Both the position numbers and the translations under genes were made by a program. Shown here piece by piece: positions 1 to 64,000 of a DNA stretch of 64,000 nucleotides. Below the pieces are notes generated by a model. The model worked only from the letters and a program-made list of their open reading frames with translations. It had not been told where the DNA came from and did not search any database. This stretch comes from a virus. Its lineage: Duplodnaviria; Heunggongvirae; Uroviricota; Caudoviricetes. Numbering within the stretch: position 1 is the stretch's first letter; each line of letters begins with the position of its first letter. The DNA lies in the IMG/VR virus record IMGVR_UViG_3300043395_001986, positions 173,308-237,307 of that record, one strand, 5' to 3'.

Positions 1-1176
1 GTTAAAATTTATGCAAGTAGTGGATATGGAACACCAGATACTTTAAGACAAGTTTTAAACGCAGAAAATCCAGATGCGGTATTACACTTTACTGACCCAA
101 GATATTGGATTTGGCTGTATGAAATTGAGCATGAAATCAGACAGCACACACCAATATTTTTCTATCATATTTGGGATGATTTACCAGACCCAAAATATAA
201 TCGTAATTATTACGAAAGTTGTGATTGGATTGGATGTATTTCTAAACAAACTTATGGTATTACGAAAAGAGTTTGGGGAAGTAATTCACAATCTCAATGG
301 AAACAACCAGAAGATTGGCAAGTGAGTTATGTACCACATGGTATTCGTTCAGATGTATATAAACCAGTAGATGTTCCTTCTGATTTTAAGAAACAAATAT
401 TAGGTGATAAAGAATATGATTTTATTGTTTATTGGACAAATAGAAATATTAGAAGAAAGCAACCAATTGAAGCGATTTTAGCATTTAATGAATTTGTTAA
501 ATCATTAAGTCCAGAACAACAAAAAAAGGTTGTTATGATAATGCACACACAACCTATTGACGATAATGGAACAGACCTCCCAGCTGTTGTTAGAGATTGT
601 TGTATAAGTGAATGTAATGTAATTTTTGATGATAGAAAAAGACCAGACGAAGAATTAAATCTATTGTATAATTTAGCAGATATTACACTTACACTTTCTT
701 CTAATGAGGGATTTGGATTGGGTACTGCCGAATCTATAATGGCGGGCACTCCTATAATTACGACAGTAACCGGTGGTTTACAAGACCAATGTGGATTTGA
801 AGTTGATGGAAAATATTTAACCGCTGATGATTATGTAAAGATTGGTTCTTTGCATGATAAAAAACAATATGATAAAGTAAAATATGGAGATTGGGTTAAA
901 CCAATTTGGCCAGTTCGTTCAGCAACCGGTTCTGTACCAACTCCATATATCTTTGATGATAGAATTGATTTTGATGATGTAACACCTCTTATTAAAAGTT
1001 GGTATGATATTGGAAGAGAGGCGAGAAAAGCAGCCGGCTTAAAGGGTAGAAAGTGGATGCTTGGCGATGGCGGATTGAGTGCAGAAAATATGTGTCAGAC
1101 ATTGGTAGATGGAATGGAAGGTGCATTTAAAAATTGGAAACCAAGAAAAAAATATGAATTGTTTAAAATAAAATAA
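1..1176 (+). CDS. Glycosyltransferase family 1/GT4-like (GT-B fold), 5'-truncated by window edge
   Basis: Frame 1 is open from base 1 to stop at 1176 (VKIYASSGYGTPDTLRQ... continuous into MSYVPHGIRS...); track ORF 322..1176 is only the part after the first Met. C-terminal GT-B signature EGFGLGTAESIMAGTPIITTVTGG (E-x7-E-like). Confidence 0.7.
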   Translation, partial: VKIYASSGYGTPDTLRQVLNAENPDAVLHFTDPRYWIWLYEIEHEIRQHTPIFFYHIWDDLPDPKYNRNYYESCDWIGCISKQTYGITKRVWGSNSQSQWKQPEDWQVSYVPHGIRSDVYKPVDVPSDFKKQILGDKEYDFIVYWTNRNIRRKQPIEAILAFNEFVKSLSPEQQKKVVMIMHTQPIDDNGTDLPAVVRDCCISECNVIFDDRKRPDEELNLLYNLADITLTLSSNEGFGLGTAESIMAGTPIITTVTGGLQDQCGFEVDGKYLTADDYVKIGSLHDKKQYDKVKYGDWVKPIWPVRSATGSVPTPYIFDDRIDFDDVTPLIKSWYDIGREARKAAGLKGRKWMLGDGGLSAENMCQTLVDGMEGAFKNWKPRKKYELFKIK

Positions 1177-1177
1177 A

Positions 1178-2455
1178 ATGGCAGAAATTCAAAAACCTTT
1201 ATTAGTATTTCAAGGACCTGTGGCAACGAGAAGTGGTTATGGTGACCACGCAAGAGATTTAGTTAGGTCTCTTATTGATATGAATAAATTTGACATAGTT
1301 GTAATATCTACTCGTTGGGGGTCAACTCCTATGACGGGACTACGAAACACAGAAGAAGATAGACAGATTTTAAATTTAATAGGAAAACAAGTTACTAGAA
1401 AACCAGACGTATACATTCAATTGACCGTAGCAAACGAATTTGAAGCAAAAGGAACATATAATATCGGTATTACAGCAGGTGTTGAAACAACCGCTGCACC
1501 AATTGAATTTATTCATGGTTGTAACAAAATGGATTTAATTATTGTACCTTCTCAATTTACAAAAGAAGTTTTACAAAAAACAGCTTATACAGAAAAAGAT
1601 AATCAAACAGGAAGAGTAATAGCAGAACATAGAATTGCAAAACCAATTGAAGTTCTTTTTGAAGGATTTAATGAAAAAACATTTGGAGCAGATGCCATTC
1701 CATATATTACCGAATTAGACCAAATAAAAGAAGATTTTGTATTTCTTTTTGCAGGTCATTGGTTGCAAGGTGGATTGGGACACGATAGAAAGGATGTGGG
1801 TATGTTAATAAAAACTTTTTGTCTAGCATTTGCAGGACAAAAGAATGCACCTGCATTAGTTTTAAAAACTTCATCAGCAGGATTTAGTGTATTGGATAGA
1901 GAATCAATGATTGCTAAAATAAAAACACTTACTGAACAATTTAAAATTTCCCCATCAATATATCTGTTACATGGTGAATTTACAGAGGAAGAAATGAATG
2001 GAGTTTATCACCACCCAAAAGTAAAAGCAATGGTTTCATTTACACATGGTGAAGGATTTGGTAGACCATTATTAGAATTCAGTTTGACGGGAAAGCCGGT
2101 GATTGCATCTAATTGGAGCGGTCATCTAGATTTCTTAAAAGATGGTGCAGTATTGTTAGATGGTAAGTTAGAAGATGTACATGAAAGTGCACAAAATCAG
2201 TTCCTAATTAAAGGAAGCAAATGGTTTTATGTAAATTACAATGAAGCTCTTAAGAAATTTAAAGATATTTATACTAACTATGATAAGTATAAAACACCTG
2301 CTTATCAATTAGGAAAACAAAATTTACAAAACTTTGGTTTAGAAAAGATGACAAAATTATTTGATACCATCTTAACAAACTATGTTCCACCGATAAAACA
2401 ATTTATACCATTAAATCTTCCAAATTTTGAAATAGTAGAAGACGATGCCGGATAA
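1178..2455 (+). CDS. Glycosyltransferase GT4-like (GT-B fold)
   Basis: C-terminal donor-binding motif FTHGEGFGRPLLEFSLTGKPVIASNWSGH typical of GT4/GT1 retaining glycosyltransferases; start 2 nt after previous stop. Confidence 0.72.
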   Translation: MAEIQKPLLVFQGPVATRSGYGDHARDLVRSLIDMNKFDIVVISTRWGSTPMTGLRNTEEDRQILNLIGKQVTRKPDVYIQLTVANEFEAKGTYNIGITAGVETTAAPIEFIHGCNKMDLIIVPSQFTKEVLQKTAYTEKDNQTGRVIAEHRIAKPIEVLFEGFNEKTFGADAIPYITELDQIKEDFVFLFAGHWLQGGLGHDRKDVGMLIKTFCLAFAGQKNAPALVLKTSSAGFSVLDRESMIAKIKTLTEQFKISPSIYLLHGEFTEEEMNGVYHHPKVKAMVSFTHGEGFGRPLLEFSLTGKPVIASNWSGHLDFLKDGAVLLDGKLEDVHESAQNQFLIKGSKWFYVNYNEALKKFKDIYTNYDKYKTPAYQLGKQNLQNFGLEKMTKLFDTILTNYVPPIKQFIPLNLPNFEIVEDDAG

Positions 2456-3029
2456 TTTACCATATTATAGACCTCTTTTTAAAAGAGAAGTATTAGTTCC
2501 ACCTATGAATGTTCAACCAGGGGGTTTTTATAGATTGTGGTCTTATACGACAGTAGAAGGAAAAAGTAAAAACTATGGTGGAACAAAAGCACCTATTTTA
2601 ATGGTAATTGGTACGGTCAAAAGTACCGGTTTAATACATGCAATAAGAGTAAGTGATTTACCAATTAATACTTTTATTAAATTCTTTAAACGAATTATGA
2701 ATAGAGAATTTATACAGGAGTCACTTAATATGGAATATCAAAACACATTCTTAAAGAGAAAGGATTTACATTATAGAAATAACGGAAATGCGTATGTGGT
2801 GGATGAGCCATTTGGTAGAAGTTTCTATCAAAGAATGATTGGTAGCAATAATCTTATCATGAATTACTATGAAACATATAGAACATATAAGATAAAAAAT
2901 ATAAAAAATATGAGAGAAGTGTATTTTGATTGGAAAAAATTTGTTAAAACACATCCACAATTGGGTAAATTTATAATACCAACAAAAACAACACCACCAC
3001 CTCCACCACCAAAAAAAGTAATAAAATAA
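2445..3029 (+). CDS. Hypothetical protein with C-terminal poly-Pro/Lys tail
   Basis: 194-aa ORF overlapping upstream stop by 11 nt; ends TTPPPPPPKKVIK; no recognisable catalytic motif. Confidence 0.4.
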   Translation: MPDNLPYYRPLFKREVLVPPMNVQPGGFYRLWSYTTVEGKSKNYGGTKAPILMVIGTVKSTGLIHAIRVSDLPINTFIKFFKRIMNREFIQESLNMEYQNTFLKRKDLHYRNNGNAYVVDEPFGRSFYQRMIGSNNLIMNYYETYRTYKIKNIKNMREVYFDWKKFVKTHPQLGKFIIPTKTTPPPPPPKKVIK

Positions 3030-3030
3030 T

Positions 3031-3654
3031 ATGAAATTAAGCTTTGCAGTTACGGTCTCAACGGAAATAAAAGAAATAGAAAATTTAATTAAGCTTTTAG
3101 CTAAAAGAACAAAAACTACTGAAATAGTTGTTCAATATGATAGTTCAAACACTACATTAGAAGTTATAGAATTTCTAAATAAAAGTTTAATTGAAAATAA
3201 AATAGATAAATTAGTATCATATCCTTTAAATGGTGATTTTGCTAATTTTAAAAATCATCTAAATGCAAATTGTAGTGGAGAATTTATTTATCAATTAGAT
3301 GCAGATGAATTGATTGATTCCAAATTTTTAAAAGCATTACCAAATGTATTGGATAACAATAAGGATATAGACCTTTTCTTTGTACCCAGAATCAATACAG
3401 TCAACGGATTAACAGAAGAACACATTCAAAAATGGGGATGGAATGTAAACGAAAAGGGTTGGGTAAACTTTCCGGATGTACAAACACGCATATACAAAAA
3501 CAAACAATCTATATTTTGGGCAGGTAAAGTTCACGAAAGAATACAGGGGTTTGAATCATATTCAGTATTACCAGCTGAAGAAATATATTGTATACAGCAT
3601 CATAAAGATATTAAAAGACAAGAAAAGCAAAACGCTTTATATGATACTATATGA
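3031..3654 (+). CDS. Putative glycosyltransferase family 2-like (GT-A fold)
   Basis: N-terminal beta-alpha-beta start (KLSFAVTVSTE), DxD-like YQLDADELID, aromatic-rich C-terminal half; sits among GT2 genes. Confidence 0.45.
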   Translation: MKLSFAVTVSTEIKEIENLIKLLAKRTKTTEIVVQYDSSNTTLEVIEFLNKSLIENKIDKLVSYPLNGDFANFKNHLNANCSGEFIYQLDADELIDSKFLKALPNVLDNNKDIDLFFVPRINTVNGLTEEHIQKWGWNVNEKGWVNFPDVQTRIYKNKQSIFWAGKVHERIQGFESYSVLPAEEIYCIQHHKDIKRQEKQNALYDTI

Positions 3655-4133
3655 ATTGGGTAATTTTTACAACAGAGTGTAGTGGTAAAACAACATTTGC
3701 TAAAAACAATAAATTCAATTTAAACGAATACCAAATTGTTGATTGGGATGTTATTAAGACAGTACCAGATATTAGATATGAAAATGAATTAATGTTTATT
3801 GATTTAATTGTAGAATTGCAAAAATCTGATAATAAAATATATCTAACAAATATAGTTCCACCTGATTTTATTTTTGGATGTAAAGATTATTTTAAAAATA
3901 TAAACTTTGCAATAATTCTTATAAAAGAAGAACAATTAATTAAAAATATTAAAAATAGGCATCATCCACAATATAATAGTCAATATATTATTGATAAATA
4001 CAATTCATTTAGAGTCAAAATTGGCATGAAAAATGAAAAAATAAAAGTATTTAACAATTTTGAAGAGTTTAAAAATTACTTATATCCACCAGCAAGTAAA
4101 TTAGAAATTAAACAAAGAATAATTAGGTTATGA
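3651..4133 (+). CDS. Hypothetical protein (degenerate P-loop-like N-terminus)
   Basis: 160 aa; TTECSGKTTFAKNN resembles a Walker-A-like loop but lacks the first Gly; ATGA overlap with neighbours. Confidence 0.35.
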   Translation: MNWVIFTTECSGKTTFAKNNKFNLNEYQIVDWDVIKTVPDIRYENELMFIDLIVELQKSDNKIYLTNIVPPDFIFGCKDYFKNINFAIILIKEEQLIKNIKNRHHPQYNSQYIIDKYNSFRVKIGMKNEKIKVFNNFEEFKNYLYPPASKLEIKQRIIRL

Positions 4134-4789
4134 AAGAAGTAACTGTCGTTTGTACAAGTTGTAATAGACCGGATTTATTAGAGAAAACACTAGAAAGTTT
4201 TTTTAAATATAACACATATGAATTAACTGCATTTCATATTATAGATGATAGTGCGGTTGTTGGTTGTAATGACCATTTAAAAGAAAAATTCCCATTAGTA
4301 AATTTTTGGTACAATCAAGTAAATTTAGGACAAGTTAATAGTATTGATAAAATATACGGATATGTAACCACTCCTTATGTATTTCATATGGAAGAAGATT
4401 GGGAATTTTACAAAGAAGGTTTTATAGAAGCGGCATTAGAAATTATTGATGTTGAAAAATGTATATGCGTAACTGTCAGAGATATAAATGATACTAAACA
4501 CCCAACAATACCACCAACATATCGAACTAAAAATGGAATACATTTTAGAAAATTAATGTGGGGGTTCGATGGTCATTGGCACGGATTTACATTCAATCCA
4601 TCTTTAAAGAAAATGAAAGATTATCCAGAAAATGGATATGCACCAATTGGTAGAGAATTAGATTTAAGTAAATATTATTATGAATTAGGTTATTTTGCAC
4701 TTACTTTCACCGAAGGATATTGTAGACATGCGGGTTGGGGTAGACATGTTACTGATAAAGGTGAAACGGCAGGATTTCAAACAAATTAA
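4130..4789 (+). CDS. Glycosyltransferase family 2
   Basis: MKEVTVVCTSCNRPDLLEKTLESFFKYN... classic GT2 N-terminus (VxxxTxNRxxxLxxxLxS); HIIDDSAV (DxD/DDS) motif. Confidence 0.6.
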   Translation: MKEVTVVCTSCNRPDLLEKTLESFFKYNTYELTAFHIIDDSAVVGCNDHLKEKFPLVNFWYNQVNLGQVNSIDKIYGYVTTPYVFHMEEDWEFYKEGFIEAALEIIDVEKCICVTVRDINDTKHPTIPPTYRTKNGIHFRKLMWGFDGHWHGFTFNPSLKKMKDYPENGYAPIGRELDLSKYYYELGYFALTFTEGYCRHAGWGRHVTDKGETAGFQTN

Positions 4790-4792
4790 AAT

Positions 4793-5995
4793 ATGAAAAT
4801 AAGTTTTTGTATACCGTCAAAAAACAATTTAAGATACCTTAAACATGCAATACACTATATTCAAAAAAATATAGGAGAAATTGATTATGAAATATTGGTA
4901 TGGATTGATAAAAATGAAGATGGAACTTACGAATGGCTAGAATCGGTTAGACCAAAAAATGTAAGATGGTGGTTAAACCCAAAACAAAATCCATTTGGTA
5001 TAGGTAACGCATATGATTTTTTAGTAGAAAATGCAGATAGTGAACTTATTATGATTTATCATGCTGATATGATAATGGGTAAGCATTGTATACAATATTT
5101 GTTAGAATATGTAAAAAAAGGAGTAGTAGTATCTGCAACAAGAGTTGAACCACCACTACACCCACCCTCAGCGGATAAAATAACATTAGATTTTGGATTA
5201 TGGCCAGAAGCGGATATAGAAGATGGATTTAGAGAGGAAGATTTTGAAGAATTTTGCGTAAGTAATACATTTAATAATTTTGAAACAACAAATGGTATAT
5301 TTGCACCATGGTTAATGTATAAAAGTGATTATATAGGACATGACCCTGCATTAAATTCATTGGCAGAAGATATGGATATATTTTTACGAATGAAATTAAA
5401 AGGATATGAATTTATACAACCAAGAGTTGCATTAGTATATCATTTAACATGCAGAGGTGGACAATTTGAACACGCTGTAAATACCGAAGATTTAAGAACT
5501 CGTAGTAGAGAATGGGAATGGCTAAGTATAAATAAAACAAGAGAATTTATTCGTAAATGGAAACATACACCTTTATTAGACAAAGTTGGCCATCCAATAG
5601 AAATACCAAGATACCAAATGGGAGTAAAGGTAATAAACACAAATACGGATTGGTTGTGGTTGTTTGATTTATATTTTGATAAGGTTTATTTAGAAAATCA
5701 ATCAATGAATGTAAAATTAGCAACCGATAGATATTTGAATTTTGAATCGCAAAATACAGCAACAAATTTATATACAAAATTTAGCAACACAGAGCAATCG
5801 GTAAAAGATTGCGATATTTACATTGAAATAGATTGTAATATCTTAAACACACAATCTCATCCACAATTTTTTGCAGAATTACCTTTCCATATTAAGAAAT
5901 ATGGAATTGAAGGCAAAAAAATGAAAGCGCTGGATATTCTATTTAAATTTAACAAATTAACTGAAAGACAAAAGGAGTATATTTATATAAAGTAA
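4793..5995 (+). CDS. Glycosyltransferase family 2 with ~200-aa C-terminal extension
   Basis: MKISFCIPSKNNLRYLKHAIHYIQKN (GT2 start), LVWIDKNEDGT, MIYHADMIM; long C-terminal domain of unknown function. Confidence 0.6.
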   Translation: MKISFCIPSKNNLRYLKHAIHYIQKNIGEIDYEILVWIDKNEDGTYEWLESVRPKNVRWWLNPKQNPFGIGNAYDFLVENADSELIMIYHADMIMGKHCIQYLLEYVKKGVVVSATRVEPPLHPPSADKITLDFGLWPEADIEDGFREEDFEEFCVSNTFNNFETTNGIFAPWLMYKSDYIGHDPALNSLAEDMDIFLRMKLKGYEFIQPRVALVYHLTCRGGQFEHAVNTEDLRTRSREWEWLSINKTREFIRKWKHTPLLDKVGHPIEIPRYQMGVKVINTNTDWLWLFDLYFDKVYLENQSMNVKLATDRYLNFESQNTATNLYTKFSNTEQSVKDCDIYIEIDCNILNTQSHPQFFAELPFHIKKYGIEGKKMKALDILFKFNKLTERQKEYIYIK

Positions 5996-6006
5996 AAAGA
6001 AGTTCT

Positions 6007-6624
6007 ATGGTGGATTACATAATGAACGAACTTCCTATACTAACAGATAGGGTTAACAAAACAATTAAAAGATATGATTGTGATGAATCCTATAAAGTTG
6101 AATATAAATTTAATGATTTTGGATATAGGTCATCCACAAATTATAGAGATTTATTAAAACAACGAAAAATAGTTTGCTTAGGATGTTCTTTTACAGAGGG
6201 GGTTGGTTTAGATGAAGATGAAACATGGCCATATCTATTATCACAAAAAATAGGATTGCCATTTTTTAATTTAGGAATGGTATGTGGCTCTCAAGGTTAT
6301 ATAATGTGGCAAATACAAAATGTATTAGATAAAATACAAACAGATAATATATTTGTATTAAAACCACCACCTGGTAGAATATTTGAATTAAGAGATGATT
6401 CATTTGATAATATACAATCTTGGAATTATGAAAAACCAGGAAAATCATATGGTAGATTGTATAAATTAAATGATTTTATGTTAGATTCTGTGTGTAATAC
6501 ACATAGAATTAGTTATTTGAGTTCAACCGATTATGGCAATAAGTGGGAAAAGGCAAAGGATGGACATCATTATGGAAAAGACTATCAAGAAATGATAGCA
6601 AATGAATTTTATAAAAATATGTAA
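6007..6624 (+). CDS. SGNH/GDSL-family hydrolase-like protein (paralog 1 of 7)
   Basis: Block I LGCSFTEGVGL (catalytic Ser in GCS), block II NLGMVCGSQG, block V DGHHYGKDYQEMIANEF (DGxH...); homologous to 8573, 9347, 10098, 25649, 54458, 55204 ORFs. Confidence 0.6.
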   Translation: MVDYIMNELPILTDRVNKTIKRYDCDESYKVEYKFNDFGYRSSTNYRDLLKQRKIVCLGCSFTEGVGLDEDETWPYLLSQKIGLPFFNLGMVCGSQGYIMWQIQNVLDKIQTDNIFVLKPPPGRIFELRDDSFDNIQSWNYEKPGKSYGRLYKLNDFMLDSVCNTHRISYLSSTDYGNKWEKAKDGHHYGKDYQEMIANEFYKNM

Positions 6625-6635
6625 ATTTATATAAT

Positions 6636-7040
6636 ATGCCAGCAGTAAGTAAAGCACAGCAAAGATTTTTCGGAATGGTGCATGCAGCACAAAAAGGAGA
6701 AAAACCAGCAAGTAAAGATGTAGCAGATGTAGCTAAAGATATTTCTAAAAAAGATGCCAAAGATTTTGCATCAACTTCACATGAAGGGTTACCAACACAT
6801 GTAAAGAAAGAATTTGCATATCCTACAAATAAAGAATTATGGAAAGAATGTATGGATAGTTTGGGTAAAGGAGCAACGGCAGTTAAGCAATATGAATTAA
6901 AAGGTGGTGGATGGAGACTGGGAGAAGCAGCGGATGAAAGAGTATATAATAAAATAACCGAATTATATGCTAATGAAATCAAACCAATAAAAGAAGCAAA
7001 GGCAAAAATCAGAGAATCGTTAAGAAAAAGAAATAAATAA
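6636..7040 (+). CDS. Conserved phage/bacterial protein of unknown function (SKAQQRFFGMVH N-terminal motif, DUF3008-like)
   Basis: N-terminus MPAVSKAQQRFFGMVHAAQKG matches a widespread uncharacterised family motif (recalled, not searched); basic C-terminus. Confidence 0.45.
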   Translation: MPAVSKAQQRFFGMVHAAQKGEKPASKDVADVAKDISKKDAKDFASTSHEGLPTHVKKEFAYPTNKELWKECMDSLGKGATAVKQYELKGGGWRLGEAADERVYNKITELYANEIKPIKEAKAKIRESLRKRNK

Positions 7041-7042
7041 AA

Positions 7043-7336
7043 ATGACACGAAAACAACTAAAAGAATTTGTTAGAAAATCTTTAATAGAAAGTGGAGTAA
7101 TAAAAGAACGATACACTTTGAAAGAAGAAGGTGGTGACCACGAAGTTGGTATGGCCATAAATTTATTAGATGATATTATAATGAATGCACAATCTTTAAA
7201 AGGTAAAATTGGAACATCCGAAAAAAATTTAGCTGGATGGATACAAGACCATATTTCTCAATCACAAAACTTCATCAGTCAGGCTAATACTGGATATCAC
7301 GAAATTGATGATAAGGAGGAAAATGAAAATGGATAA
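7043..7336 (+). CDS. Hypothetical protein
   Basis: 97-aa ORF, starts 3 nt after previous stop; acidic C-terminus. Confidence 0.4.
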   Translation: MTRKQLKEFVRKSLIESGVIKERYTLKEEGGDHEVGMAINLLDDIIMNAQSLKGKIGTSEKNLAGWIQDHISQSQNFISQANTGYHEIDDKEENENG

Positions 7337-7643
7337 TTTATACACAGTCTTAATATCAGTTGTATCAGTATTAGGTTCGGCAGCAGCTTTCCGCTTCTAT
7401 GAGAAGAAATCAATGAGAAAGGAAAGAGATGACGATTTTATTAGACATGATTGTAAAGATAGAATTGCAAAATTAGAAGCATTATTAAGCCAATCATCAA
7501 AAGAGAAAGATGAACTTCGTAATATGATTTTATCATTGACAAAAGAAGTTGCAGCATTGACCGTAAAAGTTGAATTCCTTACAAAAGAAAACGAAGAACT
7601 TCATAAAAAGTCAAAACCAGCAAAACAATTATTAAAAGGATAA
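7323..7643 (+). CDS. Hypothetical membrane-anchored coiled-coil protein
   Basis: N-terminal TM helix (LYTVLISVVSVLGSAAAF) then coiled-coil-like KLEALLSQSSKEKDELRNMILSLTKEVAALTVKVEFL; AGGAGG at 7314-7319 sits 9 nt upstream of the second in-frame ATG (7329), which may be the true start. Confidence 0.4.
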   Translation: MKMDNLYTVLISVVSVLGSAAAFRFYEKKSMRKERDDDFIRHDCKDRIAKLEALLSQSSKEKDELRNMILSLTKEVAALTVKVEFLTKENEELHKKSKPAKQLLKG

Positions 7644-7652
7644 TTTGTAAAA

Positions 7653-8576
7653 GTGAGTAAAAGAGTTTTAAATGAATTTTTTGGATTAACACCTCAAATA
7701 AAAAATACAAATTGGAATGGTGTTAATATTGAATTGGGTAAAGTTTATTCCAATCCATTCGCTCGTTCATTTAAACCAATAAAAGAAGCAACGAAAGAAG
7801 AAATAAAAAAGAAAAAATTAAGAATATTTGATTTTGATGATACATTAGTAAAAACAAAATCATTTATATATGTTAAACATAAAAACGGAGAAAAATCAAA
7901 ATTATCACCTGGAGAATATGCGGTATATGATAAAAAAGAAGGAGATGAATTTGATTACTCTGATTTTGAAAAGGTAAATGAACCAGAAGAAATTAAAAAA
8001 TACACAAATCTTTTAAGAAAATTTATCGAATCAACCGGTAAAAGAAATGTTGCAATACTAACTGCTAGAGGTGCATACCAACCTGTTAGAGAATACTTAA
8101 AGGATATTGGTATGGGTGATGTATATGTTGCAGCATTGGGTGATAGTGACCCACAAAAGAAAGCAGATTGGATTGAAGATAAAATCAAAAAACATAAATT
8201 TAATGACATCTATTTTGTAGATGATTCTCATAAAAACGTAAAAGCGGTTGGTGAATTAAAAACCAAATATCCAGATGTTACTTTTAAAATTCAACACGTT
8301 AAACACAACGGAAAGTATTGGGCAGATAGAAAAGAAGATAGTAAAGATACAGGTGATTCAAATCAGATAGCAGCAACAGAAAAACCAAAATCAATATCAA
8401 CACCTGATTGGGAAACATTTAAAAATAAATCTACAAAAGAAAAGAAAGATATTTTAGATAAAACAATTAAAAATACTGAAACTGGTAGAAATATTAAATT
8501 AAGAACTGCTCTTAATTATGATGATAAAAAAGCTGTTTATAAAGCAGCTGTTCGTTACTTAAAAACACAAAAATGA
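7653..8576 (+). CDS. HAD-superfamily phosphatase-like protein
   Basis: HAD motif I RIFDFDDTLV (DxDxT), motif II ILTARG, motif IV YFVDDSHKNV; only possible in-frame start after upstream stop is GTG at 7653. Confidence 0.5.
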   Translation: MSKRVLNEFFGLTPQIKNTNWNGVNIELGKVYSNPFARSFKPIKEATKEEIKKKKLRIFDFDDTLVKTKSFIYVKHKNGEKSKLSPGEYAVYDKKEGDEFDYSDFEKVNEPEEIKKYTNLLRKFIESTGKRNVAILTARGAYQPVREYLKDIGMGDVYVAALGDSDPQKKADWIEDKIKKHKFNDIYFVDDSHKNVKAVGELKTKYPDVTFKIQHVKHNGKYWADRKEDSKDTGDSNQIAATEKPKSISTPDWETFKNKSTKEKKDILDKTIKNTETGRNIKLRTALNYDDKKAVYKAAVRYLKTQK

Positions 8577-9343
8577 ACTCATTAAGGTTTTGGAAAAAAA
8601 GTGGTTTTGATGTTGGTACATATGATTGGAAGTTAGAAAATAGAAGAAATAAAACAACTAATATTTCAGGTTCCGATAATTCACAAACAAATACATACAC
8701 TTATAACGAATTAGGATTTAGAGGAGATTCCATTTATAAAAATGGATTTCGTATAATGTCCGTTGGTTGTTCACATACGGAAGGAGTTGGTGTGAATGAT
8801 GACCAATCTTGGCCTCATTACTTTTCACAATTAGTAAATAATGGTGTTGATTTAAACGCAGGGTTTGGTGGAAGAAGTAATGATTACATAGCAAGATGTA
8901 TTATTACAATGGTAGACACATTTAGACCACAATTGGTTAATATAATGTATACCTACCCATCTCGTAAAGAATATTATAGATACAATGGTGATTTGGAGCC
9001 ATTTCATATGAATCCATGGGGATATTTTGCGGATGATATTGAGGGGAAAGAAGAATATAAAGCAATAGCAAGAATTACTCATGATGAAAACGATTTAATA
9101 AATTGGTATAAAAATCATTTATTAATAACAAATTTTCTAAAAGCAAGAAACATAGCATATACTTGGAATGGTTGCTTTTTAATGGATGAAGTAGTTACCG
9201 ATGCAAATAGATTTGATGGTGATTACGGAAATTTCAGAGAATTTTCAATAGATGGTAAACACGCAACAGCAGAACATAATCAAAAATACGCACAAAAATT
9301 ATATAATTTTATTTTGAAAAATGAAATCATTGAGTTACCTTAA
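8573..9343 (+). CDS. SGNH/GDSL-family hydrolase-like protein (paralog 2)
   Basis: Block I SVGCSHTEGVGV, block II GFGGRSNDYI, block V DGKHATAEHNQKYAQKL; ATGA overlap with upstream gene. Confidence 0.6.
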   Translation: MNSLRFWKKSGFDVGTYDWKLENRRNKTTNISGSDNSQTNTYTYNELGFRGDSIYKNGFRIMSVGCSHTEGVGVNDDQSWPHYFSQLVNNGVDLNAGFGGRSNDYIARCIITMVDTFRPQLVNIMYTYPSRKEYYRYNGDLEPFHMNPWGYFADDIEGKEEYKAIARITHDENDLINWYKNHLLITNFLKARNIAYTWNGCFLMDEVVTDANRFDGDYGNFREFSIDGKHATAEHNQKYAQKLYNFILKNEIIELP

Positions 9344-9346
9344 CAT

Positions 9347-10114
9347 ATGAATTGTTTTGTAAAAATATTTGGATGTTCACATTCTGCTGACGGCCCCTTT
9401 CGCAATACAGATAAATTGATATCTTTTTTTAAATCAAATGGATATGAAAATGTATATGTAAAAAATATAGCACATTCTGGAAATGCAAACGATAAAATAA
9501 TAAATGATGTTTATGAAAATGCAGAAATGGAATTGGGAGAAAATATATTTTACATAATACAATATTCTTATTTAAATAGATTGTGGTTACCAAATGATAT
9601 GAATATGATTTTTCATAGTTTTTTATTAGATGAAAAAACAGGTGAATGGCCACCATATATACCAATTGAAAAACGAAAATATTTAAAAAGTATGTATGAG
9701 TCGTTTGTAACTTGTTTTTATAGCGATAAATTGTATTTTGATGATTTGATTAAAAAGATTACATTTTTAAAAACATATTTAGATAGTAAAAATATTAAAT
9801 TTATACATTTTTTATGGGAAGCAGTATCTAGTGAAGAAGAAATGGTAGAATCGAGAAACGAGTTTCATAAATTGTATTTAACGGATAAAATAAAAACAGG
9901 CGAAATAGATAAACGATATTTCAATAAATTAAAAAATTTAGAATTAATAGAATTTGAAAAAAATATATTTAATTTTAGTAAAATATCATTTGATAAAAAA
10001 ATAACAAATTGGCATACATTTGGTGGCGGTAATTTTGATTTGCATTTAACAAATGAAGGAAATGATTTTTTAAGTGAAATTCTATTAAATAAGTTATATG
10101 AAAAAATACAATAA
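9347..10114 (+). CDS. SGNH/GDSL-family hydrolase-like protein (paralog 3, divergent)
   Basis: Block I IFGCSHSADGP, block II NIAHSGNANDKI, block V DLHLTNEGNDFLSEIL. Confidence 0.5.
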   Translation: MNCFVKIFGCSHSADGPFRNTDKLISFFKSNGYENVYVKNIAHSGNANDKIINDVYENAEMELGENIFYIIQYSYLNRLWLPNDMNMIFHSFLLDEKTGEWPPYIPIEKRKYLKSMYESFVTCFYSDKLYFDDLIKKITFLKTYLDSKNIKFIHFLWEAVSSEEEMVESRNEFHKLYLTDKIKTGEIDKRYFNKLKNLELIEFEKNIFNFSKISFDKKITNWHTFGGGNFDLHLTNEGNDFLSEILLNKLYEKIQ

Positions 10115-10943
10115 ATTATATAGCAATGGTTGCTCTTATATGTGGGGACACGGACATAACAATGTTAATATTTTCCATATGTTTGAAGAAACGAAAAATA
10201 TAGATATATCTGAAAAAATGATATATGAAAAAAATTCGTTTTTTAATAATTACGATTGGGTTAGAAAAAAGTTTCAATATCCGAAATTAGTTGCTGACCA
10301 TTTTGGATTAGAATTAATAGATGAATCAATATATGGTGGTAGTTTTGAAAGAGTATATAGAAAAACAATGCAATATATTCTTAAAACAAAAGATATATCT
10401 GATACTATATTTTTATTAGAATGGCCAAACGGAAGTAGAAGTGAATTTTGGTCGAATACAAGTAATAGATTCATCAATCTAACAGCAATGCGAGATAATT
10501 TCGATAATGTTGATTTTGATGATTTTGGGCAAGCAGGTAATTGGTATTATAGATTCTATGACCCAAATATATTTCAAATAAATGAAATTTTTATGGGTTT
10601 AACTTTAAAAAATTATATAGAATCATTGGGTGGTATTGCTGTTTTCTGTTTATGTGATAATTTAGAATTTTGTTTTAAACACGACACAAAAAATGTTGTT
10701 AGTAAGTATTTGAATGAAGATGATTTACGTGAAAAATTAGAAAAAGAAATATATCCAAATTGTGTTTTGTTTGAAAAGGGAATGAATAAAAATTATAATT
10801 TAATATATTACTACTTACATTTAGAAAAAGCAGCATTCAAATACGATACAAATGGGCTATTCAAAGATGAACATAATTCTTTCAGAGGATCGAGACTTAT
10901 TGCAGAGAATATAATAAAACACATAGAAAATGTTACAAATTAA
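10098..10943 (+). CDS. SGNH/GDSL-family hydrolase-like protein (paralog 4, divergent)
   Basis: Block I YSNGCSYMWGHGH, block II ESIYGGSFERV, block V DEHNSFRGSRLIAENI. Confidence 0.5.
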   Translation: MKKYNKLYSNGCSYMWGHGHNNVNIFHMFEETKNIDISEKMIYEKNSFFNNYDWVRKKFQYPKLVADHFGLELIDESIYGGSFERVYRKTMQYILKTKDISDTIFLLEWPNGSRSEFWSNTSNRFINLTAMRDNFDNVDFDDFGQAGNWYYRFYDPNIFQINEIFMGLTLKNYIESLGGIAVFCLCDNLEFCFKHDTKNVVSKYLNEDDLREKLEKEIYPNCVLFEKGMNKNYNLIYYYLHLEKAAFKYDTNGLFKDEHNSFRGSRLIAENIIKHIENVTN

Positions 10944-11931
10944 AATAATACAACCAGATAGATTAGAAAGATTTAATGTTAATTCTGATTTACATAAATT
11001 ATTACCATTCAAAGCAAGAGGTGATGAAAATAATATTATATTTGAAAATTCTAATGATGCTGATATAAACATAGTAAGTTCTTTTCATTTAAAACAATTA
11101 TATAAAAATGAACAATTTTCTGAAATAGAAAATATAGGTAAAAAAATATTAATAATTGATAATATACATGAACATTTGGATATAACCGATTTGGAAAATA
11201 TATCAAAATATTTAGAAAAAAAACCAATAGTTTTTACTGCAAACATTTTATTATACAATTCGGATTTATGTTATACACCATCAAAAGAATTTGCAATATA
11301 TCAATTTTATGATGTTTTACATAGAACTGATTTTATAGAAAATAGGAAGTATGATGTAGTTTCATTTAACAACGCAGTAAGACCATATAGGGATTCATTA
11401 GTAAATAAACTTCTTGAAAAAAAGAAAGAATTTGATGTTATCACATATCTTTTATCAGATATAGCTGGTGTTAAAGAATTTAATAAAAAGTTTAAATGGA
11501 AACATGATGCATATATTGATGTTCAATTTACAATCGCCAACTCATATCTAAATGTATATTCGGAATCTATGTTTTCTCAAAAGCACACCGGAAATCAAAG
11601 TGTAAAAGTAACAGAAAAAACATATTGGAATTTAGTAACGGGTACACCTTTTTTATCTTTTGAGTATAATAATGATAAATTAGATTTTTTAAAAAGTTTT
11701 GGGTTCTATACATTTGATGATTTGAATTTATTTCCAAATGAAGATTTTGATTACAATAAGACCGTAGAGTTCTTAAACACTAAAATTGATTACATATATA
11801 ATATGGATTTAATTGAATATTTTAACAACAATATAGTATTTTGTAAAAATAATAATGTTTTATCTAGAAATATTTTAGAAAATTATAATTTTAAAGAAGA
11901 TTTTACAAAATTATTAGATTCAAATTTTTGA
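10930..11931 (+). CDS. Unknown paralog family 'X' member 1 (putative glycan-processing enzyme)
   Basis: C-terminal region FSQKHTGNQSVKVTEKTYWNLVTGTPFLSFEY...LDFLKSFGFYTFDDLNLFPNEDFDYNKTVEFL aligns with FSEKTIKGLFSPRPFILHSYPFSLKKLRKLGFKTFDFLFDEEYDNIVDHEQRL of 36261 ORF and the equivalent in 37418 ORF. Confidence 0.5.
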   Translation: MLQIKIIQPDRLERFNVNSDLHKLLPFKARGDENNIIFENSNDADINIVSSFHLKQLYKNEQFSEIENIGKKILIIDNIHEHLDITDLENISKYLEKKPIVFTANILLYNSDLCYTPSKEFAIYQFYDVLHRTDFIENRKYDVVSFNNAVRPYRDSLVNKLLEKKKEFDVITYLLSDIAGVKEFNKKFKWKHDAYIDVQFTIANSYLNVYSESMFSQKHTGNQSVKVTEKTYWNLVTGTPFLSFEYNNDKLDFLKSFGFYTFDDLNLFPNEDFDYNKTVEFLNTKIDYIYNMDLIEYFNNNIVFCKNNNVLSRNILENYNFKEDFTKLLDSNF

Positions 11932-11959
11932 AATGGATAGTTGACATATACTTATTAGT

Positions 11960-12604
11960 ATGACAACAATCATAAAAATAAAAAACTATATTGCAGATAA
12001 GATAGCAATATTTTTCCTGGCATTAGTAGGTATATGGATTGCTTTTGCATTATTATTCCAACTTACAATGGTGGGTATACATTTTAGTGGAAATACACAA
12101 TTAGAAACAGATATTGCAAATTGGTTTAGTTGGAAATTTGATGGTACATTCAAAAACTCACCAGAAAATATTTGGTATAATGCAGAGGAACATGTTTGGG
12201 TTGAAAGTGTAGAAAATAAAGTTAAAGTTGGTAAATTAGCTGGAAACAGAAATTTAGCATTCGGTGTTAAAAATGTTTTGGAAGAAGCATTGCAAGAAAA
12301 AGGATTGGATTTAGCACCATCAGCAACACAAAAATTAAAAGTTGAAATTATCTATTTAGATGTTTTAACAACAAAATCAAATATCTCCGTATTTCACAAA
12401 GGAGAAGAGGAAGTAGTCATCCGCCTTAAAGGTACAATTTACAAAGATGGCAAAAAAGACAAAGAGGTTATAGTTGAAGAAAGTTCTGCTGAAATCTCAA
12501 TGTCAACGCTCATAATAGATGAAGGTGGTAAGTTTAACCAGACTTCTTTAAGCAATGCATTGAAGAAAGGTTCTGTTAAACTTATTACTAAACTATTTGA
12601 GTAA
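11960..12604 (+). CDS. Membrane-anchored hypothetical protein
   Basis: Two N-terminal hydrophobic helices (IAIFFLALVGIWIAFALLFQLTMVGI); soluble C-terminal domain. Confidence 0.45.
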   Translation: MTTIIKIKNYIADKIAIFFLALVGIWIAFALLFQLTMVGIHFSGNTQLETDIANWFSWKFDGTFKNSPENIWYNAEEHVWVESVENKVKVGKLAGNRNLAFGVKNVLEEALQEKGLDLAPSATQKLKVEIIYLDVLTTKSNISVFHKGEEEVVIRLKGTIYKDGKKDKEVIVEESSAEISMSTLIIDEGGKFNQTSLSNALKKGSVKLITKLFE

Positions 12605-12606
12605 AT

Positions 12607-14271
12607 ATGAAAAAATTATCATTGTTAGTTGCAGCTTTGTTTGTAACTATACTATCATTTGGACAAATTGTTGTTAATCAATCGGTATCATCTGGACCAT
12701 ACAAGGTTGGGGATACAATAACAATAACATATACTGTCAATAAAGGTGAAACCAAGCCTCGTTATTTTTGGTTACGATACCAATATAACAATAAGGCGTT
12801 AACTTATCTTTCAACTACATTTTCACAAGGTAGCCAATCACAAACTTATTATACAGGTTGGACAAACTATAAGTTTACTCCAAATGCAAATATAGCAGAT
12901 ACTTCGTTGTATGCACAATATAATTCTACACCTTGGGGATATGTAACAAATGCAGATTGGAATGTTGGGCAATTAGCAGTTCAAAGAGCAGATAAAAGTA
13001 TAGATGGTGTATTAGCAACTCAAAAATACATTCTTAAAGACCAAAATGCATATGCGAACTTTCATAAATTAGACCTTTCATACGCAACGGATAGTGCAAG
13101 CGGTGTATATATTCCATATGTAAAAACAACTTCGGGTCCTTTATCAATAACTGGCGTAACAGGCAATACATCATATTTTAAAGTAAGAGTATTATACCCA
13201 TCCGGATATAGTATTACTGACCACAATGTTCAATTGATGCCACTTAAAACCGATGGTAGTGGTGATATAGATTGGGCAAAACAACCAATAGCACAAAAAG
13301 TATTAGATGCAAGTGGTGAAGCCTTATTCACATCTGGAATTAAAGTTGGTGATAGTGTTGGTGTATTTGTTTCAAACGCATCCCAAAAAAGTTGGATGAA
13401 TAATGTGATAACTGTCTCTGATGCATATAAAGCATTTTTAGGTATAACTCAAACAGATTTGACGGGAGTTCCAACATATTTCCAAAGACCAGCATTAGAA
13501 AAGAAAATTGGTAATGTAACTAAAAACGATATGGACTTTACAGAGGCAGATGCATACAATTTATTTGCATATGTAATGGGACAAGATGTATCAGCAAACG
13601 CATTTATTCCAACATCAACCGCAACTTCATGGAGATGGCATAGTGGTTTATTAAATCAAAGTTGGTTAAACGGAACGGCGACAAATAAAGTATATGTAAC
13701 AGCACCACAACAAACAGCAGAAGCGGTATTTGCATGGGGTGGTGATTTAGACTGGTCACATTCATCTTTTCCTGATACAATCGCAGCAAGAATAGCAAGT
13801 GGTATCTATACAAACGCAGTTAATCCTGGTACATCGGATGTAGCTAATATTAAAACTATGGCAGTTTCAACAAACACATCAATTGCATATAATTCGGCTA
13901 CATTAGAAACAATATCATTGGGTGTAACTTCTAAATTGGAAGGTGGTAAAGTTGTATTAAGTACAAACTTAACAAAAGAAGGTTTAGCAGGTTTACAGGT
14001 CATAATGCAATACGATAGCACAAAATTAAGTTTAGATAATGTAATATTCAATACAGGTTCAACAATGACAAACTTCTCAACAAAAGCAGATGGTAGACTG
14101 ACTTTTGGTTCTATTGACCAATTAAAAACTGCGCGAATTAAAGTTGGAACACCTTATATATTGATATTCACTCCAAAGGTAACATTAAATAATACAGCAG
14201 GTTTATTCTATTTCGTATTAGCAGATGCAGTTGACGGAAACGGAAACAAACTAAATCTAAACATAGAATAA
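12607..14271 (+). CDS. Secreted modular protein with dockerin-like repeats and C-terminal cohesin-like domain
   Basis: Sec signal MKKLSLLVAALFVTILSFGQ; VITVSDAYKAFLGITQTDLTG and NDMDFTEADAYNLFAYVMGQD resemble dockerin Ca-binding repeats; C-terminus KVVLSTNLTKEGLAGLQVIMQYDSTKLSLDNVIFNTGS...DGRLTFGSID matches the cohesin pattern (..V.V.L....GF.G.QF.L.YD...L......G). Confidence 0.6.
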   Translation: MKKLSLLVAALFVTILSFGQIVVNQSVSSGPYKVGDTITITYTVNKGETKPRYFWLRYQYNNKALTYLSTTFSQGSQSQTYYTGWTNYKFTPNANIADTSLYAQYNSTPWGYVTNADWNVGQLAVQRADKSIDGVLATQKYILKDQNAYANFHKLDLSYATDSASGVYIPYVKTTSGPLSITGVTGNTSYFKVRVLYPSGYSITDHNVQLMPLKTDGSGDIDWAKQPIAQKVLDASGEALFTSGIKVGDSVGVFVSNASQKSWMNNVITVSDAYKAFLGITQTDLTGVPTYFQRPALEKKIGNVTKNDMDFTEADAYNLFAYVMGQDVSANAFIPTSTATSWRWHSGLLNQSWLNGTATNKVYVTAPQQTAEAVFAWGGDLDWSHSSFPDTIAARIASGIYTNAVNPGTSDVANIKTMAVSTNTSIAYNSATLETISLGVTSKLEGGKVVLSTNLTKEGLAGLQVIMQYDSTKLSLDNVIFNTGSTMTNFSTKADGRLTFGSIDQLKTARIKVGTPYILIFTPKVTLNNTAGLFYFVLADAVDGNGNKLNLNIE

Positions 14272-14274
14272 TAA

Positions 14275-16932
14275 ATGAAAAAATTATTAGTTACACTATT
14301 CTTATTTATATCATTTTTAGGGTTCGGTCAGCAAATAAATGCACCAGACCCTAAAGAGTTTACTGTCAACACATCCGGACAAGATGCAAGTGGATTTAGT
14401 TTAAGTGGATTTAATTCTACTGCAACTTTACTTTGTGCAATTGGTTTACCCACAGCACCAATCGGAACTACATTTTATTTCTCAACAACATCCGGCGTAA
14501 CTGCATCAACCGGTTACACAATGAGTGGTAACAAAACTCGTATTTCATTCACCGGAACAATGGCTAATATCAATAATGTATTGGCATCAATGAAAATAAA
14601 CACAACGGGAACAGCGGGTGATATTAGTATTTCAGTATCAGCAACTGTCAACCCAACGGGATATTATTACTTACCAACAAACGGACACTTTTATAGACCT
14701 ATGAGTGGGTTTACCGGGGTAACTGCATTTAGTGGAACTTCTGTAACTGCATATAATAATCTTAAAACCTATTGTACTCAACAATCATTCAAAGGACAGA
14801 CTGGCTATCTAATGACAATCACATCATCAGATGAAGATAACTTCGTTGTAAACAATGTACCTGGAAATAATATTATATTTGCACTTACCGATAATGTAAC
14901 CGAAGGTAGATTTGTAATTGATGCAGGACCTGAAAATGGAACTGTCGTAAGAATAAACTCAACAAATCAAACAGGACAATATAATAACTGGGCAAATGGT
15001 GAACCAAACAACTGGGGACCTGGTGAGGATTATGTTGTAACAAAATGGAATGGTTCACAATGGAATGATTTTGGACCCGAAGCAACCGCGTTCCCTGGCG
15101 GATTGGGTGGATATGTAATTGAGTTTGGAACTTGGAACAATCCTGATGACCAAACTTTTAGTGATTTTTACAATAATAGTGTGGTGCATTATAATGGTGT
15201 AAACAATAATTTAAAATCACAATTTACAATTAACTTTGGTGGCAATATAGATGAAACTAAATTTTCAGCAGCATTACATAAAAGAAATGATGCAACATCA
15301 GCTTGGACAGCAAATTCAAATGTGGCATTAAATGGAGTGGGAAGGGTAACTCTATCAACTCAATTAGATACGGCAAAGGTATTTTCATCTGCAATATCAA
15401 TAGCAGCAACAAATGATATGACTCAATATAGTGAAAGTGATATTGGTAAGATATATAAAATGACTATAACGGGCAATACAGGTGGCGGTGCAATTTGGGG
15501 GACAAACATATACACAAACGATTCATATATTCCAAAAGCAGCAGTGCACGCTGGGATTTTAACTGCCGGACAAACAAAAGAAGTTTACATTAAAATAGTT
15601 GAAGGACAAAACGACTATCCATCAACAACACAAAATGGTATAACATCGGATAGTTGGGGAGCATGGGGATTGAGTTATCAATTTGTTGCCAATCCAACTG
15701 CATACAAAGCAACAATTACACCGGGGCAAGTTGAATGGTCTTATACAAATCCAAACGCAAGTTGGTTGAGTGGTAATAGTAGATTGTTAATAGATATGAG
15801 ACAAGTTGGTAGTATTGACCCTACTAAAATTACACATACAAAAATATTTGATGCATATGATGGAGTTATGACATATACTTCGCATGACGCAAATGGTTGG
15901 GCAATATACACAGTCCCATCACCACTAACAAAAATAACTGATGGAACTTCCGCATACAATTCTTATATTAGAAATGTAAATAATTGGAATACGGATTATG
16001 CTTTTCAAAGCACAATCACACTTACACAACAAGGAGCATATAAACAACATAAATTTGTATTTCAAAATTATGATTCGGTTCAATTAAAATCTCTTTATAA
16101 TAGTATTGTGACGGTATCGGATGTGTATTTGGCATTCAAAGAATATTCAGAAGCAGGTGGTATATTTGGTGGTGGAAGTGGAACACAATTTACCTATGGT
16201 ATTCAATTCAAAAATGCGGATGTAGATGGTAATAATGTATTTGATGAAAGAGATTGTTTTAGATTATTACAAAACCTTACAGGTGCAAGAGATTTAGTAA
16301 GTAGTTATGTGTTGGATAGCACTATGAAAATTGTGTTGGACTCTACATACGGAACTATTGGAAAATCTAATTGGCAACAATTTCCATCTTATTTAGGAAA
16401 GGAATATAGTTTTAGTTTATTAGAAGGAAAAACAAACTATTCATACAATTTAGCGGTAACTTGGAAAGGTGATGTAAACTTATCACATTCAGCAACACCG
16501 CCGGCAAATGGTATAACAAATATGTCAGCAAACTTTGGTGAAAGAGTGCAATCAATGGGTGTAAGTGTTCCAATGAATGCAAGTATAATGACTGAATTGA
16601 GTGGGGATAGTGTGTATGTAGAAATCGTATTTAACCCAGGAGATAACAACATAGTAGGAACTCAATTCCAATTAAACTATGATAACTCTTTGTTAAAATA
16701 TAATAAAACCGAATATATCGTAAATGGTTCACCAACTAACTATTCCGCAAACAAAGGAACTTTTATTAATGTGGGTTCTTTGAATACGGATGGTTCACAA
16801 ATTACATCAGCAACTTACAAAGTTCTATTCACTACTACACAAAAATTGAATGGTGGATTGGGATTGGTAAGTGTGGGTAATTCGGAAGCAGTTAGTAAAG
16901 ATGGTAAATCATTGGGAGTAAAAATAAAATAA
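14275..16932 (+). CDS. Secreted modular protein: C-type lectin-like domain + LCCL domain + dockerin-like + cohesin-like modules
   Basis: Signal MKKLLVTLFLFISFLGFGQ; CTLD: GHFYRP...KTYCTQQ...GYLMTITSSDEDNFV...NNWANGEPNNWGPGEDYVVTKWNGSQWNDFG; LCCL: IWGTNIYTNDSYIPKAAVHAGIL; dockerin-like DVDGNNVFDERDCFRLLQNLTG; cohesin-like VYVEIVFNPGDNNIVGTQFQLNYDNSLLKY. Confidence 0.7.
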   Translation: MKKLLVTLFLFISFLGFGQQINAPDPKEFTVNTSGQDASGFSLSGFNSTATLLCAIGLPTAPIGTTFYFSTTSGVTASTGYTMSGNKTRISFTGTMANINNVLASMKINTTGTAGDISISVSATVNPTGYYYLPTNGHFYRPMSGFTGVTAFSGTSVTAYNNLKTYCTQQSFKGQTGYLMTITSSDEDNFVVNNVPGNNIIFALTDNVTEGRFVIDAGPENGTVVRINSTNQTGQYNNWANGEPNNWGPGEDYVVTKWNGSQWNDFGPEATAFPGGLGGYVIEFGTWNNPDDQTFSDFYNNSVVHYNGVNNNLKSQFTINFGGNIDETKFSAALHKRNDATSAWTANSNVALNGVGRVTLSTQLDTAKVFSSAISIAATNDMTQYSESDIGKIYKMTITGNTGGGAIWGTNIYTNDSYIPKAAVHAGILTAGQTKEVYIKIVEGQNDYPSTTQNGITSDSWGAWGLSYQFVANPTAYKATITPGQVEWSYTNPNASWLSGNSRLLIDMRQVGSIDPTKITHTKIFDAYDGVMTYTSHDANGWAIYTVPSPLTKITDGTSAYNSYIRNVNNWNTDYAFQSTITLTQQGAYKQHKFVFQNYDSVQLKSLYNSIVTVSDVYLAFKEYSEAGGIFGGGSGTQFTYGIQFKNADVDGNNVFDERDCFRLLQNLTGARDLVSSYVLDSTMKIVLDSTYGTIGKSNWQQFPSYLGKEYSFSLLEGKTNYSYNLAVTWKGDVNLSHSATPPANGITNMSANFGERVQSMGVSVPMNASIMTELSGDSVYVEIVFNPGDNNIVGTQFQLNYDNSLLKYNKTEYIVNGSPTNYSANKGTFINVGSLNTDGSQITSATYKVLFTTTQKLNGGLGLVSVGNSEAVSKDGKSLGVKIK

Positions 16933-17831
16933 TGAAAAAAATATTATTAATCATATCATTGGTTTTAATTGGATTTGTATCAAACGCACAAATACAAAAA
17001 CCTGATACATTACAATTATCCGCAAAAGAATTATTTGGAGAGAGTGATGATTGGAATGATGTGGGTATATTACAATCCTATATTGATTTCTCAAAAGATG
17101 TTCTTTCATCATCAAATCTTTCGGTTGGTATAATTGGAAAACAGGTATCAACAACACTTAATTTAGGATATAGTAAATCATCACTAAATGGAAAATGGGC
17201 ACATACATTTGCAGCATCAATAAATCCTTTATGGAAATATTATGGAGTGGGATATGGTTTAAGTAGAAATACTGAAAAGAGAACAACAACAATACAAACA
17301 TTTTATTCTACGGATTTTGATTTTCAAAAAGATATTAACCTATCATTTATTGATGTGTTTAGAACTAAAAAATGGGGAACATTTGGATATAGTTTAACTG
17401 CATCAAAAACATTTTGGGGAGAATATGAAAATGTTTCTGCTTGGGAAGGTAAGTTTATTGTTGATGAAAATGGTAATTGGGTAAAAAACATATATCCAAT
17501 AGACCCAGCATCATCTGAACTTACTTATAGAGGTATGGCAATGTACACATATACATTGAAAACAAAAAGAGTGAATATATCACCACAGGTATTTGCAATG
17601 AGTGATATATACAAAGTATTCAAAAATGGTGGCACATCTGATTTTTCGTACTTTGATGATTTCAATTTGGACTTATATTATGGAGTATCTATGGATTGGA
17701 AAATAACTAAAAGATTTGTGTTGAATACCAATGTTAGATATAACACAACTTGGGATACATTAAGTGAATCAGTTGGATATAAAAAGAGTAACCCAATCCT
17801 ATTTATGATAGGAACAAACTTTCAATTTTAA
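16932..17831 (+). CDS. Secreted outer-membrane beta-barrel-like protein (paralog of C-terminal domain of 22856 ORF)
   Basis: Signal MKKILLIISLVLIGFVSNAQ; alternating hydrophobic beta-strand pattern; C-terminal aromatic (..NFQF); ISPQVFAMSD...ITKRF.LNTNVRYN aligns with ISPQVFGMNS...ISKRFGFSFNYRAS of 22856 ORF. Confidence 0.5.
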   Translation: MKKILLIISLVLIGFVSNAQIQKPDTLQLSAKELFGESDDWNDVGILQSYIDFSKDVLSSSNLSVGIIGKQVSTTLNLGYSKSSLNGKWAHTFAASINPLWKYYGVGYGLSRNTEKRTTTIQTFYSTDFDFQKDINLSFIDVFRTKKWGTFGYSLTASKTFWGEYENVSAWEGKFIVDENGNWVKNIYPIDPASSELTYRGMAMYTYTLKTKRVNISPQVFAMSDIYKVFKNGGTSDFSYFDDFNLDLYYGVSMDWKITKRFVLNTNVRYNTTWDTLSESVGYKKSNPILFMIGTNFQF

Positions 17832-18175
17832 TGAAGAAGATATTATTTATATTATTTTTAAGTTTGGTAGCTTGTAGAAAAGTAGAAGTTATACCAACAC
17901 CACAACCTACAACAACCGATATATTTTCAAAATCAGAAGTAGCAGTTAAAGATGGACAAGATATACAATTCAAACTTACATCAGCAGGTAAATATATACT
18001 TACTTTGATGGATTCAACTCAAACACAGGTAGTAACAAAAGAAAAATTTACTGGAATTGTTGGAGATAACACAAAAAAAATATATACTAAATCATTATCA
18101 CAAAAAAGTTTATATTTATACCTAACAGACGAGAGTAACAAAGAAATTGGAAAAACTAAAATAACAATAAATTAA
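17831..18175 (+). CDS. Small lipoprotein (paralog A) with beta-sandwich/T9SS-CTD-like C-terminal pattern
   Basis: Lipobox LSLVAC; C-terminal alternating pattern YILTLMD...KSLYLYLTDESNKEIGKTKITIN similar to neighbour 18177 ORF. Confidence 0.5.
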   Translation: MKKILFILFLSLVACRKVEVIPTPQPTTTDIFSKSEVAVKDGQDIQFKLTSAGKYILTLMDSTQTQVVTKEKFTGIVGDNTKKIYTKSLSQKSLYLYLTDESNKEIGKTKITIN

Positions 18176-18176
18176 G

Positions 18177-18545
18177 ATGAAAAAACTATTATTCGTATTA
18201 TTCGGAATTATGGTTATAGCAGGATGTAGAAAAGACCCATTTGTAACCCCACCAGTTGCGGTTGACAATAGTCTTACAATTTCACAATCCGTTGGTATTA
18301 AATTACAATCACCATTTGTGACAACAGAAGTAGCAATGAATGTAAAAGTTGAAGCAGGACAAAATGTGACAATAAAGATATTTGATATTGCAAACAGAGT
18401 AGTATCAAAAGAAACGGCATGGGTAAATAGTGGTGATAATATCTTAAAGGTATATACATCAGCACTTCCAGCATCAGCATATAGAATTGGTTTATATGAC
18501 GTAAATGGAAAACAATTAGGTATAACAGATTTTAACAAATTATAA
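18177..18545 (+). CDS. Small lipoprotein (paralog B) with beta-sandwich/T9SS-CTD-like C-terminal pattern
   Basis: Lipobox VIAGC; VTIKIFDIANRVVSKETAWVNSGDNILKVYTSALPASAYRIGLYDVNGK resembles Por/T9SS C-terminal sorting domain pattern (v.iyD..Gr.v....G.n...id.s.l..GvY.v.l). Confidence 0.5.
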   Translation: MKKLLFVLFGIMVIAGCRKDPFVTPPVAVDNSLTISQSVGIKLQSPFVTTEVAMNVKVEAGQNVTIKIFDIANRVVSKETAWVNSGDNILKVYTSALPASAYRIGLYDVNGKQLGITDFNKL

Positions 18546-18556
18546 AAAGTAACAAA

Positions 18557-18871
18557 ATGGCAGAAGAAACACAAGAGCAATCAACAGGTGGTTCAATGAA
18601 AAACGTAATCATCGGTTTTGTATCTACGATTACATTAGGTTTGGGTACATGGGTAACAACAAAATTAACAGGTGGTGAAGAAAAGGAAGCTCCGGTACAA
18701 ACCGCAGCACCAGTAATTAACATTCAAAACACCCAACAACAATCAGCAGGCAAGACTGTAATTGTAAATGGTGGTGGAAACAATGGTGGGGCAGCAGCTA
18801 AACCAACAGATGCACCAAAACCAAAGAAGAAAGAGGGTGATGAGTTTAAAGAAAAAGCACCTGAATGGTAG
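18557..18871 (+). CDS. Small membrane protein
   Basis: One TM helix (VIIGFVSTITLGLGTWVTTKL); Gly/Ala/Lys-rich tail. Confidence 0.4.
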   Translation: MAEETQEQSTGGSMKNVIIGFVSTITLGLGTWVTTKLTGGEEKEAPVQTAAPVINIQNTQQQSAGKTVIVNGGGNNGGAAAKPTDAPKPKKKEGDEFKEKAPEW

Positions 18872-18955
18872 TATGGTATCAAATAGGGACGGTTCTATTT
18901 TTTATAATAGGATTGACTTTATTAATTAAATGGTCATTTAAAATAAAGAAAGAAG

Positions 18956-19633
18956 ATGAGTAATCAACAACCACCAAGCGGGTTTAGAGACCTGTTAAAT
19001 AAAATGATGAGTCGTAGATGGTATATTACCGCTATGGTATTAGGTGGGTTTATGGTAATTATTGCAGGTATCTTTACCGCAATTAGTTTACAAACCCCAA
19101 TGGCGGCAGCATGGAAAGAATTACTAATGTTATTATTGGGTGCTTTCATTGGTAGCTATGGTAAAATCATAGATTACTGGTTTAGTGATACTGATAAGGA
19201 TAAAATGTTAGTACAAAAGATGGATGAAGAAGATGGTGTTACCCTTTCACATACAAACGATATGAAAGAAAGTAACAAAGAAATCGCACCAACCATTCCA
19301 GATGCATTTGTACAAGGAGCAGCAGCTGCAAGTAAATTAGCAGTAGTTGAAAACCTACAAAACTTTGAATTAGCTAAAATGGAAGTAAATGTAAAATCAG
19401 AACCAAATAATCCACAACATAGTGAAACTCCGTTCAAAGCACAACCTAGAACAGGTGTTGAAGTGGATGAGGATGGTGATGGTAAAATGGATGGTATTGA
19501 TTTTGATGGTGATGGTGTAATTGATATGTATTTTGCACATCGTCAATGTGAGCATGTATGGGGTGATGCAGACCACGATGGACACGATGAGTGCCAAAAA
19601 TGCGGTTTATTAAAAGAAAAATATAACGGATAA
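18956..19633 (+). CDS. Membrane protein with Asp/Gly-rich Ca-binding-like repeats and His/Cys-rich C-terminus
   Basis: Two TM helices near N-terminus; EVDEDGDGKMDGIDFDGDGVID (EF-hand/D-x-D-G-like repeats); HRQCEHVWGDADHDGHDECQKCG metal-binding cluster. Confidence 0.45.
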   Translation: MSNQQPPSGFRDLLNKMMSRRWYITAMVLGGFMVIIAGIFTAISLQTPMAAAWKELLMLLLGAFIGSYGKIIDYWFSDTDKDKMLVQKMDEEDGVTLSHTNDMKESNKEIAPTIPDAFVQGAAAASKLAVVENLQNFELAKMEVNVKSEPNNPQHSETPFKAQPRTGVEVDEDGDGKMDGIDFDGDGVIDMYFAHRQCEHVWGDADHDGHDECQKCGLLKEKYNG

Positions 19634-19669
19634 AGGTTACATAGTTAATAACAATTAAAAACAAAAGCT

Positions 19670-19945
19670 ATGGGATTTTTTAAAGATTTAGTAAGTGATG
19701 ATAATCACATAAACGAAAAATCAGTAATCGGTATCTTATCATTCTTTGTAATGGTATTATGTATGATTGTTGATTTAGTAACTGGTGCAATGAACAAACC
19801 ATTATTAATTAATGAATTTGTATTCAATGCATTTATGTATCTAACTTTAGGAGCATTTGGTATTGGTTCTATTGATAAATTCATCAATAAGAAATCAATA
19901 ACGGATAAAGCTAAAATAGATGCCGGTGTTGAAGAAGAAGGATAA
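19670..19945 (+). CDS. Small two-TM membrane protein (holin-like topology)
   Basis: 91 aa with two hydrophobic helices (VIGILSFFVMVLCMIVDLV; FVFNAFMYLTLGAFGIGS) and charged C-terminus; followed by a strong terminator. Confidence 0.4.
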   Translation: MGFFKDLVSDDNHINEKSVIGILSFFVMVLCMIVDLVTGAMNKPLLINEFVFNAFMYLTLGAFGIGSIDKFINKKSITDKAKIDAGVEEEG

Positions 19946-19962
19946 TAATTTGATAATATTAT

Positions 19963-19993
19963 AAACCCTCACTTTTGGTGAGGGTTTTTTATT
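19963..19993 (+). terminator. Rho-independent terminator
   Basis: AAACCCTCAC-ttttg-GTGAGGGTTT followed by TTTATTTATT; perfect 10-bp stem. Confidence 0.75.
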
Positions 19994-20000
19994 TATTGTT

Positions 20001-20696
20001 ATGAAAGAAAAATTGACGATTGTTATTCCGTGTAAAAACGAAAAAGATAACATATATGAGTGTATTTCATTTATTGCAAAACAAGTGGGTTCCGCAGGAC
20101 TTAAAGTTATTATTGCAGATAACTCCGATGAAGGAGATAGTTTAGATTTTTTGTATTTTGTTCAAAGAGATTTTAAATATTGTTTGGATATTCAAATCAT
20201 AGAAGGTGGATTTCCTGCAAAAGCTCGTTTAGAAGGTAGTAAATTGGTTGAAACACCTTATATTCTTTTTTTAGATGCAGATATAATGTTGCAAAATAAA
20301 TTTGTATTAGGTGAATGTTTAGTATACGATACGGATTTAGTGACCGTTCCATTTCAAACCGAAAAAGGATTTAATTGGATATTTAGATTATTTGATATTC
20401 AGCAAAGATTGAGTAATTGGTTGGGAACACCATTTGCAATTGGTGGTTTTCAATTTTGGAAAACAGAAGCATATTGGAAAACTGGTGGATATGATGAAAC
20501 ACATTTATTTGCAGAAGATTATTGGGTATCACAAAAAACAGAGGTAATGAAAATACACAAAACAAAAGGTGTATGGACATCCGCAAGAAGATTTAAAAAT
20601 AAAGGATTTTTTTATATGTTTTGGTTGAGTATAAAATGTTACTTTAATAGAAATAATCCAGAATTTTTCAAAAAACATCACAACTATTGGATATGA
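20001..20696 (+). CDS. Glycosyltransferase family 2
   Basis: MKEKLTIVIPCKNEKDNIYECISFIAKQ (GT2 N-terminus), FLDADIML (DxD). Confidence 0.6.
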   Translation: MKEKLTIVIPCKNEKDNIYECISFIAKQVGSAGLKVIIADNSDEGDSLDFLYFVQRDFKYCLDIQIIEGGFPAKARLEGSKLVETPYILFLDADIMLQNKFVLGECLVYDTDLVTVPFQTEKGFNWIFRLFDIQQRLSNWLGTPFAIGGFQFWKTEAYWKTGGYDETHLFAEDYWVSQKTEVMKIHKTKGVWTSARRFKNKGFFYMFWLSIKCYFNRNNPEFFKKHHNYWI

Positions 20697-20763
20697 AAAA
20701 GAAAATCTATTTTAATGAAGCATTGATTGGTGCTTCAATTTTAATGATAATCCTTATTAAACT

Positions 20764-21495
20764 ATGCACTCTATAAAATACAAAGCTATTATTGTTTCTG
20801 ATTTGCATTTAGGAACAAAAGATAGTAAAGCAGAAGAATTTATTGAATTTATTGAAAACCACCCAACAGAATTATTAATTTTGAATGGAGATATCGTAGA
20901 TGGTTGGGCAATCAATAGAGGTGCAAAATGGAAAAAACAACACACAAAAGTAATAAGTAAATTATTAAAACTTTCAAATAAAACACAAATCATTTGGATA
21001 AGAGGAAATCATGACGAATTTATACAAGAATTTATCGGAAATCATTTCGGTGGAATTGAAATTAGAGAAGATTATATTATCGACTTACCTAATTCTAATA
21101 AGAGTTATTATGTTTTCCACGGAGATGTTATTGATGTTTTTATAACAAAATATAAATGGTTGGCAAAAATAGGGTCAGTAGGATACGATTTTGCACTTTG
21201 GTTAAATAGATGGTATAATCATTATCGTAAATGGAGAAATTTACCATATCAATCTATATCACAAAAAATAAAAAGTGGAGTAAAAGCGGCAACTAATTAT
21301 ATAAACGATTTCGAAACAACCGCATTATCTATGGCAACTAAAAAAGGTTGTGATGGAGTAATGTGTGGACATATTCATCAACCCGAAGATAGAACTATAA
21401 ATGGAAAGCATTATGTTAATTCTGGAGATTGGGTAGAAAATATGACTGCGATTTGTATAGATAAAGATGAAAATCTATATTTATACAAAAAGTAG
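20764..21495 (+). CDS. Calcineurin-like metallophosphoesterase (LpxH/YmdB-like)
   Basis: Metallophosphatase motifs IIVSDLHLG (D-x-H), GDIVDGW (GD), IRGNHDE (GNHD/E), FHGDVID, CGHIHQP (GH-x-H). Confidence 0.65.
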   Translation: MHSIKYKAIIVSDLHLGTKDSKAEEFIEFIENHPTELLILNGDIVDGWAINRGAKWKKQHTKVISKLLKLSNKTQIIWIRGNHDEFIQEFIGNHFGGIEIREDYIIDLPNSNKSYYVFHGDVIDVFITKYKWLAKIGSVGYDFALWLNRWYNHYRKWRNLPYQSISQKIKSGVKAATNYINDFETTALSMATKKGCDGVMCGHIHQPEDRTINGKHYVNSGDWVENMTAICIDKDENLYLYKK

Positions 21496-21500
21496 TATGT

Positions 21501-22223
21501 ATGAAAAATTTATTAGTGTTATTAAGTTTCTTTTTGTTAAGCAGTGTTGCGGGTGTTGCGCAAACAATAGGAGTAACAAAAACAGAAGAGTTTAAAGCAG
21601 ATTTCGAAAAGAAGAAAGATATATCTGCATATTTGGATTACGATGGTCCAAAGAAAAATATCCAAATCTTAAAGTGTGGTATCGGTGAAGAAGTATATGA
21701 AATGTATCCTGAACTAAAAGAAAAGAGAGTTGGATTGGGTGTTGCAAATATCGTATTGGAATATTTGGATAACCTTAATCGTTTTGAATTTACCGAAGAT
21801 AAGACAGAAATCAAAAACAGAATGGTGCAACAATTTAAAGCATCAAACGCTGGTATTTCTGAAAACAAAATTGAAGGTAGAGGAAAGATTAAATTAGCAA
21901 ACTATTTTGTTGAAATCGAAGTATACGATTATTCAGTATCAGAAGATGAAACTATCAACTTAAAAGATGGTATCAAAGACAATATGGTAACTCGTTTAGG
22001 TTTACAGGTTAGATTCACAAATGCGGAAAATGGTTCAATTATAGCAGCATCTGGTTTGGGTGAAGCTAAAACAAATAGACAATTAACATTAGTTTCAGAT
22101 GCATCAGTAGACCCCATTAAATTCAATCAATCAACTATATCTATATCTACAAAGAAAGCATTGGATATAGCATGTGCAAATATATTAGATAAAATGATTA
22201 AAAAAGGTGTATTCACTAAATAG
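21501..22223 (+). CDS. Secreted protein of unknown function (possible CsgG/LpoB-like fold)
   Basis: Sec signal MKNLLVLLSFFLLSSVAGVAQT; no catalytic motif recognised. Confidence 0.45.
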   Translation: MKNLLVLLSFFLLSSVAGVAQTIGVTKTEEFKADFEKKKDISAYLDYDGPKKNIQILKCGIGEEVYEMYPELKEKRVGLGVANIVLEYLDNLNRFEFTEDKTEIKNRMVQQFKASNAGISENKIEGRGKIKLANYFVEIEVYDYSVSEDETINLKDGIKDNMVTRLGLQVRFTNAENGSIIAASGLGEAKTNRQLTLVSDASVDPIKFNQSTISISTKKALDIACANILDKMIKKGVFTK

Positions 22224-22324
22224 ATTATGGGAAGTGCAGCAAAAAAACCAAGACCAATGAAAAGTAGAAGAAGTGGTGTAAAGAAAAAACAATTAGTAGA
22301 TGCAAATTTAGCAATCTTAAAGAA

Positions 22325-22555
22325 ATGCACTACGAAGTAATAGATGTTCCACAAAACAATCCATGTCAAAATTGTACACCATGTATGAGAATGAAATTGA
22401 TGGAAATGGGATTCGTAGAAGGACAAGAAATAGAAGTTACGGAAAAAATGAAGGGATTGTATGTAGTTGATATGATTTCTGAAAATGGACATGTAGAACA
22501 AACAATTGCATTAAGAAAAGAAGAATTAGATAGAATTTGCTATAAAATTAAATAA
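22325..22555 (+). CDS. FeoA-like small SH3-fold protein
   Basis: RMKLMEMGFVEGQEIEVTEKMKGLYVVDMISENGHVEQTIALRKEELDRI resembles FeoA domain (..L..lGf..G..v.v.......gp..v...g....l....a..i.v). Confidence 0.4.
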   Translation: MHYEVIDVPQNNPCQNCTPCMRMKLMEMGFVEGQEIEVTEKMKGLYVVDMISENGHVEQTIALRKEELDRICYKIK

Positions 22556-22557
22556 CT

Positions 22558-22854
22558 ATGAAAAATTTATTATTATTGGCAACATTGTTATTAGGAATAG
22601 CAAGTTGCACACCGGTTAGATATGTAATGATTGACCCTAAAGACTCTACAAAAGTAGTAGAAATTAGAAAGAGAGTAATTTATGATGATACATATTTACA
22701 CACACCTTTATATTTTAATTATTGGGGGTCTCCATATTATAGATTTAACTATTCACCTAGAATTGTAGTTCCTATTAGACCTACACCTCCTGTTCGTATT
22801 CAACCATCACCAAGACCAATGCCTAAATACATGCCAAGAGGAGGCAGACATTAA
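22558..22854 (+). CDS. Small Pro-rich lipoprotein
   Basis: Lipobox LLGIASC; C-terminal Pro-rich IRPTPPVRIQPSPRPMPKYMPRGGRH. Confidence 0.45.
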   Translation: MKNLLLLATLLLGIASCTPVRYVMIDPKDSTKVVEIRKRVIYDDTYLHTPLYFNYWGSPYYRFNYSPRIVVPIRPTPPVRIQPSPRPMPKYMPRGGRH

Positions 22855-22855
22855 A

Positions 22856-24355
22856 ATGAAAAAATGGATTGTTACTCTTACGATATTAATTGTTACAATC
22901 CTAACGGCAAATAAAGCCGAAAGCCAGACTTATACTCAAACTTTTATAGATAAGTGTACCGGTGAGGCAAAAATAGCAACTACAACGATTATAAACGGAA
23001 ATGCGACGGTTTCTTTCTATAATGAAGTAAGAACATTCACGCCATTAGAAGTTCAATCAGGTGTAACGCAAGTATGGTTAAATGCAACCTATGCAAAATA
23101 TCAAACAATGGGTTGCCCTACTAATCAAGTAGTAGCACAGACTGTACAAGCGACGGTAAATCAAGCAGCATCAACAGCAGCGGCAGCGGCTGCCTCATCA
23201 GCAGCGAGTTCAGCCGCTTCATCTGCGGCTAGTTCATCGGCATCTGCAGCGGCAAGTAGTTCTGCAAGTTCGGCAGCATCTTCATCAGCAAGTTCTGCAA
23301 GTAGTTCAGCAGCAAGTAGTGGAGCGAGTGCATCCACATCATCTGCACCACCACCTTCAAGTAGTTCTTCATCATCAAGTTCTTCTACATCAAGTAGTAG
23401 TTCTTCATCTTCATCATCTTCAAGCTCAAGTAGTTCTTCATCTTCATCTTCGGAAAGTAAAACGGAAACAAAGAGTGAAGGTAGTTCTTCATCATCCGAG
23501 TCAAAGAGTGAGAATAAATCAGAAACAAAATCTGAAAGTAAATCGGAAGAAAAGAAATCGGAAAGTAAGAGTGAGGAAAAAAAGGAAGAGAAAAAGTCCG
23601 ATGAAAAGAAAGAAGAAAAAAAGGAAGAGAAGAAAGAGGAAAAAAAAGAAGAAAAGAAGGATGATAAAAAAGATGACAAAAAGAAAGAAAAGAAAATCAA
23701 TCTTAACCCACAATTGGTTTCATCGGATTTAACAACATCGGAAGGACCGGATAGAAAATATAATGCAATATTAGGATTGGGTTGGAGTAGAGCAAGTATG
23801 ACAGGAGAAAGTAGTGTATCAGTAAACGGAATGATATGGAGTTCTTTGGACCAATACGCATTGAGTGGTGGATATACTAAAATGGAATTTGAGGAAGGTG
23901 AATTAAAAGCAATACATTCATACGGAACTACATTTGCATACCTCAAAGGAACTTATATGAATATGTTGGGTTATACTTGGATTAAACCTGATATGAAAAG
24001 AGGAACGTATGGTTACAATGTTGGATTGATAAATCTATTAATGAAAAATGCAGATGGAAATTACAATTACAACTTAATGACTTCCGTTGTGGCGTTTTGG
24101 ACTAAACCTTATCAATATAGTAGAAAACTTACAATATCACCACAGGTATTTGGAATGAACTCACCAATATCATATAATGCAAAAACTGGAAATACATTAG
24201 TTACACGACATTATGGGTTTATGTTGGGTAGTTCGTTTGATTATAAAATTAGTAAAAGATTTGGATTTAGTTTCAATTATAGAGCAAGTGTAAACACACA
24301 ACCTGGTACACCAATTTTACATAATTTCCTTATAGGTAGTAGAATGGTTTTGTAA
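22856..24355 (+). CDS. Secreted protein: N-terminal domain + ~220-aa Ser/Ala then Ser then Lys/Glu low-complexity linker + C-terminal OM beta-barrel-like domain
   Basis: Signal peptide MKKWIVTLTILIVTILTANKAES; AAAAAASSAASSAASS...SSSSSSSS...KSESKSEEKKEEKKEEKK; C-terminal domain paralogous to 16932 ORF. Confidence 0.55.
   Translation: MKKWIVTLTILIVTILTANKAESQTYTQTFIDKCTGEAKIATTTIINGNATVSFYNEVRTFTPLEVQSGVTQVWLNATYAKYQTMGCPTNQVVAQTVQATVNQAASTAAAAAASSAASSAASSAASSSASAAASSSASSAASSSASSASSSAASSGASASTSSAPPPSSSSSSSSSSTSSSSSSSSSSSSSSSSSSSSSESKTETKSEGSSSSSESKSENKSETKSESKSEEKKSESKSEEKKEEKKSDEKKEEKKEEKKEEKKEEKKDDKKDDKKKEKKINLNPQLVSSDLTTSEGPDRKYNAILGLGWSRASMTGESSVSVNGMIWSSLDQYALSGGYTKMEFEEGELKAIHSYGTTFAYLKGTYMNMLGYTWIKPDMKRGTYGYNVGLINLLMKNADGNYNYNLMTSVVAFWTKPYQYSRKLTISPQVFGMNSPISYNAKTGNTLVTRHYGFMLGSSFDYKISKRFGFSFNYRASVNTQPGTPILHNFLIGSRMVL
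23160..23700 (+). repeat. Coding low-complexity / short tandem repeat tract (GCN/AGY Ser-Ala repeats then AAR/GAR Lys-Glu repeats)
   Basis: Directly visible nucleotide periodicity (gcagcaagttc.., aagaaagaggaaaaaaaagaagaaaag..) inside 22856 ORF. Confidence 0.6.
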
Positions 24356-24386
24356 GATTATTATATTTATTTTAAACTCTTTATTA

Positions 24387-25022
24387 ATGAAAAAATTATT
24401 GTTATTGACTACTTTGTTATTTGCATTTGTAGTTACATTTTCGCAGGACGTAGTTGTATTCAAACACACAAACTACACATCGCATTTTAGTAAATCAAAA
24501 TTATATCCCGTTATGGTAGAATGGTGGGAAACCAAAGCAAAAGTTGGTTGTCCAAATCCATTACCAAGAAAAGATGCATTTCAACCAGACCCACAGGATA
24601 TGCAATTAACGGATATTAAAGCAGATTATGTTGGTAGTGGTTTTGATAGAGGACATATGAGTCCTGCAGCATCAAATCAATGTCAAACTGCAGATGTTCA
24701 AATTGAATGTTTTTATATGAGTAATATGGCAGCTCAATATCATAGTTTAAATGCAGGAGATTGGAAATCATTAGAAACTGCAACAAGAGAATGGGCAATC
24801 AAAGATGATAGTATTCATATTTGGGCAGGCAACATTGGTGAATTAAAAAGAATAGGTAGAGTAGCAGTACCAAAAATGTGCTGGAAAGTTGTACATGATT
24901 TAAAAACAAAAGAATGGTTTTTCTTTTTGTTTGATAATGTAGCTGATAAGCCAACGGGATTAAAATCACATGAAGTTTTAAGAGAAGATATAGAAAAACT
25001 TACAGGTTTTAAATTTAAATAA
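24387..25022 (+). CDS. Secreted DNA/RNA non-specific endonuclease (Serratia NucA-like, DRGH motif)
   Basis: Signal MKKLLLLTTLLFAFVVTFSQ; active-site motif GFDRGHMSPAA (DRGH) and downstream N/E residues. Confidence 0.7.
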   Translation: MKKLLLLTTLLFAFVVTFSQDVVVFKHTNYTSHFSKSKLYPVMVEWWETKAKVGCPNPLPRKDAFQPDPQDMQLTDIKADYVGSGFDRGHMSPAASNQCQTADVQIECFYMSNMAAQYHSLNAGDWKSLETATREWAIKDDSIHIWAGNIGELKRIGRVAVPKMCWKVVHDLKTKEWFFFLFDNVADKPTGLKSHEVLREDIEKLTGFKFK

Positions 25023-25062
25023 TTATATTTGATATACTTATTAAAAATAAAAGTATATCAAT

Positions 25063-25674
25063 ATGGTTATAGATGATTTATCCAATATTAAAAAAGAAGA
25101 TAATTCTTTTTTTCCTAATTTAGTACCCGATGGTTCTAAAAATTGGAGTAAGGGAACTACAAAACAGGGTTGGGGTGCAAGGCCTATATTAGAATCTGAA
25201 ATTAAAGAAGCACAAAAAAATGCTCAATCAGCATTTGAAGCAGCAAGAAATTTAGGAGTATCATATAATACCTATAAAAAATGGGCTAAAATATATGGTT
25301 TATTTGATGATGTAAAAAATCAAAGTGGAAAAGGTATATCAAAAGGTGGACAATTAAGAAGTGGTGCATACGCACTTACTGATATATTGGATGGAAATCA
25401 TCCAGATTATCCAATCGGAAAATTAAAAAGAAGATTGATGGATACGGGTACATTTCCTTGCAAATGCTTTAATTGTGAGTTAGAAGAAAAAAGAGTTACC
25501 GATGGAAAAGTTCCCTTATTATTAGATTTTATTGATGGTGATAAACGAAATAAAAAAGCAGAAAATTTAAGATTTTTATGTTATAATTGCTATTTTTATT
25601 TAAGTGGAAATTTAAATGGTTCAAATAGTACATTACAAATAGAAGAAGATGACACAGAAGATTCTGAATTTTAA
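25063..25674 (+). CDS. HTH + degenerate HNH-like zinc-ribbon protein
   Basis: HTH-like NLGVSYNTYKKWAKIYGL; C-terminal CKCFNCE...LDFIDGDKRNKKAENLRFLCYNCY resembles HNH (..H.D.......NL..LC..CH) with catalytic His replaced (F/Y). Confidence 0.4.
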   Translation: MVIDDLSNIKKEDNSFFPNLVPDGSKNWSKGTTKQGWGARPILESEIKEAQKNAQSAFEAARNLGVSYNTYKKWAKIYGLFDDVKNQSGKGISKGGQLRSGAYALTDILDGNHPDYPIGKLKRRLMDTGTFPCKCFNCELEEKRVTDGKVPLLLDFIDGDKRNKKAENLRFLCYNCYFYLSGNLNGSNSTLQIEEDDTEDSEF

Positions 25675-26545
25675 AGAAAAATATGATACCATCTATATAA
25701 ATGGAAGTTCACATGCAGCAGGTGGTGGATTTGAAATTTCAACAATAGAAGAAAAACAAAAACAAATAAAAGGATATAAAGAAATTTTAGATATAGAATA
25801 TTCTAATCCAAAAGAAGTTTCATATGCAAATAGATTATCTGAATTATTAAATATTAAAGTAGTAAATGAAGCTAAAAGTGGAGGCGGACCGGAACGAATA
25901 ATACGAAAAATACACCAATATATAAAAGATAATAGTATAGATAAATTAAAAAAAACATTATTCATTTTAGAAATACCTTCAACTAATAGATTGGATTTAT
26001 GGTCAAATGAATTTATGGAACATTTGGTTTGTAATATAGATTTTAAAAAAGGTTGGGATGGAAGATTACAAACATTTGATTTAGATTATATTCATTTAGT
26101 TAGAGAACATTGGCAAAAAGATGATATATTGGAAATGAAATATACAAAATATTTTGAAGCGATTCAGAATTTTATAAAATATTTTCATAATCCTGTTGTA
26201 TATGAACGAAAAATAGAAAATGAATTAATTGGATTATTTTCTATATTAAAACATATGGGAATAGATTTTTATATTATGCAATCGGGAATGGGGTTGGATT
26301 TTCATAACAAATATAATTTAGAATTAGAAGATAAACATTTTATTAAAATATTTGATGATATTCGTCCAAATATAATTCCACCAAAAGATAAATATTTTAC
26401 TTGTATATCAATATGGAGTGGTACAAAGGGGTTACGAATATTGGATGAAATAGGTAGAGAATACTCAAATGATTATCACGCTGGATATGAAGCTAATAAA
26501 ATTTGGGCAGAATTATTAGCAGATTTCATATTAAAAAATTATTAA
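25649..26545 (+). CDS. SGNH/GDSL-family hydrolase-like protein (paralog 5)
   Basis: Block I YINGSSHAAGGGF, block II NEAKSGGGPERI, block V NDYHAGYEANKIWAELLA; start overlaps upstream gene by 26 nt. Confidence 0.5.
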   Translation: MTQKILNFKEKYDTIYINGSSHAAGGGFEISTIEEKQKQIKGYKEILDIEYSNPKEVSYANRLSELLNIKVVNEAKSGGGPERIIRKIHQYIKDNSIDKLKKTLFILEIPSTNRLDLWSNEFMEHLVCNIDFKKGWDGRLQTFDLDYIHLVREHWQKDDILEMKYTKYFEAIQNFIKYFHNPVVYERKIENELIGLFSILKHMGIDFYIMQSGMGLDFHNKYNLELEDKHFIKIFDDIRPNIIPPKDKYFTCISIWSGTKGLRILDEIGREYSNDYHAGYEANKIWAELLADFILKNY

Positions 26546-26670
26546 ATATGAAAAATTGTCAGTACATTTATTGTATGATTATAGCATATATACAATAGTT
26601 ATAAGGGTATGAATATCAATGCATTAGATAAAAATACCCTAAAAAATTTGTTATTATCGGGGACATTCCC

Positions 26671-26678
26671 TATATTTG
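26671..26678 (+). promoter_or_regulatory. Bacteroidota-type -7 promoter element TATATTTG (TAnnTTTG)
   Basis: 22 nt upstream of ATG 26700; same octamer family recurs upstream of other genes. Confidence 0.4.
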
Positions 26679-26699
26679 TTAATCTAAAAAATAGAATTT

Positions 26700-26882
26700 A
26701 TGGCTAGTAAAAAGGATGAAATTTTCCAAACAATGAAAGCTTTGTGGGAAAAATTTGAAGTAGAAAACGCAAAATCAACAAAAGTATCTCAAAAAAATGC
26801 GAGAACTCTTATTGGCAACTTAAAGAAATTAGTAACTGAATACCGATTGGCTTCGGTAGAGGAAACGAAAAATAGTAATTAA
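26700..26882 (+). CDS. Hypothetical small protein
   Basis: 60-aa ORF bracketed by promoter-like motif and terminator. Confidence 0.4.
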   Translation: MASKKDEIFQTMKALWEKFEVENAKSTKVSQKNARTLIGNLKKLVTEYRLASVEETKNSN

Positions 26883-26890
26883 AAACCCAA

Positions 26891-26920
26891 AGGGTGTGAC
26901 AATTAGTCCACCCTTTTTTA
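26891..26920 (+). terminator. Rho-independent terminator
   Basis: AGGGTG-tgacaattagtc-CACCCT followed by TTTTTTA. Confidence 0.55.
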
Positions 26921-26945
26921 TTTCTTAATTTAAAAAACAACAACA

Positions 26946-26975
26946 AACATAAAGTGGGGGACAGAAATGTTCCCC
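26946..26975 (+). terminator. Terminator-like hairpin
   Basis: GGGGGACA-gaaa-TGTTCCCC (8 bp incl. one G-U) followed by ATTTTAATTT. Confidence 0.45.
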
Positions 26976-27042
26976 ATTTTAATTTGGAAAATTCAAAAAT
27001 AATTCGTATATTTAATATTATTAACAATTAAAACAAAAAGTT

Positions 27043-27249
27043 ATGGCAAAGTATTATTCAGTATTAGTTGCAGTAGAAGTAGAAGATGCAAAAGGTAAAA
27101 TCAAAAAACAAAAAGAGAATTATTTAGTAGATGCTCTTTCTTGTACCGAAGCAGAGGCTAAGTTAGTAAAGAAATTCACTGCCGAAGCAGTTCAATTGGA
27201 ATATGAAGTTGTTAAAGTTTCTGAAACTAAAATTATAGAAGTATTCTAA
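27043..27249 (+). CDS. Hypothetical small protein
   Basis: 68-aa ORF. Confidence 0.45.
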   Translation: MAKYYSVLVAVEVEDAKGKIKKQKENYLVDALSCTEAEAKLVKKFTAEAVQLEYEVVKVSETKIIEVF

Positions 27250-27250
27250 T

Positions 27251-27508
27251 ATGGCAATCGAAACAAAAGTTGAACAAATAAAAGAAATAGTATTAAAAAG
27301 AGTTCCACCAGGAGATAGATGGTCTCCTGTGGATTCTCCTTCTACTATTTTCGAGTCACTTACGGATGGGTTGGAATATCACTTCCAGGAAACTGGTCAA
27401 ACTGAATTTTTCTTATCGGCTCGTAAAGGGACGGTGGAAGTTATATTTAATAAAGAAGTTCAGGTTGAAAAACCAATAAAGAGATATTCACTATACGACG
27501 AAGAATAG
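27251..27508 (+). CDS. Hypothetical small protein
   Basis: 85-aa ORF, 1-nt spacing from previous. Confidence 0.45.
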   Translation: MAIETKVEQIKEIVLKRVPPGDRWSPVDSPSTIFESLTDGLEYHFQETGQTEFFLSARKGTVEVIFNKEVQVEKPIKRYSLYDEE

Positions 27509-27509
27509 T

Positions 27510-27821
27510 ATGAGTTTTATTATCGGAAATAAATGTGTCGGATGTATTGATGGAAGTTGTTTAAAAGTTTGTCCGGTTGATTGTATTCACGGACCATTTG
27601 ATATAAGCGGAATGGGAAAGGAATTATCAGATATAACGGAAGAACAAAGAAAAACAAATCAATTATACATTGATCCAGATGAATGTATTAAATGTGGAGC
27701 ATGTGTACCTGAATGTCCAGTTGATGCAATATATTCATCGGAACAAGAAGCAATATCGTTAAGTGACGAAATATCCGTTCATAAAAACTATGAATTTTTC
27801 GGTAAAAAATTTGGAAATTAA
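27510..27821 (+). CDS. 2[4Fe-4S] ferredoxin
   Basis: Two CxxCxxxCxxxCP-type clusters: CVGCIDGSCLKVCPVDCI and CIKCGACVPECPVDAI. Confidence 0.75.
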   Translation: MSFIIGNKCVGCIDGSCLKVCPVDCIHGPFDISGMGKELSDITEEQRKTNQLYIDPDECIKCGACVPECPVDAIYSSEQEAISLSDEISVHKNYEFFGKKFGN

Positions 27822-27833
27822 AAATATTATACT

Positions 27834-27841
27834 TATATTTG
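27834..27841 (+). promoter_or_regulatory. Bacteroidota-type -7 promoter element TATATTTG
   Basis: 29 nt upstream of ATG 27870. Confidence 0.4.
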
Positions 27842-27869
27842 TATTATTATTAACTTAAAACAAAAAACA

Positions 27870-28115
27870 ATGGGATTATTCGCATTCATCAAAGGTCTTT
27901 TTGTAAAAGCAGAAAAGATTGAAGAAAAAGTTGAAACAATTGTTGAAGTTGCAGCAGAAGTAGCACCTGAAATTAAACCTTTGGCTGAAAAAGCTAAAAA
28001 AGAGGTAGTTAAAGTAAAGAAAGCTACGGCTAAAGCAAAAGAAGCAGTTGAAAAAGTTGAAGTAAAAGTAAAGAAAGCTTCAGCTAAAACATCAGCAAAA
28101 AAATCTACTAAATAA
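27870..28115 (+). CDS. Small highly basic Lys/Ala/Glu/Val-rich protein (histone-H1-like / nucleoid-associated candidate)
   Basis: KKATAKAKEAVEKVEVKVKKASAKTSAKKSTK low-complexity basic tail. Confidence 0.5.
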   Translation: MGLFAFIKGLFVKAEKIEEKVETIVEVAAEVAPEIKPLAEKAKKEVVKVKKATAKAKEAVEKVEVKVKKASAKTSAKKSTK

Positions 28116-28139
28116 TTTGGTTATTTCAAATAGATTTTG

Positions 28140-28147
28140 TAAATTTG
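28140..28147 (+). promoter_or_regulatory. Bacteroidota-type -7 promoter element TAAATTTG
   Basis: 38 nt upstream of ATG 28185; preceded by TAGATTTTG. Confidence 0.4.
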
Positions 28148-28184
28148 TAAAACTTAAACATTAACAATTAAAAAAACACGGATT

Positions 28185-28358
28185 ATGAAAAAGGCAATGT
28201 ACGCTTTCGTAGCAATCACTTTGACTCTTGCAATGGTAGCATGTGGTTCAAACAACACAACTGCAATCAATGTAGCTGACTCAACAGCAGTAGCAACTGA
28301 TTCAACAGCAAAGGTTGATAGCGCAGCAGTGGTAGCTGATAGCACAGCAACAAAGTAA
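28185..28358 (+). CDS. Unannotated 57-aa lipoprotein-like peptide with ADSTA repeats
   Basis: MKKAMYAFVAITLTLAMVACGSNNTTAINVADSTAVATDSTAKVDSAAVVADSTATK; not in ORF track (<60 aa; track shows antisense 28154..28345); own promoter-like motif and perfect terminator. Confidence 0.5.
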   Translation: MKKAMYAFVAITLTLAMVACGSNNTTAINVADSTAVATDSTAKVDSAAVVADSTATK

Positions 28359-28379
28359 TTCTAAAATTACTGAAAAGCA

Positions 28380-28404
28380 AGGGGTCAAACGACCCCTTTT
28401 TTAT
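28380..28404 (+). terminator. Rho-independent terminator
   Basis: AAGGGGTC-aaac-GACCCCTT followed by TTTTA; perfect 8-bp GC-rich stem. Confidence 0.8.
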
Positions 28405-28616
28405 GTCCTATATATTATAAAAAATCATAATATATAAGTCATTGATCCTGGAAACCCAATAAAATAGGGGGGCGTAAGTCGTTGATAATCAATAACTTAA
28501 AAATGTGGATAACTTTTTTCCCTAAAAATTTGGTGGTCTCAATAATATTTCGTAATTTTGGTATTCTTAATTGATTTTCCACACACAATATTATATAAAA
28601 TCTAAAATCTAAAACT
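28405..28616 (+). promoter_or_regulatory. Long non-coding intergenic region with TTGAT-N3-ATCAA-type sites
   Basis: No ORF; contains GTCGTTGATAATCAATAAC (perfect palindrome TTGATAATCAA) and AAGTCATTGAT half-site shared with 40306-40604 region. Confidence 0.4.
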
Positions 28617-30731
28617 ATGGGTTGGTATGACTCGTTTAAAACCGGTACATTAGACTATATCGCTAATGGATGGGGTAAAAACAAAAAAGAAAAAAAGAAA
28701 TCAGCTTCATCTTTTTGGGCTGATGAATGGAGTAGGTATGAATATAGCGAACCTACTTATTGGAACGGAACGGACTATGTAACTAAAACTTTTACAAAAG
28801 TTGAAAGTGATACCGTCTCAATGGTTAAACTAAACGCACATCGTAGAGCTATTTCAAATTTCGTAAACATTCTTACAAACAAAAACATTCCTGTTAAGTT
28901 TGCTCGTAAAGGTGACTCTTATACGGATGGTAAAGAAGTAGTGTTATCAGCAGAAGTAAATCCAGAAAAGTTTGATATTGCAGTTGGTTTGGCATTGCAC
29001 GAAGCATCACATATCCAACTTACTGATTTTAAACTATTTCCTTCATATGTTGTTCCTGCGCACTTATTCAATAAATACGCAAAAACAATAGGATTAGATG
29101 TAAGTAGTGGTACGGATGTTCGTATAGCAAACGATACATTATTTGATGTAATTAAATCTCTTACAAATTTTGTAGAAGATAGAAGAATTGACCAATTCAT
29201 ATATGATACTTGTCCAGGTTATAGAGATTATTATCGTGCGTTGTATGAAGAATACTTTTACGATAAAGTGATTGATAAAGGTTTGAAAAGTGATGAATAT
29301 ACTACCGAAGATTTACAATCATATATGTTTCGTATTATCAATATTACAAATGCAAATACTGATTTGGGTAAATTAAAAGGTTTGAAAAAAATCTATCAAT
29401 TATTGGATTTAAAAACCATCAAACGTCTAAAATCAACAAAAGATAGTTTAGATATTGCAGAAAAAATTACCGATATATTGTTAGATAATATTATTATCGA
29501 GCAACAACAAAACCAAAATGGCAAAGGTGATAGTGGTGACCCTGCCGATATTAATGAAGATGGAAATGGTAATGAAGCAGGTGATACTCAAACTGATGAA
29601 ATGGGTGGGGGTAATGCAAATGTTAATGGTATCGGCCAACAATCGAATGATGATAAAGATTATTTATCTAAATCTGCAAAACAAACATTAGATAAGAAAA
29701 TCAAAAATCAAAAAGATTTTGTGAACAATCAAATCAAAAAGAAAGGTTTGACTAAAAAAGAAGAAGATACACTTGAACAAATTGCAAAGAGTGGTACTGA
29801 TATGGAAAGTGTGGGTGGTATGCATACTGACGAAGGACACTATCTTCCTGGTACACAATGTATCGTATCTAAAAAAATGACAGAAGAGTTGATGAAATCG
29901 GATAGTTTCCCTTTTGCAAATTGGAGTAGTTATGACAGTAAATGGTATAGTTTTAACGATAGATTACTGCAAGAAGGTATTGTATTAGGTACTTTGTTAG
30001 GTAAGAGACTACAAATTCGTAGTGAAGAAAGAGAAACTGTCACACCACGTCAAAAGAATGGTAGAATTGATAGAAGATTAGTTGCGGCATTGGGATTTGA
30101 TTATGAAAGTGTATTCAGTACAAAGGAAATTGATAAGTTCAAAAAAGTAATGTTGCATGTTTCTATTGATGGTAGTGGTAGTATGAGTGGCTCTTTATGG
30201 GATAGTGCACTTAAACTTACTATTGCACTTTGTAAAGCAACTACAATGGTATCTAATCTTGAAATTCAAGTTTCTATTAGGGGTACTTGGAATGAAAAAG
30301 CGTATGTTTGTATAGCATATGATAGTAGATTTGATAAGTTTACAAAAGTGAAACAATTATTTCCTGCATTGCACGCCAATGGTACAACACCAGAAGGGTT
30401 ATGTTACGAAGCAATTATGAAATACTTTGTAGAAAGTACCAAAGATATGGAAAGTTATTTTCTAAACATATGTGACGGTGAGCCTAATTTCCAAGATAAG
30501 AATTGTAATTATAGTGGAAAAGCCGCATTGTACCATACTAAAAAAATGGTATCTCTTATTAAAGAGAAAGGTATCAAAGTAATGAGTTATTTCGTTGCCG
30601 ATAGCGGATATGGTTACGGCCGTTCACGTGATAATTTCAAAACAATGTACGGAAGTGACAGTAAATTTATTGACATACAAGCCGTAGTACCTATTTCTAA
30701 AACCTTAAATGAATTGTTCCTAAAAAAATAA
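28617..30731 (+). CDS. CobT-like protein with C-terminal von Willebrand factor A (VWA) domain
   Basis: MIDAS motif VMLHVSIDGSGSMSG (DxSxS); acidic Gly/Asp-rich linker; large N-terminal domain; immediately followed by the partner AAA+ gene. Confidence 0.6.
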   Translation: MGWYDSFKTGTLDYIANGWGKNKKEKKKSASSFWADEWSRYEYSEPTYWNGTDYVTKTFTKVESDTVSMVKLNAHRRAISNFVNILTNKNIPVKFARKGDSYTDGKEVVLSAEVNPEKFDIAVGLALHEASHIQLTDFKLFPSYVVPAHLFNKYAKTIGLDVSSGTDVRIANDTLFDVIKSLTNFVEDRRIDQFIYDTCPGYRDYYRALYEEYFYDKVIDKGLKSDEYTTEDLQSYMFRIINITNANTDLGKLKGLKKIYQLLDLKTIKRLKSTKDSLDIAEKITDILLDNIIIEQQQNQNGKGDSGDPADINEDGNGNEAGDTQTDEMGGGNANVNGIGQQSNDDKDYLSKSAKQTLDKKIKNQKDFVNNQIKKKGLTKKEEDTLEQIAKSGTDMESVGGMHTDEGHYLPGTQCIVSKKMTEELMKSDSFPFANWSSYDSKWYSFNDRLLQEGIVLGTLLGKRLQIRSEERETVTPRQKNGRIDRRLVAALGFDYESVFSTKEIDKFKKVMLHVSIDGSGSMSGSLWDSALKLTIALCKATTMVSNLEIQVSIRGTWNEKAYVCIAYDSRFDKFTKVKQLFPALHANGTTPEGLCYEAIMKYFVESTKDMESYFLNICDGEPNFQDKNCNYSGKAALYHTKKMVSLIKEKGIKVMSYFVADSGYGYGRSRDNFKTMYGSDSKFIDIQAVVPISKTLNELFLKK

Positions 30732-30764
30732 AATCTAAATATTAAACATTAAAAAACAAAAGTT

Positions 30765-31988
30765 ATGAGTAAAGTTAAAAACACAGAGTTCGGTTACACA
30801 AATGAAATTTACAAAGTTGAGAAAAATAAATCTCGCTTTAATTTAGTAAACACCGCAGATGAAATTATTGACGATTCAACAATAGTTGGTTCAACAATGA
30901 GAAAGAAAGCACATTCATCTGGCAAAGCTATTAGAGCACACATTAATAAAAATGGTGCAAAAACATTCCGTATGGTAGATATGAGTGAATTTGAAGCATT
31001 GAAAGTAAAACCAATGAATACTGACATTGCTGAAACAATTGTGGAAAATCCTACTGAACACAAAGACATTATTGACTTCATTCATGGTGAAGGATTGGCA
31101 CTAAAACCTGCTAATCTTATTATGAGTGAATTGAAGTGGAAATATTTAGTTCGTTCAGCAGTTAGAGCTCGTAATATTATGATGACAGGACCTGCCGGTA
31201 GTGGTAAGACAATGGCGGCTAAAGCATTGGTAAGTGCATTGAAACGACCATTTTTCTATTTCAATTTAGGTGCAACGCAAGACCCGAGAGCAGCGTTGAT
31301 TGGTAACACACACTTTAATAAAGCAAGTGGTACTTATTTTAGTGAGAGTGCTTTCGTAAAGGCAATCAAAACACCTTACGCAGTTATCCTATTGGATGAG
31401 TTATCTCGTTCACATCCAGAAGCTGCTAATATCCTAATGACTGTGTTAGACCAAACACAAAGATACTTGCGTTTGGATGAGCAAGAAAATTCACCAATCG
31501 TTAAGGTAGCAGATGGAGTGACATTTATTGCAACCGCAAACATTGGTAACGAATATACTGCAACACGTGTTATGGATAGAGCGTTGTTAGACCGTTTTGT
31601 AACTATCGAAGTTGATACTCTTAATGGAGAGCAAGAATATACATTGTTGAATATGTTGTATCCTGATACCAACCAAGATGATTTGAAAGCAATTGCTGAA
31701 ATCGCTTCTCACACTCGTGACCAAATCAAATCCGAAGCGGGTAAATTGACAACCGCAGTATCTACCCGTATTTCAGTAGAAATGGCTGGTTTGATTTATG
31801 ATGGTTTCAATTTGTTAGAAGCCGCTGAAGTTGCTATTTTCCCATTCTATTCGCAAGATGGTGGTATGGATAGTGAGCGTACATATATCAAACAATTAGT
31901 TCAAAAGTATTTGAGAGATGATAAAGATGGTGAACAATTGTTCAATGAGGTGACAGAAGATAACGATAGCGAAACTATCGTGTGGTAA
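30765..31988 (+). CDS. CobS/MoxR-like AAA+ ATPase
   Basis: Walker A MMTGPAGSGKTMAAKAL, Walker B AVILLDELSR, sensor region TANIGNEYTATR. Confidence 0.75.
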   Translation: MSKVKNTEFGYTNEIYKVEKNKSRFNLVNTADEIIDDSTIVGSTMRKKAHSSGKAIRAHINKNGAKTFRMVDMSEFEALKVKPMNTDIAETIVENPTEHKDIIDFIHGEGLALKPANLIMSELKWKYLVRSAVRARNIMMTGPAGSGKTMAAKALVSALKRPFFYFNLGATQDPRAALIGNTHFNKASGTYFSESAFVKAIKTPYAVILLDELSRSHPEAANILMTVLDQTQRYLRLDEQENSPIVKVADGVTFIATANIGNEYTATRVMDRALLDRFVTIEVDTLNGEQEYTLLNMLYPDTNQDDLKAIAEIASHTRDQIKSEAGKLTTAVSTRISVEMAGLIYDGFNLLEAAEVAIFPFYSQDGGMDSERTYIKQLVQKYLRDDKDGEQLFNEVTEDNDSETIVW

Positions 31989-31993
31989 GATAA

Positions 31994-32072
31994 TGAGGTG
32001 GGCCCAACCCATACTCATAACTTGCCCACCTCACGATTACCCCTACTAATTTTAGTGGGGGTAATTTATTTT
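31994..32072 (+). terminator. Tandem hairpin terminator
   Basis: GAGGTGGGC-(20 nt)-GCCCACCTC then TTACCCCC-(loop)-GGGGGTAA followed by TTTATTTT. Confidence 0.55.
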
Positions 32073-32095
32073 AAATCATCACTAAAAAAAATCAA

Positions 32096-32695
32096 ATGGC
32101 ATTAACTAAAAATGTAACAGACTTTATAGAGCATGTAAAAGGACATTGTAGACGGGTAGATATTAAATGTGAAATACGACCAGTTAAGTATTTAGTATTG
32201 AGTGGTAATATTAGATGTGGTGGTTATTTTGATGATGAAAATAAAAAATTAGTAGTGGCCGGCAATCATAAAGATTGGTTAGGTATATTGGTACATGAAT
32301 ATGCACATCTTACACAATGGGAAGAAAATTGTGAACCTTGGAAAAAAGGCAGTACCGGACTAAATAATTTAGAACATTGGTTAAGTGGTAATAAAATACG
32401 AAGTGTAAAAGATGCGATTAATAGATCTAGAAATTTAGAATATGATAACGAACTGCGTTCAGTTAAATTAATTAAGAAATGGAAGTTACCAATTAATCTT
32501 ACGGAGTATGTTCAAAAAGCAAACGCGTATTTACAATTTTATAACTATATGAAATTTACCCGTAAGTGGAGTAAACCAAATAATTCACCATATAGTAATC
32601 CGAAAGTTTGGAAAAAAATGCCAACAACATTTAGGATGAACTATAATACAATGAGTGACAAATACATAAAATTATATCAACAAAATAACATTTAA
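32096..32695 (+). CDS. Putative zinc-metallopeptidase-like protein (HExxH)
   Basis: LVHEYAHLTQWEEN contains HExxH. Confidence 0.4.
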   Translation: MALTKNVTDFIEHVKGHCRRVDIKCEIRPVKYLVLSGNIRCGGYFDDENKKLVVAGNHKDWLGILVHEYAHLTQWEENCEPWKKGSTGLNNLEHWLSGNKIRSVKDAINRSRNLEYDNELRSVKLIKKWKLPINLTEYVQKANAYLQFYNYMKFTRKWSKPNNSPYSNPKVWKKMPTTFRMNYNTMSDKYIKLYQQNNI

Positions 32696-32714
32696 TTATG
32701 GAAAAGTTTGTAGA

Positions 32715-33125
32715 GTGTATGTTGAATTTATTAGACCCACCATCTCCAATGGAAAAACGAATGGAGAGAAGATGGCAAATAAGATTAAGAAAAATTCAAA
32801 ATCAAATAAAATGCAAAAAATAAAAAAGTATCAAAAACAAATCTTCACATTCGTAACAATATTTTTGTTATTAGAATTTGGAGTATTTCCATGTTTAACA
32901 ATGGCTAATACATTTGCAAATATTGTAGGTGGCATTGCATTGCTAATTTTGGTCCTATGGTTAGGAATAGAATTGTATGAATTAGTTAAACAACCTTCTA
33001 GAATTGAAGAAGCAGTCATAGAAGATTTGAAAACTACAAAGAAATCAAATCCAAAACAAATGGATGGAGCTGAAAGTGACAAAACTTTTGTAAAAACAAG
33101 AAAGAAAACAAATAAAACAAAGTAA
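32715..33125 (+). CDS. Membrane protein, hypothetical
   Basis: Two TM helices (IFTFVTIFLLLEFGVFPCL; IVGGIALLILVLWLGIELY), basic termini. Confidence 0.4.
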   Translation: MYVEFIRPTISNGKTNGEKMANKIKKNSKSNKMQKIKKYQKQIFTFVTIFLLLEFGVFPCLTMANTFANIVGGIALLILVLWLGIELYELVKQPSRIEEAVIEDLKTTKKSNPKQMDGAESDKTFVKTRKKTNKTK

Positions 33126-33126
33126 T

Positions 33127-34050
33127 ATGGCGTATGACAATTTAGATGCTTGGCAAAGAAGACAAGCGGAAATAGAAGAAGAAATGAAACAACACAAATT
33201 AGAACAACAATTAAAATTTAAAAAAATGATTAAATTATCAACGGCTGGAATTATTGGATTATTCGTATTATTATTTTTATTCAAATCATGTGAAAGAATT
33301 GATGCAGGACATGTTGGAGTTAAAGTAAACCTTTATGGTGATAACAAAGGCGTATCTGATGTAACAGAAGTGACGGGTATTGTGTTCTTTAATCCAATTA
33401 CACATAACATTTATGAGTTTCCAACATTCATTCAGCACAAGGAATATACAGGTGATAACGCATTCATCGTAAATAGTAAAGATGGTAGTGAGTTCCATAT
33501 TTCACCTATCATTAACTATTCAGTACAAAGAGAGAAAGTTCCGTACATATTTGCAAAGTATAGAAGAACATTATCATCTATTGAAGATGGTTTCTTAAAA
33601 ACAAATATCTATGATGCGTTCCGTATGACAGCAAACGCATATACGGCTGAGGAATTAATTAGTAATAGACAAACTTTTGAAAATAAAGTAAGAGCAACAT
33701 TAGATAGTACATTGTTAAAAGAAGGATTTGTTATCAATCAATTGACATCAAACCTAGTTTATCCTGAAACATTTAAGCAGGCGATTGAAGCTAAAAATAA
33801 CGCAGTTCAGGCAGCATTAAGAGCAGAGAACGAAGTTAAAACCGCTGAAGCACAGGCTAAAATACAAGTTGCAAAAGCAGAAGGTAACGCACAAGCTTTA
33901 TTAACATCGGCAAAAGCTGAGGCTGAAGCAAATAGAATGAAGCAACAAACATTGACACCATTACTTATTCAATTGGAGTATGTAAACAAATGGGATGGTA
34001 AATTACCAGTTTATGGGCAAGTACCACAATTGTTTAAAAACATACAATAA
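33127..34050 (+). CDS. SPFH/band-7 (prohibitin/HflC-like) membrane protein
   Basis: N-terminal TM (LSTAGIIGLFVLLFLF), SPFH core HVGVKVNLYG...FHISPIINYSV..., C-terminal Ala/Glu/Lys coiled-coil (AENEVKTAEAQAKIQVAKAEGNAQALLTSAKAEAEANR). Confidence 0.7.
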   Translation: MAYDNLDAWQRRQAEIEEEMKQHKLEQQLKFKKMIKLSTAGIIGLFVLLFLFKSCERIDAGHVGVKVNLYGDNKGVSDVTEVTGIVFFNPITHNIYEFPTFIQHKEYTGDNAFIVNSKDGSEFHISPIINYSVQREKVPYIFAKYRRTLSSIEDGFLKTNIYDAFRMTANAYTAEELISNRQTFENKVRATLDSTLLKEGFVINQLTSNLVYPETFKQAIEAKNNAVQAALRAENEVKTAEAQAKIQVAKAEGNAQALLTSAKAEAEANRMKQQTLTPLLIQLEYVNKWDGKLPVYGQVPQLFKNIQ

Positions 34051-34092
34051 GATAGTTTGGAACATTGTAGGGGTTCAATTCCCCTACTATCT
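34050..34092 (+). terminator. Nested hairpin with tRNA T-arm-like inner stem-loop
   Basis: AGATAGT-ttggaacattgt-AGGGG-ttcaatt-CCCCT-ACTATCT; inner loop TTCAATT fits T-loop TTCRANY; overall too short for a tRNA. Confidence 0.45.
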
Positions 34093-34108
34093 TCAAAAAT
34101 AAAATAAT

Positions 34109-34450
34109 ATGCTAAAAATAAAAAACATAGGCCAAATAGTTGGAATGTTAGCCGGTGATAGAATTATAATAGAAGCGGGTGATTATAGAGATGTTTTACG
34201 AAAAACAGGTAAAGAATATTTTGTATTTAAAATCGGTGCTAGAAGAGATGGTAATGATTATAATAAAGAACATAATATAGTTTTAGCAAAAGTAGCAGAA
34301 CTAAATGGAAAATACAGAATGTTCAATATGGGATTACAAGTAGCAACAGAAATTCAATTGAATTTAAGTGAAATGCAAACTCCAGATGAACTCTGTCTTT
34401 TAATCAGAGATGTTTTAGAAAAAACACTAATATTTTATCAAACAAATTAA
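34109..34450 (+). CDS. 'MLxIxN' small-protein family member 1
   Basis: N-terminus MLKIKNIGQIVGM shared with ORFs at 47432, 61124, 61420, 61687. Confidence 0.45.
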   Translation: MLKIKNIGQIVGMLAGDRIIIEAGDYRDVLRKTGKEYFVFKIGARRDGNDYNKEHNIVLAKVAELNGKYRMFNMGLQVATEIQLNLSEMQTPDELCLLIRDVLEKTLIFYQTN

Positions 34451-34451
34451 T

Positions 34452-34997
34452 ATGAAAAAATATATTTCTTTTTATGAGGAAAAGTTAAAACTTGCCTCAT
34501 CATACGCAAAGAAAAACCAAATGGGATTTGTCCGTTCAACAATGAAAGAAGCAGTTGAAGGTTTATTGGAATTGATATGGGAAACTGAAATTGGCGGTGA
34601 AGCAAAGAAAAACGATTTTATTGAATGTGTTAGTGAAAATGGCCACACATTAAAATTTCAGGTCGATAGACATTTATATAACGGGAAAAAATTAAAGTGT
34701 ATCGGAGAATGTAAAGCATATTTAGATAGATGTTTTATGGAAAGAGCAAGTTCAGATTTTGGTAGAATTAAAAATGGTGTAAAATCAAATCCAATTTCTT
34801 TTATTCTGGCATTAGAAGATGCAGTTGGTGATAGTGCATACCATTACTATATGGATGAGGGGCATATAAATCATGTCTTTTATCTATGTGATGGAAAACG
34901 AAGTCCTAAAAAACCAATTTGGAAATCGGAATTCTATAAGCCAATTAATACTGAAAAGTTAAAAGAATTTATTAAGTTTATTAAACAATACAAATAA
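34452..34997 (+). CDS. Hypothetical protein
   Basis: 181-aa ORF; Cys/His scattered (CVSENGH...CIGECKAYLDRC). Confidence 0.45.
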   Translation: MKKYISFYEEKLKLASSYAKKNQMGFVRSTMKEAVEGLLELIWETEIGGEAKKNDFIECVSENGHTLKFQVDRHLYNGKKLKCIGECKAYLDRCFMERASSDFGRIKNGVKSNPISFILALEDAVGDSAYHYYMDEGHINHVFYLCDGKRSPKKPIWKSEFYKPINTEKLKEFIKFIKQYK

Positions 34998-34998
34998 T

Positions 34999-35163
34999 AT
35001 GGCACAACCAAAAGCAAGTAATGCGAAAAGTCACTTTTACATTTCACTTTTTAAAAGTGTATTAAGATTAGGAGCATGTTATTTCCTATTCAATGAACAA
35101 TTTGGTAATTCGGCAATCACATTTGGATTAGCAGAATTATTGGGAATTATTGAAGAACTTTAA
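34999..35163 (+). CDS. Unannotated small hydrophobic peptide (54 aa)
   Basis: MAQPKASNAKSHFYISLFKSVLRLGACYFLFNEQFGNSAITFGLAELLGIIEEL; fills otherwise non-coding gap; not in track (<60 aa). Confidence 0.3.
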   Translation: MAQPKASNAKSHFYISLFKSVLRLGACYFLFNEQFGNSAITFGLAELLGIIEEL

Positions 35164-35173
35164 AATAAAGATT

Positions 35174-35488
35174 ATGGAGTTTAATAAAACTGATGATGAA
35201 TTGAAACAAATGAGCGAAGATGAACTAATGGCATATTTAGATGCAAAAGCAGCTCATTTATCAAAACACGTTTCACCACTATCACCATATCTATCTAAAA
35301 GATATGCTTACATAGGTAATGCAATATCAAAAGGTGATGTTGGTACTGATGAAATTTATAAAGATATGGACTATGAAAAAATAGTAGAAATTGCTAGGAA
35401 AAATGGCGAGGATGCTTTATCTTTGTACCTAAAACGAAAAAATGACGAAGATAACCAAACACCTACCAACGATAAAAGAAATGATTGA
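35174..35488 (+). CDS. Hypothetical protein
   Basis: Track ORF 35150.. trimmed to internal ATG (MEFNKTDDEL) to avoid overlap with small upstream ORF. Confidence 0.4.
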   Translation: MEFNKTDDELKQMSEDELMAYLDAKAAHLSKHVSPLSPYLSKRYAYIGNAISKGDVGTDEIYKDMDYEKIVEIARKNGEDALSLYLKRKNDEDNQTPTNDKRND

Positions 35489-35840
35489 TGATTTGGATGA
35501 ATTAGGTAGTGACCGATTTACACAAAAATATTGTGGATATGAAGGATATGAATCAACATCCGAAGGTAGTATAGATTTTTTATTTGAATTTATTAAATAT
35601 AAAGATAAAAAGCAATTTATGGGAAAGATGAAAGAACTTTATTTAAAACAATTAGAAACCGGCTCATTGGGAGAAAAACAAGATGAAGATTATTTGTATG
35701 AACAATATCTTACTCAAGAAAAATTGAATGAGGAATATTGGGAATATATATCTAAAACGGATAATGATCCAGGTTATACACCAACACCAGAAGAAGAAGA
35801 ACAAAACTTTCAACAAAGAATAAAAGACGAAAATATTTAG
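35442..35840 (+). CDS. Hypothetical acidic protein
   Basis: 132-aa ORF. Confidence 0.4.
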   Translation: MTKITKHLPTIKEMIDDLDELGSDRFTQKYCGYEGYESTSEGSIDFLFEFIKYKDKKQFMGKMKELYLKQLETGSLGEKQDEDYLYEQYLTQEKLNEEYWEYISKTDNDPGYTPTPEEEEQNFQQRIKDENI

Positions 35841-35842
35841 TT

Positions 35843-36268
35843 ATGGGATATAATCCGTATAGATGGTGGACAAGAGGAACAAAGCAAAGAAATAGACCTC
35901 TACCATATCACTACCCACTTGCACAAAGAATAGGTAACGGAGATTATGACCTACATCCTTTGATGGAAGAATGGATTAGTGAAAAGGAAAAATATAAAGT
36001 AGATGTTCAGAAATGTTGGGATGAGTATAAGGGTGATACTAATGCGGGTAGATGGGAATATATGAGAGATAGAACAAGAATGCAAAATTTAAGAGTTCTA
36101 AAATTAGCAGAAGAGTCACATAAAAAAGAAACAGAATTACTATTTAAATTAAGAGAAGAATTAAAGAAAGCATTTAAGATAGACCTTTGGGATGAAGCCG
36201 TAGAAAATTGTGACGGTGATATAAAAGAGTTCTACGAATATTATGCAGTAAGAAGAAACAATGGATAA
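35843..36268 (+). CDS. Hypothetical protein
   Basis: 141-aa ORF. Confidence 0.4.
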   Translation: MGYNPYRWWTRGTKQRNRPLPYHYPLAQRIGNGDYDLHPLMEEWISEKEKYKVDVQKCWDEYKGDTNAGRWEYMRDRTRMQNLRVLKLAEESHKKETELLFKLREELKKAFKIDLWDEAVENCDGDIKEFYEYYAVRRNNG

Positions 36269-37427
36269 AGTAAAATTTTTTTTAGATGATGCAGGTACGA
36301 TTATAGATTTTAATCTGCTTGATATGCAAAAGCAAGATTTAAGTTGGCAAAATCGTAGAGGTTTATTTGATTTGGTTCTAAATGAAAAATTAGAAGCAGA
36401 TACACCTAAACATTTTTATATATTTTCACGTGCGTTTGATGATTTTGTTGATTATTTTTTAGAAAGTATTTACTTTAAAGTAACATTAGAAAAATTACAA
36501 AAAGGAGAAATAGGTAAAATTGTTTTCTTTTGTGAAGATATGGATTGGTTTTCACATTTACAACCAAAATTAGACGATACTTTACATAAATTAAAAAACG
36601 CATTAGGCGATTACATAGATGTTGTAGAATTATATCTACCATCCTACTCGGAATTTGAGTATGAACCAGTTAAAAGATTTCATTCATTTGGATTTCTTAC
36701 TTTTAGATTGGGTTATTATCTCAAATTCCGATTTTTTAATGTCAATTTTTCGAAAATTGAAAAACACTTTTTCTCTGCAAACAATTATCCGAGAGCAAGT
36801 AGAATGCATTTTTACAAATATCTAAACGATAATGAATTATTTGATTATGGTAATTTTTCTTTCTTTAATTTTGCTAATATTCCGTTAGATGAAAATGGTC
36901 AATTCACATATGACCAAAGAGAAGATGATGGTGGATTAAGAAAGATACCATCTGATTATAAATTTGGTGCAATGAAATTCTATAATGAGAGAGAAGATAA
37001 TTATGTCAATCATGAAATTATCAAAGGATTGAATTTAGATATTATTGAAAAATCAGCCATCGAAATTATTTTTGAAACTGCATACTGCAAGGATGACTTT
37101 GTTCAGTTTAGTGAAAAAACAATTAAAGGTTTATTTTCACCACGTCCTTTTATACTACATTCATATCCATTTTCTTTAAAGAAGCTTAGAAAATTAGGAT
37201 TTAAAACATTCGATTTTCTATTTGATGAAGAATATGATAATATAGTTGACCATGAACAAAGATTGTATTATATATTTCATATGGTAAAACAAATTTCATA
37301 TTTGGATATAAACGAAATAAAAGCAACTTTGGAAAAAAACAAAGATGTATTTTTACACAATAGAGATGTATTAAATACTTTTTATAAAAATGAAGTTGAT
37401 ATAATTAGAAAAGCATTATGCTCGTAA
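36261..37427 (+). CDS. Unknown paralog family 'X' member 2
   Basis: FSEKTIKGLFSPRPFILHSYPFSLKKLRKLGFKTFDFLFDEEYDNIVDHEQRLYYIF; tandem with member 3; paralog of 10930 ORF. Confidence 0.5.
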   Translation: MDKVKFFLDDAGTIIDFNLLDMQKQDLSWQNRRGLFDLVLNEKLEADTPKHFYIFSRAFDDFVDYFLESIYFKVTLEKLQKGEIGKIVFFCEDMDWFSHLQPKLDDTLHKLKNALGDYIDVVELYLPSYSEFEYEPVKRFHSFGFLTFRLGYYLKFRFFNVNFSKIEKHFFSANNYPRASRMHFYKYLNDNELFDYGNFSFFNFANIPLDENGQFTYDQREDDGGLRKIPSDYKFGAMKFYNEREDNYVNHEIIKGLNLDIIEKSAIEIIFETAYCKDDFVQFSEKTIKGLFSPRPFILHSYPFSLKKLRKLGFKTFDFLFDEEYDNIVDHEQRLYYIFHMVKQISYLDINEIKATLEKNKDVFLHNRDVLNTFYKNEVDIIRKALCS

Positions 37428-38554
37428 ATTTTTTAGAAGTTAAAGATACAGAATTTGAAGTTTGTAATGTAAATGTAAACTTTGAAGAATACACCTATAA
37501 TAATAGAGTTGGATTTTTCAAATGGGTACAATCATTTTGTCAGCCTATTTCATTTTTAGCAAGTAATGCAAATGTATGTGTATTGATATATTCAATATCA
37601 TCTGACAAAGCATTGGAAAGTATAAATAAAAACTTTCACCTATTAAACAAATACAAAAAGATAATCATATTTCAGGAGGAACAAGATTTCATATGTTGTT
37701 CGTTGGAAAGATTTAATGCATTGAGAGATGAATTGCATTCTAAATTAAATGAGTTTGAAATAGAAGCTGTTTATTTTGATTTTAAATACAAATCTCAATA
37801 CGATTTGGGATTAAAAAGATACTACCATTTTGGTACTATAAATTATCTATTTGAATTAAATTTCAATTATATAGACAAGTACGATTATAACAGAGAGAAA
37901 ACAAAATACTTTTATAGTGGAAATGCGGCAGAAAGAGCACCTAGATTTCACCTACAAAAATATCTAACAGATAATAATCTTTTACATAATAATCAAGTTT
38001 CATTTTTTATTTATAGTGACAAAAATATCATTGAATATAATGAAAGTGTTGAAGGGTATGGTGAGTTTGATAAAATAAAAGATTTTACTTTTAAGAAAAT
38101 TGAATTTGAAACAACAAGTAATCTATCCGAATATACTCGTCTTTTGGAATTTAATGCATCACCAGATGCTTTAGCGGAAATTTCAATTGAAACGCTATCT
38201 AAATCGTATGGTGATTATGTTATTCAATTTTCAGAAAAAAGTTTCAAACCATTTTTCTATAAAAGACCATTTATGTTATTTGGATATAAAAATAATATAG
38301 AATGTTTGAAAGAATTGGGATATAAAACATTTGATTTTATATTTGATGAGTCGTATTCCGAAATAGATGAACAGCAACAACGATTAAATTCTATATTTAA
38401 AAACATAGGAAACTTTTGTGAAAAACCAATTGAAGAAAATTTAGAACTAATAAATAAACATTCAGATATTTATAACTATAATTTAGATAATTTAAAAAAT
38501 TTTATAGTTACAAATAAAGAAAACTTGCGTTATGAAATTATTAGTTATAGGTGA
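37418..38554 (+). CDS. Unknown paralog family 'X' member 3
   Basis: FSEKSFKPFFYKRPFMLFGYKNNIECLKELGYKTFDFIFDESYSEIDEQQQRLNSIF; near-collinear with member 2. Confidence 0.5.
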   Translation: MLVNFLEVKDTEFEVCNVNVNFEEYTYNNRVGFFKWVQSFCQPISFLASNANVCVLIYSISSDKALESINKNFHLLNKYKKIIIFQEEQDFICCSLERFNALRDELHSKLNEFEIEAVYFDFKYKSQYDLGLKRYYHFGTINYLFELNFNYIDKYDYNREKTKYFYSGNAAERAPRFHLQKYLTDNNLLHNNQVSFFIYSDKNIIEYNESVEGYGEFDKIKDFTFKKIEFETTSNLSEYTRLLEFNASPDALAEISIETLSKSYGDYVIQFSEKSFKPFFYKRPFMLFGYKNNIECLKELGYKTFDFIFDESYSEIDEQQQRLNSIFKNIGNFCEKPIEENLELINKHSDIYNYNLDNLKNFIVTNKENLRYEIISYR

Positions 38555-39263
38555 TAGTTGCACGGATGTATTTGTGTATGGTTATTGTAAACGATTATGT
38601 CCAGAAGGACCCGTTCCTATCTTTGAGCCATCTCGTACAATTACAAATATGGGTATGAGTGGTAATGTAGTAGCTAATCTTAAATCATTAGGAGCTGAGA
38701 AAGTTGAATTGGTTACAAATAGGGAACAGATTACCAAAACAAGATATGTTGAAGAAAAGGCAAATCACTTAATCATTCGTATTGATAGTAATGATAAAGT
38801 AGGTAATTCTTTTGATATTAAAAAAGTACCATTTAATGATTATGATGCGGTTATAGTATCTGATTATGATAAGGGATATTTAACTTATGATGATTTAGAA
38901 AGTATCGCCAAATCACATCCATTAACATTTATAGATACCAAGAAACCTTTAAATGAAAAAATGAAAGGATATACCTTCATAAAAATAAATGAGGTAGAAT
39001 GGGATGCTTGTAAAGGACAGGAGTATTCTAATTGGGAAGATAAATTAATTATAACAATGAGTGAGAGAGGTGCGATGTATAATGGAATAACCTACCCTGT
39101 AAATAATGATATTGAAGTTAGAGACTTAAGCGGTGCAGGTGATACCTTTATGGCAGGTTTAGCAATTAGTTATCTTAAAACAAAAAGTATAGAACGAAGT
39201 ATTCAATTTGCAAATGAATGCGCAACAAAAGTAGTTCAGAAAAAAGGAGTAGTAACATTATGA
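38532..39263 (+). CDS. PfkB-family sugar kinase, RfaE/HldE domain-I-like (D-glycero-beta-D-manno-heptose-7-phosphate kinase-like)
   Basis: N-terminus LLVIGDSCTDVFVYGYCKRLCPEGPVPIFEP...MGMSGNVVANLKSLGA parallels HldE domain I; PfkB motif DLSGAGDTFMAGL. Confidence 0.72.
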   Translation: MKLLVIGDSCTDVFVYGYCKRLCPEGPVPIFEPSRTITNMGMSGNVVANLKSLGAEKVELVTNREQITKTRYVEEKANHLIIRIDSNDKVGNSFDIKKVPFNDYDAVIVSDYDKGYLTYDDLESIAKSHPLTFIDTKKPLNEKMKGYTFIKINEVEWDACKGQEYSNWEDKLIITMSERGAMYNGITYPVNNDIEVRDLSGAGDTFMAGLAISYLKTKSIERSIQFANECATKVVQKKGVVTL

Positions 39264-39682
39264 CAAAGGTATGGGTAAACGGAACATTTGATATTGTCCA
39301 TTTGGGACATATACAAATGCTAAAAAAAGCAGCAGATTTAGGTGATTTTTTAATAGTTGGAGTTGATAGTGATAAAAGAGTTAGTGAATTAAAAGGAGAA
39401 GATAGACCTATTAATAAATTGATAAGTAGAATTACATTATTAGAAGCAATCAAATATGTTGATAGAGTTGTATCATTTGACTCGGATGAACAATTAGAAA
39501 CTTTGATTAAAACAATGAGACCTACAATAATGGTAATAGGAGAAGAATATAGGGATAAAAGAATTATAGGAAAAGAGTATGTAGGTGAAATTGTATATTT
39601 TCCTAAAATGGAAGGGTTTAGTTCAACAAACATTATAAATAAGTTATATGACAGAGAGAAAGTATCTACCAACATTAAGTGA
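39260..39682 (+). CDS. Cytidylyltransferase-fold nucleotidyltransferase, RfaE/HldE domain-II-like (heptose-1-phosphate adenylyltransferase-like)
   Basis: VWVNGTFDIVHLGHIQMLKKAADLGDFLIVGVDSDKRVSELKGEDRPINKLISRITLLEAIKYVDRVVSFDSD and FSSTNIINKL match HldE domain II; ATGA overlap with kinase gene (start moved from track 39218 to ATG 39260). Confidence 0.78.
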   Translation: MTKVWVNGTFDIVHLGHIQMLKKAADLGDFLIVGVDSDKRVSELKGEDRPINKLISRITLLEAIKYVDRVVSFDSDEQLETLIKTMRPTIMVIGEEYRDKRIIGKEYVGEIVYFPKMEGFSSTNIINKLYDREKVSTNIK

Positions 39683-40052
39683 ATTAATTGACAGATTAAG
39701 CATTGTTCAATTAAAAGAAGTGTTTATTCCTGAACACAAAGCGGAATACGCACAGGAAATAGCGGATATAGTAAATGATATTCAAATCCTATTAGATGAA
39801 AATAAAGGTGTAGTGACCGCAGAAACTATTAGAGCAATTGTAGTATTATCTCAAATGAATTTACATATTTGGCATAACGAGTCAAACTATCGTAAGGGAA
39901 TTAAAGATGGTAACAATTTAGAATTAACACATGGTATCAATGGTATAAGAAATACTGCAAAGAATAAGATACAGGAAGTTAATGGTGGCAGAAAAGATTA
40001 TAAAATAGATTGTTTAGCAGCAGAGTTTAAAGATTGGGAAATTAGTTGGTAA
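39648..40052 (+). CDS. Hypothetical protein
   Basis: 134-aa ORF. Confidence 0.4.
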   Translation: MTERKYLPTLSELIDRLSIVQLKEVFIPEHKAEYAQEIADIVNDIQILLDENKGVVTAETIRAIVVLSQMNLHIWHNESNYRKGIKDGNNLELTHGINGIRNTAKNKIQEVNGGRKDYKIDCLAAEFKDWEISW

Positions 40053-40080
40053 TATTTTTTGTAGTATCAAATACTTTTAG

Positions 40081-40088
40081 TACATTTG
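40081..40088 (+). promoter_or_regulatory. Bacteroidota-type -7 promoter element TACATTTG
   Basis: 5 nt upstream of ATG 40093 (near-leaderless). Confidence 0.35.
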
Positions 40089-40092
40089 TATT

Positions 40093-40305
40093 ATGAAAAG
40101 AAAAATGATACAATTAGAAATAGACCAATCTGAATTTTTTAACATATACTACCCGTTAGTAAGTGAATTTCCAGCAGAGTTTAAAGAGTCGATCCCGTTT
40201 TTCAAAAGTCAATTACAAAAACTTGCAGAAGTTGAAGATTATGAAAAATGTGCAAAATTACGGGATTTGATTGAATTAATACAAAATATTGAAGAAAATA
40301 ACTAA
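40093..40305 (+). CDS. Hypothetical small protein
   Basis: 70-aa ORF. Confidence 0.4.
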   Translation: MKRKMIQLEIDQSEFFNIYYPLVSEFPAEFKESIPFFKSQLQKLAEVEDYEKCAKLRDLIELIQNIEENN

Positions 40306-40604
40306 TTGATTATCAATTAGTTGTACAACCCATTGATTATCAACGGCTTATAGAGGTTTCATAAGTCATTGATTTTCAATGGGTTTTTGTATGTCATTGA
40401 TTTTCAATGACTTATGTAACTTATTGATACTGAATTAGTTAGATATTGAATTCATATATTACAAAAAAATATATGTGTAATTCGTTGATTTTCAAGCAAG
40501 AATTTTTAAAAATAGTTGACTCAAAGTGCGCAAGCAATGTATAAAAATCGTATCTTTGTTTTGTTCGGTAAAGAATACCCCAACACATTATAAAAAATCT
40601 TAAT
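40306..40604 (+). promoter_or_regulatory. Non-coding region with array of inverted repeats TTGAT-W3-TCAA (candidate operator/origin)
   Basis: Sites: TTGATTATCAA (x2), GTCATTGATTTTCAATGGG, GTCATTGATTTTCAATGAC (8-bp perfect arms), TTGATTTTCAAG, plus two degenerate copies; ends with TATCTTTG promoter-like box. Confidence 0.5.
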
Positions 40605-41435
40605 ATGAAAAGTATGTTACAATTTACAACAATTAGTTCTGCCAAAAAATTAACTGGTTTAAGTTATTTAGGTAGTGTTGCTTCATCGTCTAAAATTGCC
40701 AAAGGTTTACAATACAACGAAATGACGTATATATTGTATCTTGCTCCGGCTTCTCAAAGTGGATATAATGTTTGTCCAATGAGTACCGAAGAATGTAGAA
40801 CTGCTTGTTTAACCGAGTCTGGCCATAATCGTATTGACGTTAAAAAGAATAACATTAATAAAGCTCGTATCAAAAAGACTAAATTGTTCTTTGAACATAG
40901 AGAGTTCTTTATGAGTTGGTTAGTTGTTGAAATTACAAAAGCTAAAATTGATGCACATATGAAAGGTTATCAATTTTCAGTTCGTATCAATGGTACATCC
41001 GATATTAGTTTAGAAAGTTTCAAATTGAATGGTAAGAATATATTACAAATGTTCCCACTTATTCCTTTCTATGACTATACAAAAGTTGCTAAACGATTTG
41101 ATATGTTAAAGAAATACGATAACTATGATTTAACATATTCATTCAGCGGACATAATATGATACAATGTATTGATTTGTTAAGTAAAGGTAACGGACGTGT
41201 TGCGATGGTATTTGAAGGTAAGGTATTACCAAAAACATTTATGGGGTTTGATGTAATTGATGGTGATGCGTATGATATGAGATACTATGATGAACAAGGT
41301 GTTATTGTAGGATTGAAGTTTAAGAAAGTAAGAAACAAAATTGACACATCAAATAACGCATTCATTATTCCAATGGATAGTAAATTTAGTGTATATGAAA
41401 ACGAAAACAAAAAAGTTAAAGTTGCTGCCAAATAG
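40605..41435 (+). CDS. Hypothetical protein (Cys-cluster CPMSTEECRTAC)
   Basis: 276-aa ORF downstream of repeat region. Confidence 0.45.
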   Translation: MKSMLQFTTISSAKKLTGLSYLGSVASSSKIAKGLQYNEMTYILYLAPASQSGYNVCPMSTEECRTACLTESGHNRIDVKKNNINKARIKKTKLFFEHREFFMSWLVVEITKAKIDAHMKGYQFSVRINGTSDISLESFKLNGKNILQMFPLIPFYDYTKVAKRFDMLKKYDNYDLTYSFSGHNMIQCIDLLSKGNGRVAMVFEGKVLPKTFMGFDVIDGDAYDMRYYDEQGVIVGLKFKKVRNKIDTSNNAFIIPMDSKFSVYENENKKVKVAAK

Positions 41436-41550
41436 TAACAAACGAAATGACCAGGTAGAAGCTGGTGTATATGATGGTAGGTATAAACAAAAGGTTGTAC
41501 CTAACAAAAAGAAAAAAGCCGCTAAATTGTGGGCTCGTAAAAATAAATAA
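41396..41550 (+). CDS. Possible small highly basic peptide
   Basis: MKTKTKKLKLLPNSNKRNDQVEAGVYDGRYKQKVVPNKKKKAAKLWARKNK; only ATG start overlaps upstream gene by 40 nt; uncertain. Confidence 0.25.
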
Positions 41551-41561
41551 AAACAATCTAT

Positions 41562-42011
41562 ATGAATAACAATTTTATAAATGACCCAAACAATGATTTG
41601 GATATGATGAATGAAGATAGTTTAATCAATCAGTATTTCGATGCAATTAAAAAGCACGATTTTTCTTATATGTTTTCGGATGATAATAGATGGTATGAAG
41701 CCGGATATAAAAACCAAAAACATATTACTGAATTGATACATGCTTTGGTTTCTATTTGTAGGCTAGATGCTGAAAGATTGTTAGAAGATAGCTTATCCGA
41801 AGTGACCGAACAATTCGTTGATGGTTTAACACATAGAACAATCAATCAATGGTTTGAGCCGTATTTACCAAAACCTATAAACAAAGAATACTTTAAAGAA
41901 GTGGATGGTATGTATTTCGTAGCTCACCAATTTGATGTTGAAGGTGATGGTTGGGTAAACGAAGAACAACTAGAATTACTATTACACGAATATAATAACG
42001 GAGTAAAATAA
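41562..42011 (+). CDS. Hypothetical acidic protein
   Basis: 149-aa ORF. Confidence 0.4.
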   Translation: MNNNFINDPNNDLDMMNEDSLINQYFDAIKKHDFSYMFSDDNRWYEAGYKNQKHITELIHALVSICRLDAERLLEDSLSEVTEQFVDGLTHRTINQWFEPYLPKPINKEYFKEVDGMYFVAHQFDVEGDGWVNEEQLELLLHEYNNGVK

Positions 42012-42012
42012 T

Positions 42013-42270
42013 ATGAATATGAAAAAGAAAAAATTAGTAATGATTGATTGTATAAAATGTGGTAACAAAATGCCAGAATTACGATTTACTAAATTTGGTT
42101 ATCGTAGTTGTGTTAATTGTTCGACTGTTCAAAAAGTTGGTGGTGTAGCGATAGCTAATCACAAAACGGGTAATGAGATACAAATCATGCCCAAAGAAAT
42201 TGCAGATAGACTATATATGTTATCTCAACGACAAGGTTATGGAGTTTGTAAAGGTATGAAACATAATTAA
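42013..42270 (+). CDS. DksA/TraR-family C4 zinc-finger protein
   Basis: CIKCGNKMPELRFTKFGYRSCVNCS = C-x2-C-x17-C-x2-C with MPExR matching the TraR/DksA finger. Confidence 0.55.
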   Translation: MNMKKKKLVMIDCIKCGNKMPELRFTKFGYRSCVNCSTVQKVGGVAIANHKTGNEIQIMPKEIADRLYMLSQRQGYGVCKGMKHN

Positions 42271-42287
42271 TAATCAAAACATTTTAT

Positions 42288-42635
42288 ATGAGAACAACCG
42301 ATGAAAAAGCAATAGAATATCTTAAAAGCAATCCTATTGTTTCCGCATTTATAGATGAAGTTAATGCTAAACGATTAGCGTATTATACAAAAGCCGATAT
42401 GGTTAATCAGTATAGTGACCTAATTGTTGAAATTGGAAACAAATACATTCGTTTATGGGTAGGTACGGGTTGTTGGGGTTTCATTAGTAGAGTGGATGGT
42501 ATGTTAAAAGGTGCACCTATTAAGAAAGGTGACCTATTAAAACCGGCAACTTGGAAAGCACCCGCTAAACACGCACGTGGTAATATTATAGATGGTACTG
42601 CAAAATGGGGTGAATACGGTCCTTCATATCTTTAA
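42288..42635 (+). CDS. Hypothetical protein
   Basis: 115-aa ORF. Confidence 0.4.
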   Translation: MRTTDEKAIEYLKSNPIVSAFIDEVNAKRLAYYTKADMVNQYSDLIVEIGNKYIRLWVGTGCWGFISRVDGMLKGAPIKKGDLLKPATWKAPAKHARGNIIDGTAKWGEYGPSYL

Positions 42636-42648
42636 TTAAATAAACATT

Positions 42649-43308
42649 ATGAGAATAACAAATAGAACATCAACTTACATTGCAACTATTCCAATGAAAA
42701 GTATTGAGCAAGTTATAGAAGTTAAGGAAACATTAGAACAAATATTTGGATGGGTAGTATTGAAAGGTAGACATAGTGACCGAAAATCAGTATTAACAAA
42801 TTGGAGAAAGTTTGGACAAAATGATGTACCCTGGCGTAAAGCTGAATACATTGACATTTACTTACATCCTAAAAATCCAAATTATCAATCGGTAAATAAA
42901 GGTAATGGTATTCGTAGAGCTAATATGATTGGCTCTTTGTTAGTACCAAGAGTATTGGGTAAACACAAACAAGGTTTTTATGATGGTTGGGTAAATGAAC
43001 AAGAAACTAAAAAAAATCCAATATATCAGGCAATACAAAGTTTAAAAACACGAAAAAATTCACCACATTCTGGTAAACCATATGGTACTATTGCACAACA
43101 AATATGGAGTTTCATGAATAAAGTTGGTGAAGCAACTTATAGTGAAATGAAAGCATTTTATGATGTTGATGTAAGGGGTAATAATAGTATTATTAATGGT
43201 GGTAGTTTTATACATCACTTACAATCATTAAGAAAACCATCAAAGAAACGTGGGTGGTATTTAAGTAAACAATTAAATGGTAAATACGCATTAAGAATTT
43301 CTAAATAA
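42649..43308 (+). CDS. Hypothetical protein
   Basis: 219-aa ORF, basic. Confidence 0.4.
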   Translation: MRITNRTSTYIATIPMKSIEQVIEVKETLEQIFGWVVLKGRHSDRKSVLTNWRKFGQNDVPWRKAEYIDIYLHPKNPNYQSVNKGNGIRRANMIGSLLVPRVLGKHKQGFYDGWVNEQETKKNPIYQAIQSLKTRKNSPHSGKPYGTIAQQIWSFMNKVGEATYSEMKAFYDVDVRGNNSIINGGSFIHHLQSLRKPSKKRGWYLSKQLNGKYALRISK

Positions 43309-43315
43309 CAAAACT

Positions 43316-43519
43316 ATGGCAATATACAATAACGAAATTGACCCGAATATACTAATGTGGGAAACATTAGAGAAAGAAAGACACGAAACTTTGAGTGACC
43401 CAAAATATAGAGAATGGGTTAAAGAGCTTAATGTTTCTCGTTCTTATACTGATAGAGACGGTATTCATAAAGCAAATGATATGAATAGAGACTATAATTT
43501 TAACAAACTTAAATTTTAA
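43316..43519 (+). CDS. Hypothetical small protein
   Basis: 67-aa ORF. Confidence 0.35.
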   Translation: MAIYNNEIDPNILMWETLEKERHETLSDPKYREWVKELNVSRSYTDRDGIHKANDMNRDYNFNKLKF

Positions 43520-43522
43520 TTT

Positions 43523-44164
43523 ATGCCAAATTGGTGCCAAAACACATTGTTCGTTGAAGGAGACTTAAACGCACTACAAGATTTCAAAAAGAGAGTATTA
43601 AAAGTGAATGATAATGATATTGTGGAGTTCACTATGAATGAATTGATGCCGACACCACCTGAATTGCTAGAGCAAACATCACCTGCTATGTGGCGAGGTG
43701 ACAAGGAAGATGAGAAGGGTAGATTAGAATTTGAAAACTATTTAGATAGTTTAGAAGTAAAATATGGTGCAAAAGATTGGTACGAATGGCGTGTGAATAA
43801 TTGGGGAACTAAATGGGATGTATCAAGCGGTAATGTAGATGAAATGGATGGCGAAAGTTTGAATATACACTATGATACAGCATGGGGACCTAATGATGGA
43901 TTTATTAAATTCGCAAGTAAAGTTTACCCATCCTTAAAATTTAGATTATCATATGAAGAACCTGGTATGGGGTTTTGTGGTGTATTAATTTGTAAAGATG
44001 GTGAAATAGATTTTGAAGGACAAGATGATTTACAATGGGTTGATGAATATGATAATATTGTAGAATGGGATAGTGAATTAGAAAGATGGAAAAGAGTATC
44101 GGATAATTCAGTAATTGATGATGAAGACTTTTATCCAAATGAATATAACAAATTTAATTTTTAA
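43523..44164 (+). CDS. Hypothetical protein
   Basis: 213-aa ORF, Trp-rich acidic. Confidence 0.4.
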   Translation: MPNWCQNTLFVEGDLNALQDFKKRVLKVNDNDIVEFTMNELMPTPPELLEQTSPAMWRGDKEDEKGRLEFENYLDSLEVKYGAKDWYEWRVNNWGTKWDVSSGNVDEMDGESLNIHYDTAWGPNDGFIKFASKVYPSLKFRLSYEEPGMGFCGVLICKDGEIDFEGQDDLQWVDEYDNIVEWDSELERWKRVSDNSVIDDEDFYPNEYNKFNF

Positions 44165-44174
44165 AAAACAAAAT

Positions 44175-44513
44175 ATGAATTTACCAGAAGTATTTTTGAA
44201 AGCAAAATGGAAAACCGAAAATAAATTTCACAAAGAAGCATACGAAGATTGTCAATTAGCGGTTGATTACTTAACTAAACTTACATTAGAAAGAGGTGAT
44301 GATTATAATGTAGTGGGTTATACGCCGATTTTGGGCGAAAAGATTATGACAAGATTTGGTGTTCAAAAACGAATTGTGAAATACGATAAAGAATTGAGAC
44401 CATTGGATTATTGGAAAGATAGATTTTGGGATTTATCTTTGTTAGTTCATAAAAGAATGAAATTGCAAGAAAAACAAAACGAAAGAAAAGCTAAAAAAAC
44501 AAAAAAGAAATAA
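44175..44513 (+). CDS. Hypothetical protein
   Basis: Track ORF 44115.. trimmed to ATG 44175 (MNLPEVF) just after upstream stop. Confidence 0.4.
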   Translation: MNLPEVFLKAKWKTENKFHKEAYEDCQLAVDYLTKLTLERGDDYNVVGYTPILGEKIMTRFGVQKRIVKYDKELRPLDYWKDRFWDLSLLVHKRMKLQEKQNERKAKKTKKK

Positions 44514-44514
44514 T

Positions 44515-44799
44515 ATGGCAAAAGGAAAAAGTAAATATGAAATGAGAAATGGTATAACACCAAATGGATTGGTAGTTGTTGAAGTTATACAAAAAAAGAC
44601 AGGTGATGTTGTTAAAAGATTTATATCGGAAGAACATGCTGAAAAATGGATTAGTGGTGCAGTACAAACTGACTTAATGGAAAAACTATTGAAGTCCGGT
44701 GTTGTGGGTAACACAAAGGAGAATAGGGAATTAGCAGAACTACACTCGCAATTCAGTAGCGGTAGTATGGACGATGAAGATACCGAAGATGGTGAGTAA
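44515..44799 (+). CDS. Hypothetical protein
   Basis: 94-aa ORF. Confidence 0.4.
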   Translation: MAKGKSKYEMRNGITPNGLVVVEVIQKKTGDVVKRFISEEHAEKWISGAVQTDLMEKLLKSGVVGNTKENRELAELHSQFSSGSMDDEDTEDGE

Positions 44800-44856
44800 T
44801 CGTGGTTGTACACATTATAAAAATTTATATATGTTAAAATCTTAAAATTTAAACAA

Positions 44857-45213
44857 ATGAAAGCAATTAAAATTGATGCAAAAAATAGACAAGTTATTGA
44901 AGTAAACATTACATCTGATTATCAGGATATTAATAGAGAAATCGGTTGTCAAATATTCACAATCGCACATTCATTAAAGAAACGTGATACTATTATGGTA
45001 GATGATGAAGGATTGTATAACAATGAAAATACATTCTTTGTGTATAAAGGAGCACATCAGCCGTTTGCGGGAAATGGTTTGATTGTAGGATGTGACTCGA
45101 AAGGTGAGACAGTTGATTGTAAAATTGACATCAACGAAGTAAAACAAAATGTAGAGTTCTACGATAGAAATACATTAGCAATGGCAATGGCATTTGGTAA
45201 AGTAAAATATTAA
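44857..45213 (+). CDS. Hypothetical protein
   Basis: 118-aa ORF. Confidence 0.4.
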   Translation: MKAIKIDAKNRQVIEVNITSDYQDINREIGCQIFTIAHSLKKRDTIMVDDEGLYNNENTFFVYKGAHQPFAGNGLIVGCDSKGETVDCKIDINEVKQNVEFYDRNTLAMAMAFGKVKY

Positions 45214-45216
45214 TAT

Positions 45217-45429
45217 ATGATAAAGAGTAAAAAACAAACAGGTATTGTAATAGATTTGACAGGACCTGATGGTAATGCATTTGTATTGATTGGTAAAGCT
45301 GGTAATTTGGCTAAACAATTAGGATTGGATAGTAAAGCAATTCAAGCCGAAATGATGAGTGGTAATTACGACCAATTAGTAAAAACATTTGATAAACATT
45401 TTGGAAATTTTGTAACCTTATTAAAATAA
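45217..45429 (+). CDS. Hypothetical small protein
   Basis: 70-aa ORF. Confidence 0.35.
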   Translation: MIKSKKQTGIVIDLTGPDGNAFVLIGKAGNLAKQLGLDSKAIQAEMMSGNYDQLVKTFDKHFGNFVTLLK

Positions 45430-45434
45430 AAATT

Positions 45435-45806
45435 ATGGGATTAGATATGTACGCTTTCACTACCAAAGCAAAATTAAGTAAAGAGGTAGACTTTGAAGAA
45501 ATAAATTTGAAGCCTGAAGAATTACACTATTGGAGAAAACATCCTAACTTACATGGTTGGATGCAAGAATTATATGATGAGAAAGGTGGTAAGAGTGATA
45601 GTTTCAATGGTGATTGTGTTGTATTAACTAATAATGATTTAGATGTGTTAGAAGAAGATATTAGAGATGGTAATTTACCAGATACCGCAGGTTTCTTTTT
45701 TGGAAATACAATGGGTGACGAAATGGATGATGATTTACAATTCATTTCAAAAGCTAGAGAAGCAATCAAGGAAGGTAAGACAGTTTATTATACAAGTTGG
45801 TGGTAA
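45435..45806 (+). CDS. Hypothetical acidic protein
   Basis: 123-aa ORF. Confidence 0.4.
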   Translation: MGLDMYAFTTKAKLSKEVDFEEINLKPEELHYWRKHPNLHGWMQELYDEKGGKSDSFNGDCVVLTNNDLDVLEEDIRDGNLPDTAGFFFGNTMGDEMDDDLQFISKAREAIKEGKTVYYTSWW

Positions 45807-45818
45807 AATTAAAACACT

Positions 45819-46208
45819 ATGATAGGAGTATTATTAGGAGCAGGGTTGATACAACAACAAACATTAAGAAGTTCAAACTCATATAGTTCCGAACAAAGTG
45901 AAACAAAAAAAGATTATTACAAATTATTAAAATTAAAACCTATGTTTATAAAATTAAATGTATCATCACATGGTAGTCAATTTCTACCACAACTTATCAA
46001 TGTATCAATGATTAAAGAAATTAGAGGTGGGTTTACGGAATTAAACGGAGTAACACCTGATAAATGGTGTGTTGCCAAATTCATTGATGGTGATGAACAA
46101 TGGGTTGAGGGTTCAATGGATACATTACTATCTTTAATTTGGAACGAACAAGATAAAACGATAGATGTAAGAGTTAAACAAAGTTATTCAGGCATAGGAC
46201 CACTTTAA
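45819..46208 (+). CDS. Hypothetical protein
   Basis: 129-aa ORF. Confidence 0.4.
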   Translation: MIGVLLGAGLIQQQTLRSSNSYSSEQSETKKDYYKLLKLKPMFIKLNVSSHGSQFLPQLINVSMIKEIRGGFTELNGVTPDKWCVAKFIDGDEQWVEGSMDTLLSLIWNEQDKTIDVRVKQSYSGIGPL

Positions 46209-46326
46209 ACAATAAAACAAATATATGAAGAAATTTATTAAAAAGCTTTTGTACATTCTTAATGAGTGTGCAAAACAGCACCACGAATTTGAAAGGTGGA
46301 ACGCTAGAAATTATAAAAAATAAGTT

Positions 46327-47430
46327 ATGAAATTAGATACAATATACAAAAAGACAAAGACAGGTGCAACGCAAGAGTGGACAATTGAAGTAGTCGGTAA
46401 CAAATACCGAACACATAGTGGACAAGTTGGTGGAGCAATCACTACAAACGAATGGACGGTAGTATATGGTAAGAATGTAGGTAAGGCAAATGGTACTACG
46501 GATAGTGAGCAGGCTCTTAAAGAAGCTGAAGCTAAACGAACAAAGAAGTTGGAGAGTGGTTACTTTGAGAATATCAAACACATTAACAAAACTCAATACT
46601 TTGAACCAATGTTGGCGAGTAAGTGGGAAGATAGTAAAGATAAAATTACTTACCCAATATACTCACAACCTAAATTGGATGGTATTCGTTGTATAGTGAC
46701 CAAAGATGGTATGTTTAGTAGAAATGGTAAACCAATCATTTCAGCGCCACATATTAGAGAAGGTTTACAATCTCTTTTTGATGAAAATCCTGATTTGATA
46801 TTTGATGGTGAGTTATATGCAGATAAGTTCGCAAATGACTTTAATAAGATTGTATCGTTAGTTAAGAAAAGTAAACCAACTGATGCGGACTTAAAAGAAA
46901 GTAAAAAGAATATTGAGTATCACATTTACGACCTACCATCGGCAAGTGGAACATTTGAAAATAGATTTTTTAATAATCTAATAAAGATGTATGATGCTTT
47001 ACCTAAATATTGTGTGTTGGTTAAAACAATGGTATGTAGGAATGAAAAAGAAGTGAACATTTTATATGAAGATTGTGTAGAAGAAGGATATGAAGGACAG
47101 ATGTTACGGCTGAATAAAGAGTATGAGAATAAAAGAAGTAAGAATTTAATGAAACACAAATCATTCATTGACGAAGAATATACTATCATTGATATTTGTG
47201 AAGGCGAAGGCAATAGAGCAGGAACTGCTGGGTATATGGTATTTGAAACAGCAGATGGTAAACCTTTCAAATCAAATGTAAAAGGAACTTGGGAAGAAAC
47301 TGCGGAAATGTTAAAGAATAGGAAGAAACTAATCGGTAAGGAAGCAACGATTAAATATTTCAATTTAACTCCTGATGGAATACCCCGTTTTCCTTATGTA
47401 ATTAATATTAATAGAAACGAATACGAATAA
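46327..47430 (+). CDS. ATP-dependent DNA ligase
   Basis: Motif I SQPKLDGIRCIV (KxDGxR), motif III IFDGELYAD, motif IV EGYEGQMLR, motif V LMKHKSF; phage-size (367 aa) ligase. Confidence 0.8.
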   Translation: MKLDTIYKKTKTGATQEWTIEVVGNKYRTHSGQVGGAITTNEWTVVYGKNVGKANGTTDSEQALKEAEAKRTKKLESGYFENIKHINKTQYFEPMLASKWEDSKDKITYPIYSQPKLDGIRCIVTKDGMFSRNGKPIISAPHIREGLQSLFDENPDLIFDGELYADKFANDFNKIVSLVKKSKPTDADLKESKKNIEYHIYDLPSASGTFENRFFNNLIKMYDALPKYCVLVKTMVCRNEKEVNILYEDCVEEGYEGQMLRLNKEYENKRSKNLMKHKSFIDEEYTIIDICEGEGNRAGTAGYMVFETADGKPFKSNVKGTWEETAEMLKNRKKLIGKEATIKYFNLTPDGIPRFPYVININRNEYE

Positions 47431-47431
47431 T

Positions 47432-47728
47432 ATGTTAAAGATTAAAAATCCAAATGATATAGTAGGGATGAATTTTATAGATGGTAGATATAAACTACAC
47501 CGGGTTGCAGAACAAGATGATAGATACCGATTTGAATTCAGAGATACCAAAGAACAAAAATGGGTTTGTGTTGATATACATATAGAAGCTCAATGGGATA
47601 GTGAAGAAAGTAGAAATATGTATAAAGTTGATAATGGTACAGGTATGGGTCATAGGATATCGGCTAAATGGTTTAGTAACATTAAGAATGTGCAATTTAC
47701 ATTTAAACAAGCATTAAAAGTATTATAA
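47432..47728 (+). CDS. 'MLxIxN' small-protein family member 2
   Basis: MLKIKNPNDIVGMNF N-terminus. Confidence 0.45.
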   Translation: MLKIKNPNDIVGMNFIDGRYKLHRVAEQDDRYRFEFRDTKEQKWVCVDIHIEAQWDSEESRNMYKVDNGTGMGHRISAKWFSNIKNVQFTFKQALKVL

Positions 47729-47731
47729 GTT

Positions 47732-48064
47732 ATGAGAATTAAGTCACATTATCCACCATTTTGTTTTGAAAGCCCGATTACAGGTAAAAAATGGATTGTA
47801 TGTACCGGTAGTGGTAGTGGGTGGATAGAAGTAAACCGATGGTATAGTTGGAATGAATTAGAAAAGATGTGGGATAAAATAGAATACGGAAAACAAACCA
47901 AAGTGACAAAAACGAAAAGAAAAGAATACAAAGTTAAAGGTAGTAAAGGAAATGTGTATAAGGTAGTAACTGATGACGGTATTTGGACTTGTAGTTGCCC
48001 GGCGCATGGTTTCGGTAGAGGTAAAGATTGTAAACATATTATATCAATAAAAACAAAAAAATAA
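47732..48064 (+). CDS. SWIM zinc-finger protein
   Basis: C-terminal WTCSCPAHGFGRGKDCKHII = CxCxnCxH SWIM signature. Confidence 0.5.
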   Translation: MRIKSHYPPFCFESPITGKKWIVCTGSGSGWIEVNRWYSWNELEKMWDKIEYGKQTKVTKTKRKEYKVKGSKGNVYKVVTDDGIWTCSCPAHGFGRGKDCKHIISIKTKK

Positions 48065-48068
48065 AGTT

Positions 48069-48440
48069 ATGGGATGTTTTAGTTTTATTTGTAAAGAGAG
48101 TGGTTTGCCGGTCGCATCGTCTTCGTTTGACGGCGATGCAGTTAGATTGTATCTATTAAAAGATGGTAAAGTTATAGAGGAAATGCGAGGCCATTATGAC
48201 TCATATGGTAGAGTGTTTAAAGAAAATAATGAAACTTATTTTGAATGGAATATGGATTGGAATGATGTATGTGAACTAATGTTCAATTCAAATCCAGGCG
48301 ATGGTATTGCAGTTGTATTAGAAAAATATTTCACCGGTATAATACCAACAACGATAAGTGAACAAGACCCGGATCAAGGATGGGGTAAACGAAATGGTGG
48401 TGGTTTACTAATTGAAAACCCAATTCATATTATATATTAA
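48069..48440 (+). CDS. Hypothetical protein
   Basis: 123-aa ORF. Confidence 0.4.
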   Translation: MGCFSFICKESGLPVASSSFDGDAVRLYLLKDGKVIEEMRGHYDSYGRVFKENNETYFEWNMDWNDVCELMFNSNPGDGIAVVLEKYFTGIIPTTISEQDPDQGWGKRNGGGLLIENPIHIIY

Positions 48441-48449
48441 AATTAATTT

Positions 48450-48992
48450 ATGAGAAAGAAAATAATATTCATTGATATTGATGGCCCGTTGGCATGGGGA
48501 ACGTGGGGTGATGGTAAAGTGAAGATAAATGAGAATACCTCAAATGAATTTACAATACCTTACGCATGGGATATGGCTGATTGTGAGGCTTTAGCAAAGA
48601 TATGTGATGAAACAAATGCAGAATTAGTGTTAAGTTCTGATTGGAAAATGCATTACACATTAAAACAAATGAGTGATGTGTTTATTGAATATGGTATCTA
48701 TGCAAAACTTATTGATACCACAACCCATATGAATACTAGACAAATGGGGATATGGAATAAAATGAGTAGTCCATCATTAGAGTTTGAGAGAGCACACCAA
48801 ATTGTGAAATGGGCTAAGGATAATAAGATTAGTAACTGGATTGCAATTGATGATATGAAATTAAGTGCTGAGTTCAAATGGATGACACCACGTATCCCAA
48901 TGTGGAGGCATGTACAAGTTGACGGTGATTTTGGATATGGTGGAAGATTAAGAGATAAGATTGATGAATGTATAACAAAATTAAATAGATAA
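48450..48992 (+). CDS. HAD-like hydrolase (5'(3')-deoxyribonucleotidase / GmhB-like candidate)
   Basis: N-terminal IIFIDIDGPLAWG (DxDGxL HAD motif I), later WIAIDDM (motif IV-like). Confidence 0.45.
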   Translation: MRKKIIFIDIDGPLAWGTWGDGKVKINENTSNEFTIPYAWDMADCEALAKICDETNAELVLSSDWKMHYTLKQMSDVFIEYGIYAKLIDTTTHMNTRQMGIWNKMSSPSLEFERAHQIVKWAKDNKISNWIAIDDMKLSAEFKWMTPRIPMWRHVQVDGDFGYGGRLRDKIDECITKLNR

Positions 48993-49321
48993 TGAAAAAG
49001 CCGGAGAATTTTAGAAAAATAGACGATGTAAAATTTACAACCAAAACAGGTACTAAATACAAATTTTCAACGAATGGTATAGAACCTGAATTGTGGGTAT
49101 ATACTGAAGCCGATGATACAAAATATGTAATAGCATTTATTATAGATTGGGAAAATGAAACATATCAAATAAAAAGAGCAGAGAATGGTGATGGGACTAA
49201 TTGGATTGACACCATTTATAGTGGAAACTTTACAAGCCAACCTATGAAAACAATTAATTCATTTGTTGATTGGGCACATAATAGAGTATTACAATTTGAA
49301 CACTATTACAATAATTTATAA
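48992..49321 (+). CDS. 'MKKPxNF' small-protein family member 1
   Basis: MKKPENFRKIDDVKF; paralogs at 51091 and 51443. Confidence 0.4.
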   Translation: MKKPENFRKIDDVKFTTKTGTKYKFSTNGIEPELWVYTEADDTKYVIAFIIDWENETYQIKRAENGDGTNWIDTIYSGNFTSQPMKTINSFVDWAHNRVLQFEHYYNNL

Positions 49322-49324
49322 TAC

Positions 49325-49693
49325 ATGAAAAAGATAACAAAAATGAGTCCAAAAATATTAGTAAATATGAATTTTAATATTCCATTATTCAATGCAGAAA
49401 AGCAAATGTATGTGTGTACTAATGTGGATGAAATATCAAACGAACAATCGGCTAAAACATATTTCATTACCTTTAATGAAGTTAAAGAACATGGTTATAA
49501 TGTTCCAGAAAAGATTGAAGTGGCATTATCAGTACCAACTACGGATGCGAATGGTGAACTTGCAAGTCTAAATATGGTTGAAGTTGCCGACAGTGGTCCT
49601 TTACCTTTGGCAAAAATAATTACTAAAAAACAAAATATAAGTTCATTGGGTGGTCTTAAACAAATATTTTATAACATGGGAAAAAAGATGTAA
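49325..49693 (+). CDS. Hypothetical protein
   Basis: 122-aa ORF. Confidence 0.4.
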   Translation: MKKITKMSPKILVNMNFNIPLFNAEKQMYVCTNVDEISNEQSAKTYFITFNEVKEHGYNVPEKIEVALSVPTTDANGELASLNMVEVADSGPLPLAKIITKKQNISSLGGLKQIFYNMGKKM

Positions 49694-49694
49694 T

Positions 49695-50057
49695 ATGAAA
49701 ACTAAAACATATTTTAGCGAGTTTCGTAGTGACATTGCAGTAGCTATTTTGGGCAAAGATGATTACCGATACGAAATAATGAAACCACTATTTGAAATGT
49801 GTGGTTTTGGTTTTGCTGAAACATCTTCGGGTTGTGTATTCATAGATGGTGAAGCGAAGTTAACCAAAGATGAATTGAAGTGGGTTGAAGCACATGAAGT
49901 AGCACACATAATGTTGAAACATACAAAGGATAGAAATGATGATGATGAAATTGCAGCTGATATGTTTGCAATCATCTTATTAAAAGATAAAGGATATGAT
50001 AAAGCAGCACAATTAGTAGAGGATAAATTTGAAGAAAGACATAAAAGAAAATTATAA
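49695..50057 (+). CDS. ImmA/IrrE-like HExxH metallopeptidase-family protein
   Basis: VEAHEVAHIMLKH (HExxHxxxxH); start moved to ATG 49695 from track 49650. Confidence 0.5.
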   Translation: MKTKTYFSEFRSDIAVAILGKDDYRYEIMKPLFEMCGFGFAETSSGCVFIDGEAKLTKDELKWVEAHEVAHIMLKHTKDRNDDDEIAADMFAIILLKDKGYDKAAQLVEDKFEERHKRKL

Positions 50058-50060
50058 GTT

Positions 50061-50375
50061 ATGAAATTGAAATTTAATATTACGCCCGAATTAAAAGATA
50101 AGTTTCAAGATGAATTATCAAAACAAATTGGTGATAATGTATGGGCAGCATCTATAAAAGATGAAGATAAACAATATGTGTTTAGATTTAGAATGTTTGG
50201 TAGTGATTGGCATGTAGAATTGGATAAAGAATGCAATGCCGGAGCATGGTATACATTACATTGTTCTACTCAAGAATTATATTTACCAATTGACCTCATT
50301 AAAGATTTGAAACTATTTTGTCAGCAAATAGTGAGAATAAAACAAATGCAAACTGAATATGTAAACAATAGATAA
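50061..50375 (+). CDS. Hypothetical protein
   Basis: 104-aa ORF. Confidence 0.4.
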   Translation: MKLKFNITPELKDKFQDELSKQIGDNVWAASIKDEDKQYVFRFRMFGSDWHVELDKECNAGAWYTLHCSTQELYLPIDLIKDLKLFCQQIVRIKQMQTEYVNNR

Positions 50376-50376
50376 T

Positions 50377-50685
50377 ATGAATTTAACAATTAAAAACTAC
50401 GAAAAACTAAAAGGTAAAGGTTGGGATGCTAAAAATTTTATAGAACAAGTTAGTGAAAAGACTGATAGTTATCAAATTAATGTATGGCGAGGACATATGA
50501 GACACCATATTATTTTATATAGAAAACCATTAGAAAATGGTTATTATGAAATTGGAAAATGGAGTAATTCAAGTTATAGTGTAAACTATCCTTATTGGAT
50601 AAAACATGAAGATATATTAGATATAGAAAGTTTAATGGATAAACTTAAATTCCTAACGGATGATTGGAAACCTAAATTGTTATAA
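50377..50685 (+). CDS. Hypothetical protein
   Basis: 102-aa ORF. Confidence 0.4.
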   Translation: MNLTIKNYEKLKGKGWDAKNFIEQVSEKTDSYQINVWRGHMRHHIILYRKPLENGYYEIGKWSNSSYSVNYPYWIKHEDILDIESLMDKLKFLTDDWKPKLL

Positions 50686-50686
50686 T

Positions 50687-51094
50687 ATGAACTTTTATTT
50701 TTGGATGTTTGTTTGGCTGTATATTTTAATTCCATATGAAATAAAAAAAGAGGAAATTAGAATAGAGCAAATAATACAAACACAGAAACCGGAAGTGGTG
50801 ACAATGACCACATATAGAGCTGTTGCAGAAGAGTGTGATAGTACACCCAACATTACTGCAAGTGGATTTAAGATTACTAACCCAAAGAAACATAAAATTA
50901 TTGCAGTATCACATGACCTTAAAAAGAAATGGAAATGGGGCACTAAAGTCCAAATTGTTGGAGCCGGAGAGTATGATGGAACATATTATGTTAGAGATTT
51001 AATGCATAGACGTTTTAAGAAACGAATTGATATATTGATTGGACGAAAAGATAAACAAACTAAATTAAAAAAGATTAAAGTATATACAATATGA
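50687..51094 (+). CDS. Membrane-anchored 3D-domain protein (MltA/YuiC-like cell-wall hydrolase candidate)
   Basis: N-terminal TM (FYFWMFVWLYILIPY); TMTTYRAVAEECDSTPNITASGFKI...IIAVSHD...VQIVGAGEYDGTYYVRDLMHRRFKKRIDIL matches 3D-domain pattern with conserved Asp residues. Confidence 0.5.
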   Translation: MNFYFWMFVWLYILIPYEIKKEEIRIEQIIQTQKPEVVTMTTYRAVAEECDSTPNITASGFKITNPKKHKIIAVSHDLKKKWKWGTKVQIVGAGEYDGTYYVRDLMHRRFKKRIDILIGRKDKQTKLKKIKVYTI

Positions 51095-51438
51095 AAAAGC
51101 CAGTAAATTTTGAAAAAATAGATAAAATAAGTTTTGATATAGACGGATATTCTTTTTATTTTGATTTTGATAATATGCAAAATTACGAACATTCAAATTG
51201 GGTGTGGGTATTTTGTAACGGCCCGCTTTTAGGTGATTATTGTGTCAAGTTTGAATTGAAATGGGAACACAATTGCATTAGCATGAAAAAATGCGTGTTA
51301 GGTGAGGGTGATATCGGTGAGTATATATTTCAAGACAATTTATTAAGTACCGATATGGTAACATCAAAAAATACATTTATTATTCAAATGGGTAAGTTTA
51401 TACAAAAAGCAATTACATTAAATAAATTTAAAAATTAA
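51091..51438 (+). CDS. 'MKKPxNF' small-protein family member 2
   Basis: MKKPVNFEKIDKISF. Confidence 0.4.
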   Translation: MKKPVNFEKIDKISFDIDGYSFYFDFDNMQNYEHSNWVWVFCNGPLLGDYCVKFELKWEHNCISMKKCVLGEGDIGEYIFQDNLLSTDMVTSKNTFIIQMGKFIQKAITLNKFKN

Positions 51439-51442
51439 TTAT

Positions 51443-51973
51443 ATGAAAAAGCCAGTAAATTTTGAAACGATAGCATTTAATAAACATAAATTTTTAGGTA
51501 TTGAGTGGGAAATAAGAGTAGAAGGATTAGCAAATATAGGTAATGGTGATTTCACTAGAGTTTGGTTACTACCTGATAACGAGGGTGAACGACAACTTAA
51601 TAGAGTATTTTATTTTGACATCTTTTGGGATAAAAATAAATGTGAGGTATATGTTCCAGTAGCTGGTGATGGTGTCAACGGACCACATATTAAGAATTTT
51701 GGCATTATGAATGAAAATATGAAAACACCAGATGAATTTAAAAGTTTTTTAGAATGGATGGTAGAAGATATAATTAACGAATTTAATATACAAAATGCAA
51801 GTGGTATATCCAATGGACCTAGTGTATTATCATTTTTAGTTAAATCGGATAGCAGTGATGTATACCACGATGTTAAGTATGTAAACAAAAATTGGAGTTG
51901 TAGTTGTAAATCATTTGTATATAGCAAACAACTGCCACAAACATGCAAGCACATTGATAAACTTAAAAAGTAA
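51443..51973 (+). CDS. 'MKKPxNF' family member 3 with C-terminal SWIM zinc finger
   Basis: MKKPVNFETIAFNKHKF; C-terminus WSCSCKSFVYSKQLPQTCKHIDK (CxCxnCxH). Confidence 0.5.
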   Translation: MKKPVNFETIAFNKHKFLGIEWEIRVEGLANIGNGDFTRVWLLPDNEGERQLNRVFYFDIFWDKNKCEVYVPVAGDGVNGPHIKNFGIMNENMKTPDEFKSFLEWMVEDIINEFNIQNASGISNGPSVLSFLVKSDSSDVYHDVKYVNKNWSCSCKSFVYSKQLPQTCKHIDKLKK

Positions 51974-51976
51974 AAC

Positions 51977-53137
51977 ATGAAAAAATATTTAGCAATAATC
52001 GTAGTGACATTTTTGGTTAGTTGTACAAAGGAAGTTATAATAAATCCAAAACCACAAGAAAATCAAAAACCTATTGTTAATATTATTGATTATAAAGGAT
52101 TGTCTTCAAATCAAATTAATCTTTTATCAAAAGAATATATTGATGTAATGGCATATGATAGCAAAGCAAATTGTTGGTTATATGGTGATTTTGATTTGGA
52201 TGGTATGGAAGATGTAATGGCATTTAGATTGAGTAACAAACCAATCCTATTAAAGAACCAGGGTAATAATGTGTTTTTGAAAGTTACTGATGTATTTGAT
52301 GAAGAGTCTTATTCGGTATGGCCTAGGTCGTGTATATCCGGTGATTTTAATAATGATGGCTATTTAGATGCCGTTATTTTCTCACATGAATTTGAAGGTG
52401 CAAATGGTGGTGAAAATGTTGTACTACTAATTAACCAAAATGGAAAATCTTTTAAATCAAAAATAATAAGTCCTGTAATAAGAGGAACAACAAAAAACTT
52501 TTGGCATTTAGGAAGTTCAGCAGATATAGATAAGGATGGTGATATAGATATATTGATGTCTACTGCGGGGCAACAATACTTAATGATTAATGATGGAAAT
52601 TCTAATTTTAGTTTGTCTACAAATTATGAACAATCTTTACAAAATTCACATCTTATTGGTGGCTTGTTAGAAGATTTGAATAAAGACGGCTATACCGATT
52701 ATTTTACATTTGGTCACGAATTTGCTCAAATTGGTTTACCTAAATATCATAATGGTCCGGCTCAAACAAGAATAATGTGGGGCAACTCAAATAATTCATT
52801 TTTGTTTTTTAATTCCACAACATTTTCAATGGATACTACCGGTTTTGCATTGTTATTGGATGCAATTTGTGTTGACCTAAATAAAGACGGTAAAAACGAA
52901 TTAGTTGTATTGAGAACAGGTGACCCCGATAAATCTGGCTTTTATAAAGGTTATAAAATATCGGTGTATGATGTGCAATCTTTAAAAGATATAACACCCG
53001 AATTGTATGGAAATAATACATACAATACAAATGCAAATTGGATTTTCTTTATTAAAATAATAGACATAAACAATGATGGTAAATTGGATATTGTGGATTG
53101 TAAAAAAAGAAGCAATATAATTTTTTATCAGAAATAA
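51977..53137 (+). CDS. Lipoprotein with FG-GAP/VCBS-type beta-propeller repeats
   Basis: Lipobox FLVSC; six D-x-N/D-x-DG-x-x-D loops: YGDFDLDGMEDVMAF, SGDFNNDGYLDAVIF, SADIDKDGDIDILMS, LEDLNKDGYTDYFTF, ICVDLNKDGKNELVVL, IIDINNDGKLDIVDC. Confidence 0.6.
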   Translation: MKKYLAIIVVTFLVSCTKEVIINPKPQENQKPIVNIIDYKGLSSNQINLLSKEYIDVMAYDSKANCWLYGDFDLDGMEDVMAFRLSNKPILLKNQGNNVFLKVTDVFDEESYSVWPRSCISGDFNNDGYLDAVIFSHEFEGANGGENVVLLINQNGKSFKSKIISPVIRGTTKNFWHLGSSADIDKDGDIDILMSTAGQQYLMINDGNSNFSLSTNYEQSLQNSHLIGGLLEDLNKDGYTDYFTFGHEFAQIGLPKYHNGPAQTRIMWGNSNNSFLFFNSTTFSMDTTGFALLLDAICVDLNKDGKNELVVLRTGDPDKSGFYKGYKISVYDVQSLKDITPELYGNNTYNTNANWIFFIKIIDINNDGKLDIVDCKKRSNIIFYQK

Positions 53138-53161
53138 TTTGGAAGTTTGTTATAATTGTTT

Positions 53162-53169
53162 TATATTTG
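53162..53169 (+). promoter_or_regulatory. Bacteroidota-type -7 promoter element TATATTTG
   Basis: 15 nt upstream of ATG 53184. Confidence 0.35.
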
Positions 53170-53183
53170 TAAAAAATAAGTGT

Positions 53184-54101
53184 ATGGTATTAAGAATATT
53201 CTTTATGGCTCCAGATAATACATTATATCCATTGGAGTTTGAAGTTGAAAATAATGTTATAGCTAAACTATGGGTTAAAAAACTCAAAAAGTTTTTAAGG
53301 AGTAAATCTAAATTAGAGACAAGATGGACGGGATTTAATCTGGATAGAAGGTCACCACAAATACTTTTACAAAAATTAGACAATTGTATTAAAAAAATAA
53401 ATTCAAGTTGGTTAGCAACGGAGTATGATTATAAAATTGAAGTAGAAACACCAAAAGAATATAATACGGAATTACATAATATAGTGCATCATCACTTTGA
53501 AATTCTAATGGGACAGGTTTGGAATAAATCAAAATGGTATCTATTGATGGAACAACGTGAGGATTGGGATTTGATAAATGCAGTTAGAGGATTGAACGAC
53601 CTATCACATGAATTGGAAGCAGTTAGTGTGGGTAAACCTTTTTTGTGTACAACATTTTGGGATGTAAACGGGATACAAAAAGATGACTTACCAATTGAAG
53701 TAGAAGATTATTTTCAACTGAATTTAGAATTTGGAGCAGTGTATTTACATTATGCCCAATTGGGTAAAACTTGGCAAGAAGTTTGTTGGGATGACGATGA
53801 CCATATTTTTGAAGAGAATATTTCACCATTTTGTTTATTAAGTGGCGAGTTTGACGTATCATTTGGTGCAGATGTATTAACGCATGAACAATTAGTAGAA
53901 ACAATTAAACCAAAATTGGAATCAATGGGAAGGGATGTAGATGATAAATCATTGAGATTAGGTAGGGTCAAAGTTGCACAATTAACTACAAATAAAAAAC
54001 AAAGAGAAATATTATCTATATTAAAAAAATATGACCAAATTGGTTATATAGAATTGGACGGGTATAGTAGAGCGTTTGAGCCGTATGATGACCCATATTA
54101 A
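53184..54101 (+). CDS. Hypothetical protein
   Basis: Track ORF 53139.. trimmed to ATG 53184 downstream of promoter-like box; acidic 305-aa protein. Confidence 0.4.
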   Translation: MVLRIFFMAPDNTLYPLEFEVENNVIAKLWVKKLKKFLRSKSKLETRWTGFNLDRRSPQILLQKLDNCIKKINSSWLATEYDYKIEVETPKEYNTELHNIVHHHFEILMGQVWNKSKWYLLMEQREDWDLINAVRGLNDLSHELEAVSVGKPFLCTTFWDVNGIQKDDLPIEVEDYFQLNLEFGAVYLHYAQLGKTWQEVCWDDDDHIFEENISPFCLLSGEFDVSFGADVLTHEQLVETIKPKLESMGRDVDDKSLRLGRVKVAQLTTNKKQREILSILKKYDQIGYIELDGYSRAFEPYDDPY

Positions 54102-54110
54102 AAATTAGTT

Positions 54111-54458
54111 ATGAATTATTATAAAATATTATTAGGCATCGTATTTGGTGCGTTAGGACAAATTGGTACATTTTTACAGCTGCAAGGAAGCTACAAATAT
54201 GGATGGTATGAAAAATATCAATGGGCAGTTATATTAGTAAGCGTACCTTTGGGGTGGATATACATAAAATCAGTAAATTCTTTTATAGAAGGTTTTGGTG
54301 GTCAAATATGGCCATCGCGTTTAGTTGGGTTTGGTATTGGTGTAATTGTATTCACATTGATGTCACACTATTTATTTAAAGAGCCGCTAAATCTAAAAAA
54401 TGGATTGTGTTTATTTTTAGGTTTTACAATAGTGGCAATTCAATTGTTTTTAAAGTAA
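54111..54458 (+). CDS. Multi-pass small membrane protein
   Basis: Four hydrophobic segments in 115 aa. Confidence 0.4.
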   Translation: MNYYKILLGIVFGALGQIGTFLQLQGSYKYGWYEKYQWAVILVSVPLGWIYIKSVNSFIEGFGGQIWPSRLVGFGIGVIVFTLMSHYLFKEPLNLKNGLCLFLGFTIVAIQLFLK

Positions 54459-55204
54459 TGAATAATTTATTTGTATTTGGTGATAGTTTTAGTGCAGGAC
54501 ATGGTGTTAGGTTTACGCCATATTTAAGCTATATTAATAGTGAGAAACTGGACTATGAAGTTGCATTCGTAGATAGAATTGCAACCGAATTGAATTTAAG
54601 ATTGCATAACTTTGCAAGGGGTGGCATATCAAATACTGCTATTTTGAAATTATTTTTTCAAAATTATAGTAAAATTAAAAAAGATGATGTTGTTATTATA
54701 CAATCAACATTTTGGAATAGATTAACATTTACACACAAATTAAAAAATGCAGAATTTCATTCAACCGGACCAGGTAGTATGGACAAACGCATAAACGATC
54801 CAGATTTTGAGGAAATTTGTGATAAATATTTGGTGTTATATCATAGTAGAGAAATAGCAATGATTGATACTTTCTCTGCGTATTCTTTAATCGCTGAATT
54901 TTGTGACCTGAAAGGTATAAAAGTATTTTTCTGGTCATTGGATGAAATTTCAACCGAATGTTACTCAAAGTTTGAACAAATTATAAAGGAAAGATTTTTA
55001 ATACCAATTGAACCTGAATTGTATTTGAGTTGGTTTTCGCCGGCTGTTGATAAGTTAAAATTATCTATAAAACATGAATGCGATTTGGATGATTTACATT
55101 TATCAATAAAAGGAAATGACTATTTTTATGATAATATGATTTCTCAAATTAAAAATAAACTTGAAAATTACAATGAGTTTATCTTAAAAAATAATTTATT
55201 ATAA
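54458..55204 (+). CDS. SGNH/GDSL-family hydrolase (paralog 6, canonical motifs)
   Basis: Block I LFVFGDSFSAGHGV (GDS), block II NFARGGISNTAIL, block V CDLDDLHLSIKGNDY (DxxH); ATG inside TAATGA junction. Confidence 0.65.
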   Translation: MNNLFVFGDSFSAGHGVRFTPYLSYINSEKLDYEVAFVDRIATELNLRLHNFARGGISNTAILKLFFQNYSKIKKDDVVIIQSTFWNRLTFTHKLKNAEFHSTGPGSMDKRINDPDFEEICDKYLVLYHSREIAMIDTFSAYSLIAEFCDLKGIKVFFWSLDEISTECYSKFEQIIKERFLIPIEPELYLSWFSPAVDKLKLSIKHECDLDDLHLSIKGNDYFYDNMISQIKNKLENYNEFILKNNLL

Positions 55205-55839
55205 TGAAAAATAAACTTTGGATATTTGGTGATAGTTATTCAACCGGTTGGGTACATCAATTTGATAAAATTGAAAATAATTGGACCAAATTATTAGCAG
55301 ATAAATTAGATTTGGAATTAATTAACACAGCCGAAGCTGGAAATAGCAATTTACAGGTTGGTATACGAATAGTTGAAAATATACCAAACATAAATGAAAA
55401 TGATATAGTAATATATCAAAGTTGTTTTTGGGAAACGGTCAGAGTTATTGAGGCTAATATTATGTATTTTGATAACAATGATTGGCAAGTTAAAGAGGAA
55501 AATGGCGTTGGTTTTAGAGTAAAAAAATCAGAAGAAACCTTATCTAAAAAACCACAAATTATACAAAGTAATTCGGAATTATATATTAAATTTTATACCT
55601 TATTAAAAACAAGAACGAATAATGTATTTTGTTGGTATTTGAACAAAGGAAATTTAAGTCAATACAATGTGGATAATGGAAAGTTTATACTAAATCTGGA
55701 TGGTGGTGATAATTTTTATGAATGGTTGGACGAGCATCCAGAATATTGGACAACAAAGGGTGATAAGCATCTTAATCAAGAAGGACACGAATTGTGGGCA
55801 GAGCATATACATAAAACAATAGTAAATGAGGCGAGGTGA
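55204..55839 (+). CDS. SGNH/GDSL-family hydrolase (paralog 7)
   Basis: Block I LWIFGDSYSTGW, block II NTAEAGNSNLQV, block V KGDKHLNQEGHELWAEHI. Confidence 0.6.
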   Translation: MKNKLWIFGDSYSTGWVHQFDKIENNWTKLLADKLDLELINTAEAGNSNLQVGIRIVENIPNINENDIVIYQSCFWETVRVIEANIMYFDNNDWQVKEENGVGFRVKKSEETLSKKPQIIQSNSELYIKFYTLLKTRTNNVFCWYLNKGNLSQYNVDNGKFILNLDGGDNFYEWLDEHPEYWTTKGDKHLNQEGHELWAEHIHKTIVNEAR

Positions 55840-56023
55840 TTTGATAAATTTTAATAGTAACCTATATCAGGTCAAAAGAATATTTAATCAAAATGCATTG
55901 GGGCAAGAATACCTAAATGAATTGAGAGAATATTATATGTGTGATATAACATTAAAAAGCAACGGTCAGTTATTGTTTTGTGTTTTAATACCTGAAATTG
56001 AATATGAATTATTGGCGAGATAA
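55826..56023 (+). CDS. Hypothetical small protein
   Basis: 65-aa ORF overlapping previous by 14 nt. Confidence 0.3.
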   Translation: MRRGDLINFNSNLYQVKRIFNQNALGQEYLNELREYYMCDITLKSNGQLLFCVLIPEIEYELLAR

Positions 56024-56026
56024 AAA

Positions 56027-56170
56027 GATGCTGGAAAAGCTCAAATTGTATTATGAGGCTAAATTGAATTTAATAAATTCCTTTGATAAACATTTAGAAA
56101 AAAAAGGAAATTTATCTGAAAAACAATTAGAATTAGTAAAAAGAATTTATAAGAATATAAAGGATGAATA
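56027..56170 (+). CDS. Unannotated small ORF (47 aa)
   Basis: MLEKLKLYYEAKLNLINSFDKHLEKKGNLSEKQLELVKRIYKNIKDE; followed by terminator-like hairpin; not in track. Confidence 0.3.
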
Positions 56171-56191
56171 AACCCTTGCACACATATAATA

Positions 56192-56224
56192 AATGGTGTT
56201 CAGAAATGAGCACCATTTTTATTT
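56192..56224 (+). terminator. Terminator-like hairpin
   Basis: AATGGTG-(12 nt)-CACCATT followed by TTTTTATTT. Confidence 0.45.
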
Positions 56225-56245
56225 GGTTAAATGAAAATAAATTAG

Positions 56246-56253
56246 TATATTTG
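56246..56253 (+). promoter_or_regulatory. Bacteroidota-type -7 promoter element TATATTTG
   Basis: 19 nt upstream of ATG 56272. Confidence 0.4.
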
Positions 56254-56271
56254 TAAACAAAACATAATAGT

Positions 56272-56835
56272 ATGAATTACGAAAATTTTAAATCAGGTTT
56301 TAACAAACCAACAATCATTACAGGGCAGCAATATGGTACAAAGATTTCAGTTGAATTAGACCATAGTGACACGGAGTTGGACGAATTAATGGATGCATTT
56401 GAAACATTGGTAATCGGATTGGGCTATCATCCAGATAGTTGGAAACAATGGATTGTAGATAGAGCGGATGAATATAAAAATGATGACAAAGAATTGGAAA
56501 ATAGACCTCATTTTGATTGGGATGAGCAAGCGGCTAATGAGAGAATGGATATTATAGGTCAAAATGGAAATGATGGTACACATTACTTTAAAGATAGTGA
56601 AGGATTTGAATGGGGTGATGAACCAGAAGATGATTATATTGTATCATTGGAACAAGATGAAGATAGATATGCTGCAACTCAAGAAGATGAAGATGAATTT
56701 GATGATTATGGGATGCGTATTCCACCAAATAAAGTTCTCATAGATGCTAAAAAGCAATATGATGAACAAATTAAAAAAGAAAATAAAAAGAAAAAAGATG
56801 ACAACAAAAAGAAAAAAAGAAATACCAAAGGGTAA
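56272..56835 (+). CDS. Acidic protein with Lys-rich C-terminal tail
   Basis: 187 aa; DE-rich body (EDDYIVSLEQDEDRYAATQEDEDEFDDYG) then KKENKKKKDDNKKKKRNTKG. Confidence 0.45.
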   Translation: MNYENFKSGFNKPTIITGQQYGTKISVELDHSDTELDELMDAFETLVIGLGYHPDSWKQWIVDRADEYKNDDKELENRPHFDWDEQAANERMDIIGQNGNDGTHYFKDSEGFEWGDEPEDDYIVSLEQDEDRYAATQEDEDEFDDYGMRIPPNKVLIDAKKQYDEQIKKENKKKKDDNKKKKRNTKG

Positions 56836-57016
56836 ATGGTTTGTGGCAAATAATAAAATGCAAAAGAATGTAGATGTTGTAAATATATTGCCATTTATTA
56901 AAATATGGTACAGCAAAAACTATTTTTTAGAAACGGGTGTGTTTACTCCTGCATGTGGAATAGCAATCAGCTGGTTAAAATGGAATTATTATTTGACAAT
57001 TCAAAAGGGATATTAA
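56798..57016 (+). CDS. Hypothetical small basic protein (start uncertain)
   Basis: Track ORF 56744.. overlaps upstream gene; internal starts at 56798 (MTTKRKK) or 56858 (MQKNVD). Confidence 0.3.
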   Translation: MTTKRKKEIPKGKWFVANNKMQKNVDVVNILPFIKIWYSKNYFLETGVFTPACGIAISWLKWNYYLTIQKGY

Positions 57017-57017
57017 A

Positions 57018-57203
57018 ATGGCTAAAGAGGTTTCTAAAATAGAAAGGCCTCAAAAATTTGAACATAGATTTGAGGATGACGAGTGCATTCAAATATGGAA
57101 ATATGATTTAAAGAAGTTTAGTAGAGGACCTATTTCAGTTGAAACACAATGGAAAGCTAAATATCTAAAAGAATTAGAAGTTAAAAAACGCAGAGGCAGA
57201 TAA
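57018..57203 (+). CDS. Hypothetical small protein
   Basis: 61-aa ORF. Confidence 0.4.
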   Translation: MAKEVSKIERPQKFEHRFEDDECIQIWKYDLKKFSRGPISVETQWKAKYLKELEVKKRRGR

Positions 57204-57856
57204 TGGATTGGACCTGTGAAATATGTGGCAAAGATACATCAAATATTGAATATGATTATTTAGATGGTCATAATCATTTAGCATGCGTTTTAGGAGTATG
57301 GGGTGGTCATAATTCTTTAAACAAAATTAAGAAAATGAAAATCAAAGGTTGGGAAAAAATAAGTGGATATACATACAAAGGTTATTCAATTGTCAATCCA
57401 ATACATAATGCGGATGAAACAAAGTATGAAGCAACTATATTGAATTTAAACTTACCACAAAAACCAAAATGGGAGTTGACAGTATTAACATCCGAACATA
57501 AATTCATAATCGGTGATAGTGCTAAAGTTAATGCATTTCTTGTTATATTAAAAGATGATGAAGGTCGTTCTACAATAAATACAATCCACAAAGATAGAAT
57601 GAAATCTATTTCAATTTTCAGAAACACATTTGAGGAAATGATTGATAAATTATTAGGTATGAGGTTGACATCTGCAACTCAAACTATAAACGCGAATAGT
57701 GCAAATAGTGGAATATTAAATGTAGTGCAGAATAGCGGAACAAAATTAGTATTCGGCCAACCTGGTAATATACACATTGATTTAATTGATACTCTAAAAG
57801 ATTTACAAAAACAAATTGATGAATTAAAACAAAATACACCTTCAAATCCTTTTTAA
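57203..57856 (+). CDS. Hypothetical protein with N-terminal Cys/His cluster
   Basis: MDWTCEICGKDTSNIEYDYLDGHNHLACVLG. Confidence 0.45.
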   Translation: MDWTCEICGKDTSNIEYDYLDGHNHLACVLGVWGGHNSLNKIKKMKIKGWEKISGYTYKGYSIVNPIHNADETKYEATILNLNLPQKPKWELTVLTSEHKFIIGDSAKVNAFLVILKDDEGRSTINTIHKDRMKSISIFRNTFEEMIDKLLGMRLTSATQTINANSANSGILNVVQNSGTKLVFGQPGNIHIDLIDTLKDLQKQIDELKQNTPSNPF

Positions 57857-57857
57857 T

Positions 57858-58067
57858 ATGGGCAAACAAAAAAAGAGTTTAAAAGAGTTAAACAACGAAT
57901 TAGATTATTGGCAGAACTATCAACCTGTAAACAATATGGGTAAGTGGGCTAGACAAGTAAGGGTTGATAGCATAAAAAAGAAAATCGAAAACAAAAAGAA
58001 TAAAATCAAAGATGATGAAGATGATATTGATATGCATATTGATGACCTTACTAACGATACAAAGTAA
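57858..58067 (+). CDS. Hypothetical small protein, Asp-rich C-terminus
   Basis: 69-aa ORF. Confidence 0.4.
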   Translation: MGKQKKSLKELNNELDYWQNYQPVNNMGKWARQVRVDSIKKKIENKKNKIKDDEDDIDMHIDDLTNDTK

Positions 58068-58225
58068 AGCACAATATAACGATACTTCATATCAAAGTAT
58101 TTCATATCAAAAAACATTATTAAAAAAAGGAAGATTTGAATTATATGGTTGGACATCATATGATTTATATTCGCTGGATGAAACTGGATTTGGATTGTTA
58201 ATAACAATAAATAAAAGAAAACGTT

Positions 58226-58471
58226 ATGGAAAGATTAATAGTAAATTTGTTAATAATTGGAATTGGAATTTTAATTCTTTTCGGTATGGAGTTGATGCTG
58301 AAAAAAATAAAAACATTCAATTACAACAAAGATTTGAAGTATCGCCAAAACGATACTCTTTTAGCAAAGTATTTTAGTGAAATGATAACCGACAGAAACG
58401 ATGGATGGATAAAACAGCATTATAGAAATCTTTATACACATAGATTTAATAAATTAAAAAACAAAAAATGA
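58226..58471 (+). CDS. Small membrane-anchored protein (ambiguous with overlapping 58012..58377 frame)
   Basis: N-terminal TM (LIVNLLIIGIGILILFGM); ATGA overlap with next gene fits local packing. Confidence 0.3.
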   Translation: MERLIVNLLIIGIGILILFGMELMLKKIKTFNYNKDLKYRQNDTLLAKYFSEMITDRNDGWIKQHYRNLYTHRFNKLKNKK

Positions 58472-58683
58472 AACACATTTACGATTGTCATGGTAAAACG
58501 CACGATGAAGTTATGGATGAATTAGAAAATTGGATAATCATACATCATAATACTGGTGATATGTGCGAAATAATAGCAGGAAAGTCAACCGAAATGTTAA
58601 AAATATGTATGACAACATTGGAGTTATTGGGCATGCAGTTTGCAATACCATCAAATAATCCAGGTATGATTATATTATTATAA
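58468..58683 (+). CDS. Hypothetical small protein
   Basis: 71-aa ORF. Confidence 0.4.
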   Translation: MKHIYDCHGKTHDEVMDELENWIIIHHNTGDMCEIIAGKSTEMLKICMTTLELLGMQFAIPSNNPGMIILL

Positions 58684-58694
58684 AATAAAAAATT

Positions 58695-59234
58695 ATGTTA
58701 GATAAATTAATAGATTTTTTGGTAAGGTTTTATAAAGATGCCTTACCATTTGTGATTATTGAACAATGGAACGCGGGAGTGCAATTAAGATTTGGAAAAT
58801 ACATAAAGAATTTAAAAGCAGGTATATACATTAAAATACCTTTCTTTGACTCTATTATTGAATGTCCTGTGATTACACAATCAGTTAATTTGCCATCACA
58901 AACACTAACTACACTGGATGAACAAAGTATTGTATTAAAATCAATAATCAGATACCACGTTAAAGATGTGAGAAAATATTTGCTGACAGTAATGCATGCA
59001 AATGATGTCCTAATTGATACAACGCAAGGTATAATTAGGGATGTTGTAGAAATGACAAATTGGCCGGACTTGGTAGATGTAAATTCACAAATAACAAATG
59101 AAGTTAAGGAGTATGTAAAAAAATGGGGAATAGAAGTTGAAGCAGTAACTATAACCGATTTGGGTTTAGTAAAAAGTTTTAGAATATTTGGTGATGAAGC
59201 GCATAAGACAACAATACTACCAACTGATATATAA
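58695..59234 (+). CDS. SPFH/band-7 domain protein (second copy, no C-terminal coiled coil)
   Basis: IIEQWNAGVQLRFGKYIKNLKAGIYIKIPFFDSIIECPVITQSVNLPSQTLTTLDEQSIVLKSIIRYHVKD matches SPFH core (..e.g.v.rfGk....l.pG.h..iPf.d.v...). Confidence 0.55.
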   Translation: MLDKLIDFLVRFYKDALPFVIIEQWNAGVQLRFGKYIKNLKAGIYIKIPFFDSIIECPVITQSVNLPSQTLTTLDEQSIVLKSIIRYHVKDVRKYLLTVMHANDVLIDTTQGIIRDVVEMTNWPDLVDVNSQITNEVKEYVKKWGIEVEAVTITDLGLVKSFRIFGDEAHKTTILPTDI

Positions 59235-59244
59235 ATTTTAAATT

Positions 59245-59418
59245 ATGGAAAATCCAAATAAAGACGAAAAAATATGTTACAATTGTAATAAATTTGAAAA
59301 TAGATGGGTTGTCAATAAAGTACAAATGAATAAGAGTGATGATATATGCCCGATACACAATACTTTATTAGATGCAGATGGACAATGTAAAAAATGTTTA
59401 GAAGAAAATAATAAATAA
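59245..59418 (+). CDS. Unannotated small Cys-rich zinc-finger-like peptide (57 aa)
   Basis: MENPNKDEKICYNCNKFENRWVVNKVQMNKSDDICPIHNTLLDADGQCKKCLEENNK; CxxC...CPxH...CxxC. Confidence 0.35.
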   Translation: MENPNKDEKICYNCNKFENRWVVNKVQMNKSDDICPIHNTLLDADGQCKKCLEENNK

Positions 59419-59422
59419 AGAT

Positions 59423-59635
59423 ATGACTGATTATTATTTAAAACAAATGCTTGAGTTTAACAGAGAAGCTGCGAAATCTATAACTTTCCAAAAAGATTGG
59501 ATATTGAGTTTTGAAAATGTAACTGATTTGGGAGTTGCAGTAAAACAAAAAATGTTACAAAAGTTAATAGAATTGGAGGCAGATAATAAAAGAATTAAAA
59601 ACCAAATAGATGAACAAACCACTAAAAACTCTTGA
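59423..59635 (+). CDS. Hypothetical small protein
   Basis: 70-aa ORF. Confidence 0.4.
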   Translation: MTDYYLKQMLEFNREAAKSITFQKDWILSFENVTDLGVAVKQKMLQKLIELEADNKRIKNQIDEQTTKNS

Positions 59636-59825
59636 TGAGCATAATGCAGAATATTGGCAATATCATAATGCAATATATGATAATAGACCACAAAAAAATG
59701 GAATAGCATGTCCAGAATGTGGAAACGAATTGTGGGACACTAATCCTATGACAACATTGACAAGCATGCCACCACAAAAAAATGTTCATTGTGATTGCGG
59801 ATATACAGGATATAGAATAGCATAA
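59610..59825 (+). CDS. Small zinc-ribbon protein
   Basis: CPECGNELWDTNP...VHCDCG. Confidence 0.4.
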   Translation: MNKPLKTLDEHNAEYWQYHNAIYDNRPQKNGIACPECGNELWDTNPMTTLTSMPPQKNVHCDCGYTGYRIA

Positions 59826-59841
59826 AATTAAATTATAAGTT

Positions 59842-60186
59842 ATGAATATAAAAGATGTACTATTTCCAATCAAACAATCATTTGAAGTATTGGAACATGA
59901 AAACGAATTGAATAGGATAAAACAAAAAGATGCAGAATTGACACAAAGATTAAAAGCAGAAGAGCAATTAGAAAGTGAATATCCAATGAAACGATTTAGT
60001 ATAGAAGTTATATCAGGTGGAGTTATACTACCTTACACAATTGAAGCAAGAGGATTTGATTATAGTGGTAGTGGGACATATTATTTTTATACATACAAAA
60101 TTGGTTCGCATGGATATAAAGAACGAGAAATCATATCACATTTTCCAATTGATAAAACAATAATTAAAAATATTGAAATAATATAA
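59842..60186 (+). CDS. Hypothetical protein
   Basis: 114-aa ORF. Confidence 0.4.
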   Translation: MNIKDVLFPIKQSFEVLEHENELNRIKQKDAELTQRLKAEEQLESEYPMKRFSIEVISGGVILPYTIEARGFDYSGSGTYYFYTYKIGSHGYKEREIISHFPIDKTIIKNIEII

Positions 60187-60187
60187 A

Positions 60188-60409
60188 ATGAAAAACTGGT
60201 TATTAAAAAACGGCGGATTGATTGCGGACATTTGTATAGTAATTGCATTTACTGCTACCGGATTTTTATTAGGTGCGGTATATCAATTGAATGAGGACAT
60301 GAAAGGATTGAAACAATTGGAAATACATACAAAGATAATAGAATACCGAATGGGCAATATAACATTAGGTAGGGACACAATGAATGTAGTAATTGATAAA
60401 TACAAATAG
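60188..60409 (+). CDS. Small single-TM protein
   Basis: LIADICIVIAFTATGFLLGAVY. Confidence 0.4.
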   Translation: MKNWLLKNGGLIADICIVIAFTATGFLLGAVYQLNEDMKGLKQLEIHTKIIEYRMGNITLGRDTMNVVIDKYK

Positions 60410-60633
60410 AAAAAATACAATATGATTAAACTATTAAAAATAACAATTGCATTAGCACTTTGGATTAGCTTAATATTGGTTTACGGAATTGATGAAAAAT
60501 AAAATAAAATGAAAAACAATTTAAACAAATTATTAGAAACTATTGGCGGGTTGGCAGTATTATCATTTGGACTATATGTTTTATATTTTGGATTTCGAAT
60601 GATAGGTTATCTTTTTTATATGTTATTTACAAA

Positions 60634-61116
60634 ATGAATAAGTTTATTTTAATTGCAATATTGGTAGCCATTTTACCTATATTCGCACATTCCCAAACTA
60701 AAAAAGAATTACCAAAACTGGATTCTATTCCATTTATTACACCAGATACCGCATTAAATAATTTTGTGTATCATTGGTTGGGTAAGCCTTATAAGTTGGG
60801 TGGCAAAACTGAAAGGGGTATTGATTGTTCACAATTCAATAAACGATTAGCAAAAGATGTCTATAAAATTGAAATAGAAAATGTATGTTATAGGCAGTGG
60901 GATAGTACGCAAAGAGTTTCAAAAGATAGTTTATTGATTGGTGATTTAGTATTTTTTAGAAGTAGACAATCACCATCGGGTTGGCATTGTGGAACTTATA
61001 TAGGTGAAACAATGTTTGTGCATTCAGCAAACCGATATGAAGGTGTAAAGATTAGTAGTTTATTGGAGCCGAAATATAAACTGGCATATAAAGGAGCCGG
61101 TAGAATTAAAAAATAA
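60634..61116 (+). CDS. Secreted NlpC/P60 (C40) family peptidase
   Basis: Signal MNKFILIAILVAILPIFAHS; catalytic Cys motif GKTERGIDCSQF, catalytic His in SGWHCGTYIGETMFVHSA. Confidence 0.7.
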   Translation: MNKFILIAILVAILPIFAHSQTKKELPKLDSIPFITPDTALNNFVYHWLGKPYKLGGKTERGIDCSQFNKRLAKDVYKIEIENVCYRQWDSTQRVSKDSLLIGDLVFFRSRQSPSGWHCGTYIGETMFVHSANRYEGVKISSLLEPKYKLAYKGAGRIKK

Positions 61117-61123
61117 AATTAAT

Positions 61124-61426
61124 ATGCTAACAATAGAAAATCTTATTCCTAATATCAATAGAGAATTTAGTTGGGAAGGTAATGAGTGGATATTATACGG
61201 AGCAGATAAAACAATAATGGATTATACATTTTGTTTTATACCAATGCAAGCGGGTAGATATGATACACAAAATGTAGTCTATATTAAATTAAATAGATAT
61301 AAAGACAAGGATACAGGATACGCAGTATACAATCCAAATGGTGTCTGCATATATGTTCAAAGTAACGATATGAAATCGTGGATAAAATTCGTAGAATTAA
61401 TTTGTAAAAATAAAATGTTATGCTAA
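61124..61426 (+). CDS. 'MLxIxN' small-protein family member 3
   Basis: MLTIENLIPNI. Confidence 0.45.
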   Translation: MLTIENLIPNINREFSWEGNEWILYGADKTIMDYTFCFIPMQAGRYDTQNVVYIKLNRYKDKDTGYAVYNPNGVCIYVQSNDMKSWIKFVELICKNKMLC

Positions 61427-61683
61427 CAATTAAAAATCCGCATAAGATAATTGGTGAAGATTATAGTGATTGGTTAAAAGTAATTGGTGTAAAAGAACAT
61501 AAAAATCATTATGAATTTACATTGGCAAATAGAGAAATGAGCCAAATAGAAACAATACTTTTACATAGGGAAAAAACCGAGAATGGAATGTACATAATGG
61601 AATACAATAGTAGCACACTTTGGTTAAATCAAAATGAAATTGATGCAATTGGTAAAATTATTATTTGTATGCAAACTATATAA
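61420..61683 (+). CDS. 'MLxIxN' small-protein family member 4
   Basis: MLTIKNPHKIIGEDY; overlaps member 3 by 7 nt. Confidence 0.45.
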   Translation: MLTIKNPHKIIGEDYSDWLKVIGVKEHKNHYEFTLANREMSQIETILLHREKTENGMYIMEYNSSTLWLNQNEIDAIGKIIICMQTI

Positions 61684-61686
61684 GAT

Positions 61687-62010
61687 ATGCTGACAATACA
61701 AAACATACAAAAATTAGAAGGAACGCCCTTACACACTACGAAAGCAAGATGGGTAGTGATGGATATAGAGGAACGAAAGAATGATTATCTTATTAGAGTA
61801 AGATATAATTATGGCCTTATACCTTTTGTAAAACATCCAAAATGGGTAGTGTTTAAAATATTAAGATATAACGAATTTCAAAGTACATTAAACGAATGGC
61901 GAATGTATAATGACCAAAATAGTAACTATGTAACACTAACAAAAGGTTTATTAGATTTGAACATGTTTATTGGTATGTTAGGTGGGCAATTAGAGGATTG
62001 TACTAAATAA
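61687..62010 (+). CDS. 'MLxIxN' small-protein family member 5
   Basis: MLTIQNIQKLEGT. Confidence 0.45.
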   Translation: MLTIQNIQKLEGTPLHTTKARWVVMDIEERKNDYLIRVRYNYGLIPFVKHPKWVVFKILRYNEFQSTLNEWRMYNDQNSNYVTLTKGLLDLNMFIGMLGGQLEDCTK

Positions 62011-62092
62011 TATGTAGTGCGGGGGTTGGGGGTAAGGTCGTTTTTTAGGAAATTTTTTTGATAGTTTCAAATTAATTTCGTATATTTGTATA
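62011..62092 (+). promoter_or_regulatory. Intergenic element: G-run (GCGGGGGTTGGGGGTAAGG) + TTTTTTGATAGT box + TATATTTG -7 element
   Basis: Same G-run/TTTTTTGATAGT pair recurs at 62650-62705; TATATTTG at 62081-62088 sits 5 nt before ATG 62093. Confidence 0.4.
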
Positions 62093-62677
62093 ATGAATAT
62101 AAGCGAAGTTAAAACAGCAATAAAGGTAGCAACTGTCACTAACGATAGCTCAAACCCTAAAAAGTTGTGGAATTTAAAATGGGATGTGACAGATAAAACG
62201 ATATTAAAAGACGAATCGGGTAGAGTATATCTTATTGTAGTGAATGGTGAAATATATAAAATAGGTGCGAGTGTATGCAAGGGCGGTATACAAAAAACAA
62301 TTTCAATATATAGAGACTACGCATTAGTTGGGACACCTTCGATTAGAACATTTGGTATTCATCAATTAATAAAGCAGGAATTGGATAGCGGAAATAATGT
62401 AGAGTTTTATTTAATACAATCACAAAAGATTGATGTACCAATAGCCGGACTGTATGGAATAGAATTGAAACGAAATGTATCGGTGGATTGTAAACAAATT
62501 GAGAATAAGTGTTTAAGTGAATACCATACAAAAGAGGGCAGAGCGCCTAAATGGAATTTTCAGGAAAACCACGAGGTATGGCCTAAATGGATTGCGGAAA
62601 TAGTGAATAAGCAGAGTATTAACCAAACGAATAAAGCAAAGAAGTTAATAAAAGCGAGGGGGTTGGGGGTGAAATAG
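62093..62677 (+). CDS. Hypothetical protein
   Basis: 194-aa ORF; 3' end encodes RGLGVK over the G-run repeat. Confidence 0.45.
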   Translation: MNISEVKTAIKVATVTNDSSNPKKLWNLKWDVTDKTILKDESGRVYLIVVNGEIYKIGASVCKGGIQKTISIYRDYALVGTPSIRTFGIHQLIKQELDSGNNVEFYLIQSQKIDVPIAGLYGIELKRNVSVDCKQIENKCLSEYHTKEGRAPKWNFQENHEVWPKWIAEIVNKQSINQTNKAKKLIKARGLGVK

Positions 62678-62726
62678 AAAACACGTCGTTACCCTAAATT
62701 TTTTGATAGTATAAAAGTAAAATAAA

Positions 62727-63029
62727 ATGATTGAGTCATTAGGTTGGATTAGTACGGCATTAACAATAATAAGTTTCATACCAAAAGGTGAAACAAAGAT
62801 TAGAGCAATCAATGCAGTAGCGTGTATTGCGTGGATAGTATATGGAATAGCCCTATCGCAAGGGCCTATCGTTGCAGTTAATGCCATTGTATTCATACTA
62901 CATACTAAATACTTTATACAAAATCGGGGTGTGAAAATAGACCATAGCTATATAGAGCCGAATAAAAAGAATGAGAGCGTGGATCCAGACTTTATGTATA
63001 AGTGGATTAAAAGAAATAGTGGAAAATAA
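62727..63029 (+). CDS. Small multi-TM membrane protein
   Basis: Three hydrophobic helices in 100 aa. Confidence 0.4.
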   Translation: MIESLGWISTALTIISFIPKGETKIRAINAVACIAWIVYGIALSQGPIVAVNAIVFILHTKYFIQNRGVKIDHSYIEPNKKNESVDPDFMYKWIKRNSGK

Positions 63030-63052
63030 AACTTAAACAATAAAACAATAAT

Positions 63053-63304
63053 ATGAAATTAGAATTTAGCTTTTTGAGCCAGAGCCGCTCATTCATTGGC
63101 TTTGAAATACAAAGGGGTGGGTATATGGCGATGAATGAGGAGTCCGAGCCGGTAGTTAAAAGGACTATTGACCTTAGCATTGGCTTCTTATTTGGATGGA
63201 TGATAGTACAAATAGATTTTGGCGGAAGCTTTAAAGTAAACGACATAGTAGAGTCAATGATTGAGAATATTGATAAAAGAGAAACAATTAACAAACAAAA
63301 ATAA
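63053..63304 (+). CDS. Hypothetical small protein
   Basis: 83-aa ORF. Confidence 0.35.
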   Translation: MKLEFSFLSQSRSFIGFEIQRGGYMAMNEESEPVVKRTIDLSIGFLFGWMIVQIDFGGSFKVNDIVESMIENIDKRETINKQK

Positions 63305-63310
63305 ACAATT

Positions 63311-63571
63311 ATGAAATTAAAAGAGTTAAAAGAATGGATGAGTAAACTACCCGATGAAGCGGGCGAATATGATGTAGTATTGGCAGTAATCGGACAAACA
63401 GACGATAAGCAGTATTGGTATAGAAAGGATGACCCGGTATATGCATTGGATTTGGACAAAGAAAGTGGTGAAGTTCTGATTATGCGATATAGCACGGATA
63501 AAATCAATGCGGATGAATTAGTTGAGGGAGTGAATGAAAGTGAAGGTAGTAACGAAAACGCGGATAGCTAA
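63311..63571 (+). CDS. Hypothetical small acidic protein
   Basis: 86-aa ORF. Confidence 0.4.
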   Translation: MKLKELKEWMSKLPDEAGEYDVVLAVIGQTDDKQYWYRKDDPVYALDLDKESGEVLIMRYSTDKINADELVEGVNESEGSNENADS

Positions 63572-63595
63572 ACAAAAACAAATTCAGCAGATACT

Positions 63596-63766
63596 ATGAA
63601 GGCAAATGTCACTACGGACGATATAAAGAGGATAGAGAGTGAACTGAATACAGCACTAACGGATACTCAAAGAGATACACTATTAAAAGAATATAATAGA
63701 GTAGTAACTGATAAGGCTGATGATTGGTATGATATTATTAAAGGATTAATAAAAGAACAATGTTAA
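63596..63766 (+). CDS. Unannotated small ORF (56 aa)
   Basis: MKANVTTDDIKRIESELNTALTDTQRDTLLKEYNRVVTDKADDWYDIIKGLIKEQC; ATGTTAA junction to a 36-aa TM peptide ORF 63762-63872. Confidence 0.3.
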   Translation: MKANVTTDDIKRIESELNTALTDTQRDTLLKEYNRVVTDKADDWYDIIKGLIKEQC

Positions 63767-64000
63767 AAGGAATACTGATACTAATGAGCATAGGAATACT
63801 ATGTATAGTTACTATAATAGGAGTTATAGATATGCTTCGTCAAATCAATAAGATAAAAGAAAACACTTAAAGAAAAAAAAATCTTTACAAAGTGGTATGA
63901 AAACGAAGCGAAAACCCGCAAAAGACAATATATAAAATAGAGAACACATAACAAAACCCACATACCATTATGAAGCACATCCTAAAAGAGTTACAAAGAA

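Follow-up and report, generated by a model that had tools for sequence, protein, structure and literature searches.

Chloroviruses and mimiviruses encode soluble glycosyltransferases (GTs) that work in the cytoplasm, with no lipid carrier, and build a conserved core glycan bearing strain-specific decoration; in these viruses the glycosylation is found on virions. In the actinobacteriophages Che8, Corndog and Myrna, phage GTs reportedly decorate capsid and tail-tube proteins (Freeman et al. 2023, as cited in PMC12801897); these phages carry 1-4 GTs inside the structural module, and a GT among tail genes is said to be the arrangement of the known virion-glycosylating phages. In T4-like phages, DNA can be the acceptor. 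Clusters that combine several GT-B or GT-A enzymes with a kinase and a HAD phosphatase modify a hydroxylated base, as in T4 (hmC glucosylated by α- and β-glucosyltransferases), RB69 and DLP3 (arabinosyl-5hoC, poly-arabinosylated in RB69) and the MT/5mYOX-dependent clusters (PMC13326640; bioRxiv 10.1101/2023.12.21.572611). Finally, the variable regions of marine T4-like cyanophages and pelagimyophages (P-SSM2, S-SCSM1, S-SCSM2R, host-recognition clusters) contain up to 13 GTs, including GT10 and GT11 enzymes, with sugar-modifying genes, whose function is a matter of hypothesis (PMC12801897, PMC7029224).

The stretch considered here (the window) comprises 64,000 nucleotides of viral DNA, the first 11,931 of which form a GT-rich island (Table 1). 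The island is built around a core with the gene order PD-(D/E)XK nuclease, GT-B1, GT-B2, small protein, GT2. The same order is found in Flavobacterium phage immuto and Microcystis phage Mel-JY01, members of a T4-like lineage of 155-190 kb phages, with proteins 35-48% identical to those of the window, and it recurs in about 40 viral or mis-binned MAG contigs (14 IMG/VR loci and 27 GTDB MAG contigs, the latter with incongruent taxonomic labels that include archaea and candidate-phyla bacteria). It is kept even at 29% identity, and in every locus reaching far enough, the most divergent included, the nuclease gene lies upstream of GT-B1 and GT-B2. A scan of GTDB with two peptide patterns recovered the core GT family from phage-like contigs only and from no isolate genome. 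Judged from these scans, the core is restricted to phages. We propose that it has been inherited vertically among them: immuto and Mel-JY01 share 54% identity in the major capsid protein and about 45% in GT-B2. An uncultured 484-kb phage has a capsid protein 51% identical and no GT-B2 match; therefore, possession of the core does not follow the capsid lineage.

Because of this synteny with two cultured phages and about 40 contigs, the island is phage DNA, and not a host genomic island. Its source is a large aquatic, T4-like phage related to immuto, probably itself a jumbo phage of about 237 kb; a flavobacterium is the most likely host. Only 13 ORFs of the window match immuto. Around the core, gene content varies. 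In immuto it is extended by WecE aminotransferases, an epimerase, a methyltransferase and an acetyltransferase-like protein, none of which occurs in the window. Locus L014 has instead a PEP-mutase/aminoethylphosphonate pathway and a cytidylyltransferase. In the window, the corresponding place is taken by two extra GT2s, a GT10-like enzyme, four to six SGNH paralogs, a HAD protein and a P-loop protein, whereas a 400-residue GT2 is common to immuto and the window. Gene comparison thus reveals a conserved phage core with a lineage-specific periphery.

The original prediction counted two GT4-like and three GT2 enzymes in the island, with a further GT2 and a metallophosphoesterase near position 20,000. 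This count is slightly too low. All these Pfam-based assignments exceed the curated cut-offs (26.4 bits for Glycos_transf_1, 23.3 for Glycos_transf_2, 21.5 for Metallophos), the distal pair is confirmed, and a divergent sixth island enzyme makes the GT2 beyond the exported genes the seventh. GT-B1 is truncated by the edge of the window: frame 1 is open from base 1, though the ORF tool lists 322-1176, and the full-length protein (locus L003, JGI contig) has 459 residues. It carries the EX7E motif EGFGLGTAE. The best solved relative of its ortholog profile is the chlorovirus NY-2A protein B736L (E 1.3e-12), a likeness confined to the C-terminal nucleotide-binding domain. GT-B2 (EX7E motif EGFGRPLLE) shares 43-45% identity with immuto gp180 and with the homolog in Mel-JY01, and GT-B1 adjoins it in all 14 IMG/VR and 27 GTDB loci. 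Its only other phage homologs are GTs of Arthrobacter phages, located between tail genes and 27% identical over half the protein only; in the phage collection, the core GT-B pair had no match to the cyanophages and pelagimyophages with GT/LPS-rich islands. The core GT2 is 45% identical to immuto gp178 and kept in nearly all related loci. Of the peripheral GT2s, the accessory one has an ortholog in L006 (74% identical), that with the C-terminal extension is 35% identical over its full length to immuto gp169, and the distal one has an ortholog in L005/L006 (87% identical). The last island gene had been taken for an unknown enzyme-like paralog. It has no BLASTP paralog in the window, and its product models as a GT-B-fold GT, nearest by fold to GT10 fucosyltransferases and GT47 exostosins; the fold neighbours also include a phage DNA glycosyltransferase, T4 AGT/BGT and giant-virus GTs.

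The putative acyl-esterase paralogs announced in the island can be upheld as four SGNH-like members, on weak profile evidence. Apart from a weak GDSL match of the most distant paralog, no member matches Pfam at E<0.01. However, the paralogs are joined pairwise by BLASTP, save for paralog 3, which has no such link by itself. They share a G-x-S motif close to the N-terminus and a D-x(1,2)-H motif close to the C-terminus, and their joint profile retrieves the GDSL-family structure 4rsh (E 7.6e-4), then other SGNH enzymes. Some homologs of paralog 1 are named lysophospholipase L1-like esterase by JGI, the L006 ortholog of paralog 2 (64% identical) has a canonical GDSHTEG block I, and paralog 6 has canonical GDS, GNSN and DxxH blocks. 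Among the remaining genes, the small protein following GT-B2 has orthologs of 24-34% identity, its slot before the core GT2 being constant in this sub-lineage, and matches neither Pfam nor PHROG; immuto-type relatives have a different, 150-residue zinc-ribbon protein there. The SGKT-containing protein, with no match in Pfam, PHROG or NCBIfam, is possibly a kinase or NTPase. The HAD-like protein also scores 26.3 bits with NCBIfam HAD-IA, below the cut-off, and is related to PHROG 415, the phosphatase part of polynucleotide kinase. The trio of small genes encodes a DUF3008 protein (6636-7040), an acidic 97-residue protein and a 112-residue coiled-coil protein with one N-terminal membrane segment.

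Table 1. Features of the GT island and of related genes in the window.
Feature	Position	Strand	Evidence
GT-B1, GT4-type glycosyltransferase, first core gene	1..1176	+	Pfam PF00534 (Glycos_transf_1), 36.3 bits
GT-B2, second GT4-type glycosyltransferase of the core, 425 aa	1178..2455	+	Pfam PF00534, 27.2 bits
Small fast-evolving protein, 194 aa, proline-rich tail	2445..3029	+	Orthologs in L005-L017, same position
Core GT2, GT-A fold, 207 aa	3031..3654	+	Pfam PF00535, 32.3 bits; DAD motif at residue 90
Small lineage-specific protein, Walker-A-like SGKT motif	3651..4133	+	Read from sequence
Accessory GT2, 219 aa	4130..4789	+	Pfam PF00535, 37.7 bits; EED replaces DxD
GT2 with 180-aa C-terminal extension, 400 aa	4793..5995	+	Pfam PF00535, 44.7 bits, and PF13641
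SGNH-like esterase/acyl-transfer paralog 1	6007..6624	+	BLASTP to 8573-9343, 3e-14; GCS...DGHH motifs
Three small proteins	6636..7643	+	Pfam PF11450; hydrophobicity scan; orthologs in L006 and L018
HAD-superfamily phosphatase-like protein, lysine-rich C-terminal extension	7653..8576	+	Pfam DUF2608, 33.7 bits
SGNH-like paralog 2	8573..9343	+	BLASTP; shared motifs; family profile
SGNH-like paralog 3, most divergent	9347..10114	+	GCSH and D-L-H motifs shared in alignment
SGNH-like paralog 4	10098..10943	+	BLASTP to 25649-26545, 1.5e-9, and 6007-6624, 0.002; motifs
Divergent GT-B-fold glycosyltransferase (modelled), 333 aa	10930..11931	+	Predicted structure, medium confidence
Exported or membrane protein block, same uninterrupted array	11960..19945	+	Signal peptides, lipoboxes
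Intrinsic terminator	19963..19987	+	11-bp stem, 5 G-C pairs, T tail
Seventh glycosyltransferase, GT2, DAD motif	20001..20696	+	Pfam PF00535, 44.0 bits
LpxH-like metallophosphoesterase (UDP-sugar/lipid pyrophosphatase type)	20764..21495	+	Pfam Metallophos, 53.4 bits
SGNH-like paralog 5, outside the island	25649..26545	+	BLASTP to 10098-10943, 1.5e-9; GSSH...DYH motifs
SGNH paralog 6, far from the island	55204..55839	+	Weak Pfam Lipase_GDSL_2, 4e-4

A dense set of enzymes for building and tailoring glycans, as originally predicted, is borne out by these GT domains and by the SGNH motifs and profile. The idea of a complete surface-glycan factory has to be given up. No membrane segment or signal peptide is predicted in the island enzymes, which would be soluble and cytoplasmic, and searches of the larger ORFs with Pfam, NCBIfam and PHROG disclosed no initiating phosphoglycosyl transferase, Wzx, Wzy, WaaL, Gtr-type membrane component or nucleotide-sugar synthesis enzyme. 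Nor is the scale that of giant viruses as opposed to ordinary phages: immuto, a 160 kb phage, has a comparable cluster, pelagimyophages carry many GT/LPS genes (PMC7029224) and 13 GTs have been reported for the cyanomyovirus S-SCSM2R (PMC12801897). These marine islands resemble ours in belonging to large aquatic myoviruses and in their many soluble GTs, but they lie in the tail-fibre/host-recognition region and include nucleotide-sugar enzymes.

Our preferred reading, with slightly less than an even chance of being right, is that the island is a cytoplasmic line for oligosaccharide assembly and tailoring. In this model, the core enzymes would draw on the host's nucleotide sugars to build an inner glycan that is conserved. 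Lineage-specific genes, here two more GT2s and the GT10-like GT-B enzyme, would lengthen it, and the four SGNH-type enzymes would modify it further, either attaching O-acyl groups or taking them off. Preparation of a sugar donor may fall to the HAD phosphatase and the P-loop protein. We infer that all island genes serve one common product. Since Flavobacterium phages and phages of Microcystis, a cyanobacterium, retain one and the same core, the acceptor would come from the phage itself, in the form of a virion protein or another phage protein, and would not be an envelope glycan peculiar to the host. A protein acceptor is our best guess, made somewhat more tentatively. Two pointers go in this direction: the chlorovirus GT as best solved relative of GT-B1, and the location of the actinophage homologs of GT-B2 amid tail genes. 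The analogies have limits. Giant-virus glycosylation is on virions, whereas in the present phage lineage protein glycosylation is predicted from GT genes; and in contrast to the actinobacteriophage GTs, the island adjoins replication genes upstream and exported proteins downstream, with no capsid or tail genes at its flanks.

The customary interpretation of GT-rich islands in marine T4-like phages is remodelling of the host envelope (PMC7029224; PMC12801897). Soluble GTs would dock at the inner membrane face and glycosylate undecaprenyl-linked LPS, capsule or general O-glycan intermediates, SGNH enzymes would alter O-acylation, and host flippases and ligases would export the changed glycan. 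GT4 and GT2 enzymes often use lipid-linked acceptors at the inner membrane although they have no membrane segments themselves; therefore, solubility is compatible with such remodelling. GT4 and GT2 are also the families of LPS/CPS enzymes, the island GTs show weak NCBIfam likeness to EpsD, VpsD and an LPS GlcNAc-transferase, genes for an LpxH-like enzyme and for exported lectin-like proteins lie close by, and a hypervariable periphery suits an arms race at the cell surface. Against this, the missing initiation, flippase, polymerase, ligase and Gtr-type functions weigh, as does a core that remains 43-48% identical between flavobacterium and cyanobacterium phages despite differing host envelope glycans. 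The confinement of the core GT family to phage-like contigs argues against recent capture of host LPS genes. As for the LpxH-like gene, it lies behind the terminator, aligns over its full length with NF003743 (LpxH) yet at 59 bits against a cut-off of 134, and has homologs in Pelagibacter phage Mosig and Synechococcus phage S-SRM01 that stand by themselves. On balance, envelope remodelling appears rather unlikely.

DNA hypermodification is a still poorer candidate. The GTs would glycosylate a hydroxylated base with an activated sugar made by the HAD phosphatase and a kinase, and host DNA lacking the modification would be degraded by the PD-(D/E)XK nuclease. The HAD-like and P-loop proteins of the island and the DNA glycosyltransferases among the fold neighbours of the GT10-like enzyme recall the clusters of T4-like phages, and the conserved linkage of the nuclease to GT-B1/GT-B2 could indicate a nucleic acid target. 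However, no thymidylate-synthase-type hydroxylase, TET/5mYOX or cytosine methyltransferase was found in the island, in 3.5 kb upstream or in the larger ORFs of the window. Moreover, immuto, with the same core and more GTs, has virion DNA with canonical dA, dC and dT and only fdPreQ1 at the dG position, and thus no glycosylated base (PMC10516641). We hold this mechanism to be improbable.

The island is continuous with the genes that follow. From base 1 to 18871, all genes share one strand and are never more than 28 nt apart. Within 1-20000, a single intrinsic terminator on the + strand is convincing, and it divides this array from the GT2/phosphoesterase pair; for these reasons, we propose that the island and the exported block are co-expressed. 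As anticipated, exported proteins stand directly downstream (signal peptides or lipoprotein boxes in 11960-25022), with no terminator between. The block itself encodes a membrane-anchored protein, two large secreted proteins, one of which has LCCL (5.7e-15) and C-type lectin (Lectin_C, 9e-4) domains, a 299-residue secreted protein, two lipoproteins and small membrane proteins. The adjacency is kept in L018 and, in another order, in L006; the homologous block of immuto (secreted nuclease, C-type lectin, cohesin-like protein and a homolog of 21501 at 58% identity) is separated from its GT cluster by about 35 kb, so that adjacency is not conserved. In Gram-positive bacteria, the GtfA/GtfB pair glycosylates serine-rich adhesins, which the two adjacent GT-B enzymes and the long Ser/Ala-rich tract of the 22856-24355 product bring to mind. 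Glycosylation of these neighbouring proteins, as originally suggested, before or during export is nevertheless very doubtful, as most core loci have no exported block nearby, export after cytoplasmic glycosylation requires a dedicated route that is not encoded, and GtfA is a weak match (E 0.039).

The sugar-transferase cluster is real, and of a kind already known from large aquatic phages. Should it act on the host envelope, the altered surface of the infected cell would result in superinfection exclusion, or in fewer progeny being lost on debris.

The first 11,931 nucleotides of the window carry a phage glycan gene cluster, an assignment that is well-supported. This island contains six soluble glycosyltransferases (GTs) and four soluble SGNH-type enzymes placed around a conserved core that is restricted to phages. 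The original prediction of a dense group of glycan genes is upheld by Pfam scores of the GTs that exceed the curated cut-offs, and it is extended by a sixth GT, predicted at 10930-11931. G+C makes up about 30% of the window, in which the + strand carries nearly all genes. Within the island, the genes are co-directional and separated by at most 11 nt, or overlap shortly; the array runs on to position 18871, no gap exceeding 28 nt. Co-transcription of the island genes is therefore probable, and the sole convincing intrinsic terminator of the + strand within the first 20 kb lies beyond them, at 19963-19987. A scan for sigma-70 promoters gave fewer matches than in shuffled sequence and was hence uninformative. 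No membrane segment or signal peptide was found in any island enzyme.

Glycan-related features and further genes of the window (window coordinates; a single number is a gene start)
Feature	Coordinates	Assignment	Score or remark
GT-B1	1-1176	Glycos_transf_1 (GT4-type, retaining, GT-B fold)	PF00534, 36.3 bits (cut-off 26.4)
GT-B2	1178-2455	Glycos_transf_1 (GT4-type, retaining, GT-B fold)	PF00534, 27.2 bits (cut-off 26.4)
Fast-evolving core protein	2445-3029		194 aa
Core GT2	3031-3654	Glycos_transf_2 (GT2, inverting, GT-A fold)	PF00535, 32.3 bits (cut-off 23.3)
Small protein	3651-4133		SGKT Walker-A-like motif
GT2	4130-4789	Glycos_transf_2 (GT2, inverting, GT-A fold)	PF00535, 37.7 bits (cut-off 23.3)
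GT2	4793-5995	Glycos_transf_2 (GT2, inverting, GT-A fold)	PF00535, 44.7 bits (cut-off 23.3)
SGNH-like paralogs of the island	6007, 8573, 9347, 10098	Candidate SGNH/GDSL enzymes	
HAD-like protein	7653-8576	HAD-like phosphatase	
DUF3008 protein and two small proteins		In island	One of the two small proteins with a single membrane segment
Sixth GT	10930-11931	Predicted GT-B-fold GT	
GT2	20001-20696	Glycos_transf_2 (GT2, inverting, GT-A fold)	PF00535, 44.0 bits (cut-off 23.3)
Phosphoesterase	20764-21495	Calcineurin-like phosphoesterase	Pfam match over curated cut-off
SGNH-like paralogs outside the island	25649; 55204-55839	Candidate SGNH/GDSL enzymes	
CobT-like and CobS-like AAA+ pair	28617-31988	Type found in many large aquatic phages	704 aa and 407 aa
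SPFH/Band-7 protein	33127-34050		PHROG 200
ATP-dependent DNA ligase	46327-47430		Best phage match in a 595-kb uncultured phage, 47% identity
FG-GAP repeat protein	51977-53137		

GT-B1 and GT-B2 are members of the GT4-type family and, on sequence grounds, predicted transferases. GT-B1 is truncated by the window start, frame 1 being open from base 1; the complete gene, of 459 aa, is found on the JGI contig L003, which overlaps this end. Both proteins carry the EX7E motif in the C-terminal nucleotide-sugar-binding domain (EGFGLGTAE in GT-B1, EGFGRPLLE in GT-B2), and its glutamates are invariant across the two ortholog alignments (A5, A6). Profile searches with the GT-B1 orthologs gave as best solved relative the chlorovirus GT B736L (E 1.3e-12, next match 1e-6), TreT, BshA and MshA being found as well; for GT-B2, WbaZ-1 (4.8e-4) and B736L (3.3e-3) were recovered. 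Among the GT2 enzymes, the DxD motif is seen as DAD in 3031 and 20001; 4130 has EED, and 4793 has no clear DxD but shows HAD at the expected place. Searches of NCBIfam returned for the GTs generic, sub-threshold similarities alone (MshA, BshA, EpsD, PgaC).

The protein encoded at 10930-11931 has about 11 close homologs. No GT10 or other domain was matched by Pfam in this protein, in its close homologs or in ten distant homologs, and sequence searches of the PDB were also without a match. An exhaustive HMMER search brought about 20 distant relatives, which have in common invariant R, E and (T)EK residues together with a PF...GF.TFD segment. Modelling with AlphaFold from the eight close homologs alone was unusable (pLDDT 42); addition of distant homologs, giving an alignment of 18 sequences, raised the confidence to a pLDDT of 73 and a pTM of 0.69. 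The modelled fold is a GT-B variant like that of solved GT10 enzymes (alpha-1,3/4-fucosyltransferases), and its neighbours in a viral structure library comprise GTs of giant viruses and numerous uncharacterised proteins from uncultured tailed phages. On this model, the protein would be a GT-B-fold glycosyltransferase. Membership in GT10 was dropped because it is unsupported by any sequence profile; what is kept is a GT-B-fold GT with an R/E/TEK motif that we take to be GT10-like.

As for the acyl-esterase paralogs of the original prediction, it is probable, not proven, that they are SGNH/GDSL enzymes. Pfam and PHROG gave no match for 6007, 8573, 9347, 10098 and 25649. BLASTP pairs 6007 with 8573 and 10098 with 25649, and links 10098 weakly to 6007. 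In an alignment of five window proteins with two orthologs of one related contig, a G-x-S is invariant near the N-terminus, as is a His near the C-terminus, with an Asp one or two residues before it. Block I is a canonical GDS in 55204, in the ortholog of the related contig L006 (GDSH) and in relatives on contigs L011 and L012. In 55204, the GDS, GNSN and DxxH blocks are all canonical, and the Pfam score, 21.4 bits, is under the cut-off. The joint profile of the alignment matched the GDSL-family structure 4rsh (E 7.6e-4), the further matches being mostly SGNH proteins (AlgX, rhamnogalacturonan acetylesterase, PatB). Some homologs also bear the JGI name lysophospholipase L1-like esterase. None of the paralogs has a signal peptide, so that they would act in the cytoplasm.

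A further GT2 with a metallophosphoesterase had been counted with the island. Both genes are present at 20001-21495, but they form a separate unit behind the terminator. A functional link of the pair with the island was rejected on account of this intervening terminator and because LpxH-like genes stand solitary in other phages, namely Pelagibacter phage Mosig and Synechococcus phage S-SRM01. The NCBIfam model of LpxH (NF003743) aligns full-length to the phosphoesterase with 59.2 bits against a cut-off of 134; this score is far too low for a true UDP-2,3-diacylglucosamine diphosphatase, and the label LpxH-like metallophosphoesterase is retained. The pair is 87% identical to L005/L006:2623-4037, on related contigs, where neighbouring genes reach 41-78%; this would point to unusually strong conservation or to recent exchange.

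That the DNA belongs to a phage rather than to a host is confirmed by synteny with two cultured phages, Flavobacterium phage immuto and Microcystis phage Mel-JY01, and by the phage-only distribution of the core. A host genomic island is thereby ruled out. When the island was compared by megablast with 50,697 phage records, no match was obtained, relatives being visible at the protein level only. The window has a phage-type ATP-dependent DNA ligase, a CobS/CobT-like pair and several strong PHROG matches; upstream of its start are genes for a clamp loader, Cpn10 and a PD-(D/E)XK nuclease. The order PD-(D/E)XK nuclease, GT-B, GT-B, small protein, GT2 is found in immuto, in Mel-JY01 and at 14 IMG/VR loci. 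In the GTDB species set, 27 further loci keep this order, all on contigs of metagenome-assembled genomes (MAGs), and no isolate genome was matched. The labels of these contigs conflict (Bacteroidetes, Pelagibacter, Gracilibacteria, Saccharibacteria, Methanobacteriota, Woesearchaeota), which is the signature of mis-binned phage contigs. The trio of nuclease and two GT-B genes is retained at 29% identity in the distant loci L044 and L045. For the 194-aa core protein, a word-indexed homolog search recovered 5 close relatives.

The T4-like major capsid proteins of immuto and Mel-JY01 are 54% identical, and immuto falls in a described group of phages of 155-190 kb (PMC11348598). Only 13 window ORFs are matched by immuto, so that the two phages are distantly related; the window probably stems from a jumbo-sized relative of roughly 237 kb.

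The gene before GT-B1 is that of the nuclease (PDDEXK_1; L003:2445-3317 for this window) at all loci whose sequence extends that far upstream. Beyond it the genes differ, with lysis genes in immuto, a SAM synthase gene in Mel-JY01 and Cpn10 here. Its linkage to GT-B1 may reflect functional coupling or just a core block that is stable. A split of GT-B1 and/or GT-B2 into two ORFs is seen at four loci of related contigs (L017:6112-10744, L002:10501-11992, L042:7992-9396 and L038:3852-6398), with additional ORFs or spacers between the halves in L017 and L042, and GT-B1 of Mel-JY01 is annotated as two genes. The inserted ORF of L017 (9052-9948) resembles a GIY-YIG homing endonuclease by its N-terminal sequence. 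These arrangements suggest mobile-element invasion of conserved genes, or frameshifts.

The core is constant over related loci, and the genes after it vary by lineage. In immuto they encode two WecE-type aminotransferases, a methyltransferase, an acetyltransferase-like protein, an epimerase and more GTs; an epimerase and WecE occur in L010 and L011, and canonical GDS-type SGNH enzymes in L011 and L012. L018, an ENA contig of 118.8 kb, keeps the arrangement of this window at about 53% identity, with extra GT2s, SGNH paralogs, HAD and a GT10-like protein followed by the exported block. L006 mostly keeps it too, with the exported block and the GT2/phosphoesterase pair upstream of the core. In L014 and L016, a 946-aa GT2, PEP mutase, a split TPP decarboxylase, a class-V aminotransferase, a cytidylyltransferase and an FkbM methyltransferase are found. 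Lying directly 3' of the GT core, they form together an apparent 2-aminoethylphosphonate branch (L014:12234-20818, IMGVR_UViG_3300030202_003496; same genes in L016), which suggests that an L014-type phage may make phosphonate-decorated glycans.

Several other genes of the window deserve mention. Two large secreted proteins (12607-16932) have in common a C-terminal region of about 290 aa (E 2e-6), and the second contains LCCL and C-type-lectin domains, unusual in phages; comparable immuto proteins are annotated as C-type lectin and cohesin domain proteins. The 499-aa exported protein at 22856-24355 shows a Ser/Ala run of about 150 residues, followed by Lys/Glu-rich (EEKK) repeats. In its C-terminal region it is similar to the C-terminus of the 299-aa exported protein at 16932-17831 (31% identity, E 4e-5), and neither has a domain match. 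A DNA/RNA non-specific endonuclease with an N-terminal signal peptide (24387-25022; Endonuclease_NS, E 1e-32) is a secreted phage nuclease, the immuto homolog of which adjoins the lectin/cohesin block. Finally, the locus 36261-39263 encodes a carbohydrate-kinase-like protein of the PfkB family (243 aa; PHROG 8133, E 9e-80) and, directly 5' of it, two large proteins of 388 and 378 aa that neither Pfam nor PHROG matched; it may be another sugar-related module.

Considering the known pathway types, the island does not correspond to the complete surface-glycan factory that had been proposed, as its genes do not make up any known export pathway. For O-antigen or capsule export (Wzx/Wzy or ABC), Pfam detected no initiating phosphoglycosyl transferase, flippase, ABC transporter or polymerase/ligase, and no polytopic membrane protein occurs among the ORFs of 1-26545. 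For Gtr seroconversion, the GT2s lack the membrane segment of the GtrB type and no GtrA- or GtrC-like protein was found. A Gtr-type module and a full O-antigen or capsule locus are ruled out by this absence of membrane components. Genes for nucleotide-sugar synthesis were not found in the island by Pfam and NCBIfam, in contrast to the epimerase and WecE genes of the relatives immuto, L010 and L011. Nor is the scale peculiar to giant viruses, as had been supposed: published phages have as many GTs or more, with 13 in S-SCSM2R (PMC12801897), and immuto is another case.

The island enzymes would assemble and tailor one cytoplasmic oligosaccharide from host nucleotide sugars. Several acceptors may be envisaged. 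A phage protein is the reading we favour, at somewhat short of an even chance. The core is shared by phages of a flavobacterium and a cyanobacterium, hosts with differing envelope glycans, and its family was not found in isolate bacterial genomes. In addition, the best solved relative of GT-B1 comes from a chlorovirus, and outside the related phages, homologs of GT-B2 in phages are limited to GTs of Arthrobacter phages encoded between the tail terminator and tail chaperone genes. GTs between tail genes are the layout of virion-glycosylating actinophages. However, the island is not part of a structural module, and a capsid-related 484-kb phage is without the core.

Host lipid-linked glycans, the usual hypothesis for GT islands of marine myoviruses (PMC7029224, PMC12801897), would be compatible with soluble enzymes. 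The missing membrane components and the conservation of the core across phyla make this acceptor rather unlikely. The neighbouring exported proteins are a sub-case of a phage protein, so that the two estimates overlap; they would be co-transcribed with the island in this window, but in immuto about 35 kb separate the GT cluster from the homologous exported block (secreted nuclease, C-type lectin, cohesin-like protein and a homolog of 21501 with 58% identity), and this sub-case appears improbable. DNA is of similarly low probability: GT clusters of this kind exist and the PD-(D/E)XK gene that always adjoins the core is a hint towards it, but the island, the upstream flank on L003 and the larger ORFs of the window, which were scanned, yielded no base-hydroxylating enzyme (thymidylate-synthase homolog, MT + TET/5mYOX), and LC-MS of the DNA of immuto, which has the same core, showed canonical dA, dC and dT, dG replaced by fdPreQ1 only and no glycosylated nucleosides (PMC10516641).

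Returning to the phage's own proteins as acceptor, a fuller scheme may be imagined, although we hold it to be doubtful. GT-B1, GT-B2 and the core GT2 would be a phage-specific, anciently inherited system for cytoplasmic, lipid-carrier-free glycosylation of own proteins, in a broad lineage of aquatic T4-like phages whose hosts range from Bacteroidota to Cyanobacteria. The outer decoration would be supplied by the individual sub-lineages, fucose-like and O-acyl here, amino sugars in immuto and aminoethylphosphonate in L014, the nuclease being either a coincidental neighbour or part of a coupled function.

To our knowledge, islands rich in GTs are frequent among large aquatic phages, and an acceptor has been assigned only for actinophages and DNA-modifying T4 relatives. 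New here are a phage-specific syntenic core that two cultivable phages carry, the assignment of the 10930 family as a predicted GT-B enzyme, and findings that speak against DNA as acceptor and against full export. The core, small, syntenic and restricted to phages, is now set apart from a fast-changing periphery, and its presence in cultured immuto and Mel-JY01 opens the question of what they glycosylate to a direct test. Should the acceptor be the host surface, this would be the first concrete support for the long-standing hypothesis on the 'LPS genes' of cyanophages and pelagiphages. If it is a virion protein, abundant myoviruses of marine and fresh waters would join giant viruses and actinophages as carriers of self-encoded glycan coats, with a bearing on adsorption, grazing and particle stickiness. 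Should the core indeed glycosylate the phage's own proteins, it would be a bacteriophage counterpart of the autonomous capsid glycosylation of chloroviruses and mimiviruses.

Follow-up and report, generated by a model that had tools for sequence, protein, structure and literature searches.

The window, a 64-kb stretch of DNA whose phage origin was supported, encoded seven small proteins carrying SGNH/GDSL-type sequence blocks. An earlier note on this DNA had delimited the seven ORFs correctly, all of them on the + strand and 205-298 aa long:

6007..6624, + strand: SGNH paralog, family A short form; 205 aa; GCSFTEG ... DGHH
8573..9343, + strand: SGNH paralog, family A; 256 aa; GCS67HTEG, N95xG97, R131, D227GKH230
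9347..10114, + strand: SGNH paralog, family C outlier; 255 aa; FGCSHS ... FDLH
10098..10943, + strand: SGNH paralog, family B; 281 aa; NGCSY ... DEH
25649..26545, + strand: SGNH paralog, family B; 298 aa; NGSS21HAAG, G78G79, R114, D275YH277
54458..55204, + strand: SGNH paralog, family C; 248 aa; FGDS10 ... DDLH214
55204..55839, + strand: SGNH paralog, family C; 211 aa; FGDSYS ... GDKH

The seven paralogs are old and strongly diverged and form three families, A, B and C, with no more than 33% identity to one another. Pairwise similarity was seen between 6007 and 8573 (31% identity over 114 aa, E 7e-14), 10098 and 25649 (27%, E 4e-9), and 55204 and 54458 (33% over 85 aa, E 4e-8). HMMs built from the homologs of each family retrieved exactly these seven ORFs, from the + strand ORF set and the six-frame translation alike; with the family C HMM, the seventh match had an E value of 1.6e-5 against 0.19 for the next ORF in the former and 1.4e-4 against 0.12 in the latter. 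Scores of individual members were 4e-61 for 6007 with the family A HMM and 2e-92 for 10098 with that of family B, and the outlier 9347 still matched at 4e-12 when it and its orthologs were left out of the family C HMM (hhalign to the remaining family, 95.8%). The families themselves aligned over near full length with their blocks in register (hhalign: A to B, 96.6%, E 5e-10; A to C, 98.0%, E 1e-13; B to C, 98.4%, E 5e-15), and 54458 aligned to family A at 98.0% and to family B at 98.4%.

Single-sequence scans of all seven proteins against Pfam, PHROG and NCBIfam gave no match above threshold. None reached the Pfam gathering threshold of the clan (best scores 21.4 bits against 32.9 and 18 against 23.6), the sub-threshold matches including 54458 to Lipase_GDSL (E 0.0034) and 55204 to Lipase_GDSL_2 (E 4e-4). 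Homologs within the families did match Lipase_GDSL, Lipase_GDSL_2 and DUF6071, and some scored better against the clan than the window proteins. With the Pfam profiles to which the earlier note had pointed (SGNH_hydro/Lipase_GDSL), all seven stayed below threshold, and 12 of 43 family C members matched Lipase_GDSL (best 1.9e-6). Matches to DUF6071 (PF19547), itself a domain without known function, were weak: 12 of the 24 members of family B and 9 of the 38 of family A gave one (best E 6e-5), and 10098 reached E 0.17 and 11.9 bits against a gathering threshold of 27 bits. In PDB sequence-profile searches, families A and C gave GDSL matches at sub-significant level only, and a HAD match of family B was irrelevant. 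The fold, a three-layer alpha/beta/alpha arrangement with a parallel sheet, matched solved SGNH enzymes and spanned nearly the entire length of the proteins. We regard it as almost certain that the seven genes are diverged members of the SGNH/GDSL superfamily, with common ancestry and the SGNH fold.

As reported earlier, a block I serine, a block II glycine and a C-terminal histidine were present in all seven paralogs; the serine lay in GCSxTEG, NG[SC]S, FGDS or FGCS. Among family members the serine was kept in 38/38 (A), 22/22 ungapped (B) and 42/43 (C) sequences. It lay inside the first 21 residues of five of the seven paralogs, and in five the aspartate of the block I GDS was replaced by Cys or Ser. 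In the models, S67 of 8573 and S21 of 25649 sat where the helix that follows strand 1 begins, the first helix there, and serine and histidine occupied canonical secondary-structure positions in both. The block II pattern N/D-x-x-x-x-G-x-S/A occurred in every paralog, its glycine being kept as G100 in 33/38 (A), G78 in 24/24 (B) and G56 in 39/43 (C), and the C-terminal histidine was kept in 37/38, 23/23 and 43/43, respectively. The block V motif DGxH/DxxH described previously held for 6007 and 8573; the other five instead had a conserved aspartate two residues before the histidine (DxH). An aspartate at H-3 was accordingly a trait of family A only (30/38), with the H-2 aspartate conserved in 23/23 family B and 42/43 family C members. 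No block III GxND asparagine (oxyanion hole) was conserved after strand 3 in families A, B or C; a conserved arginine followed strand beta3 (R131 in 37/38 of A; R114 in 24/24 of B; R88 in 31/43 of C, plus 6 Lys). A transmembrane segment or signal-like N-terminus was found in none of the seven. The paralogs are probably catalytically active, and since the block III asparagine is absent and the aspartate shifted by one residue in families B and C, their catalysis may depart from canonical SGNH chemistry.

Several further genes of the window bear on function:

322..5995, + strand: glycosyltransferase (GT) block, Pfam above gathering score, with GT4 genes at 322-1176 and 1178-2455 and GT2 genes at 3031-3654, 4130-4789 and 4793-5995
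7653..8576, + strand: HAD-superfamily phosphatase-like gene; Pfam DUF2608 3.5e-8, NCBIfam HAD-IA 7e-6
10930..11931, + strand: distant member of the u38x family; A7 HMM E 4.9e-8 (next-best ORF, 0.46)
36261..38554, + strand: two u38x paralogs of 388 and 378 aa, 30% identical to each other
38532..39682, + strand: PfkB-type sugar kinase and cytidylyltransferase-like gene, a sugar-nucleotide activation pair; Pfam PfkB 1.8e-16, CTP_transf_like 1.2e-20

The earlier note had described four contiguous SGNH genes between GT2 and GT4 genes, inside a glycosyltransferase island. The GT block, which also includes two unknown ORFs, is real and lies upstream of the cluster, but only the trio 8573, 9347 and 10098 is contiguous (overlapping or nearly abutting), the GT4 genes are upstream (322-2455) with none downstream, and 25649, 54458 and 55204 fall outside the island and are not near sugar genes. 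Gene 6007 lies 2 kb upstream of the trio, with four unrelated genes (6636-8576) between. The HAD gene overlaps the start of 8573 by 4 nt, and 10098 overlaps the 9347 gene by 17 nt and 10930-11931 by 14 nt, so that HAD, A, C, B and u38x genes follow one another as an overlapping or near-abutting run. The PfkB-type kinase shared 41-45% identity with T4-like cyanophage genes. Scans for promoters and terminators near the cluster performed no better than shuffles, no tRNAs were found in the 64 kb, and AT3 or MBOAT proteins had no match among the ~47 window proteins scanned with Pfam, a set that included some of the small ORFs.

We flag u38x here as a second multi-copy family that travels with the SGNH families. 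The member at 10930-11931, overlapping the end of the trio, had been taken for a GT4; it had no Pfam, NCBIfam or PDB match and no detectable glycosyltransferase similarity, and this assignment was rejected. A single related 50%-identity cluster was found for it among 1.84 billion representatives. In related phages, homologs of the pair at 36261..38554 lie directly beside SGNH genes or form fusions with them. Membership of u38x in the GT10 fucosyltransferases was not established, hhalign aligning the FucT motif at 11% and 5% probability, and sphingomyelinase matches in the PDB profile search were weak, fell in a low-information region and were considered spurious. The u38x family is possibly a very divergent fucosyltransferase-like glycosyltransferase.

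Each SGNH paralog had orthologs of its own in other contigs at 62-100% identity (75-99% for 6007), against the 33% or less between paralogs, which contradicts the lineage-specific expansion proposed earlier. A multi-copy set had been called unusual for a virus, but such sets are common in related IMG/VR contigs. These low-GC T4-like phages carried SGNH tandem arrays of up to six copies, one 95-kb contig held at least nine copies of the superfamily, and both B+C and SGNH+u38x fusion proteins were present. Clustering at 90% identity gave at least 975 clusters for family A alone, and 342 IMG/VR contigs encoded it. A search of 50,697 GenBank phage records (megablast, tblastn) with the region, 8573, 10098 and the family C member P0175 gave no match. 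Judged by DNA polymerase, the closest cultured relative was Microcystis phage Mel-JY01 (49% identity), in which no superfamily member adjoins the polymerase; in a genome collection, family A occurred at only two MAG loci, where its neighbours were uninformative, and nothing relevant was found in the literature on DUF6071, Mel-JY01 or phage SGNH expansions. The superfamily is kept multi-copy across a clade of uncultured, low-GC, large T4-like aquatic phages (roughly 100-320 kb contigs). Glycosyltransferases and sugar-nucleotide genes were recurrent neighbours: the GT4-GT4-GT2-GT2-GT2 block followed by C/A/B SGNH genes was conserved in loci L105-L112, and in other contigs arrays adjoined PfkB kinase, cytidylyltransferase and u38x genes. 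The best-conserved of the three families, A, lay directly downstream of DNA polymerase B, with clamp and clamp-loader genes adjoining, at 38 of 83 loci, although these neighbourhood counts overstate independence because many counted loci are near-identical contigs. This position of family A, and the three of seven window genes situated away from sugar genes, run counter to a glycan context.

Among characterised enzymes in the PDB, the one closest to family A in sequence was the CE3 acetyl-xylan esterase CtCes3 of Clostridium thermocellum (2vpt), at a sub-significant E of 0.025 and 17.3 bits. Its GDSCTEG and DGLH align with GCSHTEG and DGKH of family A, and GCSHTEG is therefore not very unusual, contrary to the earlier description. 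Resemblance to 2vpt and to the CE2 esterases 2wao and 2waa was at fold level only, and no family-level sequence similarity to a characterised CE2 or CE3 member was found. Unlike these esterases, the phage proteins lack a signal peptide, dockerin, carbohydrate-binding module and the block III GxND asparagine, and they have a beta-hairpin insertion and the conserved arginine after strand 3. The SGNH esterase domains of phage tails (G7C gp63.1, 4qnl; SFP21A Gp09, 9lna) belong to tail proteins 600-850 aa long, whereas the SGNH proteins of the window are multi-copy, free-standing and without recognisable tail genes adjoining; the tailspike/tail-fibre esterase class was rejected, the fold here covering nearly the whole of a small protein. 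Being free-standing, which the earlier note had stressed, is correct at 205-298 aa but not special, as small free-standing SGNH proteins are frequent among BFVD/UniProt entries of 'uncultured Caudovirales phage'. These (e.g. A0A6J5L8Q9, A0A6J5P3N2; 180-300 aa) share the fold (Foldseek E 5e-12, TM 0.70-0.73; 46 matches at E<=1e-3) at only 14-24% identity, and none is characterised. The AT3-SGNH O-acetyltransferases (OafA, OafB, OatA) were likewise rejected, there being no membrane AT3 partner among the ~47 window proteins scanned and no signal-like N-terminus or transmembrane segment in any of the seven. A cytoplasmic PAF-AH-type SGNH esterase domain occurs in NeuA, the CMP-sialic acid synthetase, where it is leaderless and intracellular, acts on an O-acetylated sugar or sugar-nucleotide and sits beside a cytidylyltransferase. 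Family A profile matches to PAF-AH Ib were weak (E 0.1-0.25) and none was significant, and sialic-acid genes were not identified in the window.

The proteins are soluble, have no signal peptide and retain Ser, Gly and His(-Asp), and most likely act inside the infected cell as Ser-His(-Asp) acyl-esterases or acyl-transferases. They may act on O-acyl groups, probably O-acetyl, of sugars or sugar-nucleotides that pass through the glycosyltransferase and sugar-activation steps encoded by the phage itself, with separate paralogs providing separate specificities and B-type and C-type enzymes perhaps acting jointly. We lean towards this reading of multi-copy SGNH acyl-esterases or -transferases as a whole; genomic context and structural neighbours make a carbohydrate O-acyl esterase or transferase role plausible, and a carbohydrate-linked substrate, taken by itself, is proposed at slightly less than even odds.

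The proteins might instead be lipid or acyl-thioester hydrolases (like TesA, lysophospholipase L1 or PAF-AH) redirecting host fatty-acid or membrane-lipid metabolism, which we consider unlikely: every resemblance to lipases stops at the level of the fold, lipid-metabolism genes were not seen among the neighbours examined, and the recurrent neighbours are those for glycosyl transfer and sugar activation. It is less likely again that the proteins, or family A at the least, have a role in the metabolism or modification of DNA or nucleotides, for instance by removing or transferring an acyl group carried by a modified base or a nucleotide precursor. The position of family A after DNA polymerase B would fit, as would locus L018, where two Mom-like genes occur together with a radical SAM gene, a PD-(D/E)XK nuclease and a GT4 weakly matching the 'GT4-conflict' model, also matched by window gene 322-1176. 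However, T4-like replication modules are often broken by unrelated small genes, the window proteins that were scanned included neither a hydroxymethylase nor a base-modifying gene, and five glycosyltransferases in a row, three of them GT2, suit oligosaccharide assembly more than base glycosylation; we know of no SGNH enzyme acting on DNA. Marginally less probable still are cell-wall (peptidoglycan O-acetyl) esterases assisting lysis, or peptidases/amidases of the CgnD type. CgnD (PDB 8a2n) is an SGNH-fold hydrolase that cuts off a leader peptide in crocagin biosynthesis (PMC10070186); it shared 16% identity with no sequence-level match, ranked only 32nd for the family B model, and belongs to a RiPP cluster rather than a phage. 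That the seven form no true family, their blocks being chance short motifs in AT-rich ORFs or inactive structural relics, is hardly credible; the lack of above-threshold matches in single-sequence scans and of the block III asparagine would agree with it, but the family relationship established above already refutes the first part.

A broader and rather doubtful extension of the sugar O-acyl reading is that the SGNH arrays, u38x, the kinase/cytidylyltransferase pair and the GT2/GT4 genes constitute one widespread, undescribed system for making a glycan and altering its O-acylation. Such a system would be phage-encoded and combinatorially variable in uncultured aquatic T4-like phages, with B-type and C-type esterases working as a pair, and its glycan might decorate the virion or the infected-cell surface, for instance to block superinfection or evade receptor-based resistance.

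Nothing is overturned here: phages often carry SGNH enzymes, and assigning this fold is conventional. Families A, B and C, so far without Pfam or PHROG annotation, can now be annotated as SGNH-fold enzymes. Should they indeed be esterases or transferases of sugar O-acyl groups, a diversified glycan-editing toolkit would accompany the glycosyltransferases and sugar-activation enzymes that large aquatic phages themselves encode, which would bear on the ways in which phages of abundant freshwater and marine bacteria alter the surface of their hosts or decorate their virions.

All seven open reading frames that an earlier note had read from the sequence as diverged SGNH/GDSL-superfamily paralogs (named by their starts: 6007, 8573, 9347, 10098, 25649, 54458 and 55204) were present at the coordinates given there, encoding proteins of 205 to 298 aa. 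Within the window proteome, BLASTP paired 6007 with 8573 (family A; E 7e-14), 10098 with 25649 (family B; 4e-9) and 54458 with 55204 (family C, including the outlier 9347; 4e-8), with weak links between 9347 and 54458 and between 10098 and 6007. A search of 5.8 billion proteins found 975 homologs for A, 23 for B and 42 for C, from which alignments A4, A5 and A6, in that order, were made. Profile-profile comparison joined A with B (96.6%, E 5e-10), A with C (98.0%, E 1e-13) and B with C (98.4%, E 5e-15), in alignments spanning nearly the full length with motif blocks in register. The family HMMs pulled out exactly seven open reading frames, both from + strand frames and from a six-frame translation; for the family C HMM the seventh match stood at 1.6e-5 and 1.4e-4, respectively, and the next frame at 0.19 and 0.12. 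A family C HMM made without 9347 and its orthologs found 9347 at 4e-12. By these sequence comparisons the family is therefore real, as had been proposed, with seven window members and no more at this sensitivity.

When the seven were scanned singly against Pfam every match fell below threshold, mostly in the same direction (Lipase_GDSL, Lipase_GDSL_2, Lipase_GDSL_3, ALGX, DUF6071 and DUF6473). Among homologs scanned singly, Lipase_GDSL_2 was matched by 18/38 family A members, Lipase_GDSL or Lipase_GDSL_2 by 12/43 of family C (best 1.9e-6), and DUF6071 by 12/24 of family B and 9/38 of family A. In predicted structures of one family A and one family B protein, the Ser lies where the helix that comes first after strand 1 begins, and the His lies three residues ahead of the C-terminal helix, which in these models are the canonical SGNH positions; the assignment of family C is based on Pfam matches and hhalign links. 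Homolog matches, profile links and the modelled Ser and His positions bear out the SGNH fold, and we consider its assignment solid.

Motifs were tallied in a merged alignment of the seven and by column counts per family. The Ser is found in all seven (38/38 in A, 22/22 in B, 42/43 in C), as is the His (37/38, 23/23 and 43/43), and the block II Gly falls within an N-x-x-x-x-G-x-S pattern in 7/7. The Asn of block III GxND is absent from the merged alignment and from the per-family columns of A, B and C. An Arg just after strand 3 is conserved (37/38 in A, 24/24 in B, 31/43 in C), and both models have a beta-hairpin insertion at this site. Block V, previously described as DGxH/DxxH, holds for family A, where alone the conserved Asp is at H-3 (DGxH), but not for B and C, where it is at H-2 (DxH). 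In a sub-significant match to the CE3 esterase 2vpt, GDSCTEG of the esterase aligns with phage GCSHTEG, which the earlier note had singled out as non-canonical, and its DGLH with phage DGKH. No hydrophobic N-terminus or transmembrane segment was seen in any of the seven, and five have the Ser among their first 21 residues; as judged from sequence the proteins are soluble and intracellular, or perhaps carried within virions.

The genes around the seven include:
322-1176 and 1178-2455, + strand, GT4 genes
3031-3654, 4130-4789 and 4793-5995, + strand, GT2 genes
7653-8576, + strand, HAD-type phosphatase, one of four genes between 6007 and 8573
51977-53137, + strand, FG-GAP/VCBS repeat protein (2e-26), ~1.3 kb upstream of 54458/55204

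The earlier note had placed four contiguous paralogs between GT2 and GT4 genes. The upstream glycosyltransferase block is real and 6007 follows its last GT2 (4793-5995), but four unrelated genes, among them one for a DUF3008 protein, separate 6007 from 8573, and the supposed GT4 at 10930-11931 has no detectable GT4 similarity. Genes 8573, 9347 and 10098 form a run: the HAD-type gene overlaps 8573 by 4 nt, 3 nt separate 8573 from 9347, 9347 overlaps 10098 by 17 nt, and 10930-11931 overlaps 10098 by 14 nt. Immediately upstream of 25649 are a nuclease and an HNH endonuclease (24387-25674), the HNH gene overlapping the start of 25649; these and 25649 may form a mobile cassette. Downstream of the FG-GAP repeat protein, 54458 and 55204 lie among small open reading frames without known function.

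That the source is a large phage is indicated by several findings. Identical copies of window proteins occurred on JGI metagenome contigs, the longest of 237,307 bp, in the protein collection search. The window encodes a phage-type ATP-dependent DNA ligase (phrog_114, 1e-75), an HNH endonuclease and a CobS/CobT-like pair, and several of its proteins matched PHROGs strongly. Contigs with 8573 orthologs are classed as viral in IMG/VR; they have Kyanoviridae-type genes and genes for ribonucleotide reductase and for T4-type DNA polymerase B, clamp and clamp loader. By polymerase the closest cultured relative is Microcystis phage Mel-JY01 (49% identity), and identity to T4-like cyanophages is ~32%. 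All window genes lie on the + strand, every 2-kb bin across 1-64000 shows positive GC skew, GC is 24-35% and there are no tRNAs in the 64 kb; GC drops to 0.235 at 10-12 kb, where the SGNH cluster ends and 10930-11931 lies. Other window genes are:
14275-16932, + strand, LCCL-domain protein of 885 aa (LCCL 5.7e-15; C-type lectin match sub-threshold)
28617-31988, + strand, CobT-like protein (704 aa), then CobS/MoxR-type AAA ATPase
33127-34050, 58695-59234 and 60634-61116, + strand, two SPFH/Band 7 proteins and an NlpC/P60 peptidase
38532-39682, + strand, PfkB sugar kinase and cytidylyltransferase-like pair

The LCCL protein had no tblastn match among GenBank phages; it might bind glycans or sit on the virion surface.

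A lineage-specific expansion, unusual for a virus, had been suggested; the wider distribution speaks against this. Each paralog has its own orthologs on other metagenomic contigs at 62-100% identity, whereas the window paralogs share at most 33%, so the copies are old. Relatives occurred on 342 (A), 23 (B) and 89 (C) IMG/VR contigs. Within plus or minus 10 kb, at least two superfamily genes were present in 53/83 loci centred on family A, and at least three in 44/101 centred on B or C, counts that are non-independent since many loci are near-identical contigs. Two loci held six (five C-type and one B-type in L115; six C-type in L134), one 95-kb contig (L039 and L115) held at least nine, and GC was low (0.25-0.40) in all. 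What emerges instead is a multi-copy superfamily that is widely distributed among aquatic T4-like phages of an uncultured clade. BFVD gave 46 matches at E<=1e-3 to free-standing SGNH-fold proteins of 180-300 aa from 'uncultured Caudovirales phage', whereas tblastn found no match in GenBank phage records; the family is therefore abundant and so far confined to uncultured phages, save for family A on two bacterial MAG contigs.

Three neighbourhoods recur. In one, relatives with a family A protein of 61-86% identity retain the order GT4-GT4-x-GT2-x-GT2-GT2 with C/A/B genes behind it; the SGNH type in each slot varies. In another, SGNH arrays adjoin homologs of 36261-37427 and 37418-38554 and of the 38532-39682 pair, whose kinase is 41-45% identical to T4-like cyanophage genes, some annotated ADP-heptose synthase; we read this pair as resembling a split HldE. 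In the third, found in more distant relatives (38/83 loci), the family A gene has DNA polymerase B directly before it and the clamp and clamp loader genes after it. Upstream of this polymerase/family A pair in a 198-kb relative (L018:3494-6322) are two Mom-like genes and a DruA-like gene, which hint at DNA modification in that lineage. Multi-copy 2OG-Fe(II) oxygenase paralogs (44 members in 24 loci; e.g., L192:12198-13273 and L080:8218-8952) also adjoin SGNH arrays in some contigs.

The genes 36261-37427 and 37418-38554 are paralogs (30% identical) without Pfam, PHROG, NCBIfam or PDB-sequence matches, and belong to a second multi-copy family, u38x, of 330-490 aa proteins. Its HMM A7 (26 members) matched 10930-11931 at 4.9e-8, with the next open reading frame at 0.46, so that this gene, coupled to the SGNH trio, is by profile match a u38x member. 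Genes of u38x occur in 41/185 viral loci and in half of those with at least four SGNH genes, and 21/72 have an SGNH gene within 100 bp. The C-terminal consensus resembles an alpha-1,3-fucosyltransferase (GT10) motif, and hhalign aligned exactly that motif at probabilities of 11% and 5%; we regard the likeness as a lead, not a result. Natural fusions were of two kinds, B-domain-then-C-domain proteins of ~600 aa on five contigs and two 700-aa frames in which a u38x domain comes after an A-like SGNH domain:
L092:3071-4831, L093:8254-10014, L094:9986-11794, L095:9935-11791 and L178:9071-10921, B+C SGNH fusions
L135:2359-4461 and L179:668-2770, SGNH+u38x fusions

Such fusions are an argument for joint action of B and C and for cooperation between the SGNH enzymes and u38x. 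IMG/VR labels the L092 contig as a giant-virus bin (GVMAG), which is probably an artefact of binning.

Since sugar-related genes mark two of the three contexts and most structural neighbours are carbohydrate esterases, we favour the reading that the SGNH enzymes act on sugars as O-acyl esterases or transferases, and give it slightly less than an even chance. Lipid or thioester hydrolysis, a nucleotide- or DNA-linked role, and a peptidase or cell-wall role are open alternatives. The observation in the earlier note was essentially right once its layout and block V description are corrected, and its functional reading, enzymes acting on carbohydrate O-acyl groups, seems plausible. The SGNH families described here are divergent and unannotated, and the most interesting leads are the co-travelling u38x family and the domain fusions.

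What the first reader, a model, noticed from the sequence alone, without database searches (positions are those of the whole stretch)
10930..11931. Three-member paralog family of unknown function co-localised with glycan genes (family 'X')
ORFs 10930-11931, 36261-37427 and 37418-38554 share a conserved C-terminal block. In member 2 it reads FSEK-[TS]-x-K-x-[LF]F...RPF-[IM]L...[LC]-[KR]-[KE]-LG-[FY]-KTFDF-[LI]-FDE-[ES]-Y...[HQ]-[EQ]-QRL, with a matching segment in member 1. One copy sits at the end of the GT/SGNH island. Two tandem copies sit immediately upstream of the heptose kinase/nucleotidyltransferase pair. I could not assign them to any known GT or sugar-modifying family from motifs alone. 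The context suggests a new glycosyl- or phosphosugar-transferase family, possibly heptosyltransferase-like.
Basis: seen in the sequence. Interest (0 to 1): 0.68.

Follow-up and report, generated by a model that had tools for sequence, protein, structure and literature searches.

The report
Large unannotated viral GT-B glycosyltransferase family
The three similar genes are real relatives and belong to a very large, unnamed protein family found mainly in uncultured aquatic viruses; it is predicted to have the fold of sugar-transferring enzymes and sits among sugar-modifying genes, so it is probably a new glycosyltransferase family rather than a new kind of system.

Summary
ORFs 10930-11931 (m1), 36261-37427 (m2) and 37418-38554 (m3) are homologous. 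m2 and m3 share 30% identity (E 2e-26). m1 is a divergent member (profile-profile probability 98.5%, E 3e-15 over 230 columns).

They are not a private three-gene family. An exhaustive profile search found 12,106 cluster representatives (8,631 at E<=1e-10). None matches Pfam, NCBIfam or PHROGs, no PDB sequence matches, and tblastn finds nothing in 50,697 GenBank phage records. IMG/VR holds at least 582 relatives, usually 2-5 copies per locus or fused in tandem.

The conserved residues are N..R, E, [ST]-E-K and P-F in the C-terminal domain, plus a 99% conserved acidic residue in the N-terminal domain. This fits a nucleotide-sugar donor site with a variable acceptor domain.

Elsewhere the neighbours are aminotransferase, amidinotransferase-like, radical SAM, carbamoyltransferase and SGNH-like genes. 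The link to heptose rests on local context only. In the sister lineage the nucleotidyltransferase is replaced by an SGNH-like gene. Donor and acceptor remain unknown.

The parts
10930..11931 (+). m1: divergent member of the family (333 aa). It keeps N147, R151/R154, E212, E229-K230, P240-F241, G258, T261-F262 and the N-domain acid E81. It lacks the DESYD motif.
36261..37427 (+). m2: family member (388 aa) with the full conserved core: D93, N174, R181, E272, S284-E285-K286, P296-F297, G313, T316-F317, D322-E323, Y325-D326, R334, N367.
37418..38554 (+). m3: tandem paralogue of m2 (378 aa). Its start overlaps the m2 stop by 10 nt. The core residues are kept, except that the last D of DESYD is S.
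   Evidence: The pair is conserved in relatives.
38532..39263 (+). PfkB-family sugar kinase (243 aa). Its start overlaps the m3 stop by 23 nt. It is the conserved downstream partner of the m2/m3 pair. Best hit is heptose-7-phosphate kinase (rfaE domain I), below the curated cut-off.
   Evidence: Pfam PfkB 1.8e-16. NCBIfam TIGR02198 1.3e-35, 123 bits against a cut-off of 345. Intact in 8 sister-lineage contigs.
39260..39682 (+). Cytidylyltransferase-like nucleotidyltransferase. The public gene call is 140 aa from ATG 39260, overlapping the kinase stop by 4 nt; the first in-frame ATG is at 39218. Best hit is heptose-1-phosphate adenylyltransferase (rfaE domain II), below the cut-off. It is not conserved: the sister lineage has an SGNH-like gene here instead.
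   Evidence: Replacement shown.
35843..36268 (+). 141-aa ORF of unknown function. Its stop overlaps the m2 start by 8 nt. It is conserved directly upstream of the pair in all relatives.
39648..40052 (+). 134-aa ORF of unknown function, conserved downstream of the module in relatives.
322..5995 (+). Conventional glycosyltransferase island upstream of m1: two GT1/GT4-type and three GT2-type genes, plus two ORFs without a match. It is syntenic in a 118.8-kb relative contig.
6007..10943 (+). Stretch between the GT island and m1. It holds SGNH-like paralogues (6007-6624, 8573-9343, 10098-10943; 9347-10114 by motif only), a HAD-like gene (7653-8576), and two small ORFs (6636-7040, DUF3008; 7305-7643, coiled-coil-like) not known to belong to the module. 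The last SGNH-like gene overlaps the m1 start by 14 nt.

Best explanation
m1, m2 and m3 are cytoplasmic enzymes of a very large, so far unnamed, mainly virus-borne protein family with the two-domain GT-B glycosyltransferase fold.

Proposed mechanism (inferred): the conserved C-terminal Rossmann-like domain binds a nucleotide-activated sugar. It does so through an Asn/Arg pair at the first strand-helix turn, a Glu at the end of a central strand, and a [Ser/Thr]-Glu-Lys at the start of the next helix. This layout resembles the donor site of GT10 fucosyltransferases and the E..E region of GT4 enzymes. The poorly conserved N-terminal domain binds the acceptor. It carries one almost invariant acidic residue after a beta-strand (m2 D93, m1 E81), a candidate catalytic base. 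Each paralogue would add one sugar to a growing glycan, which would explain why copies occur as tandem arrays or fused two-domain proteins.

In this phage, m1 ends an island of five ordinary glycosyltransferases and SGNH-like genes. m2 and m3 form an overlapping gene string with a PfkB sugar kinase and, in this lineage, a nucleotidyltransferase. These two may supply an NDP-heptose-like donor.

Shown: homology, family size, fold prediction, residue conservation, gene context. Inferred: catalysis, donor, acceptor.
For: - Homology among the three.
- Family size: 12,106 representatives at E<=1e-3 and 8,631 at E<=1e-10.
- BFVD: after 19 uncharacterised uncultured-phage proteins come viral GT10, GT47, CgeB-like and GT1 proteins.
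- Conservation sits in the C-terminal half. Mean top-residue frequency is 0.40 there against 0.23 in the N-terminal half. E272, E285, P296, G313, F317, E323, Y325 and N367 are invariant. N174, R181 and K286 are near-invariant. One N-domain column is 99% acidic.
- In the m1 model these residues lie at strand ends and helix starts.
- The best hhalign register against H. pylori FucT puts S-E-K on T248-E249-K250. E249 and K250 are reported as GDP-fucose contacts (PMC11468063).
- Copy number: 43 of 64 distinct viral loci hold 2-5 copies within 16 kb. 34 of 149 representatives have two family domains.
- One representative is fused to a UDP-glucose/GDP-mannose dehydrogenase.
- Neighbours across viruses are DegT aminotransferase, amidinotransferase-like, radical SAM, carbamoyltransferase, UDP-glucose dehydrogenase and SGNH-like genes.
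- A distant homologue lies in a dTDP-sugar/epimerase/GT7 cluster.
- Local context.
Against: - There is no biochemical evidence.
- No sequence-level link to any known GT family was found: Pfam, NCBIfam and PDB all negative.
- The alignment to the GT10 motif is not significant (probability 2.2%, E 0.021).
- The m2 model is only moderately confident (pLDDT 66).
- The GT-B-like fold also occurs in enzymes that are not Leloir glycosyltransferases.
- The heptose link is weak. The kinase and nucleotidyltransferase score below the curated cut-offs. The nucleotidyltransferase is replaced by an SGNH-like gene in the sister lineage. No HldE-like kinase neighbour occurs in the 64 other viral loci.
Confidence: 0.65

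Rival explanations
1. The enzymes are DNA glycosyltransferases. m2/m3, and perhaps m1, would add a sugar such as heptose to a hydroxymethylated base of the phage genome to evade host nucleases. The donor would come from the adjacent kinase and nucleotidyltransferase.
For: - A phage cluster of kinase-like enzyme, cytidylyltransferase and GT-B glycosyltransferase was shown to put one or two heptoses on 5hmC (bioRxiv 10.1101/2023.12.21.572611).
Against: - No cytosine methyltransferase, TET/JBP-type oxygenase or thymidylate-synthase-like hydroxymethylase was seen among the roughly 50 window ORFs scanned, including all neighbours of both islands.
- The T4 enzymes do not score better than many non-DNA GT-B enzymes.
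- Family neighbours elsewhere are amino-sugar-type modifying enzymes, not base-modifying enzymes.
- Only 64 kb of a genome of about 237 kb was available, so absence is not proven.
Confidence: 0.12
2. The family has a GT-B-like fold but transfers something other than a sugar from a nucleotide sugar. Candidates are a sugar phosphate or glycerol phosphate (TagF- or Stealth-like) or a pyruvyl group (WcaK/CsaB-like).
For: - The nucleotidyltransferase also resembles glycerol-3-phosphate cytidylyltransferase (78.6 bits in NCBIfam; PDB 1coz E 4.5e-17).
- Two BFVD hits are named WcaK-like pyruvyl transferase.
- GT-B-like folds are used by such enzymes (established knowledge).
Against: - No Pfam hit to Glyphos_transf, Stealth or PS_pyruv_trans.
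- The two WcaK-named BFVD hits are 806- and 1018-aa proteins matched over only about 18% of their length (TM-score by target length 0.18-0.19), so the matched part need not be the pyruvyltransferase domain.
- rfaE domain II scores higher than TagD (125 vs 79 bits).
Confidence: 0.1
3. One or more of the copies are catalytically dead and act as scaffolds or chaperones for an active paralogue, in the way known for some paired GT-B proteins.
For: - The tandem arrangement and frequent fusion of two copies.
- m1 lacks the DESYD motif, and m3 has DESYS.
Against: All three keep the Asn/Arg, Glu, [ST]-E-K, P-F and N-domain acidic positions that are invariant or nearly so across the family.
Confidence: 0.08

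Closest known systems
GT10 alpha-1,3/4-fucosyltransferases (H. pylori FucT 2NZW/5ZOI, human FUT9, plant FUT11/FUT13)
   Same: - A Glu at the end of a strand, followed after a loop by an aromatic-x-[ST]-E-K that starts the next helix, then a hydrophobic strand.
- The best hhalign register places S-E-K on T-E-K (E249, K250), the GDP-fucose contacts.
- Acidic residue in the N-terminal domain.
   Different: - No significant sequence similarity (probability 2.2%; no Pfam Glyco_transf_10 hit).
- The spacing between the two Glu is 13 residues in m2 and most members and 17 in m1, against 10 in FucT.
- The family has its own extra invariant motifs (G-x-K-T-F, D-E-S-Y-D, R, N) that I do not know from GT10 (from memory, not tested).
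- No fucose-pathway genes lie nearby.
GT4-type retaining glycosyltransferases (phage HY126 GT 9IQZ, PimA/PimB, WaaG, WlaC)
   Different: - No Pfam Glycos_transf_1 match, although the window's own GT4 genes are detected easily.
- The E-x7-E spacing is not kept.
GT47 exostosins and GT90 POGLUT1/2
   Different: Eukaryotic secretory-pathway enzymes. No sequence match.
GT9 LPS heptosyltransferases (WaaC/WaaF)
   Same: GT-B enzymes that use ADP-heptose. This is the donor suggested by the rfaE-like kinase and nucleotidyltransferase next to m2/m3.
Phage DNA glucosyltransferases (T4 AGT, T4 BGT) and the heptose-adding DNA GT-B enzymes of Pyle et al.
   Different: No base-hydroxymethylating enzymes were found nearby. 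They do not score better than other GT-B classes.

Membership tests
GT-B fold glycosyltransferase superfamily | Two Rossmann-like alpha/beta domains with an interdomain cleft | tested here: met
   [not shown]
GT-B fold glycosyltransferase superfamily | Conserved donor-binding residues in the C-terminal domain and a variable acceptor-binding N-terminal domain | tested here: met
   Invariant and near-invariant residues lie at m2 positions 174-367. Mean conservation is 0.40 in the C-terminal half against 0.23 in the N-terminal half. Their role in binding is inferred, not shown.
GT-B fold glycosyltransferase superfamily | Transfer of a sugar from an activated donor | not testable with these tools
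   Needs enzyme assays.
GT10 fucosyltransferases | Significant sequence match to the family (Pfam Glyco_transf_10 or PDB members) | tested here: not met
   No Pfam hit for the three proteins or for 95 family members, even at E<=10. No PDB sequence hit.
GT10 fucosyltransferases | Donor motif F-E-N-S...Y-x-T-E-K (Y246, E249, K250 in H. pylori FucT) | tested here: inconclusive
   The family has E...F-[ST]-E-K with a longer spacer. The best hhalign register superposes S-E-K on T-E-K, but probability is 2.2% and E 0.021.
GT9 heptosyltransferases | Sequence or closest-structure match to WaaC/WaaF-type enzymes | tested here: not met
   [not shown]
GT4 (Glycos_transf_1) | Pfam Glycos_transf_1 match with the E-x7-E motif | tested here: not met
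   No Pfam match. The E-to-E spacing is 13-17 residues.
TagF-like / Stealth / pyruvyl transferases | Sequence or closest-structure match | tested here: not met
   [not shown]
HldE-type ADP-heptose synthesis (the neighbouring kinase and nucleotidyltransferase) | Score above the NCBIfam equivalog cut-offs for rfaE domains I and II | tested here: not met
   These are the best hits, but at 123 bits against a cut-off of 345, and 125 bits against 181.5. The pair works like HldE at most by analogy.
Phage DNA-hypermodifying glycosyltransferases | Genomic association with enzymes that make 5hmC or 5hmU (C5-methyltransferase plus TET-like oxygenase, or a thymidylate-synthase homologue) | tested here: inconclusive
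   None among the window ORFs scanned. Many small ORFs and about 170 kb of the genome were not examined.

The most novel reading that the evidence does not exclude
The family may be the signature enzyme of a widespread glycosylation system found mainly in uncultured aquatic viruses. This system would travel with amidinotransferase-like, DegT, radical SAM, carbamoyltransferase and SGNH-like genes. It would decorate a non-classical acceptor, either virion proteins or the phage's own DNA, with unusual amino-, amidino- or heptose-type sugars. The three copies in this jumbo phage would be a heptose-linked offshoot. If so, the family would be both a new CAZy family and the handle on an unstudied viral glycome.
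Probability: 0.2. Interest if true: 0.8.

Novelty: new variant of a known kind. Interest (0 to 1): 0.55.

Why it matters
A family with more than 12,000 clusters at 50% identity has no model in Pfam, NCBIfam or PHROGs, no solved relative, and no tblastn match in about 50,000 GenBank phage records. That is a large gap in virus annotation.

If it is a glycosyltransferase family, it would add a new family to the GT-B class. It would also mark gene clusters in which aquatic viruses appear to build complex, modified glycans. Which molecule these viruses glycosylate (virion, host envelope or DNA) bears on host recognition, immune evasion and resistance to restriction.

The three copies in this window give a compact starting point: two conserved gene strings and clear residues to mutate.

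Tried and rejected
- Single-sequence and word-indexed searches were nearly blind to the family: 5, 11 and 9 hits. Only the exhaustive profile search showed its size.
- tblastn against GenBank phages found nothing with m2, with a typical member, or with the 63-aa consensus. Megablast also found nothing.
- Pfam at E<=10 on 95 members gave only scattered noise, e.g. Ferritin in 9 members. NCBIfam and PHROGs were empty.
- PDB profile searches gave only chance hits.
- The AFDB Foldseek library was not available.
- The 95-sequence alignment was too diverse for locus finding, so a 63-aa core alignment was used instead. The genome and viral scans then used different peptide patterns, so their counts (6 vs at least 582) are not directly comparable.
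- Close relatives of m3 were not found in IMG/VR, and only one relative of m1 was found.
- The promoter/terminator scan of 34000-41000 was uninformative: promoter-like sites at chance level and no terminator-like site.
- I considered and rejected membership of GT10, GT9 and GT4 (see the membership tests).
- I considered heptose a family-wide donor and rejected it. HldE-like neighbours are absent elsewhere, and the nucleotidyltransferase is not conserved even in the sister lineage.

Full report
**The observation**

The three ORFs are present as described, all on the + strand: m1 10930-11931 (333 aa), m2 36261-37427 (388 aa) and m3 37418-38554 (378 aa).

m2 and m3 are clear paralogues, with 30% identity over 321 residues and E 2e-26. 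m1 is much more distant: pairwise E 1e-3 and 4e-5 over 52-124 residues. I therefore tested it with profiles.

- The m1 family alignment (8 sequences) against the m2/m3 family alignment (6 sequences) gives hhalign probability 94.7%, E 6e-8.
- Against a 95-sequence family alignment it gives probability 98.5%, E 3e-15 over 230 columns. This spans m1 69-311 and m2 82-370, so it covers both halves of the protein and not only the C-terminal block.
- A six-frame HMM scan finds no fourth copy in the window.

**The family is very large and unannotated**

None of the three proteins matches Pfam or PHROGs. The profiles match no PDB sequence.

Word-indexed searches returned only a handful of relatives. 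An exhaustive HMMER search of 1.84 billion cluster representatives with the 6-sequence profile found 12,106 proteins at E<=1e-3, 8,631 at E<=1e-10 and 565 at E<=1e-30.

Ninety-five single-domain members were scanned one by one. They show no recurrent Pfam or NCBIfam family, even at E<=10.

tblastn found nothing in 50,697 GenBank phage records with m2, with a typical member, or with the core consensus.

A scan of one genome per GTDB species found six, all in metagenome-assembled genomes. The two scans used different peptide patterns, so the counts are not directly comparable. The two long MAG contigs carry the same gene module as the viral contigs.

The best BFVD structural matches of m1 are 19 'uncharacterized protein [uncultured Caudovirales phage]' entries.

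The family is therefore common in uncultured, mostly aquatic viruses and effectively unnamed.

**Anatomy**

Across the 95 members these positions are conserved (m2 numbering):

- Invariant: E272, E285, P296, G313, F317, E323, Y325, N367.
- At least 90% conserved: N174, R181, S200, K286, F297, L306, T316, D322, D326, R334, and an acidic residue (D in 86 of 95; E in m2) at position 243.

All lie in the C-terminal half. Mean top-residue frequency is 0.40 there against 0.23 in the N-terminal half.

The N-terminal half has one striking column: m2 D93 is acidic in 99% of members. It follows a beta-strand and corresponds to m1 E81 in the profile alignment.

m1 and its close relatives keep the N/R pair, both Glu, the Lys, P-F and G..T-F. 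They lack the D-E-S-Y-D motif.

**Fold**

The AlphaFold2 model of m1 (19-sequence alignment) has pLDDT 84.5 and pTM 0.83.

No heptosyltransferase, TagF-type, Stealth or pyruvyltransferase structure appears in either top 60.

In the m1 model the conserved residues sit at the usual ligand-binding points of Rossmann-like domains:

- N147 at the end of a strand, and R151/R154 at the start of the next helix.
- E212 at a strand end.
- E229-K230 at a helix start.
- P240-F241 at the start of the next strand.

**Comparison with the GT10 donor motif**

The pattern E...[ST]-E-K recalled the GT10 motif F-E-N-S...Y-x-T-E-K. In H. pylori FucT, Y246, E249 and K250 contact GDP-fucose (PMC11468063).

I verified residues 233-346 of 2NZW and aligned them to the family profile. 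The best register does place S-E-K on T-E-K and the following P-F-I-L strand on I-P-I-Y. However, the alignment is not significant: probability 2.2%, E 0.021. The m1 profile gives nothing.

The resemblance is therefore mechanistic and by analogy. It is not evidence of GT10 membership.

**Context in other viruses**

In 64 distinct IMG/VR loci of 16 kb, the family occurs once in 21 loci, twice in 33, and three to five times in 10, often as adjacent genes. Thirty-four of 149 representatives contain two family domains in one protein.

Other members are fused to a roughly 165-aa domain that also occurs as a free-standing neighbour gene. One member is fused to a UDP-glucose/GDP-mannose dehydrogenase.

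Recurrent neighbours are:

- an amidinotransferase-like protein, in 48 of 64 loci;
- a DegT-type sugar aminotransferase (34);
- B12-binding radical SAM (27) and SPASM radical SAM (27) enzymes;
- a carbamoyltransferase (21);
- UDP-glucose dehydrogenase (14);
- SGNH-like proteins.

A distant homologue lies among dTDP-sugar isomerase, epimerase/dehydratase and GT7 genes. A cultured cyanophage, S-SCSM2R, has a similar island but without this family.

This is the context expected for enzymes that assemble a modified glycan. It is not a heptose-specific context. No HldE-like kinase neighbour was found in these loci, and only one nucleotidyltransferase-like neighbour was found.

**Context in this window**

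m1 ends a string of two GT1/GT4-type and three GT2-type genes, a HAD-like gene and several SGNH-like genes. The same order is kept in a 118.8-kb relative contig.

m2 and m3 lie in a string of overlapping genes: ORF141, m2, m3, PfkB kinase, nucleotidyltransferase, ORF134.

The kinase and nucleotidyltransferase have rfaE domains I and II as best NCBIfam hits (E 1e-35 and 2e-36). Both score well below the equivalog cut-offs, and the nucleotidyltransferase also resembles glycerol-3-phosphate cytidylyltransferase.

In eight contigs of the sister lineage (m2 70% identical), ORF141, m2, m3, the kinase and ORF133/134 are kept. The nucleotidyltransferase is replaced by a 212-aa SGNH-like protein with a G-C-S-F-T-E-G motif. 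In one low-coverage contig the kinase is frameshifted.

The kinase is thus the conserved partner of the pair. An NDP-heptose supply dedicated to m2/m3 is possible in this lineage but not general.

**Explanation and rivals**

Most likely (about 0.65), these are GT-B glycosyltransferases of a new sequence family. The proposed mechanism is:

- a nucleotide-sugar donor held by the conserved C-terminal residues;
- an acceptor bound by the variable N-terminal domain;
- a conserved N-domain carboxylate as the likely base;
- paralogues acting in sequence on one glycan.

The acceptor is unknown. Candidates are virion proteins, a lipid-linked or host-envelope glycan, or DNA.

The DNA-glycosylation rival draws on a published kinase-cytidylyltransferase-GT-B heptosylation module and on the T4 enzymes among the structural hits. 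However, no base-hydroxymethylating enzyme was seen among the ORFs scanned.

A non-sugar transferase with a GT-B-like fold, or catalytically dead partner copies, are less likely for the reasons given in the rival entries.

**Novelty and verdict**

The fold and the general role belong to a known kind. The sequence family, its size, its near-absence from cultured phages and its association with an unusual set of sugar-modifying genes are not described in any library I could query. CAZy membership could not be tested here.

I rate it a new variant of a known kind, with moderate interest. The window probably comes from a marine or freshwater jumbo phage: a protein of the m3 cluster (at least 90% identical) lies on a 237-kb contig, and GC content is 30%. 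It may belong to the aquatic lineages predicted to infect Bacteroidota; this is a lead only and was not tested.

Noticed in passing
window 6007-6624, 8573-9343, 10098-10943, 25649-26545, 54407-55204, 55204-55839 (and 9347-10114 by motif only): A second multi-copy family without a Pfam hit above the curated cut-off, with an N-terminal G-C-S-[HFY] motif (SGNH/GDSL-like; weak Lipase_GDSL_2 hit for 55204-55839). HMMs built from neighbour-gene clusters of the GT-B family in unrelated viral loci hit at least six window ORFs. The two families therefore co-occur across viruses.
   Followed up: partly
L101 6487-7125, L003 8708-9373 (equivalent to window 39260-39682): In the sister lineage the nucleotidyltransferase downstream of the kinase is replaced, at the same position, by a 212-221-aa SGNH-like protein. 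In L003 the kinase is also split by a frameshift; the contig has about 3.5x coverage, so this may be an assembly error.
   Followed up: partly
P0022, P0047, P0005, P0026 (about 590-600 aa), P0061 (648 aa), and 34 of 149 representatives: Domain fusions of the family. Some have an N-terminal domain of about 165 aa that also exists as a free-standing neighbour gene in 30 of 64 loci. One is fused to a UDP-glucose/GDP-mannose dehydrogenase. About a quarter are tandem two-domain proteins.
   Followed up: partly
L011 (Pseudobdellovibrionaceae MAG, 171-kb contig) and L015 (Haliscomenobacter MAG, 183-kb contig): The only long 'cellular' contigs with the family carry the same module as the viral contigs: DegT, family member and amidinotransferase-like in L011; three SPASM radical SAM genes and an SGNH-like gene in L015. 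They may be large phage contigs binned into MAGs, or transferred islands.
   Followed up: no
window 12607-14271 and 14275-16932: Directly after m1 come a 554-aa protein with a signal-peptide-like N-terminus (by eye; Bacteroidota-like, MKKLSLLVAALFVTILSFGQ) and an 885-aa protein with LCCL and C-type-lectin-like domains. These may be carbohydrate-binding structural or adhesin proteins, and a hint at a Bacteroidota host.
   Followed up: no
window 39175-39675, minus strand: A 166-aa antisense ORF is longer than the nucleotidyltransferase gene it overlaps. A longest-ORF rule picks it instead of the real gene, as my own ORF filter did.
   Followed up: yes
window 28617-30731: A 704-aa protein without a Pfam match is 35% identical to a region of a 484-kb uncultured megaphage (LR756508) and 29% identical to Microcystis phage Mel-JY01. 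These are the only GenBank phage matches seen for this window.
   Followed up: no
viral loci L017-L094; Synechococcus phage S-SCSM2R 222576-244186 (L095): An amidinotransferase-like protein without a Pfam match ends in G-G-G-F-H-C-V-T. It is the commonest neighbour of the family (48 of 64 loci) and is 60% identical to a cyanophage gene annotated as inosamine amidinotransferase. That cyanophage island holds GTs, radical SAM and 2OG oxygenases but no member of this family.
   Followed up: partly
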